A stretch of 27,048 bases of DNA from Gemmatimonadota bacterium (GCA_046758745.1 JBHIAV010000039.1:1-27048); one strand, 5' to 3'; positions 1-27,048 are shown, counted from the first letter of the stretch. Made by a program: numbers and translations. Notes: generated from the letters alone by a model not told the origin.

Positions 1-151
1 GATGGTGGCCGGCGCGTGCAAGGATGGTGACCGGCGCGGCCGCCGGGTGCCGGAGCGCTGGCGGATGTGGCCTTGTCGACGAGTGCGGCGAAAAACGGCC
101 TCGCCCGAGCGGAGATTCAGCTCCGAACGGAGGTGGCGGGACGGCGGCGGG

Positions 152-901
152 TCAGGGCGCGCGGCCCCGCCTGTCGCGCGCTCTCGACGGGGGGCCGCTC
201 CCCGGAGGGACCGGGGGACCGGCCGGGGCTTGCGCGCCGCGCGTGCGTCGCCGCGGCTGTGCGTCGCGCGCCGGAGGGGTCACGCCCCGGTCCGTGAGGC
301 CACGGCGCACCGCGTCGGCCGCCCGACCCGGGGGCTCACCGAGCTGGATGCGGCGGCGAACCTCCGCGGAGTAACCCAGCAGGCGCTCTCCCCCTTCTCC
401 GCGCTGCAGGGCCCACGTGACCACTTCGAGGGCGTGGTCGACGGGGACGTGCGCCGCCGCCAGCTCACCGAGGACCAGTACCGCGATCGCGATGTCGCCC
501 GGGTTTTCCCGCGCGACGAAACGGATGGCGTCGGGGGAAGCGCCGCGTCGGATGGCATCGGCCGTCACGGCGAGCGTGGCCGCCTCCCGCCCGGGACCCA
601 GCAGCGCACGGGCCTCGCGCAGGCGGTCGGCGTATTCGTCGAGGACCGGCAGGATCCGCTCCGCGGGAACGCCCTTCGCGGCGCCTTCGAGAGCCTTTCG
701 GTAGACGAGCTCCGAGGGTACGCCGTCCCGCTCCGCATCCGCCGCGATGTGCTCCACCCGGGAGGCCGGCAGCCGGGGCAGGACGGAGCGAACGCGCTCC
801 AGGAGCGGCTCCTGAGCGGCGAGCGCCGGGAGCGGCAACAGGAGGGCCACAACGAGGGCCCGCAGAACCAACCTGACTCTATTCAAGGCGCGAATCGTCA
901 T
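152..901 (-). CDS. Secreted alpha-helical hypothetical protein (signal peptide, repeated G-[VA]-[PS] helix-turn units, Pro/Arg-rich tail)
   Basis: ORF 152..928, with the ATG at 901 preferred (MTIRALNRVRLVLRALVVALLLPLPALAA|QEP, a Sec signal). Recurrent DGVPSELV/KGVPAERI/RGASPDAI/AHVPVDHA segments. Start is uncertain (GTG 928 is the alternative). Confidence 0.7.
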   Translation of the reverse strand: MTIRALNRVRLVLRALVVALLLPLPALAAQEPLLERVRSVLPRLPASRVEHIAADAERDGVPSELVYRKALEGAAKGVPAERILPVLDEYADRLREARALLGPGREAATLAVTADAIRRGASPDAIRFVARENPGDIAIAVLVLGELAAAHVPVDHALEVVTWALQRGEGGERLLGYSAEVRRRIQLGEPPGRAADAVRRGLTDRGVTPPARDAQPRRRTRGAQAPAGPPVPPGSGPPSRARDRRGRAP

Positions 902-978
902 GTGAAAAAAGTACAGTCGCCTCCTCACGCTGCGCGAGGCGCTCCGAAACGGGGCCGAACACGCCTCATCAACCCGTA

Positions 979-1004
979 GACGAATCCGGGGTGAAAAAAG
1001 TCAC
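979..1004 (-). promoter_or_regulatory. Putative ECF sigma promoter GTGAC-N17-CGTC (copy 1)
   Basis: Minus strand cGTGACttttttcaccccggatTCGTCta, upstream of the 152..901 gene. Same spacing as the copies at 3483 and 4768. Confidence 0.65.
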
Positions 1005-2155
1005 GGTCCCGGCGGGACCACCAGCGTGGCGCTTCTTCTCCCCCACTCGTCCTCCACCGAGCGCTCGGACCCCGGCGGGACGAACCATTGCCCATCGACC
1101 AGGAACCCGAACCGGTAGACGCCGGGGGCGACCGGTACGGTGACGGTCCATCGTCCGTCTCCCTCCTCCCTCATCGGGACGGGCTTCCAATCGGAGAAAT
1201 CTCCCAGCACTTGGGCGTCTCGCGCGCCCTGCCGCCGAAGCTCGAACCGCACGGCCGCGTGGCCGGCACCGACCAGGGTGTACAGCGGCTTCGGCCCCGC
1301 AGTGAAGCGGAGAGCCCGCCAGCCGAGCAGGGCGGCCGTGCTCACCCCCGCGGGGGCCTCGAGGAGGGGGTCGGGTCCGAACCGCCCGCCGGACAGCTGA
1401 CCCTCCCAGGAGCGACCGATCGGGAAGCGCAGGGCGGCGGTCGCCACCAGCTCGCCCCCCTCGGGAGTGTCCCAGCCCCGAAGCTCCACGACCCAGTCGA
1501 CGCCTCTCACCGAACCGTGAGCGCCGGCGAAGATGGAGGCGTACTCGCTCTCCCGCGCCGCGCGGAACCCCTCGGCGCCGGCCCTAAGGACCGCCGAGCC
1601 GAGCTCGTGAAGGAGCTCGAGACCGCCGCCGTAGCTCCACAGGTCGGAGGTGACGGCCGGCTCGCTCTCAGCGCGGGAAGAGCCGACGCGCGACCGACCG
1701 ATCCCGCCGGCGCCGTACAGCCGTGCCGTCGTGCCGCCGAACCTGTGGCGGAGCTCCGGCTCCGCCCGGACCACCGCGGCCCGGTAGGGCAGAGCGCCTC
1801 CCACCGTGAACGCCTCGCCGACCACCCCGAGGCCGAGGTGAGTGCCGCCCCCGACGGGGAAGAGTCCACCCAACCCGGCCTCCAGGGACGCCCAGTCGCC
1901 GGAGTCGCGGCGCAGGGCGACCCCCCCGTGGAGCGCACCGAACAGCCAGGCGCTCGAGGAGAGAGCCGGCTCCACCCGCACCCCCCCCACGAGATAGGAG
2001 GATGACCCGCCCGGCGCTCCGGCGGGAGGCAGGGCGTGCGCGGCACCGATGTCCACGGTGAGATGACCACTCTGTGCCGATGCGGGTCGTGCCGCGAGAA
2101 GGATAAAGAGCAGCGCCCAGCCTGAACCTGGTGCTTTCGATGGCGGCCGGGTCAC
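1001..2155 (-). CDS. Predicted outer-membrane beta-barrel protein with C-terminal AMPK-beta/CBM48-like glycogen-binding domain
   Basis: Signal peptide (WALLFILLAARPASA|Q) followed by about 260 aa of alternating amphipathic Gly/aromatic strands. C-terminus VRFELRRQGARDAQVLGDFSDWKPVPM...DGRWTVTVPVAPGVYRFGFLVDGQW matches the CBM48/AMPK1_CBM pattern (GDF.DW, W, PG.Y.Y.F.VDG.W). Confidence 0.75.
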   Translation of the reverse strand: MTRPPSKAPGSGWALLFILLAARPASAQSGHLTVDIGAAHALPPAGAPGGSSSYLVGGVRVEPALSSSAWLFGALHGGVALRRDSGDWASLEAGLGGLFPVGGGTHLGLGVVGEAFTVGGALPYRAAVVRAEPELRHRFGGTTARLYGAGGIGRSRVGSSRAESEPAVTSDLWSYGGGLELLHELGSAVLRAGAEGFRAARESEYASIFAGAHGSVRGVDWVVELRGWDTPEGGELVATAALRFPIGRSWEGQLSGGRFGPDPLLEAPAGVSTAALLGWRALRFTAGPKPLYTLVGAGHAAVRFELRRQGARDAQVLGDFSDWKPVPMREEGDGRWTVTVPVAPGVYRFGFLVDGQWFVPPGSERSVEDEWGRRSATLVVPPGP

Positions 2156-2275
2156 TCCAGAGATGAAAACCTCCGGCTTACCGGTGCGGCGTCCGCCGCC
2201 GGTCGAAGCTATCGCTGCGAGACGCTGTTTATCGCTGTGAGGCGATCGACCCGCCAGGGTCGAGGTCGCGGGACA

Positions 2276-2908
2276 TTAGGTTCCGCTTGGGGGCGTCGCA
2301 ACGGCGAGAACGGCGTTCCGGTTGCCGAAGCCGTCGTCCGAGTACCTCTCGGCGTGAGGATCGGTGACCCAGGTAGAGCCGTCCAGAACGAACATGTACT
2401 GGTGGACTCCCGGGGCGAGCCGCGCGCGACCCGACCACACTCCGTCTCCATCGGCGTCGTCGAGGCGGATGGTCGGCTTCCAGCCGCTGAAGTCCCCCGC
2501 CACCGCTACCGTGCGGGCCGACGGTGCCTCGACGAGGAACTGCACGTAGACCACCGGCTCGGCCTCCCCGTTCCCGGCTCCGGCGAGGTCGGCCTGCGAC
2601 GGCCCGCCGCTCCACGGGCGGATGGCGACCAGCAGCAGTAGGCCGAGCACCGCGGCCGCCGCGAGCGGCGATACCCGGATGGCCCGCGGCCGCACCAGCC
2701 AGGCCAGCCAGGCGGGATGGTGCGACGCCGCCGAGGTGCGGAGATCCCGCATGACGCCGGCCTGAAGCCACGCCGGAGCCTCGGCAGGGGCCTGGTCGGC
2801 GATATCCGCCAGGAAGGCCTCCCATCGCTCCGCCTCGGCTCGCAGCTCGGGGGGTAGGCCCTCCCGGCCCAGCTCGCCATCCAGATAGGCGTGCAGCTCT
2901 TCTCTCAT
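2276..2908 (-). CDS. Membrane anti-sigma factor with extracytoplasmic AMPK-beta/CBM48-like glycogen-binding domain
   Basis: ATG at 2908 overlaps the sigma stop (ATGA). N-terminus MREELHAYLDGEL is an anti-sigma-domain start without HxxxCxxC. One TM helix (PLAAAAVLGLLLLVAI), then VQFLVEAPSARTVAVAGDFSGWKP...DGDGVWSGRARLAPGVHQYMFVLDGSTWVTDP...DDGFGNRNAVL. Confidence 0.85.
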   Translation of the reverse strand: MREELHAYLDGELGREGLPPELRAEAERWEAFLADIADQAPAEAPAWLQAGVMRDLRTSAASHHPAWLAWLVRPRAIRVSPLAAAAVLGLLLLVAIRPWSGGPSQADLAGAGNGEAEPVVYVQFLVEAPSARTVAVAGDFSGWKPTIRLDDADGDGVWSGRARLAPGVHQYMFVLDGSTWVTDPHAERYSDDGFGNRNAVLAVATPPSGT

Positions 2909-3420
2909 CGATACGCCTCGAGCAGCTTCCGCAGCTCCTCGCGCGCCCGGTGCACCCGCATCTTCAGAGCGGGGATCGACGCGCCGAGCAGCTCCGACAT
3001 CTCCTCGTATGAGCACCCTTCGACGTGCTTCAAGACGAACGCCTCCCTCTGCTCCACAGGCAGCGACAGTAGGGCCCGACCGATCAGGATGGCCAGCTCC
3101 CTCCGCTCGAGCGTCGATGCGGGCTGTCCGAGATCGCTCACCGGCTCCGGGACCTCCTCCAGCCCCACGTCACGACGCCGCCGGCTCTTCAGATAATCTT
3201 TGCAGGCGTTCGCGGCGATCCGGAAGAGCCAGGCCCCGACCCGTTCCGGGCTGCGACACAGCCGCAGGCTCCGGTACCCCTTGACGAGCGCCGCCTGCAC
3301 GATATCGGCCGCATCGTCGGGCCGTCCCGTCATCCGCTCGACGTAGCGGTAAAGCAAGTCCTGGTAGCGACGTACGAGGATCCCGTACGCCTCCACCTCT
3401 CCGCCGAGAACCGCGCGCAC
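2905..3420 (-). CDS. ECF-family RNA polymerase sigma factor (ECF-1)
   Basis: Region 2 (LVRRYQDLLYRY...DAADIVQ...AWLFRIAANACKDYLK) and region 4 (LPVEQREAFVLKHVEGCSYEEMSELLGASIPALKMRVHRAREEL). The start may lie further upstream. Confidence 0.93.
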   Translation of the reverse strand: MRAVLGGEVEAYGILVRRYQDLLYRYVERMTGRPDDAADIVQAALVKGYRSLRLCRSPERVGAWLFRIAANACKDYLKSRRRRDVGLEEVPEPVSDLGQPASTLERRELAILIGRALLSLPVEQREAFVLKHVEGCSYEEMSELLGASIPALKMRVHRAREELRKLLEAYR

Positions 3421-3482
3421 GACCTCGACGTCCTCCCGCCGGGCACCCGGCGGCTGGCGATCGACCGAGTCCTGTATAATGG

Positions 3483-3509
3483 GACGACTCCCCGCGGTCG
3501 AAGGTCACA
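3483..3509 (-). promoter_or_regulatory. Putative autoregulatory ECF promoter TGTGAC-N17-CGTC (copy 2)
   Basis: Minus strand TGTGACcttcgaccgcggggagTCGTCcc, directly upstream of the ECF-1 gene. Confidence 0.7.
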
Positions 3510-3537
3510 GGAAGACTACCGTCGCGGGACCTCCGTA

Positions 3538-3576
3538 CAAGAAACGCGCCGGAACCCCGCGGGGGAGGCTCCGGCG
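3538..3576 (-). terminator. Probable rho-independent terminator downstream of the DUF4382-like gene
   Basis: Minus-strand RNA CGCCGGAGCCUC-loop-GGGGUUCCGGCG forms a 12-bp stem whose two G.U pairs are valid only on this strand. It is followed by CGUUUCUUGU. Confidence 0.55.
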
Positions 3577-3711
3577 GAACGGTGCGCCCTCCGGCCATCG
3601 AACCCGGATCGAGGGATTCCGGCGCGCCACCCCCGACGGAGGGCCGGCTTCCCCTTAAGATCGGAGGCGCCGTTCGTCAACCTCCTCACGATCGGGGGGC
3701 TGCTCACGTCG

Positions 3712-4683
3712 TCAACCTCCGGCCGTCACGCAAGCTGCGCCGCCGATCACGTAATCCGCCATCGCGACGCCGTCGGACGTCACCTCGACCGTTCCCGGCG
3801 TCACCCCCACGTCGGAGAACGAGACGCTGTCGCCGTTCCCGAGCTCGATCGCGGAGGCGTGCCCCATCTCCCAGGAGCCGGGGGGCACGAAGAGAATCCG
3901 GTAGCTGCCGTCACCGTCGGTGGTGCCGGACTTCACCAGCTCACCGGAGGTCGCGCGCGGGAGGAAGAGCGACAGCAGGTCGGCCTCGGCCAGGTCCCCT
4001 CCTCCGCAGGAGAGCGGGAAGGAGACGAGAGGCGCTCCGCCCGCGTCCGTACCGATCGACACGGTGCCGAGGATCGATCCGGTCACGGTGAACTCGCTCG
4101 CCTGCATCACCGGGTGCATCACCCACATGCCGGACTTGCCCGCCTGGCGGCCGTAGCTCTGGCTCACGTCGAAGTCCACCACGACGATCTGCTGACCGCT
4201 CTCCAGTGTGATCGAGCCTCCGGGGAGATTCACCTTGAGCCCGCTCTGCGCGCAGCTCGGGCACTTGAGGGTGCCGGCCCACGTGCCGGTGGCCTCCTCC
4301 AGCTCCTCCATCGAGACACCCTCCGACGCGTAGATCTGGCCGCCCACCTGGAGGGCGCCCCTCCCGATGACGAAGCGGAGCTGCGTGTACGTCCCCGCCG
4401 GGATCTCCAGCCCCTCGACGATCGGCTCGCTTCCGCCGCTCGCCAGCTGGGTCATCTCGATCAGCCCGGTCGGCGCATCCAGAAGAGTGATCGTGCCGCC
4501 GCTCCCCTGCAGGGTGATCTCGCTCACCTCTACCCAGGCGTATTCGATGTCGCCCGGGTCGTCGGTGAGGAGGACGGTGAGCCGCGTAGTGCCCTGCGTG
4601 CCCGTCGGCCCGTCGCCGCACGCGACCACGCTCACGGCCAGAAGGGACGACGCGAGGATGGTGCGTAGATGATAGCGCTGCAT
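3712..4683 (-). CDS. DUF4382-like lipoprotein
   Basis: Lipobox VVAC. The segments LTVLLTDDP...AWVEVSEI, IPAGTYTQLRF, LKCPSCAQSGLKV, VVDFDVSQS and WVMHPV match the DUF4382 pattern, followed by a C-terminal beta-sandwich (G.Y.I.FVPPG.W). GGAGG SD upstream. Confidence 0.8.
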   Translation of the reverse strand: MQRYHLRTILASSLLAVSVVACGDGPTGTQGTTRLTVLLTDDPGDIEYAWVEVSEITLQGSGGTITLLDAPTGLIEMTQLASGGSEPIVEGLEIPAGTYTQLRFVIGRGALQVGGQIYASEGVSMEELEEATGTWAGTLKCPSCAQSGLKVNLPGGSITLESGQQIVVVDFDVSQSYGRQAGKSGMWVMHPVMQASEFTVTGSILGTVSIGTDAGGAPLVSFPLSCGGGDLAEADLLSLFLPRATSGELVKSGTTDGDGSYRILFVPPGSWEMGHASAIELGNGDSVSFSDVGVTPGTVEVTSDGVAMADYVIGGAACVTAGG

Positions 4684-4767
4684 GATGCCTCCCCCTCCAC
4701 TTGTGCTTCACACGAACGCCGACGGCTCTGGACTCCCCCGAGCCGGTTGACGAGCCTCACAGAGAAG

Positions 4768-4794
4768 GACGAGCGGGTGGGATCCAGCGTCACA
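4768..4794 (-). promoter_or_regulatory. Putative ECF promoter TGTGAC-N17-CGTC (copy 3)
   Basis: Minus strand TGTGACgctggatcccacccgcTCGTCct, about 85 nt upstream of the DUF4382-like ATG. Confidence 0.65.
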
Positions 4795-4842
4795 TCGCCG
4801 GCGGGAGGGCAGAAGCTCGGGCGGGCGCTCCGCCGCGCGGGA

Positions 4843-6894
4843 TCACGGGAACGGCGCTCCGCCGCCCGGGATCACGTGAAGCGCGCTCCGGCGCAGGGAG
4901 ATCCGCCATCGCTTCTCCCGCGCGATCCCGAGCGACTCGTACGAGCGGACTGGGAGCTCGATCTCCAGAACCAGCAGGGAGTTATCCTCCCGGGTGTCGA
5001 CGAGGAAATGCAGCGTGTAACTGGCACCCCGGAGGCGCTCCGCGGCGACCCGACCGGCCAGCACGTTCTCGTCGGCGGGCGGCCGCACAGGCTGCCCGTG
5101 CTTCAGGATCACCACGTCCTCGGGACGCACGCACACGAAGGCCCGCCGCCCCGGTTGGAGCGTCCGGACGCCCGGGGGGGCCTCCACCTCGACGCCTCCC
5201 TCGAGCCTCAGTACGGGTCCGTCCGGGCCGGAACTCGTCACCTCCGCGGGTAGGAGGTTCCGCACGCCGACGAAGCGGGCCACGTCGTACGTCGCGGGGT
5301 GACGGATGACGTCGAGCGGCTTGCCCACCTGCTCGATCCGCCCGCTGGAGAGCACGGCCAGGCGGTCGCCGAGCGAGCAGGCGTCCCGCAGGTCATGCGT
5401 CACGTAGATCACGCACAGGCCGTACGCCTCCCGGATGCGGGTGACGTCTCCATGCAGCCGTTCTCTCATGTTCTGATCGAGCGAGGAGAAGGGCTCGTCG
5501 AGGAGGAGGACGCGCGGTCGGCGGATGAGCGCCCGGGCGAGCGCCACCCGTTGCTGCTGGCCTCCCGAGAGCTCGGCGGGATAGCGCGCCTCGAGGCCCT
5601 CGAGCCGCGTGAGGGCGAGAAGCTCCCGAGCCCGGGCCTCTCCCCCGTCGGACGGGGCGGCGAAGAGGATGTTCTCGCGCACCGTGAGGTGCGGAAAAAG
5701 GGCGTGCGCCTGGAAGACCATCCCCACCGGCCGGAGGTGCGGCGGAACCCACACGGCGCCGGTAGGACCGTCAGCGAAGGCCGGTCTCCCAACCAGCACG
5801 AGGCGGCCGGAGTCCGGGCGGGCGAGGCCCGCCAGCAGGCGGAGGAGCGTGCTCTTCCCCGCACCGGACGGGCCGAACAGGGAGAGCACCTCCTCCCCCG
5901 CTCGGAGCTCGACGTCCAGCTCGAACGCGCCGAGCCGGTACCGGAGCTCCGCCTCCACGAGCGGCCGTGCCGCGGTGGCGCGCCGCGGGCCACCGTGCGA
6001 GCCGGCCAGCTCGAGCGGCCCCACCCCCCGGGCGGGCCCCCGCTCCTGCGCCGGCCCCCGGAGCACACCGGAGCGCCCCGGGCGGACGAGAGCAGGCCCC
6101 CGGCGCATGAGGAGTTGCGCCACCCCGAGGGCACCGAGGGCGAGGAGGAGCGCGAGGAGCGCCACGGGGAGAGCGGCCCGCAGGCCGCGCCCGGTCAGCT
6201 CCAGCCACAGGTAAACCGGGAGGGTGTGAGGGTGATAGGCGAGAACGACGGTGGCGCCGAACTCGCCGATCGCCCGCATCCAGGCGAGGGCGAGCCCGGC
6301 CAGGACGCCGTGCCGCGCGAGGGGCAGGGCCACGCGGCGAAACGTCTCCCCTCGCGTGCGGCCGAGCGTCGCTGCGGCCGCTTCGAGGAGAGGATCCACG
6401 GAGCGGAAGGCAGCCTCGGAGGTGAGAACGACGAAGGGAGCCGCGACGAAGAGTTGCGCGAGCACGATCCCCCCGAAGGCGTTGATGAGGGTCCAACCGG
6501 ATCCCTCCAGCAGGCGGCCCACCACCCCGGCTGGTCCGAACACGTTGAGGAGCAGCACACCCGCCGCGACGGGAGGGAGCACGGTGGGGAGGAGAACGAG
6601 GACGCGCGCCAACCATCCCCACCGCGATTCGCTGCGGGCCAGGAGATAACCGCTCGGGATCCCCAGCAGGGCCATGATCGACGTCGCGAGGGTGGCGCTG
6701 GCCAGGGAGATGCCGACCGCCCGGCCGAGCCCGCCCCGCCGCAGCTGACCGGCGAGCTCCCCCGCCGAGACCTCCGGCAGGAGGAGCGCGAGCGGAAGGA
6801 GGAAGAGGACGAGGAGTAGCGCCGCGAAGACGAGAAAAAGCCCCCGGGCCGTGATCCAGCCTCCTTCACCATACGTTCTCGCGCGTCTGCTCAT
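4843..6894 (-). CDS. Fused molybdate/tungstate ABC permease + ATPase + TOBE (ModBC/WtpBC-like)
   Basis: N-half is ModB-like (LPTVLPPVAAG, AQLFVAAPF, LEAAAATLG, RAIGEFGAT). C-half has Walker A GPSGAGKST, VGMVFQAHALFPHLTV, LSGGQQQRVALARAL, LLLDEPFSSLD, YVTHD and a TOBE-like tail. Start at ATG 6894 (6921 is the alternative). Confidence 0.88.
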   Translation of the reverse strand: MSRRARTYGEGGWITARGLFLVFAALLLVLFLLPLALLLPEVSAGELAGQLRRGGLGRAVGISLASATLATSIMALLGIPSGYLLARSESRWGWLARVLVLLPTVLPPVAAGVLLLNVFGPAGVVGRLLEGSGWTLINAFGGIVLAQLFVAAPFVVLTSEAAFRSVDPLLEAAAATLGRTRGETFRRVALPLARHGVLAGLALAWMRAIGEFGATVVLAYHPHTLPVYLWLELTGRGLRAALPVALLALLLALGALGVAQLLMRRGPALVRPGRSGVLRGPAQERGPARGVGPLELAGSHGGPRRATAARPLVEAELRYRLGAFELDVELRAGEEVLSLFGPSGAGKSTLLRLLAGLARPDSGRLVLVGRPAFADGPTGAVWVPPHLRPVGMVFQAHALFPHLTVRENILFAAPSDGGEARARELLALTRLEGLEARYPAELSGGQQQRVALARALIRRPRVLLLDEPFSSLDQNMRERLHGDVTRIREAYGLCVIYVTHDLRDACSLGDRLAVLSSGRIEQVGKPLDVIRHPATYDVARFVGVRNLLPAEVTSSGPDGPVLRLEGGVEVEAPPGVRTLQPGRRAFVCVRPEDVVILKHGQPVRPPADENVLAGRVAAERLRGASYTLHFLVDTREDNSLLVLEIELPVRSYESLGIAREKRWRISLRRSALHVIPGGGAPFP

Positions 6895-6948
6895 CGATTC
6901 GCTCCGAGTGGACGATGCCACTCCGGGAGACGGCCAGCCAGCGCCGTC

Positions 6949-6978
6949 GTGACAGGCGTCGACCGGCCGTGATAGCTT
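6949..6978 (+). promoter_or_regulatory. Sigma70-type promoter (GTGACA-N18-TAGCTT with extended -10 TG), probably giving a leaderless mRNA
   Basis: TGaTAGCTT ends 8 nt before ATG 6987 and there is no SD sequence. Confidence 0.45.
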
Positions 6979-6986
6979 TGCTCGGG

Positions 6987-8081
6987 ATGCGGACGATCTA
7001 CGACCTGCCGACTCCTGCCCTGCTCCTCGACCTCGACGTGCTGGGGCGGAATCTCCTGCGCATGTCGGAGCGTGCCGACTCGCTCGGCGTGGCGCTCCGC
7101 CCGCACATCAAGAGCCACAAGTGCATCGAGATCGCTCTCGCGCAGAAGTCCATCGGGGCGCGGGGCATCGCGGTCTCCACGCTGTACGAGGCGAGCGTCT
7201 TCGCCGATCACGGCTTCGACGACATCACCTGGGCCTTCCCCCTCATCCTCGGCCGTCTCGACGAGGCGCGGAGGCTCAGCGAGCGCGTGCGGCTCGGCGT
7301 GGTCATCGATTCCCCGGAGGCGGTCGATGCGTTGGAGCGGTCGGGCACCCCGTTCCGGGTGTGGCTCAAGGTCGACTGCGGGTACCACAGGGCCGGGGTG
7401 GATCCCGACTCGTCCCTCGCGCTTACCCTGGCGCGCGCCCTGGACGGCTCTTCGCGCTTCGAGTTCGCGGGGATCCTCACGCACTCCGGCCATGCGTATC
7501 ACGGGCGTTCTCCGGAGCATATCCGGGCGATCGCGGAGGACGAGCGGCGGCTCATGACCGAGTTCGCCCATCGCCTGCGCGAGGAGGGGGTCGAGGTACG
7601 CCACATCAGCGTCGGCTCGACGCCCGCCATGGCCAGGGTCGAGAAGCTGGACGGGGTGACGGAGGTGCGACCGGGAAACTACGCGCTGTGCGACTACACG
7701 CAGGCGGCGCTGGGCTCGTGCGCCGTGTCCGACTGCGCCGCGACGGTGTTGACCAGCGTCGTCTCCACGCACGCCGATTCCGGGAAGTGCGTCGTCGACG
7801 CCGGAGCGCTCGCGCTCTCCAAGGACCCCGGGCCGACCAACGTGACGCGCCAAACCTTCGGAGAAGTGTTCGACGACTACGCCGGGGGGACCCTGCGTCC
7901 GGACGCCAGGCTCGTCTCCCTGAGCCAGGAGCACGGGGTGGTGAGCGCCGCGTTCCCGGTGGGCGAGCGATTGCGAGTCCTGCCCAACCACTCGTGCCTC
8001 GCCGTGGCCTGCTACGACCGCTATCACGTGGTGCGCGGCGAGGATGTGGTGGACAGCTGGATGATCTGGCGTGGCCGCTGA
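6987..8081 (+). CDS. DSD1/D-threonine aldolase family PLP-dependent enzyme (alanine racemase-like barrel)
   Basis: DLPTPALLLD, LRPHIKSHK (PLP lysine), KVDCGYHRAG, THSGHAY, SVGSTP, EVRPGNY, DAGALALSKD, LSQEHG, LPNHSC. Confidence 0.9.
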   Translation: MRTIYDLPTPALLLDLDVLGRNLLRMSERADSLGVALRPHIKSHKCIEIALAQKSIGARGIAVSTLYEASVFADHGFDDITWAFPLILGRLDEARRLSERVRLGVVIDSPEAVDALERSGTPFRVWLKVDCGYHRAGVDPDSSLALTLARALDGSSRFEFAGILTHSGHAYHGRSPEHIRAIAEDERRLMTEFAHRLREEGVEVRHISVGSTPAMARVEKLDGVTEVRPGNYALCDYTQAALGSCAVSDCAATVLTSVVSTHADSGKCVVDAGALALSKDPGPTNVTRQTFGEVFDDYAGGTLRPDARLVSLSQEHGVVSAAFPVGERLRVLPNHSCLAVACYDRYHVVRGEDVVDSWMIWRGR

Positions 8082-8191
8082 GCGCGGGCGCGGCCGCCCC
8101 ACGCCTCCGACCCGGCACGCAGCGTGCAATGCGGTGGGGATCGGCGGGTGGTGCGGTGCCCCGGAGACGGTTCCTCTTTCCGAGAAGGCGA

Positions 8192-8833
8192 ATGAGCCGT
8201 CGCTCTTTCGAGAGCGTCCAATACCTCGCCACCGTGGCGCTTATCACGGTGGCCGTGGCCGGCGTCGCGTGGTGGGTAAGGGACGGCACCCTCGGTTTCT
8301 CGGCGGCTATCCTCGGCCTGTACGTTCTTCACCTTCTGAGCATCCGTTTCATCCTCCACAACCAACAGGAACAACGGGCCACGCTGGATGAGCACTGGGA
8401 GCTTCTCCAGCAGCTCGTTGGGCGCACGGAGCTGGCCGGGGGGCGGGCGGGGACGCCGGTGGCGGGCGCGAGCGACCGACGCCTCGTCGGCATTTCCGGT
8501 GACGCGGAAGCGATAGCGGGGACGGGCCGCCTCTACGCCGGCGAGACGACGCGCGAGGCTCCGGTGCCACGCCATCTCGCGATCGGCACGGTCGCCATCG
8601 TGCGCAGGATGCTCGAGCCGGCGGATGTGGCGCAGATCATCCTCGAGCAGCGGAAGAGGCCCGACCGGCGTTTCGGCGAAACTGCGCTCCTACTCGGACT
8701 GCTCACCGAGTCCCAGCTCGAAGAGCTGCTCGTCGCGCAGCAAGAGGGGTTGTTCACGGACGACGAGATCGAGGAGGCCCGTCGGCGGCTGGAGGAGTTC
8801 CGGCACTCCTGCGCGCCGACGGCGGTCGACTGA
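8192..8833 (+). CDS. Two-TM membrane protein with C-terminal MshEN-like (c-di-GMP-binding) repeats
   Basis: In-frame ATG 8192 within ORF 7121..8833. Two hydrophobic helices, then tandem 24-aa motifs AIGTVAIVRRMLEPADVAQIILEQ and RFGETALLLGLLTESQLEELLVAQ. Confidence 0.72.
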   Translation: MSRRSFESVQYLATVALITVAVAGVAWWVRDGTLGFSAAILGLYVLHLLSIRFILHNQQEQRATLDEHWELLQQLVGRTELAGGRAGTPVAGASDRRLVGISGDAEAIAGTGRLYAGETTREAPVPRHLAIGTVAIVRRMLEPADVAQIILEQRKRPDRRFGETALLLGLLTESQLEELLVAQQEGLFTDDEIEEARRRLEEFRHSCAPTAVD

Positions 8834-8849
8834 GATGACGGACCCCTCG

Positions 8850-10535
8850 TTAGCGGGCGATCTCCCCGAGGCGACGCACCGCGGCTCGGAACGGGAGGAC
8901 GGTCACCAGCGCGCACACGCCCAGCGTGATTGCGAGGGCCGCCGCGACCTCGGCTGCCAGGGGATCCCGCGCCACCCGCCCTGGTAGCCCGCTGACCAGA
9001 TAGCCCCGCAGCGCCCACAGCTGCCCACCCACCACGGCCGCCAGCGTAGCGAGCGCTCCAAGCATGAAGAGCAGGCCGCCCACCGAAGTGGGGATCTGCG
9101 CGGCGTTCTCCATCTCGAACTCCGGGTACGCGGAGCCCCACGCGAGCGCCTGGCCCGTGAACGCAAAGCTCAGCCCCACGACGGACGCGACGGAGAGCAC
9201 CAACATACCGGGCCGGACGCCGAGCAGAACGTCTGTCACAGCCGTGAGGACGAAGGCGAGCAGGGCAAGCGGGACGACGCCGACCCAGAACTTGGAGCGC
9301 AGGATCGTCGCTGCCTCGGTCGGCGACGAGCGCAGCAGCCACAGCGTGCGTCCTTCCAGGCTGATCGCGGGGAACACGAAGCGCGCCGCCACGGCGGCGA
9401 GCACGAAGCCGGTAAGGGCGAGGTTGAGGAAGCCCACCAGGGCGACCAGGTAGCGCCCGATGGCCTCGCTGGACCGGACCGGCAGGACGTGGATGTTGTA
9501 CACGTACACCACGATGAGAACCGCGAGGATGATGAGCTGCGACCACTGCGTCGTGTCGCGGAAGAAGAGCCGCACGTCCTTGAGCATCAGCTCCCGGAGC
9601 TCCATGCGGAGCGGCGCCCCCAGCCTCTCGAGCGCCCGCCACCCGAGGGTCCGAACGAGTCGGTTCTCCGCCCCTTCCTGTGCCCTGGTGAAGCACACCG
9701 GAAAGAGCCGGCCGTGAAGCGCCGCCCCCAACACGACGACGCCGCCCGCCGTGCTCCACAACAGGAGGAGAAAGAAGGGGTCGAGCCCGCCCTGCAGGAA
9801 ACCGGAGAGGGAGTCGGCGGCCCACTGTGAGGGAAGCCAGGGCGACGAAGGGCCGCGCAGGACGGCGAGGAAATCCACCAGGTTACGGAACTCCTCCGGG
9901 CGAACCAGCCGCTCGGGACGGATCACGCGCAGTCCGAGGACCAGAAAGGCCGCCGCCGCGAGCGTGACGAGCCCCAGCAGGTCGCGGGTCCGCCGGGCCG
10001 GGAAGACGCGAACGAGAAGGAGCGTGCTCGCGCTTCCTACCGCGGCGGGAATCACCAGGAACGGGGCGATCGCGATCGCCGCCAAGCCGTAGAACACAGG
10101 GCCGCCGCCGTACACCTGCTCGTACGCCGCCAAGATCGGTGCGAGCATCAGCAGCACCATCCACGACGAGCTCACCACGGTCTCCGTGAGCCTCGCCAGG
10201 TAGACGGCCAGCCAGTCGACGGGCGCCGCGATGATGGCCGGCAGGTCGCGGGAGAGGAAGAAGCTCGAAAGGGCCGCGATCAGATTCGATAGAAGGAGGA
10301 TGCCGAGGAAGACGAGAAAGCCGAGGGCGAGAAGCTTCGACGCCAGGAGCGGTCCCACGTCGGGAACGTGACGCAGGTTTCGCAGGAAACGGAAGATCGC
10401 CAGATAGATGAGGGACCAGGCGGCGGCCCCCACCGCGAGGAGAAGGAGCATGCGCAGCGCACGGCGTTCCCCCGCCGAGCCGCGTCGGAGGACGGAACGC
10501 GCCTTGGGCCCGAGGAGGAGGAGAAGCTTGCCCAC
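8850..10535 (-). CDS. ABC-2-type exporter permease (multi-TM, two internal halves)
   Basis: About 14 hydrophobic segments, LSSFFLSRDLP, KDVRLFFRDTTQWSQ, FVFPAISLEGRTLWLLRSSP. GTG 10535 follows the ATPase stop. Confidence 0.85.
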   Translation of the reverse strand: MGKLLLLLGPKARSVLRRGSAGERRALRMLLLLAVGAAAWSLIYLAIFRFLRNLRHVPDVGPLLASKLLALGFLVFLGILLLSNLIAALSSFFLSRDLPAIIAAPVDWLAVYLARLTETVVSSSWMVLLMLAPILAAYEQVYGGGPVFYGLAAIAIAPFLVIPAAVGSASTLLLVRVFPARRTRDLLGLVTLAAAAFLVLGLRVIRPERLVRPEEFRNLVDFLAVLRGPSSPWLPSQWAADSLSGFLQGGLDPFFLLLLWSTAGGVVVLGAALHGRLFPVCFTRAQEGAENRLVRTLGWRALERLGAPLRMELRELMLKDVRLFFRDTTQWSQLIILAVLIVVYVYNIHVLPVRSSEAIGRYLVALVGFLNLALTGFVLAAVAARFVFPAISLEGRTLWLLRSSPTEAATILRSKFWVGVVPLALLAFVLTAVTDVLLGVRPGMLVLSVASVVGLSFAFTGQALAWGSAYPEFEMENAAQIPTSVGGLLFMLGALATLAAVVGGQLWALRGYLVSGLPGRVARDPLAAEVAAALAITLGVCALVTVLPFRAAVRRLGEIAR

Positions 10536-10536
10536 C

Positions 10537-11295
10537 TCAGCCGCGGAGCACGCGGGCGATCTCCCAGTCTGTCGCTCCACGAGTGATCCTCAGGAACAGC
10601 TCCTCGAGGTCGGCCCCGTCCGCCGCCGCGATCCTGCGCAGGTCCGCGAGCGTTCCGGATGCCACGACCCGACCGCGATCGATCACCGCCATCCGATCGC
10701 ACAGGATCTCGGCCAGCTCCAGCGTGTGGGTGGAGATGAGCGCGGTCCCGCCGCGATCGGCGAACGAGCGCAGAAGGTCTTTGAGCAGCCGCGCCGACCG
10801 CGGGTCGAGCCCCACCATCGGCTCATCTATCACGAGGATCCGCGGCTGGTGGACCAGCGCAGAGGAGATGATCAGCTTCTGCCGCATCCCGTGGCTGTAC
10901 GATTCCACGAGCTGGTCCTTCCACCCGTCGAGCTCCCACAGACGAAGCAGCTCATCGATACGCGACTCGACCTCCGGTCCCGACTGACCGTACAGCCCCG
11001 CCGCGAAGCGGAGCAGCTCGCCGCCCGTCAGCTTGTCATATACGAAAGGGCGGTCGGGCACGAAGCCGATCTGTCTCTTGGCCGCGGTCGGGGAGAGGAT
11101 CACATCGTGTCCCCCGATCAGCACCCGCCCCCCGTCGGGACGCAAGATGCCGGCGATCATCCGGAGGGTGGTCGTCTTGCCGGCCCCGTTCGGCCCGAGC
11201 AGGCCGTAGATCTGGCCCGGACCCACTTCGAGGTCCAGCGAGTCGACCGCGGTGAACGAGCCGTACCGCTTCGTGATGCGCTCGAGCAGAATCAC
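10537..11295 (-). CDS. ABC transporter ATP-binding protein (exporter type)
   Basis: GPNGAGKTT, YSHGMRQK, VIDEPMVGLDP, STH. Confidence 0.95.
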   Translation of the reverse strand: MILLERITKRYGSFTAVDSLDLEVGPGQIYGLLGPNGAGKTTTLRMIAGILRPDGGRVLIGGHDVILSPTAAKRQIGFVPDRPFVYDKLTGGELLRFAAGLYGQSGPEVESRIDELLRLWELDGWKDQLVESYSHGMRQKLIISSALVHQPRILVIDEPMVGLDPRSARLLKDLLRSFADRGGTALISTHTLELAEILCDRMAVIDRGRVVASGTLADLRRIAAADGADLEELFLRITRGATDWEIARVLRG

Positions 11296-12257
11296 CGGCC
11301 GGGAGATCTGTTCGATCCTCGTTCCCCCTCCGCAGGAGCTTCATCCACCGTCCCTCCGCTACGCCGATCCCCCTCTCCCTCCCTCTCTCGCGTCGCTGGA
11401 TCCGGCGCGCGTCCGACGCTCTCAGCGGGAGCCGGCGGCTCTCCGGCTCGATGGAAAAAGGCCAGCTCGAACGCGGTGCGCTCCAATCTCAGAGCACCCG
11501 CCTCGCCGCTGAGAAGGCGTCCGTCCTCGTCGACCCACGTGTCGAGCCGCAGGCCGGCCACCTCCTGCTCCACTCGCCACGCCGAGACGGTGTCCTCCCC
11601 GGCGACGTACCAGCGCCTGGACAGGGAATCGAGGTCCGCGCTGTCCGGGTAGGCACGTGGCGCCCGCTCCACGATATGGAGCCGGATCCGACGCACGCTG
11701 ACCGAGGCCGGATCGAACAGGAGCACCTCGTACCGGTCGCCGGGCTCCGCCACGCCCTGCGCCGCGAGCCGGAGCGGCCACACGTTCGCCAGCGACACAC
11801 CTCCACGGACGGAAAGACGGAGAGATTCGGCGCTACCGTCTCGCTCCACGCTCACGTCGAGGACCGAGTCGCCTTCCACCACCCCTTTGAGGGAGCGGCG
11901 CTCCCGGTCGGTAACCGTCTCATGAGTGAAGGAACGGAGCGCGAGGTCGGGATCCAGCACGGCCTCCGCGCGCACCTCGGTGCGGCCGACCGGCCCGAGA
12001 CCCGGAAGCTGGATGTCCAATCTCTCGCGCACCACGAAGCCGGCCCCGGCGGGCAGGGTATCCATCTCCCTCTGCCCCCAGCCGGCCCGGCTCCGTCCAC
12101 GGAAGAGCGAGTAGTATGCCACTCCCGGGGGGAGGGTGCGTGCCGCCTCGGCGAGACGCTCGGCAGCCGGCCTGTAGTACTCCCGCCTCACGTGCCAGCC
12201 GAGCACGGCGACCCACACGACCACGATGGCGACGCCGATGAGCCTTCGCCCACGCAT
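11292..12257 (-). CDS. Membrane-anchored hypothetical protein resembling the N-terminal beta-rich part of transglutaminase-domain proteins, with no catalytic domain
   Basis: N-terminal TM helix (LIGVAIVVVWVAVLGWHV), beta-rich body ending WVDEDGRLL...LERTAFELAF, low-complexity tail and no Cys. GTGA overlap with the ATPase gene. The family resemblance is from recall only. Confidence 0.6.
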   Translation of the reverse strand: MRGRRLIGVAIVVVWVAVLGWHVRREYYRPAAERLAEAARTLPPGVAYYSLFRGRSRAGWGQREMDTLPAGAGFVVRERLDIQLPGLGPVGRTEVRAEAVLDPDLALRSFTHETVTDRERRSLKGVVEGDSVLDVSVERDGSAESLRLSVRGGVSLANVWPLRLAAQGVAEPGDRYEVLLFDPASVSVRRIRLHIVERAPRAYPDSADLDSLSRRWYVAGEDTVSAWRVEQEVAGLRLDTWVDEDGRLLSGEAGALRLERTAFELAFFHRAGEPPAPAESVGRAPDPATREREGEGDRRSGGTVDEAPAEGERGSNRSPGR

Positions 12258-12312
12258 GCCCTCGCAAATAGCGGATCAGGATGGGCTCCGCAACGCCGCT
12301 CGTGGCGACCGA

Positions 12313-13320
12313 TCACCGGCCGCGGTTCGTCGCGGCGACGGCCTCCCGCAACGCCGGCGGCGTCCGTTCAGCGTCCCCGATGAGATGAGCGACCGAAGGA
12401 AACCCCGCTTCCTCGAGCCGCTCCCTGCCGGCCGGCTCCAGCAAGAAGGCGAGGAGCGCCCGGCCCCCCACCGGATCGGGCGCATTCAAAGGGATCGTGG
12501 CCACGTACAGGATCGGTGTGCCCCGAGCCGCGGCGCCGCTCGGCGTCTCGAATCGGCGCCGGCCGTACAGCCCGGCCAGAGCGGGCGAGCCCTGATGGAC
12601 CTCCGGCGGCAGGCGGATCATTCGGAGGCCGTGCGCGAGGCCTTCGGCGAGATAGAACGCTCCGGCGTCCAGCGCACCCGCCTGGACGCGCGCCGGGAGG
12701 TGTGGCTCCGGGTACACCAGGCCGCTTCCCTCCCACCCCTCCAGGAGGCGGCGGGCCAACCCGCGGATCCCGTATCGCTCCTCCGCCAACTCGAACATCC
12801 ACACGGTACGGTAGCCCTTGGGATCCAGTGCGGGGTCCGTGCGGCCGAAGCGAAAGCCGGGGCGACCGAGCACCTCGTACCACGGGAGAAGACCCGCCGC
12901 CGCGCTATCGAGCCCGGCGGCGAAGCGACTCCGCGGGCCGTAGCCGATCGCCATCTCGCCGCCGGCGAACGCGATCGCCCACCCCGGATCGTACTCACCG
13001 AGCAGCGGCAGCGTGGCGGGGTCCGCGCTGATGTAGAGGTCCGGCCGCCGTACACCCTCCCGAATCTGATGCGCCGCGGCCACCGAGCCGTGCGGCTCTC
13101 CGCGAAGCACGCGTCCCGTGACCGTCTCGAAGGCGGGAGCGATCGCGCTCTCCATCGTAGCCGTCAGCGAGCCGGCGTACAGCACATCGACGGGATCCCC
13201 CGGGGCATCGGCCGCCCGGCAAGCGGCCAGCGACACCAGCAGAGCAAAGAGCGGGAGCGGTGGCGCGTGGCGGCGGGCCATCCCGCCCGCCGGAAACAGC
13301 GGGGAGCGGAGGCGGTTCAC
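12313..13320 (-). CDS. WtpA-like tungstate/molybdate ABC substrate-binding lipoprotein
   Basis: Lipobox LAAC. LYAGSL, GSVAAAHQI, PDLYISAD, WYEVL...FGRTDPALDPKGYR, E...LDAGAFY and PILYVATIP are typical of the WtpA class. Confidence 0.82.
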   Translation of the reverse strand: MNRLRSPLFPAGGMARRHAPPLPLFALLVSLAACRAADAPGDPVDVLYAGSLTATMESAIAPAFETVTGRVLRGEPHGSVAAAHQIREGVRRPDLYISADPATLPLLGEYDPGWAIAFAGGEMAIGYGPRSRFAAGLDSAAAGLLPWYEVLGRPGFRFGRTDPALDPKGYRTVWMFELAEERYGIRGLARRLLEGWEGSGLVYPEPHLPARVQAGALDAGAFYLAEGLAHGLRMIRLPPEVHQGSPALAGLYGRRRFETPSGAAARGTPILYVATIPLNAPDPVGGRALLAFLLEPAGRERLEEAGFPSVAHLIGDAERTPPALREAVAATNRGR

Positions 13321-14012
13321 CGCCTCAGCCGCGCGAGCGCCGCGGCGTGGTCCGCCGGCGTGTCGATGTCCACCGGCGCGTAGAGGTCGAGCCCGACCTC
13401 GCCCACGGACATGTCGGAGAGACCCGGCCCCTCGAGACCACCGGAAGCCGCCCGCAGGCCACCCTCGCCCCGCAGTGCGGTGAGGCGCGAAAAGAGCGAC
13501 CGGTCGAACAGAACCGGGTGACCCGGGCGGTCACGGTAACGTACCCGCACGGCCGGTGGCCCACCCTCCCTCCACACGGCCACCACGGCGCGAATCGCCT
13601 CGAGAGGCACACCGGGCTCGTCGGCCAGCAGAACGGCCGCCGCACCGACCTCGGGCCTTCGTCTGACGGCCGCGATCCCGGCTGCGAGCGAGCTCCCCTG
13701 TCCCTGCGCATACGCCGGGTTCGTCACCACCTCCACCCGTCTTCCCACCAGGGCCTCGCACACCGCCGGCGCTTCGTGCCCCACCACCGTCACGACCGGG
13801 TAGAGTCCCGCCTTCTCCGCGGTCCGCGCCACCGCGCCGATCACGGTGACATCGCCGTACGGGAGGAGTAGCTTGTGCGCGTTTCCCATCCGGGTGGACC
13901 GACCGGCCGCCAGGATCACCGCGGCGACGGAGACGGTGCCCCTCCCGGGATGCGCTGCATCCGAAGCGGCGGCTCTCCCGGCCCTCTCCCCGGCGTCCTT
14001 CTTCCGGTTCAC
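13317..14012 (-). CDS. mocA: Molybdenum cofactor cytidylyltransferase (MocA-like NTP transferase)
   Basis: ILAAGRSTRMG.AHKLLL, NPAYAQGQGSSL, LLADEP, GHPVLF, DIDTPAD. Lies next to xdhC and a xanthine-oxidase-family enzyme. Confidence 0.82.
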   Translation of the reverse strand: MNRKKDAGERAGRAAASDAAHPGRGTVSVAAVILAAGRSTRMGNAHKLLLPYGDVTVIGAVARTAEKAGLYPVVTVVGHEAPAVCEALVGRRVEVVTNPAYAQGQGSSLAAGIAAVRRRPEVGAAAVLLADEPGVPLEAIRAVVAVWREGGPPAVRVRYRDRPGHPVLFDRSLFSRLTALRGEGGLRAASGGLEGPGLSDMSVGEVGLDLYAPVDIDTPADHAAALARLRR

Positions 14013-14021
14013 CTCCCCCGC

Positions 14022-15074
14022 TCACCGCTTTCCGTGGCGGACCGCGAGGATCTCGCCGAGGATGGAGAGCGCGATCTCCTCGGGGGCGCGGGCTCCGATG
14101 TCGAGGCCGACAGGGCCGTGGATACGGTCCACATCGGACTCGCCGAACCCCAGCTCGGCGAGCGCCTCGCGTCGCAGCCGCTGCGTTCGCCCGCCGCCGA
14201 TCTGCCCGACGTACAGGCAGCCGGCTCGGAGCGCGGCGGCGAGCGCCGGAACATCGAGCTTCCGGTCGTGGGCGAGCACCACGACGTTCAGGTATCGATC
14301 GAGCCCTGCCCGCTCGAGCCCCTCCTCCGGCCAGGAGCGGACTACCTCCGTCGCGTCGGGGAATCGGTCGTGGCGGGCAAACGCCTCGCGCGGATCGATG
14401 ACGACGACGGAGAACCCCAGGTAGGTCGCGAGGTGGCAGAGAGCGGCGGCCACCGGTGTCGCCCCGACGATCGCCAGACGCGGAGGCGGGAGGAAGGCCT
14501 CCACGAACAGCTCGACCGCTTCGGCGGGCGACGGCATGGGGAGCTCCAGGATGCGGGTCTCCCCGGTGTCGAACAGGGAGGCGGTCGCCTCGGCGGCCTC
14601 CCTGTCCAGCATCGCGTCGCCGAGCGTTCCGAAGCTCCGGCCGTCGAGACGCACCAGCATCCGCCGCCCCCTGACCCGCTCCGACAGCCCGGTGACCATC
14701 ACGGCCGCCTCACCGGCCTCCACCACGCGGCCGACCTCGAGCCACGCCACGTCGTGCGGGTCGTGCGGCGACACGAGGACGTCGATCTCCCCTCCGCACG
14801 CCAGTCCCACTTCGGCGGCCATCTCGTCCGTGATGCCGTAGTGGAGGAGGCGCGGTGTGCCGTCCGCCAGCACCTGCTGGATGTGCTCGTGCAGGTCGCC
14901 CTCCACGCAGCCGCTCGAGACCGAGCCGGCGAGCTCGCCCCGCTCGCTGGCCGCGAAGCGGGCGCCCGGCGCCCGCGGAGCGGAGCGCCGAACCCGCACC
15001 AGCGTGGCGACGCCGCTCCGCGCCCCGGCGGCGCTCCATTCCTCGAGAGAGTCCCAGATCTCGGCAACGCTCAT
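14022..15074 (-). CDS. xdhC: XdhC/CoxI family molybdenum cofactor chaperone
   Basis: SAPRAPGA, GSVSSGCVE, VGLACGGEIDV, VVIDPREAFA, AHDRKLD, IHGPVGLDIGARAPEEIALSILGEI. Confidence 0.93.
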   Translation of the reverse strand: MSVAEIWDSLEEWSAAGARSGVATLVRVRRSAPRAPGARFAASERGELAGSVSSGCVEGDLHEHIQQVLADGTPRLLHYGITDEMAAEVGLACGGEIDVLVSPHDPHDVAWLEVGRVVEAGEAAVMVTGLSERVRGRRMLVRLDGRSFGTLGDAMLDREAAEATASLFDTGETRILELPMPSPAEAVELFVEAFLPPPRLAIVGATPVAAALCHLATYLGFSVVVIDPREAFARHDRFPDATEVVRSWPEEGLERAGLDRYLNVVVLAHDRKLDVPALAAALRAGCLYVGQIGGGRTQRLRREALAELGFGESDVDRIHGPVGLDIGARAPEEIALSILGEILAVRHGKR

Positions 15075-15170
15075 CGGTGCCCTTCACGCGGTTGGCCGCG
15101 GCTCGCACGCGGCATCCTGGATCGGTCCGTCGACCCGCTCCCGCACCGCGAAGCTTCGGCAGTTCTTCGC

Positions 15171-15199
15171 TTGTACCCCCCAACGACGCCGTTTAGCTT
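15171..15199 (+). promoter_or_regulatory. Sigma70-type promoter of the coxSLM-like operon
   Basis: TTGTAC-N17-TAGCTT. AGGAGG SD precedes ATG 15295. Confidence 0.6.
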
Positions 15200-15294
15200 A
15201 GTTGTCTCTCGAACCGACCGCCAAGACGCGCTCCACCTGCCGGCCGACCGGACCGTGGAGGGCAAGCCCTGCGGGCCCGCCTCAGGAGGAACGA

Positions 15295-15798
15295 ATGAAG
15301 CATGCCGTAACCGTCACGGTGAACGGCCGGTCCTATGAGCGTGAAGTCGAGAGCCGTCTCCTCCTCGTGCAATTCCTTCGAGATCTCCTCGGGCTTACCG
15401 GGACGCACGTGGGGTGCGAGACGAGCCTGTGCGGGGCGTGCACGGTTCACCTGAACGGGCACGCGGTGAAGTCCTGCACCATGCTCGCCGTGCAGGCGGA
15501 CCGGGCGGAGATCACCACCATCGAGGGGCTCGCCGCGACGTGGAAGGGGAAAGGCGATGCGGAAGGCGGTGACGGGGCGCTCCACCCGCTGCAGAGGGCC
15601 TTCTGGGAGGATCACGGGCTGCAGTGCGGATTCTGCACCCCCGGGATGATCATGGCCGCGGCGGAGCTCCTCGCCCGGAACCCGGATCCGAGCGAGGCCG
15701 AGATCCGCGACGGTCTGGAAGGCAACCTCTGCCGATGCACCGGCTATCACAACATCGTCAGGGCGGTGCGGCGTGCGGGCGCCGAGATGGGGGGGTGA
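15295..15798 (+). CDS. coxS: 2Fe-2S small subunit of xanthine-oxidase-family hydroxylase (CoxS/CutS-like)
   Basis: [12 protein letters not shown]...[28 protein letters not shown]. Confidence 0.93.
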
Positions 15799-15799
15799 G

Positions 15800-18133
15800 A
15801 TGACGCCTGGTACCGTGCCCAAGCTGATCGGCAGGCCGGTCCGTCGGAAGGAGGACCCGCGCCTCCTCACCGGAGCATCGGTGTACACGGACGATGTGAC
15901 GCTCCCCGGAACGGCGTTCTGCTCGATCGTTCGCAGCCCGCACGCGCACGCCCGTATCGCGCGGATCGACACCTCCCCGGCAGCAAGAGAGTCTGGCGTG
16001 CTGGCCGTGGCCACGGGCGCCGACCTGGAAGGGCGGATCGCCGGTCTCCCCGTCTCTCACAGCATCGAGAACCTCAAGGAGCCGCCGCACCGGGCTCTGG
16101 CGACCGACAAGGTGAGATACGTGGGGGACGCCGTGGCCGCCGTGGTCGCCGAGAGCCCCTTCGCGGCGCGGGATGCGGCGGAGCTCGTGGAGGTGGAGTA
16201 CGAGGAGCTCGACGCCGTCGTGGACCTCGAGAACGCGATCGCCGACGGCTCGCCGCTCGTCCACGAGGAGCTTGGCACGAACGTGGCCTTCGAGTTCCCC
16301 CTCGAGGCCGGGGACTTCGATGCCGCGCTCGGGAGCGCCCCGGTCAGGATCGAGCAGCGCATCTACAACCAGCGACAGGTCCCGGTGGCCATCGAGCCTC
16401 GGTCGGTGATCGCCGACTTCCACCGCGGGCACGGCAAGCTCACCGTGTGGTCCACCACCCAGATCCCGCACCTTCTCCGCATGCTGCTCGCCCTCGTCCT
16501 CGACCTCCCCGAGCACCGCGTGCGCGTGATCGCGCCGGAGGTGGGCGGGGGATTCGGGTGCAAGCTCAACTTCTACGCCGAGGAGGCGCTGATCGCCCAC
16601 CTCGCGCGGGCCCTCGGTCGACCGGTCAAGTGGACGGAGACGCGGAGCGAGAACTTCCTGGCGACGACCCACGGTCGCGACCAGCTGGCCGACGTCACGA
16701 TCGCGGCCGATCGGGAGGGGCGGCTGCTCGGGCTCGAGGCGCGTCTCCTCCAGGACCTCGGGGCGTACCACCAGCTCCTCACGCCGGTGGTCCCCACCCT
16801 CACCGTGCTCATGCTCCCCGGCTGCTACCGGCTGGAGAACATCTCGGTGAACCTCAAGGGCGTGTTCACCAACAAGACGCCCACCGACGCCTATCGGGGG
16901 GCGGGGCGGCCGGAGGCGACCTTCATCATCGAGCGCGTCATGGACCTCATCGCGGCCGAGACGGGGTTCGATCCCGCCGAGGTTCGGCGGCGCAACTTCA
17001 TCCCGGCGGACTCCTTTCCCGCCACCACGTGTACCGGCCTCGCCTACGACAGCGGGAACTACGAGGCCTCCCTGGCGAAGCTCCTCGAGATGGCGAAGTA
17101 CGAGGAGCTGCGACGCGAGCAGGTGGAGAGGCGCGAGCGGGGCGAGCTGATGGGGATCGGGCTCTCCACGTACGTCGAAGTGTGCGGGATGGGGCCCTCG
17201 GCGGCGATGTCGGCCGGCGGGTGGGAGGCATGCACGCTGGAGGTTCGGCGCACGGGCCGGGTGGTGGTGAAGACCGGGATCAGCCCGCACGGGCAGGGCG
17301 AGGAGACGACCTTCGCCCAGATCGCGGCCGACGGGCTGGGAGTCGCACTCGAGGATGTGGAGGTGGCGCACGGCGACACGGACAACGTGCCCGAGGGGAT
17401 CGGAACCTTCGGGTCGCGCGGCCAGGCGGTGGGGGGAGCCGCTCTGTCGCTCGCGCTCGAGACGGTGCGGAAGAAGGCGCGCGCCATCGCCGGACACCTC
17501 TTGGAGGCGGACCCCGAGGATGTGGTGTACGAGGGGGACCGGCTCCACATCAAGGGTGTCCCGGATCGGGGGGTGAGCTTCATGGAGGTGGTGAACGCGG
17601 CCTATCTGGCCCGGGAGCTCCCGCCCGGCATGGAGCCCGGTCTCGCGGCGACGCACTTCTTCGAGCCGTCCAACTTCACCTACCCGTTCGGGGCGCACCT
17701 GTGCGTGATCGACATCGATCGGGAGACGGGCGAGCCGGCGATCCGACGGTACATCGCGGTGGACGACTGCGGGAACGTGATCAACCCGATGATCGTCGAC
17801 GGGCAGCTGCACGGTGGGATCGCGCAGGCGGCCGCGCAGGCGCTGTACGAGGAGGCCGTGTACGACGAGAGCGGCCAGCTTCTGACCGGAAGCCTGATGG
17901 ACTACGCGGTCCCGCGGGCGGCCCACCTCCCATCCTTTGAGCTGCACCGGTTGGCCACCCCGACGCCCGTGAACCCTCTCGGCGCGAAGGGGACCGGGGA
18001 GGCCGGCACGATCGCCGGAACGCCCTGCATCATCAACGCGGTGGTGGACGCCCTGTCACCCTTCGGCATCCGCCACCTCGACATGCCGGCTCGCGCGGAG
18101 AAGATCTGGCGCGTCATTCGGTCGGCGGGGTGA
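15800..18133 (+). CDS. coxL: Molybdopterin-binding large subunit, form II CoxL-like / aldehyde oxidoreductase
   Basis: RKEDPRLLTG, RSPHAHARI, VGGGFGCK, AYRGAGRPEA (form II motif), PHGQGEETT, GTFGSR, DGQLHGG, GAKGTGEAG (catalytic Glu). Confidence 0.9.
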   Translation: MTPGTVPKLIGRPVRRKEDPRLLTGASVYTDDVTLPGTAFCSIVRSPHAHARIARIDTSPAARESGVLAVATGADLEGRIAGLPVSHSIENLKEPPHRALATDKVRYVGDAVAAVVAESPFAARDAAELVEVEYEELDAVVDLENAIADGSPLVHEELGTNVAFEFPLEAGDFDAALGSAPVRIEQRIYNQRQVPVAIEPRSVIADFHRGHGKLTVWSTTQIPHLLRMLLALVLDLPEHRVRVIAPEVGGGFGCKLNFYAEEALIAHLARALGRPVKWTETRSENFLATTHGRDQLADVTIAADREGRLLGLEARLLQDLGAYHQLLTPVVPTLTVLMLPGCYRLENISVNLKGVFTNKTPTDAYRGAGRPEATFIIERVMDLIAAETGFDPAEVRRRNFIPADSFPATTCTGLAYDSGNYEASLAKLLEMAKYEELRREQVERRERGELMGIGLSTYVEVCGMGPSAAMSAGGWEACTLEVRRTGRVVVKTGISPHGQGEETTFAQIAADGLGVALEDVEVAHGDTDNVPEGIGTFGSRGQAVGGAALSLALETVRKKARAIAGHLLEADPEDVVYEGDRLHIKGVPDRGVSFMEVVNAAYLARELPPGMEPGLAATHFFEPSNFTYPFGAHLCVIDIDRETGEPAIRRYIAVDDCGNVINPMIVDGQLHGGIAQAAAQALYEEAVYDESGQLLTGSLMDYAVPRAAHLPSFELHRLATPTPVNPLGAKGTGEAGTIAGTPCIINAVVDALSPFGIRHLDMPARAEKIWRVIRSAG

Positions 18134-18227
18134 CGCGGGGTGAGGTGAAAGGTGAGGAGTGGATTCGAGCGATCCCGTGACGCCGCGCGAACGAGGAAGG
18201 CCTCCACCCGGCCCTGTATGAGGAGGC

Positions 18228-19079
18228 ATGATGCACCCGGCTGACTTCGATTACCTCGCCCCTTCCTCCCTGGATGAGGCGATCGATCTGCTCGCGGCGC
18301 ACCCGGACGCGAGGGTGCTGGCCGGCGGCCAGAGCCTGATCCCGATCCTCAAGCTGCGGCTCGGAGGAGCCGGCACCCTCGTGGACCTGCGACGGCTGGA
18401 CGACCTCCGTTACGTGAGGGAGACGAACGGGGGGGTCGAGATCGGCGCTCTCACCACCTATCGAGAGGTGGCGAGCTCCCCGCTGCTTCGTGATGGCGCC
18501 CGGGCGCTCGCGGAGGCGGCCGCCGCGGTCGGGGACATGCAGGTGCGAAACCGGGGCACCTTCGGCGGGGGGCTCGCACATGCGGATCCGGCGGCCGACG
18601 TGCCGGCGGCGGCCGTCGCGCTCGGGTGCACGATGATAGCGCGTGGCCGCTCCGGCTCCCGCGAGATTCCGGTCGCCGAGTTCTTCCGGGGCGTGTGGGC
18701 CACCGCGCTCGAGCCCGGCGAGATCCTCACCGCCGTACGGGTACCGATCGCCTCGGGCTCGAAGGGCGCGTACGAGAAGCTCGTGCAGAAGGCCTCGGGG
18801 TTCGCCCTGGTGGGCGCGGCGGCCGTCCTCGAGATGGATGGGGAGACGTGCCGGTCGGCGACCGTCGCCCTCACGGGCGTGGGGATGGGCCCGGTCCGTC
18901 TCGGCGGCCTCGGTTCGCTGGCCGGGGCTGCACTGGACCCAGCCGCCGTGGAGAGCGCGTGCGAGGCGGGCGCCGCGGCGCTCGATGGCGTCCAGTCCGA
19001 CCTTCACGCCTCGCACGAGTATCGTCGCGCCATGGCCGCCGTCGTGGCGCGGCGCGCGATCCTCCGGGCGGCGGGGTAG
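18228..19079 (+). CDS. coxM: FAD-binding medium subunit (CoxM/CutM-like)
   Basis: FDYLAP, LAGGQSLIP.LKLR, VRNRGTFGGGLAHADPAAD, EILTAV. GAGGAGG SD. Confidence 0.92.
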   Translation: MMHPADFDYLAPSSLDEAIDLLAAHPDARVLAGGQSLIPILKLRLGGAGTLVDLRRLDDLRYVRETNGGVEIGALTTYREVASSPLLRDGARALAEAAAAVGDMQVRNRGTFGGGLAHADPAADVPAAAVALGCTMIARGRSGSREIPVAEFFRGVWATALEPGEILTAVRVPIASGSKGAYEKLVQKASGFALVGAAAVLEMDGETCRSATVALTGVGMGPVRLGGLGSLAGAALDPAAVESACEAGAAALDGVQSDLHASHEYRRAMAAVVARRAILRAAG

Positions 19080-19193
19080 AGCGAGGTCGCCGCTCGCTTC
19101 TTCGCGCCGGAGCGGGCCCCGGGCGCTGCGAGCATCCCCGAGCGCACCCGCCGCGGCGGGGAACGACTCGGCCGGCGATGGCACCCGCCGCGG

Positions 19194-20168
19194 TCAGACC
19201 GCCCGGTGGACCTCCTTCACCTGACCATCCGGTCGCAGAATCACCATCCCTCTCACCTCCGGCTCCGGCGTGTGGTGGCCGACGTACACCACGCACCGGC
19301 TCCCGCCCATCCCCCGCGCCGTCTCGAGCGCCCGTTCCGCCCGCTGGACCAGGTCGCCAGGTCCGGCGAGGCCGGGCTCGAAACCCGCCACGCCCGCGTT
19401 CAGATGGATCCTACCGTTCCATGGCGCCCGGTAGCGCTCGATCTCCCGGAGCAGACGGGCGGCGAAGGCGTGCGCGCCCGCGAGATCCTCGCCGGCGAGC
19501 AGCACCATGCAGGAATAGGCGCCGAAGCGCCCGAACACGTTCATGCTGCGCGTGTGACGGCTGAGAGCCTCGGCCATCAGGCCGAGCGCCTGATAGGCCG
19601 CCTCCTCACCGTACATGTGGGCGTATTCCTCCAGCCGATCGATCTCGATCAGGACGATCGCCAGCGGGGGCTCGCGCTTCGCCCCAGAGAACGCTTTGAC
19701 GAGCAGGAACTCGATGACCTCTCGGTCCGGGAGATGCCGGAGAGCCTCGGCCTCCGCCCGGCCCGGAAGCCCCCCCACGGGCGCGAGCGGAAATCGGTCC
19801 CGACGCCACTGGCACTCGAGGCCCGCCCCGAGGGCCACCGAGGCGAGCACGACGGCCACGGCGCCGACGGCGGGCCAGTCGATCTGCATCCCGCGCGGCA
19901 GTGCCGTCAGCGCCTCGGCGAGCAGGAGCAGACCGACGCTCCCCACCAGAGCCACTCCGGCGCCGTTCCACCCGCGGTACCGCGTGAGCAGGAAGACCGG
20001 GACGAGGGCCAGAAGCCACACGAGCCGGGAGTAGGGCCCGAGAAGGGTCGGGGCGAGCACCTGGCCGATAGCCGCCGCCAGCGGCGCCGCGGAGATGAGC
20101 AGGAGATCGCGGGCGGGGATCGCCTCCACGGGCGTTGCGGATGGCGGGCGACGGGTCCTGGCTGCCAA
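19194..20168 (-). CDS. Membrane protein with degenerate (likely inactive) GGDEF domain
   Basis: Four N-terminal TM segments. PLAIVLIEIDRLEEYAHMYG...RSMNVFGRFGAYSCMVLL...NAGVAGF...LVQRAERALETARGMG follows the GGDEF fold, but the GG(D/E)EF signature reads GAYSC. Confidence 0.8.
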   Translation of the reverse strand: MAARTRRPPSATPVEAIPARDLLLISAAPLAAAIGQVLAPTLLGPYSRLVWLLALVPVFLLTRYRGWNGAGVALVGSVGLLLLAEALTALPRGMQIDWPAVGAVAVVLASVALGAGLECQWRRDRFPLAPVGGLPGRAEAEALRHLPDREVIEFLLVKAFSGAKREPPLAIVLIEIDRLEEYAHMYGEEAAYQALGLMAEALSRHTRSMNVFGRFGAYSCMVLLAGEDLAGAHAFAARLLREIERYRAPWNGRIHLNAGVAGFEPGLAGPGDLVQRAERALETARGMGGSRCVVYVGHHTPEPEVRGMVILRPDGQVKEVHRAV

Positions 20169-20177
20169 GATGCCGCC

Positions 20178-21167
20178 CTACACCCGAGATTCCCGCAGCT
20201 GACGCACCTCTTCGGCCAGGCGCGGGACGATCTCGAACAGATCGCCCACCACGCCGTAGTCGGCGATGTCGAAGATCGGCGCCTCACGGTCCTTGTTGAT
20301 CGCCACCACGACCTTGGCCGTGCGGATTCCGGCGAGGTGCTGGATGGCGCCGCTGATGCCGACGGCGAAATAGAGGTTCGGTGACACCACCTTCCCCGTC
20401 TGTCCCACCTGTTCCGAGTGGGGTCGCCACCCGGCGTCCACCACGGCGCGGCTGGCCCCGAGGGCGGCGCCGGGTCCGAGAGCGTCCACCAGATCTTCCA
20501 GGATGTGCCAGTTCGAGGGATCGCGCATCCCGCGTCCCCCCGACACGACGACGGTGGCCTCCGACACGTCCAGGGCGTCCCGCTCGCCCCGCTCGATGCC
20601 CTTCACGCGGACCCTCGACGGCGAGGATGCCACCTCGAGGCGCTCGATCGCTCCGCCGCCATCGCGGCGCTCCGGAAGGAAGACGTTGGGCCGCAGGCTG
20701 ATGAGGGCCGGGGTCTCCGTGAAGCGTAGACGCGCGTACGCCTTCCCCGCGAACTGCGGCCGGGTGACGACGAGCTCCCCATCCTCGACCCGGATCTCCG
20801 TCACCTCCGTCGCCAGCCCGCGGTCCAGCCTGGCCGCCGCACGGGGGGCGAGATCCTTCCCCTGCGCCGACGCGGGGAAGAGAAGGGCGGCGTAGCTCTC
20901 GCGCCCGGCGAGTTCCTCGATCGCGCGAACCGACGCCTCCGGATGGTAGTGCCGGAACGACTCATCCTCGGCCACGAACAGCCGATCGCCCCCGTAGCCG
21001 GCGAGCTCCGCGACGGTCTCGGCGGCCCCCGAGCCGCCGAGCGCCAGGACATCCACCTCGCCGCCCAGCTCATCCGCCAGACGGCGCGCCGCCGACACGG
21101 TCTCCCGGGCCACGCCACGGAGCACGCCCTCGCGCATCTCTGCGTATGCCAGAACCCGCCCTGTCAC
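20178..21167 (-). CDS. etfA: Electron transfer flavoprotein alpha subunit
   Basis: GTG 21167 overlaps the etfB stop. [58 protein letters not shown]. Confidence 0.96.
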
Positions 21168-21913
21168 AGCACCTTCGCCTCTTCGCGGAGCCGCCGGATC
21201 AGTTCCGGTACGACGTCCGCGCCCTCGCCGAGGATCCGGGCGGGCGGACGAGGGGACGGCTCGCTGAGCCCCAGCAGCCGGAGCCTGGACGCGGGAAGCT
21301 CGACGTCCCTCTCCTCGAGCGGCTTCCGCTTCGCCGCCATGATCCCCTTCAGGCTGGGGTAGCGCGGCTCGTTGAGCCCCTTCTGAGCCGCCACGACCGC
21401 GGGGAGGGCGAACTCCACCACCTCGTGCCCGCCTTCGACCTCCCGGCGGGCTACCGCGCGACCGTTTTCGATCTCGAGCTCCACCACGACGGTGACGCAC
21501 GGGAGCTCGAGGAGCTCCGACACCATCCCGGGAACCTGCATGTTGTCGTCGTCGACCGCCTGCTTCCCGAACAGCAGGAGGTCGAACTCGCGGTCGGACA
21601 CCGCCTCGGCGATCACTTGGGCGACGGCGAGGCCGTCGAGCCCCGGTTCCGCCCGCAGGAGGACGGCGTCGTCGGCACCCATGGCCAGGCCGGAGCGCAG
21701 CGTCTCCTTCGCCTCATCGGACCCCACGGTGAGGACGGTTACGCAACCCGTCCCGGCGGCCTCTTTGAGGCGGATTGCCTCTTCGAGAGCAAACTCATCG
21801 TACGGATTCATGATGTACTTCACACCGGCGGCGTCGATGCTCGTGCCGTCCGGGGCGATCCGGATCCGCGTCTCCGTGTCCGGGACGCGCTTGATGCAGA
21901 CAATGGATCTCAC
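21164..21913 (-). CDS. etfB: Electron transfer flavoprotein beta subunit
   Basis: VCIKRVPDT, MNPYDEFALEEA, LAMGAD, GKQAVDDD, NEPRYPSLKGIMAAKRK. Confidence 0.96.
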   Translation of the reverse strand: MRSIVCIKRVPDTETRIRIAPDGTSIDAAGVKYIMNPYDEFALEEAIRLKEAAGTGCVTVLTVGSDEAKETLRSGLAMGADDAVLLRAEPGLDGLAVAQVIAEAVSDREFDLLLFGKQAVDDDNMQVPGMVSELLELPCVTVVVELEIENGRAVARREVEGGHEVVEFALPAVVAAQKGLNEPRYPSLKGIMAAKRKPLEERDVELPASRLRLLGLSEPSPRPPARILGEGADVVPELIRRLREEAKVL

Positions 21914-21969
21914 GTGAACTCTTGCTCGTGGAAGGTGAATCGCGAAGCCGATGGGATCGGCTGCGGGCG

Positions 21970-21998
21970 AATGTATCGTGGGCCTTCGGGGGTGTCCA
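21970..21998 (-). promoter_or_regulatory. Sigma70-type promoter of etfBA
   Basis: Minus strand TGGACA-N17-TACATT, about 55 nt upstream of the etfB start. Confidence 0.55.
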
Positions 21999-22031
21999 GC
22001 GAAGGGCTGGGGGGCGACGCCGGCCCGGCGC

Positions 22032-22574
22032 TCACGCCTGCAGGCGGGCGATCTCCTCGTCCGAGAGGGAGTAGAGACGGTAGGTGATCAGATCGATCAG
22101 CTCGTCGGTGATCCTCTCTTCCCTGCGCAGACGCTGCCGGTCGCTCGCATCTTCAGGCGGCGTGTTTCGCAGCTCCACGAGCCGGCCCGCCAGCCACAGG
22201 AGGAAGTCGTGCGCGACGTCGCGATGCTCCCTGTTTCGATCCGGCTCACCGTTCCGGGAGTGAGGAAGGAAGGCATCGATGAGGGCGAGCAGGCCCGGGA
22301 AGATCATCTCCGTCAGCTCGCCCTCTTCGTACATCTCCTCGTCGGTGATCTGTTCCCAGCTCAGCTCGTTCCAGTAGAGCTCGCACGCCTCCTCGAACAG
22401 GTGCTGCCGGGAGGCCGGTCGCGTGGGACGAAGCACGATGTCGCCGATGTCGAGTTCCCGATGGAGGGAACGCTCGAGCGAGCGGAGCCGCTCCGAAAGC
22501 AGGGTGCGCGCCGCAACCTCCAGATCGCTCCTCAGCGCGGTCGTCCCCGCCTTGAGCGAGGGTTCGTCGTTCAT
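22032..22574 (-). CDS. Acidic helical hypothetical protein
   Basis: Protein-like composition and codon usage (HLFEEACELYWNELSWEQITDEE...MIFPGLLALID). No recognised domain. Confidence 0.75.
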   Translation of the reverse strand: MNDEPSLKAGTTALRSDLEVAARTLLSERLRSLERSLHRELDIGDIVLRPTRPASRQHLFEEACELYWNELSWEQITDEEMYEEGELTEMIFPGLLALIDAFLPHSRNGEPDRNREHRDVAHDFLLWLAGRLVELRNTPPEDASDRQRLRREERITDELIDLITYRLYSLSDEEIARLQA

Positions 22575-22612
22575 GTTTCGTCCGGGAATCGAGTCGAGAC
22601 GTCGCTCGGCTC

Positions 22613-22641
22613 AAGATGGCCCGCCCCGGGTCGGTGAGCAA
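22613..22641 (-). promoter_or_regulatory. Possible sigma70-type promoter for the 22032..22574 gene
   Basis: Minus strand TTGCTC-N17-CATCTT. Confidence 0.4.
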
Positions 22642-22713
22642 GCGGAGCGGCCGGGGCCGCCGCCGGACCCCGCGTTGCACGTGCGCGACCCGGGCCGCAT
22701 AGGCCTCCGCCAC

Positions 22714-23640
22714 TCAGCGCATCGGCCGGAAGGCCCGGGCAGGCTCGACTCCTCGCGGGCGCCCCCTCGCCAGGCGCCTGAGAGCGGCGAGGTTCCGTCG
22801 ATCTGCCATCACCGCGTCTCCGTTCTTCGGGGTCTCCAGGACTCCCGGCACGGAGCGAATCCGCCGGTTGCGCAGCATCGCGGCGAACGCGCGCTCGCCG
22901 AGCATCCCGTGACCGATGTGGGCATGACGGTCACGACGACTGCCCAGCGCCCCCACCGAGTCGTTGAGGTGGAGAAGTCGCAGGCGCCCGAGGCCCACGA
23001 CGCTATCGAACTCGTCGATCACCGCCTCGCACTCTTCCCTCAGATCGTAGCCGGCCGCGTACACGTGGCAGGTGTCGAGACACACGCCGATCCGCCGGCG
23101 CTCGGCCTCGGGGACGGCATCGAGGAGGGCGGCGATCTCCTCGAAGCGGCAGCCGAGAGCCGTACCGCTCCCGGCGGTGGTCTCGAAGAGGACGGCGGTG
23201 GCGCCGGGCACATCGGCGAGCGCCTCGGCGACGGCGGCGGCGTTTCGCCGCAGCGCGGAGGGGCGGTCGCCTGCCGTCGCGAACCCGGGGTGCGTGACGA
23301 GCAAGTGGACCCCGAGGCGTACGCAGCGTTCGAGCTCCGCGCGAAACGCGGCGGCCGACTTCCGGAAGAGCCGCGTGTCGTGCGTGGCCAGGTTGATCAG
23401 GTAGCTGTCGTGCGAGGCAACGAGGCGTACCCCGCTCGTCGCCAACGCGTCGCGAAACGAGGTGACCTCCTCGTCGGTGAGGGGCGCATGGGACCAGCGC
23501 TGTGGCTGTCGTGTGAAGATCTGCATCGCACGGGCCCCGATCTCGTCGGCCCGGGCCGGCGCCCGCCACACGCCGCCGGCCGTCGAGACGTGGGCGCCGA
23601 GCAGGCGCCCGGCTCCCGCCGAGCGCCCCGCACGGCTCAA
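22714..23640 (-). CDS. nfo: Endonuclease IV (AP endonuclease)
   Basis: LLGAHVSTAGG, QIFT, SHDSYLINLA, VTHPG, FETTAGSG, CLDTCHVYAAGYD, HLNDS...RDRHAHIGHG, LETP. TTG 23640 overlaps the upstream stop (TTGA). Confidence 0.95.
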   Translation of the reverse strand: MSRAGRSAGAGRLLGAHVSTAGGVWRAPARADEIGARAMQIFTRQPQRWSHAPLTDEEVTSFRDALATSGVRLVASHDSYLINLATHDTRLFRKSAAAFRAELERCVRLGVHLLVTHPGFATAGDRPSALRRNAAAVAEALADVPGATAVLFETTAGSGTALGCRFEEIAALLDAVPEAERRRIGVCLDTCHVYAAGYDLREECEAVIDEFDSVVGLGRLRLLHLNDSVGALGSRRDRHAHIGHGMLGERAFAAMLRNRRIRSVPGVLETPKNGDAVMADRRNLAALRRLARGRPRGVEPARAFRPMR

Positions 23641-24236
23641 CGGTCCCGCGGGCCCGGTCGCGACTCGGGATGGCGGACCGGCGCGCGCTCCTGGGCTGCC
23701 GTCGGGCGCCGTCTCCCCTCCGGCCGTGCGCCCGGTCGCCGTCGCCGATCCCTCTCCGCGCCGGCCGCGGCCTGCGCGAATCGCTGGCGCAGATAGACGA
23801 AGCGGGCGCGCTGCACGGGGGAGAGGAACTCGGCGAGCCGGCGTTGCTCCTGGCGGAAGATCTCGGCCTCGCGGAGCTGGAGCCCGGCCCACTCGTCCAG
23901 CAGCTTGGCGACGCGGGCCTCGTCGGGGTGCGGAGCCGCCACGAGATCGGCCAGCTCCCGCCGCACGGCGGCCCGTCGCTCGGCGGCGCGACGTCGCTCG
24001 GCCCGGGTGTCCTCGAGCGTCCTCGCCAACCGGTGTCTCCCGTCCTCATCGAGCGACAGAGCCTCGCTCACCCGACGCACGAAGCGGCGCTCCAGCTCCG
24101 CGACCCGGTCGGACACCGCCCTCGGATCGTCGACCTCCTGGGCGCCGGCCGCGACCGGCACCACGACGAGGAGAGCGAGCGCCAGCATGGCGGCCAGCCG
24201 GCGTCCCACACGGCCGCACCCGGTCGTCGTTCTCAT
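23637..24236 (-). CDS. Periplasmic Spy/CpxP-like (heavy-metal sensor/chaperone-type) protein
   Basis: ATG 24236 with ATGA overlap and GGAGG SD. Signal peptide, ALSLDEDGRHRL...PDEARVAKLLDE...FLSPVQRARF (LTxxQ-like motif). Confidence 0.7.
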   Translation of the reverse strand: MRTTTGCGRVGRRLAAMLALALLVVVPVAAGAQEVDDPRAVSDRVAELERRFVRRVSEALSLDEDGRHRLARTLEDTRAERRRAAERRAAVRRELADLVAAPHPDEARVAKLLDEWAGLQLREAEIFRQEQRRLAEFLSPVQRARFVYLRQRFAQAAAGAERDRRRRPGARPEGRRRPTAAQERAPVRHPESRPGPRDR

Positions 24237-24778
24237 CGTACCTCCTCCCACGGCCCTACCAGACCATTCACGTCGGATGCCTCCATCAGCTCCCAAGCCG
24301 GGTCCCCATTCGGCTCCGCCGGCTCCGGTACGCCGAGCACGAATCGTACGTCGGGCCCCCCGAGCTGCAGCTCCTCGAGATCCTCTTGCCATGCGTCGAG
24401 CGTGGCGGCGACGGACCACTCCGCCACCGCATTCGTACCGGCCACCACGCGCCACACCCCCACCCCGCTGAGCAGAAGAGCGATCACCGCCGCCGCCCGC
24501 CACGCCCCGGCCCGCCACGACCGAGCCGCACGCTTGCGGCGCAGCTCGACCTCCCCGCTCAGCCAGGCGCGCTCGCCGCTCGACAGCCGTGGCAGGGGCG
24601 CCTCCGCGAGAAGGCCTACGACCTCCGCCTCTCCCCGGCAGCTCGCGCACGCGGTCAGGTGCCGCTCGATCCGAACGCGCTCCCCCTCCGGGAGAGCGCC
24701 CCGTACGAACTCGGGAAGTCGATCCGACACGTGGCCTGCCTCTCCCCCGTCTCCAATCGTCACCTTCAGATCATCCAT
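24233..24778 (-). CDS. Zinc-finger (zf-HC2) membrane anti-sigma factor
   Basis: HVSDRLPEFVRGALPEGERVRIERHLTACASC (HxxxCxxC) and TM helix WRAAAVIALLLSGVGVW. Overlaps the sigma gene. Confidence 0.88.
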   Translation of the reverse strand: MDDLKVTIGDGGEAGHVSDRLPEFVRGALPEGERVRIERHLTACASCRGEAEVVGLLAEAPLPRLSSGERAWLSGEVELRRKRAARSWRAGAWRAAAVIALLLSGVGVWRVVAGTNAVAEWSVAATLDAWQEDLEELQLGGPDVRFVLGVPEPAEPNGDPAWELMEASDVNGLVGPWEEVR

Positions 24779-25349
24779 GCCGTCCTCGCCTCACCGGCCT
24801 CTCGCGGGCCCCTTCGCTCAGGCCGCTCATGTGCGTCCGCAGCTTCTGCAGGGCGTGGTGATAGCTCACCCGGGCCGAACCCTCGCTGGTGTCGAGGATC
24901 GCGGCGATCTCGGCGAACGAGAGCCCCTCCGTCGTCCGCAGGAGCAGCGCTTCCCGCTGCTTCTCGGGGAGCGCCCTCGCGAACTCCAGGGCGCGCCGCG
25001 CCAGGTCGGCGCGTTCCGCTCGCTCATCGGGCAGCGCCGCGGAGTCCACCGGATCCGCATCGTCCAGGGACTCCTCGCGGCGCCTCGTTCGCCTCCGCAC
25101 TGCCGTGTGCGCCTCGTTGATCGCGATTCTGGCCACCCAGCCCCGGAAGCTCCCCTCTCCACGAAACCCCCCGATGCCGGCAGCGGCTCGCACGAACGTG
25201 TCTTGCACGACGTCCATGGCCGCCGCATGATTTCCGACCACGCGCATCACCAGGCGGAACACGAGATCCACGTACCGGTCGTACAGGAGCTTCCAGCCCG
25301 AATCGTCTCCCCGACGTGCGAGCTCGACGGCCTGCGATTCGTCTAGCAT
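24771..25349 (-). CDS. ECF-family RNA polymerase sigma factor (ECF-2)
   Basis: ARRGDDSGWKLLYDRY, DVVQDTFVRA, FRGEGSFRGWVARIAIN, LPEKQREALLLRTTEGLSFAEIA. Confidence 0.94.
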   Translation of the reverse strand: MLDESQAVELARRGDDSGWKLLYDRYVDLVFRLVMRVVGNHAAAMDVVQDTFVRAAAGIGGFRGEGSFRGWVARIAINEAHTAVRRRTRRREESLDDADPVDSAALPDERAERADLARRALEFARALPEKQREALLLRTTEGLSFAEIAAILDTSEGSARVSYHHALQKLRTHMSGLSEGARERPVRRGRHG

Positions 25350-25441
25350 CGTGCGGGAGGCTGTTCACCGACCTTCACGATCCGGGCTCCTCCTGAGTGG
25401 TGCCACCCGCGCTCACGGCCCGCTCGACGTCGCATCCCATG

Positions 25442-25468
25442 GACGTCGCGAGCCGTCCGGGCGTTAAA
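25442..25468 (-). promoter_or_regulatory. Putative ECF promoter for the ECF-2 operon (TTTAAC-N17-CGTC)
   Basis: Minus strand tTTAACgcccggacggctcgcgaCGTCca. AAC/CGT is the generic ECF -35/-10 signature. Confidence 0.5.
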
Positions 25469-25473
25469 CGGGG

Positions 25474-25500
25474 TGCAACGCACGCGTCGAGAGGCGTGTT
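25474..25500 (+). promoter_or_regulatory. Putative ECF promoter for the ECF-3 operon (TGCAAC-N18-GTT)
   Basis: TGCAACgcacgcgtcgagaggcgtGTT followed by an AT-rich acta. Confidence 0.4.
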
Positions 25501-25587
25501 ACTAGTGGTGCGACACGGCGAGGCTCATCCGCATGGCCGAAGGGAATATGTGCGCAGGGGGCCTCGGTCCGCCAACGAGGTCGGCCG

Positions 25588-26187
25588 GTGCCGTTGAAGC
25601 GGAGCCGGAAGGGCGAGCTGCCAACGGAGCAGGCCCTGGTACGGGCCGTGCAAGGCGGGGACACAGCGGCGTTCGGCTCGCTGGTCGAGCGATACCTGGA
25701 GCCGGCCTACGCGATCGCGCTCTCCGTCCTGCACGACCATCACGACGCCGAGGACGCGGTGCAGAGCGCCTTCATCCGGTCGCTGGAACGGATCGATCAC
25801 CTCCAGCCCGGCAGTCTGTTCGGTCCCTGGTTCTACCGGGTCCTGCGGACCTCGTGCCTCAACCTGCGGCGGCGGGAAATGCTGCGCGCCCACGAGCCGA
25901 TCCCGGCCGCCGCACGGGGTTCCTCGAATCCGGCGCGCGATATGGAGCGGAGCGTGGCGCGCGAGCAGGTGCTGGACGCGCTCGAGCAGCTGCCCGAGAT
26001 GCAGCGAATGGCGGTGACGCTTTACGACCTGGAGGGCTACAGCCACCGGGAGGTGGCGGAAGTGCTCGGAATCGCGGTGGGGACGTCGAGAGCGCATGTT
26101 CACCACGCGCGAAGGGCGCTCTGGAAGTTGCTCGGACCGGGTCTCGGCCCCGAGGAACCGAAGGACGAGGAGAGAGCGAATGACTGA
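25588..26187 (+). CDS. ECF-family RNA polymerase sigma factor (ECF-3)
   Basis: EQALVRAVQGGDTAAFGSLVERY, DAEDAVQSAF, FGPWFYRVL, LPEMQRMAVTLYDLEGYSHREVAEVLG. Start is uncertain. Confidence 0.94.
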   Translation: MPLKRSRKGELPTEQALVRAVQGGDTAAFGSLVERYLEPAYAIALSVLHDHHDAEDAVQSAFIRSLERIDHLQPGSLFGPWFYRVLRTSCLNLRRREMLRAHEPIPAAARGSSNPARDMERSVAREQVLDALEQLPEMQRMAVTLYDLEGYSHREVAEVLGIAVGTSRAHVHHARRALWKLLGPGLGPEEPKDEERAND

Positions 26188-26563
26188 CCCGAGCGACGCG
26201 GGCCGGGGCTTCCCGGAGTGGCTGGAGTCGCTGCGCCCCGACGACATGACGCGCGCGCGGCTTCGCCGCTCCATCCTGGCCGAGGCACAGCCGTTGCTCA
26301 CGGCGCGCTGCCGGGGCAGCTGGTGGGAGGTGGCGTCGGGATGGGCCACGCTCCTCGCGCCGACGGCGGCGGCACTGGCCCTGCTCTTCGGAGCTCTCGC
26401 GTACCGCGCCGGCCCTCCCGCGACGAGGGCCGAGGGCCCGCCCCGAGTGGAAGAGCTGGTGGCGGCATCTCCGAACGAGCTCCTCCCGCCGGTGCTGACC
26501 GCGGACTCGGCCTCAGGGGCAGACCTGGTGCTGACAGCGGCCATCTACGCCGGGGAGCGGTAG
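26180..26563 (+). CDS. Small single-TM putative anti-sigma factor
   Basis: ATG 26180 overlaps the sigma end. One TM helix (LLAPTAAALALLFGALAY). The role is inferred from position. Confidence 0.65.
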   Translation: MTDPSDAGRGFPEWLESLRPDDMTRARLRRSILAEAQPLLTARCRGSWWEVASGWATLLAPTAAALALLFGALAYRAGPPATRAEGPPRVEELVAASPNELLPPVLTADSASGADLVLTAAIYAGER

Positions 26564-26570
26564 GACCACC

Positions 26571-27002
26571 GTGCGTTCGCGCGCTCGGGTGGCGCTGCTG
26601 CTGCTGCTCACCTTCGCCGCGGGAGCGGCGGCGGGCGTGGCGGGAGAGCGCCTGTGGCCCGGCACCGGGACGGCGGAGGCCGAGGAGTCGGCGGCGGAGA
26701 GGAGGGGGCATCAAACGGTGATCGAGCGCTTCGCCGACGACATTGGCCTCACGGCGGAGCAGCGGGCGACGATCGCCCCCATCCTCGAGCGGTCGAGGAA
26801 GCGCTTCGAGCGGCTGTGGGAGGGCCTTCGCCCGAGGTACGAGGCCCTGGTGGACTCGGTGCGCGGGGAGATCGAGGTCGTGCTCGAACCCGACCAGGTC
26901 GAGCGCTACCGGGAGCTCCTGCGCAAGCAGGAGGAGAAGGAGCGGGCCCGGCGGGACAAGCGGGATAAGGAAGGAGAGGACTCGAAGGGGGATCGTTCGT
27001 GA
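26571..27002 (+). CDS. Periplasmic/membrane-anchored Spy/CpxP-like helical protein
   Basis: N-terminal anchor LLLLLTFAAGAAAG, IGLTAEQRATI and VLEPDQVERY (LTxxQ motifs). Confidence 0.72.
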   Translation: MRSRARVALLLLLTFAAGAAAGVAGERLWPGTGTAEAEESAAERRGHQTVIERFADDIGLTAEQRATIAPILERSRKRFERLWEGLRPRYEALVDSVRGEIEVVLEPDQVERYRELLRKQEEKERARRDKRDKEGEDSKGDRS

Positions 27003-27048
27003 TGGCAGGCCGAGGACGTTCCTGGCTGTTGGGAGCGGGGCTGGTGGT
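27002..27048 (+). CDS. Partial CDS (start of a signal peptide), truncated by the window edge
   Basis: TGATG overlap with the previous stop, reading MAGRGRSWLLGAGLV... Confidence 0.5.
   Translation, partial: MAGRGRSWLLGAGLV

Follow-up and report, generated by a model that had tools for sequence, protein, structure and literature searches.

Closest described systems

Several described regulatory systems share part of their architecture with the locus analyzed here. In RpoE-RseA-RseB and SigW-RsiW, an ECF sigma factor is coupled to a single-pass anti-sigma factor under an autoregulatory ECF promoter, a periplasmic protein is encoded downstream, and the anti-sigma factor is released by regulated intramembrane proteolysis. 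FecI-FecR-FecA and the ECF/anti-sigma/SusC-like systems of Bacteroidota encode sigma factor, inner-membrane anti-sigma factor, and outer-membrane barrel together. In RsgI/SigI of Clostridium thermocellum, a carbohydrate-binding module ends the membrane anti-sigma factor and serves as sensor (PMC10328401, PMC6852018). SigX-CfrX-CmpX-OprF (ECF102) links an ECF sigma factor to an outer-membrane protein (OMP) composed of a barrel and a C-terminal periplasmic domain (PMC7826278).

The window, i.e., the whole analyzed stretch of 27,048 nt from a Gemmatimonadota bacterium, contains a module of five genes, all on the minus strand and with the coordinates given by an earlier note on this DNA (Table 1). 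They encode a DUF4382 lipoprotein, an ECF sigma factor, a predicted anti-sigma factor, a signal-peptide protein (barrel-CBM), and a secreted helical-repeat protein. A text search of the literature yielded no paper on this module, in agreement with the earlier note, which knew of no experimental characterization. The layout follows RpoE-RseA-RseB and SigW-RsiW, but the extracytoplasmic domain of the anti-sigma factor is a CBM48/AMPK-beta-type beta-sandwich, the protein encoded downstream, likewise predicted to be periplasmic, is a helical repeat without PDB relative, and the operon also encodes an outer-membrane barrel that carries a paralogue of this domain. As in RsgI, a carbohydrate-binding module ends the membrane anti-sigma factor and is proposed as sensor; SigI, however, is not an ECF sigma factor, acts in Gram-positive cells together with a partner whose N-terminal anti-sigma domain differs, and has a regulon of cellulosomal enzymes, whereas no enzymes are linked to the module of this two-membrane organism. 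Compared with FecI-FecR-FecA and the SusC-like systems, there is no TonB-dependent receptor, plug, STN, or FecR domain, and the barrel has 14 instead of 22 strands and is dispensable in a sister genus. OmpA and OprF, in turn, have 8 strands and an OmpA-C-like domain in place of the CBM48-type domain, and the mechanosensitive channel of the SigX system has no counterpart here.

We interpret the locus as a self-regulating ECF sigma/anti-sigma envelope signaling module with a glycan-type sensor, specific to Gemmatimonadota, and assign this reading a probability of roughly 45%.

Table 1. Features of the module, with positions counted from the first letter of the window.
Feature	Position	Strand	Basis
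Promoter of lipoprotein gene, TGTGAC-N17-CGTC	4768..4794	-	Motif search
DUF4382 lipoprotein, 323 aa	3712..4683	-	Pfam DUF4382, E 3.2e-20
Terminator-like hairpin after lipoprotein gene	3547..3576	-	12-bp stem and T-rich tail
ECF-type promoter of sigma/anti-sigma/barrel operon, TGTGACC..TCGTCC	3483..3509	-	Motif search
ECF sigma factor, 171 aa	2905..3420	-	Sigma70_r2, Sigma70_r4_2, TIGR02937
Predicted anti-sigma factor, 210 aa	2276..2908	-	ATGA overlap, AMPK1_CBM, N-terminal profile
Anti-sigma membrane helix, residues 79-96	2621-2674	-	Hydrophobic stretch
Anti-sigma periplasmic CBM48/AMPK1_CBM domain, about residues 117-205	2294-2560	-	Predicted
Outer-membrane barrel-CBM protein, 384 aa	1001..2155	-	AlphaFold2, Foldseek, AMPK1_CBM
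14-strand barrel of barrel-CBM protein, residues 28-286	1298-2074	-	AlphaFold2 model
Periplasmic CBM48-type domain of barrel protein, about residues 292-380	1016-1282	-	Predicted
Terminator-like hairpin and T6 at end of barrel gene	1003..1021	-	Abuts -35 of next promoter
ECF-type promoter of helical gene	979..1004	-	Motif search
Secreted helical-repeat protein, 258 aa	152..928	-	From GTG at 928; alignment, AlphaFold2

An ECF sigma factor coupled to a predicted, CBM-bearing anti-sigma factor

Pfam assigns Sigma70_r2 (E 8.9e-18) and Sigma70_r4_2 (E 2.2e-15) to the sigma factor, and TIGR02937 (sigma70-ECF) scores 102 bits (cut-off 42.9). Small in size (171 aa) and holding only sigma-2 and sigma-4 domains, it is an ECF (group IV) sigma factor; no NCBIfam equivalog reached its cut-off, the best being SigM with 110.7 bits against 190. 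Its stop codon TGA (2907-2905) overlaps the ATG (2908-2906) of the following gene as ATGA. The coupling to a single-TM anti-sigma factor with an AMPK-beta/CBM48-type domain, as described by the earlier note, is thereby seen in Pfam and sequence alike.

Within the 210 aa of this second protein, a single hydrophobic stretch (residues 79-96) precedes an AMPK1_CBM match at residues 131-205 (43.1 bits, cut-off 26.8). CBM_48 scores of the module are borderline with 22.1-22.6 bits at a cut-off of 22.4 (22.6 for the anti-sigma copy); 30/30 anti-sigma homologues match both families. The N-terminal domain reached no family threshold (NF052375 scored 27.9 bits where 100 are required), and the zf-HC2 matches, seen in 10 of 30 members at a permissive limit of E 1, were no better than 0.02. 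When its profile was compared with 177,635 PDB sequences, seven matches resulted, headed by RsiW (E 0.014) and then RseA (E 0.11), both marginal. These two are the anti-sigma domains of two factors under proteolytic control. Located directly 3' of the sigma gene, with a gap of at most 4 nt in 46 of the 68 loci in which the two adjoin, predicted to be co-transcribed and equipped with a single membrane helix, the gene has the layout of class I anti-sigma factors, from which we infer an anti-sigma factor with its periplasmic domain outward.

In AMPK-beta1, the residues W100, K126, W133, and N150 are critical for binding (PMC4032982). All 30 anti-sigma homologues retain the equivalents of W100, W133, and N150 (W143, W180, and N198 in the anti-sigma CBM) without variation, and K126 is not kept (M172, and G350 in the barrel protein). 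Glycan binding by the anti-sigma CBM is plausible from its sequence because these three equivalents are invariant. The invariant Trp residues of the CBMs could in part be structural. The best solved relatives of the CBM profile are all alpha-glucan proteins (5ot1, AMPK beta-1, beta-2, SIP2, and GlgB), headed by the type II pullulanase 5ot1 (E 5.8e-9), with which the module CBM has a C-terminal DP-A-Y-DG(F/Y)G-NAV stretch in common. In contrast to AMPK-beta, SIP2, and the CBM48 of GH13 enzymes, the domain forms part of a predicted anti-sigma factor or of a barrel protein, is predicted to be periplasmic, and has no catalytic or kinase partner; the anti-sigma copy carries an added DxDGDG loop (residues 151-156). 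Within the 3.08 Mb genome (87% complete), AMPK1_CBM matches only the anti-sigma and barrel copies.

A 14-strand barrel with a paralogous domain

The barrel protein starts with a signal-peptide-like N-terminus (residues 1-27). Its AlphaFold2 model (pLDDT 90.0, pTM 0.76) comprises 14 strands (residues 28-286), with connections alternating between 2-5 and 2-10 residues, followed by a beta-sandwich; AMPK1_CBM matches residues 308-374 (37.5 bits, cut-off 26.8). With Foldseek, 226 matches in the PDB had an E of at most 0.001, the best being the 14-strand porin OmpG (2wvp, 2f1c; TM by target 0.58), and among the matches listed (45 of the top 50) all are outer-membrane barrels or designed metalloproteins. 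The latter rank with OmpF porins. As modeled, the 1001-2155 product has the properties of an outer-membrane beta-barrel, and the earlier prediction of such a barrel ending in a second CBM is borne out. An even strand number puts the C-terminus of an OMP in the periplasm; with 14 strands, the C-terminal CBM should therefore be periplasmic. It is paralogous to the anti-sigma CBM (38% identical, E 4e-18), with W323 and W357 invariant in 30 barrel homologues and N or S at the N150-equivalent position.

A promoter motif common to three transcription units

The ECF-type promoter motif TGTGACC-N15-TCGTCT precedes the lipoprotein gene, the operon of the sigma factor, and the helical gene, and terminator-like hairpins set apart three transcription units. 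Exactly three matches to GTGAC-N16-18-CGTC occur in the window, all on the minus strand, at 979-1004, 3483-3508, and 4768-4793; their ends lie 51 to 85 nt before the helical gene, sigma, and lipoprotein, respectively. With a chance expectation of 1.84, the count alone is not significant, but the placement is. The GTGAC of the helical promoter includes the stop codon of the barrel gene. Across 80 related loci, 113 forward-strand matches compare with 37 on the reverse strand and 7-8 in backward controls. Spacing equals 17 in 96/113 matches, and flanking positions outside the search pattern are biased, e.g., T before CGTC in 83/96. The shared motif, already reported by the earlier note, thus repeats its placement in relatives: of the 113 forward matches, 72 precede one of the three genes (the sigma gene in 28 related loci, the helical gene in 32, DUF4382 genes in 12). 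In a second clade of loci, the motif is missing upstream of sigma; therefore, autoregulation is not universal.

Conservation of the module

About 70 loci of Gemmatimonadota preserve the order sigma, anti-sigma, barrel-CBM, helical protein, in line with the conserved cluster that the first analysis had made a test of its proposal; synteny among assessable loci amounts to 71/72 for sigma, 68/72 for anti-sigma, and 74/75 for the helical gene. Genus g2 of the same family has sigma, anti-sigma-CBM, and helical genes directly adjacent without a barrel gene, and the barrel domain was not found in five single-contig g2 genomes (94-98% complete). The barrel is therefore accessory, and a mechanism based on CBM-CBM contact across two membranes, offered by the earlier note as one possible control of sigma release, cannot be obligatory. 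The helical protein had been regarded as flanking: it does adjoin the module and share its promoter, but judged by its conservation it is a member of the invariant core together with sigma and anti-sigma. Over 30 loci, the mean distance was 0.47 for the anti-sigma CBM, 0.62 for sigma, 0.95 for the helical protein, and 1.45 for the barrel. As the slowest-evolving part of the module, the anti-sigma CBM fits an invariant, non-protein ligand.

Proposed mechanism and alternatives

In the proposed mechanism, an RseA/RsiW-like anti-sigma factor would hold the sigma factor at the inner membrane via its short cytoplasmic domain, with the periplasmic CBM48/AMPK-beta-type domain acting as sensor. The latter would bind a periplasmic or envelope glycan, an alpha-glucan-like chain, as residue conservation suggests, or possibly a cell-wall glycan; we know of no periplasmic alpha-glucan in Gemmatimonadota, and the absence of any linked alpha-glucan enzyme or transporter also speaks against this part of the reading. 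Changed CBM occupancy may expose the anti-sigma factor to regulated proteolysis, and the freed sigma factor would then drive the TGTGACC-N15-TCGTCT promoters, which precede the operon encoding it together with anti-sigma and barrel-CBM, the gene of the helical protein, and that of the lipoprotein. The sequence shows where these promoters lie, as it and the models show the genes, their domain families, the barrel fold, and the conservation; anti-sigma function, topology, and the nature of the ligand, like proteolytic release and the roles of the partners, are proposals. The barrel-CBM would position a second, paralogous binding domain directly beneath the outer membrane as an accessory output (ligand sink, presenter, or tether) and not as an obligatory signaling partner, and the helical protein could be the main effector or an RseB-like modulator.

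Alternatively, the ligand could be a protein: the helical protein, possibly by its GPPVPPGSxPP tail, would bind the CBM-fold of the anti-sigma factor, which would serve as a protein-binding beta-sandwich, and gate proteolysis, glycan being irrelevant. RseB/MucB, which binds RseA/MucA, is the model for this reading, and the position of the helical gene after anti-sigma resembles that of rseB. With sigma and anti-sigma, the helical protein makes up the invariant trio, and in g2 its gene starts right after the anti-sigma stop. AlphaFold2 predicts 11 helices (pLDDT 87), of which the first is the signal peptide, present in all helical homologues listed; the disordered C-terminal tail bears the conserved proline-rich motif. 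Searches gave no Pfam family and no PDB relative, and an alternative ATG start lies 27 nt 3' of the GTG at 928. Against a protein ligand, the helical protein has twice the evolutionary rate of the anti-sigma CBM (0.95 vs. 0.47), its tail differs in g2, being Cys-rich, and the invariant residues of the CBM are sugar contacts of AMPK-beta (PMC4032982). Moreover, a predicted sigma-dependent promoter of its own precedes the helical gene in most loci, fitting an output as well as a regulator. We consider this reading unlikely, albeit the strongest of the alternatives.

The cell wall itself may be what is monitored. Here, the barrel-CBM would anchor a cell-wall glycan in the manner of OmpA, OprF, or OmpM, the anti-sigma CBM would sense the same polymer, and the module would report cell-wall or outer-membrane damage. 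The combination of barrel and periplasmic C-terminal domain parallels OmpA/OprF, and all predicted sigma targets belong to the envelope (lipoproteins, one OMP, and one periplasmic protein). SigX of ECF102 is likewise tied to the porin OprF (PMC7826278). This tether is improbable, as the nearest solved CBM relatives are all alpha-glucan proteins and the barrel is missing in g2. To our knowledge, no CBM48 member binds peptidoglycan.

The earlier note had put forward a direct or glucan-bridged contact between the CBMs of outer and inner membrane, i.e., a ruler or bridge spanning the periplasm. The two domains are paralogous, both predicted to be periplasmic, and their genes, predicted to share one transcript, are conserved together in about 70 loci; with sigma controlled for, their distances gave a partial correlation of 0.45, yet no higher than for other pairs. 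Besides the intact core of g2 without any barrel gene, the linkers argue against this bridge: with about 20 residues between membrane helix and CBM in the anti-sigma factor and about 5 between barrel and CBM, direct contact across a typical periplasm would be hard. We regard such a bridge as improbable; "trans-envelope alpha-glucan sensing" is unproven, and weakened as an obligatory two-membrane mechanism. We give similarly little credence to a broader version, in which the paralogous glycan-binding domains of outer membrane and anti-sigma factor read a compartment-spanning periplasmic or cell-wall glycan. If true, the ECF sigma factor would report envelope geometry or glycan integrity, and lineages without barrel would use a reduced, one-ended version.

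Nutrient sensing, in which imported starch or maltodextrin is detected, alpha-glucan catabolism is switched on, and the barrel serves as uptake porin, can draw on the OmpG-like barrel and on RsgI as an existing CBM-sensor anti-sigma factor, but is very improbable: according to Pfam, the window encodes neither GH13 enzymes nor sugar transporters nor other catabolic functions, no glycoside hydrolase or transporter is conserved nearby across 80 loci, and motif copies elsewhere in the own genome and five relatives precede no glycoside hydrolase, sugar transporter, or other catabolic gene, nor any TonB-dependent receptor or FecR. Its models are RsgI/SigI for cellulosome genes and the Bacteroidota ECF/anti-sigma/SusC-like systems for glycan loci. 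Pfam searches for Plug, TonB_dep_Rec, STN, and FecR were negative in the five cluster proteins (E up to 0.1) and 19 neighboring ORFs of the window (E up to 1e-5). Glycoside hydrolases, too, had no Pfam match in these ORFs, in agreement with the earlier note, which saw no glycoside hydrolase, TonB-dependent receptor, or FecR domain in the module. FecIRA-type cell-surface signaling was rejected on the missing TonB-dependent transducer and FecR and the 14-strand barrel. An RsgI-type anti-sigma-I factor was likewise rejected, the partner being an ECF sigma factor and RsgI_N having no Pfam match in the cluster proteins or the anti-sigma homologues.

The lipoprotein as variable member

The lipoprotein, with a VVAC lipobox-like N-terminus, is kept in only 15/65 assessable loci and is a variable member of the module. 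In Longimicrobiales loci, a different helical lipoprotein is found behind the same promoter motif.

Locus organization and genomic context

All genes of the module are located on the minus strand of the window (G+C content 69-75%) and can be read 5' to 3' as three transcription units, with the contig ending 151 nt past the helical-protein ORF. The features are compiled in the following table.

Features of the module in the order of transcription
Feature	Position	Strand	Remarks
Promoter-like site	4794-4768	-	start of unit 1, ahead of the lipoprotein gene
DUF4382 lipoprotein gene, 323 aa	3712-4683	-	Pfam DUF4382, E 3.2e-20
Terminator-like hairpin	3576-3547	-	3' of the lipoprotein gene
Promoter-like site, second copy	3509-3483	-	start of unit 2, three genes following
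ECF sigma gene, 171 aa	2905-3420	-	sigma-2 and sigma-4 domains only
Anti-sigma ORF, 210 aa	2276-2908	-	ATG overlaps the sigma stop as ATGA
Barrel-CBM ORF, 384 aa	1001-2155	-	120-nt gap after the anti-sigma ORF
Hairpin and T6	1021-1003	-	end of the barrel-CBM ORF
Promoter-like site, third copy	1004-979	-	start of unit 3
Helical-protein ORF, 258 aa	152-928	-	unit 3

The remainder of the window comprises a molybdate-type ABC transporter with molybdenum-cofactor genes, a xanthine-dehydrogenase-family enzyme and two further ECF sigmas; a survey of its ORFs revealed no glucan enzymes. A fused ABC permease-ATPase of 692 aa (4843-6921, minus strand) adjoins the module and, together with a solute-binding protein (SBP_bac_11), MobA-like and XdhC genes and a three-subunit xanthine-dehydrogenase-family enzyme (8850-19079), looks like a molybdate-uptake and molybdoenzyme cluster. 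The extra ECF sigma genes (24233-25349, minus strand, and 25588-26187, plus strand) are unrelated to the CBM module, the former stretch harboring a sigma gene followed with an 8-nt overlap by a zf-HC2 anti-sigma gene (E 1.7e-9).

Conservation and core of the module

At E up to 0.001, 91 relatives of the barrel-CBM protein were retrieved, and every one with an organism name belongs to Gemmatimonadota. When a single genome was scanned for each species, 97 encoding stretches were obtained; we retained the best 80 as loci. All 80 are MAG records, 78 being titled as Gemmatimonadota lineages or Candidatus genera and two as "uncultured bacterium" only. Considering assessable loci, the sigma gene is present in 71/72, the anti-sigma gene in 68/72, the helical gene in 74/75 and the DUF4382 gene in 15/65. 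Clustering of the flanking ORFs yielded no other gene family in more than eight loci, apart from opposite-strand shadow ORFs over the cluster genes. In eight loci and in g2, a sister genus within the same family, the helical gene is followed by a gene for a FabH-like ketoacyl synthase (L004 4786-5868; L102, L103), which may be a chance neighbor. On phylum level, the barrel-CBM profile matched 193 of 301 genomes at E up to 1e-10, mostly via its CBM part, so that occurrences of the barrel protein cannot be read off this number. The survey includes four unpublished genomes (G057, G097, G157, G182), on which no other claim rests.

In three single-contig genomes of g2 (L102-L104; G058, G082, G212), the genes for sigma, anti-sigma-CBM and helical protein are arranged back to back without a barrel gene, the helical ORF beginning right after the anti-sigma stop. 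One query with the barrel domain found no match in five single-contig g2 genomes of 94-98% completeness (these three, G196 and G241), and the profile search agrees, returning one CBM match per g2 genome. Consequently, sigma, anti-sigma-CBM and helical protein form the invariant core, while the barrel-CBM protein and the lipoprotein are accessories.

The putative anti-sigma factor

The product of 2276-2908 combines a conserved N-terminus (LxAYLDGEL...W), a single hydrophobic stretch (residues 79-96), a linker of approximately 20 residues and one AMPK1_CBM domain (43.1 bits against a cut-off of 26.8; CBM_48 borderline). Its assignment as an anti-sigma factor is based mainly on context: the gene is coupled to sigma in the window, and of 72 assessable related loci, 68 have it directly 3' of sigma, the gap being at most 4 nt in 46 of these 68. 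Weak profile evidence agrees in direction. The zf-HC2 family matches 10 of 30 homologues, only at E up to 1, and a profile of the first 90 residues (32 genomes) retrieved seven PDB sequences at E up to 10, the best two being the anti-sigma domains of RsiW (E 0.014) and RseA (E 0.11). An hhalign comparison with the zf-HC2 anti-sigma factor of the same window (24233-24778) was uninformative (probability 0.2). Homologues carry public names such as "glycoside hydrolase family 13", "glycogen-binding domain-containing protein" and similar CBM48/AMPK labels, "anti-sigma" being absent from the names shown among the best 120 of 1199 matches; the module reading corrects these database names. The anti-sigma genes of two related loci, L026 (~5875) and L068 (~5860), contain one in-frame stop each, which could reflect an assembly error, a pseudogene or another cause. 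The stop in L026 sits at a Trp position of close relatives, and no consistent recoding pattern is seen across the two loci.

Two paralogous CBMs and their putative ligand

The CBMs of the anti-sigma factor and the barrel protein are paralogues (38% identity over 100 residues, E 4e-18) and the genome (3.08 Mb, 87% complete) contains no further AMPK1_CBM match. A DxDGDG loop (residues 151-156), which we take to resemble the DxDxDG calcium-binding motif, is conserved in the anti-sigma CBM (window 2294-2560) and missing from the barrel CBM; in two of the three g2 loci it is degenerate (DPYGTG). The solved relatives of the anti-sigma family profile are all alpha-glucan proteins, namely the type II pullulanase 5ot1 (E 5.8e-9), AMPK beta-2, AMPK beta-1, SIP2 and GlgB, and the anti-sigma CBM shares a C-terminal DP-A-Y-DG(F/Y)G-NAV stretch with the pullulanase.

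According to excerpts of PMC4032982, residues W100, K126, W133 and N150 of AMPK-beta1 are critical for carbohydrate binding. In HMMER alignments, the W, W and N places are occupied by W143, W180 and N198 of the anti-sigma factor, all invariant in 30 homologues, and the K126 place by an invariant Met. Within the barrel family, W323 and W357 are both invariant, with the N place being N in most members and S in the window. The same excerpts describe a plant beta subunit which keeps only the two Trp and binds starch (PMC4032982), rendering glycan binding by the CBMs of the module plausible but unproven.

Evolutionary rates were compared for the 30 of 80 loci passing the coverage filters. Among the parts of the module, the anti-sigma CBM has evolved most slowly (mean distance 0.47), followed by sigma (0.62), barrel CBM (0.71), helical protein (0.95), anti-sigma N-terminus (1.05) and barrel (1.45). 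This slow evolution favors a constant, non-protein ligand. A protein ligand, with the conserved helical protein acting as an RseB-like partner of the anti-sigma factor, is the strongest of the alternatives and is unlikely. Mirror-tree analysis was discarded as a partner test: the partial correlations given sigma, 0.45 for anti-sigma CBM/barrel CBM, 0.38 for anti-sigma CBM/helical protein and 0.44 for barrel CBM/helical protein, do not tell partners apart, and only the ranking of rates was used.

A predicted outer-membrane barrel and a helical-repeat protein

AlphaFold2 modeling of the barrel protein from a 30-sequence alignment (pLDDT 90.0, pTM 0.76) predicted a signal-peptide helix, 14 strands (residues 28-286), a 5-residue linker and a beta-sandwich (residues 292-380). 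In a Foldseek comparison with the PDB, 226 entries matched at E up to 0.001. The 45 rows listed from its top 50 contain only outer-membrane barrel proteins and designed metalloproteins ranked among OmpF porins, with the 14-strand porin OmpG being first among them (TM by target 0.55-0.58). The barrel part matches no family in Pfam or NCBIfam. In outer-membrane barrels, an even strand number fixes the side of the C-terminus. In the model, the strands are even in number and the first of them begins directly past the predicted cleavage site (ASA/Q); the C-terminal CBM should therefore be periplasmic, in agreement with the alternation of 2-5-residue turns and somewhat longer loops. Invariant barrel residues group at the presumed outer strand ends (HxxPP, WDTP, PDPLL). 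The public protein record for this gene comprises 351 aa, 33 residues fewer than the full ORF, and would thus be devoid of the signal peptide present in aligned full-length homologues; the family alignment is in better agreement with the longer reading frame from the GTG at 2155.

The helical protein carries a signal peptide in all listed homologues. Its model (pLDDT 87) consists of ten stacked helices (residues 33-213) and a disordered tail with a conserved GPPVPPGSxPP in most lineages, being Cys-rich instead of proline-rich in g2. No Pfam family was assigned apart from a sub-threshold HAAS match; Foldseek against the PDB returned nothing at E up to 0.001, its best rows being designed helical repeats, and the ESM Atlas only unnamed Gemmatimonadota clusters. 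Together, these proteins define two new families in Gemmatimonadota, one of 14-strand outer-membrane proteins and one of periplasmic helical-repeat proteins; few envelope systems have been studied in this phylum.

A shared promoter motif

Among 71 genomes, the regions ahead of the sigma gene show enrichment of TGTGAC and, for another clade, of TATGTT. The pattern GTGAC-N16-18-CGTC matches the window three times, in each case in the upstream region of one of the three units. Across the 80 related loci (894,861 nt), 113 matches on the gene strand compare with 37 on the other strand and 7-8 for backward controls. The spacing is 17 in 96 of the 113, and among these 96 the unsearched flanks are strongly biased as well, with T before (52) and C after (60) GTGAC, and T before (83) and after (68) CGTC. 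By position, 28 matches precede sigma, 32 the helical gene, 12 a DUF4382 gene and two the barrel gene; 39 are placed elsewhere, many of them ~1.2 kb upstream of sigma in Longimicrobiales loci, ahead of a different helical lipoprotein. In L026 (3819-4953) and ~15 other Longimicrobiales loci, the helical lipoprotein behind the motif has 352 aa, takes the place of DUF4382 without being related to it, and gives only a sub-threshold Pfam match to DUF1771.

A two-block form with a CGTC -10 element is established for ECF promoters. The consensus TGTGACC-N15-TCGTCT has this form, and we read it as the promoter of this very sigma. The motif proposed in the earlier note to be shared by the genes for helical protein and lipoprotein is real, and a further copy precedes the sigma operon itself. 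A second clade (L037-L079 and others) contains no TGTGAC..CGTC upstream of sigma and instead a conserved cCTATGTTc few bases before the ATG, which looks like a housekeeping -10 element of a leaderless or near-leaderless transcript; autoregulation may therefore not be universal.

Proposed mechanism and relation to known systems

ECF sigma/anti-sigma pairs are a major route of bacterial signaling, and to our knowledge the sensed signal is not known for most ECF groups. We interpret the locus as an envelope module in which an ECF/anti-sigma pair regulates its own expression and a CBM48-type domain is the periplasmic sensor (probability about 0.75), regarding the observation as solid and the sensor as interesting and testable. 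In the full mechanism, which we put forward tentatively and at slightly less than even odds, sigma would be sequestered by the anti-sigma factor, whose CBM would bind a periplasmic or envelope glycan. If the occupancy of the CBM changed, the anti-sigma factor would become open to proteolysis, as for RseA or RsiW, and the released sigma would upregulate its own operon as well as the genes for the helical protein and a lipoprotein. The barrel-CBM protein would be a sigma-induced second binding site beneath the outer membrane, acting as sink, presenter or tether.

A different role, with the module serving as a cell-wall tether and stress sensor, appears improbable. Of similarly low standing is the model of the earlier note, in which a direct or glucan-bridged contact between the two CBMs is the controlling signal, being weakened by the barrel-less g2 loci as well as by the short linkers. 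A complex prediction for the mature barrel-CBM protein (28-384) and the periplasmic part of the anti-sigma factor (100-210) scored 0.00 in both runs, which, with 30-row alignments and without controls, allows no verdict. Nutrient sensing is the least probable explanation, as no catabolic gene is linked.

In its layout, the module resembles RpoE-RseA and SigW-RsiW. It shares a CBM as anti-sigma sensor with RsgI-SigI, as outlined in excerpts of PMC10328401 and PMC6852018, and the linkage of an ECF sigma to a two-domain outer-membrane protein with SigX-OprF/OmpA-type proteins (excerpts of PMC7826278). The defining parts of FecIRA-type and SusC-type systems were sought and not found, so that the module is not of these types. 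A full-text literature search gave nothing tying anti-sigma factors to AMPK1_CBM, CBM48 or a glycogen-binding domain; the ECF group catalogue in supplements may list the group, and the main text of the ECF re-classification paper contains no glycogen, AMPK or CBM term (PMC7826278).

The ligand class of the domain family to which the sensor belongs is well understood, and no other part of this phylum-wide module is as conserved. This makes the signal directly testable by simple binding assays and a sigma/promoter reporter; a promoter consensus and a compact predicted regulon are available.

Candidate sites beyond the cluster

Exact copies of the motif are scarce elsewhere. The genome of the window contains 15 motif copies against five for the control, and five relatives contain 2-7 each against 0-1. 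ORFs behind the extra copies encode unknown lipoproteins, a pilin-like protein, response regulators and a small Fis-type HTH protein, with no carbohydrate genes behind extra exact copies in these six genomes. We consider these sites as candidates and do not claim them as regulon. The best extra copy in the genome of the window (G000:C22:37507-37533, plus strand, corresponding to L083 1008-1034) lies 47 nt upstream of a gene for an NtrC-type sigma-54 response regulator, which is followed by a histidine kinase gene (L083 1085-2698 and 2703-3776); judged by this position, the pair may be a regulatory target.
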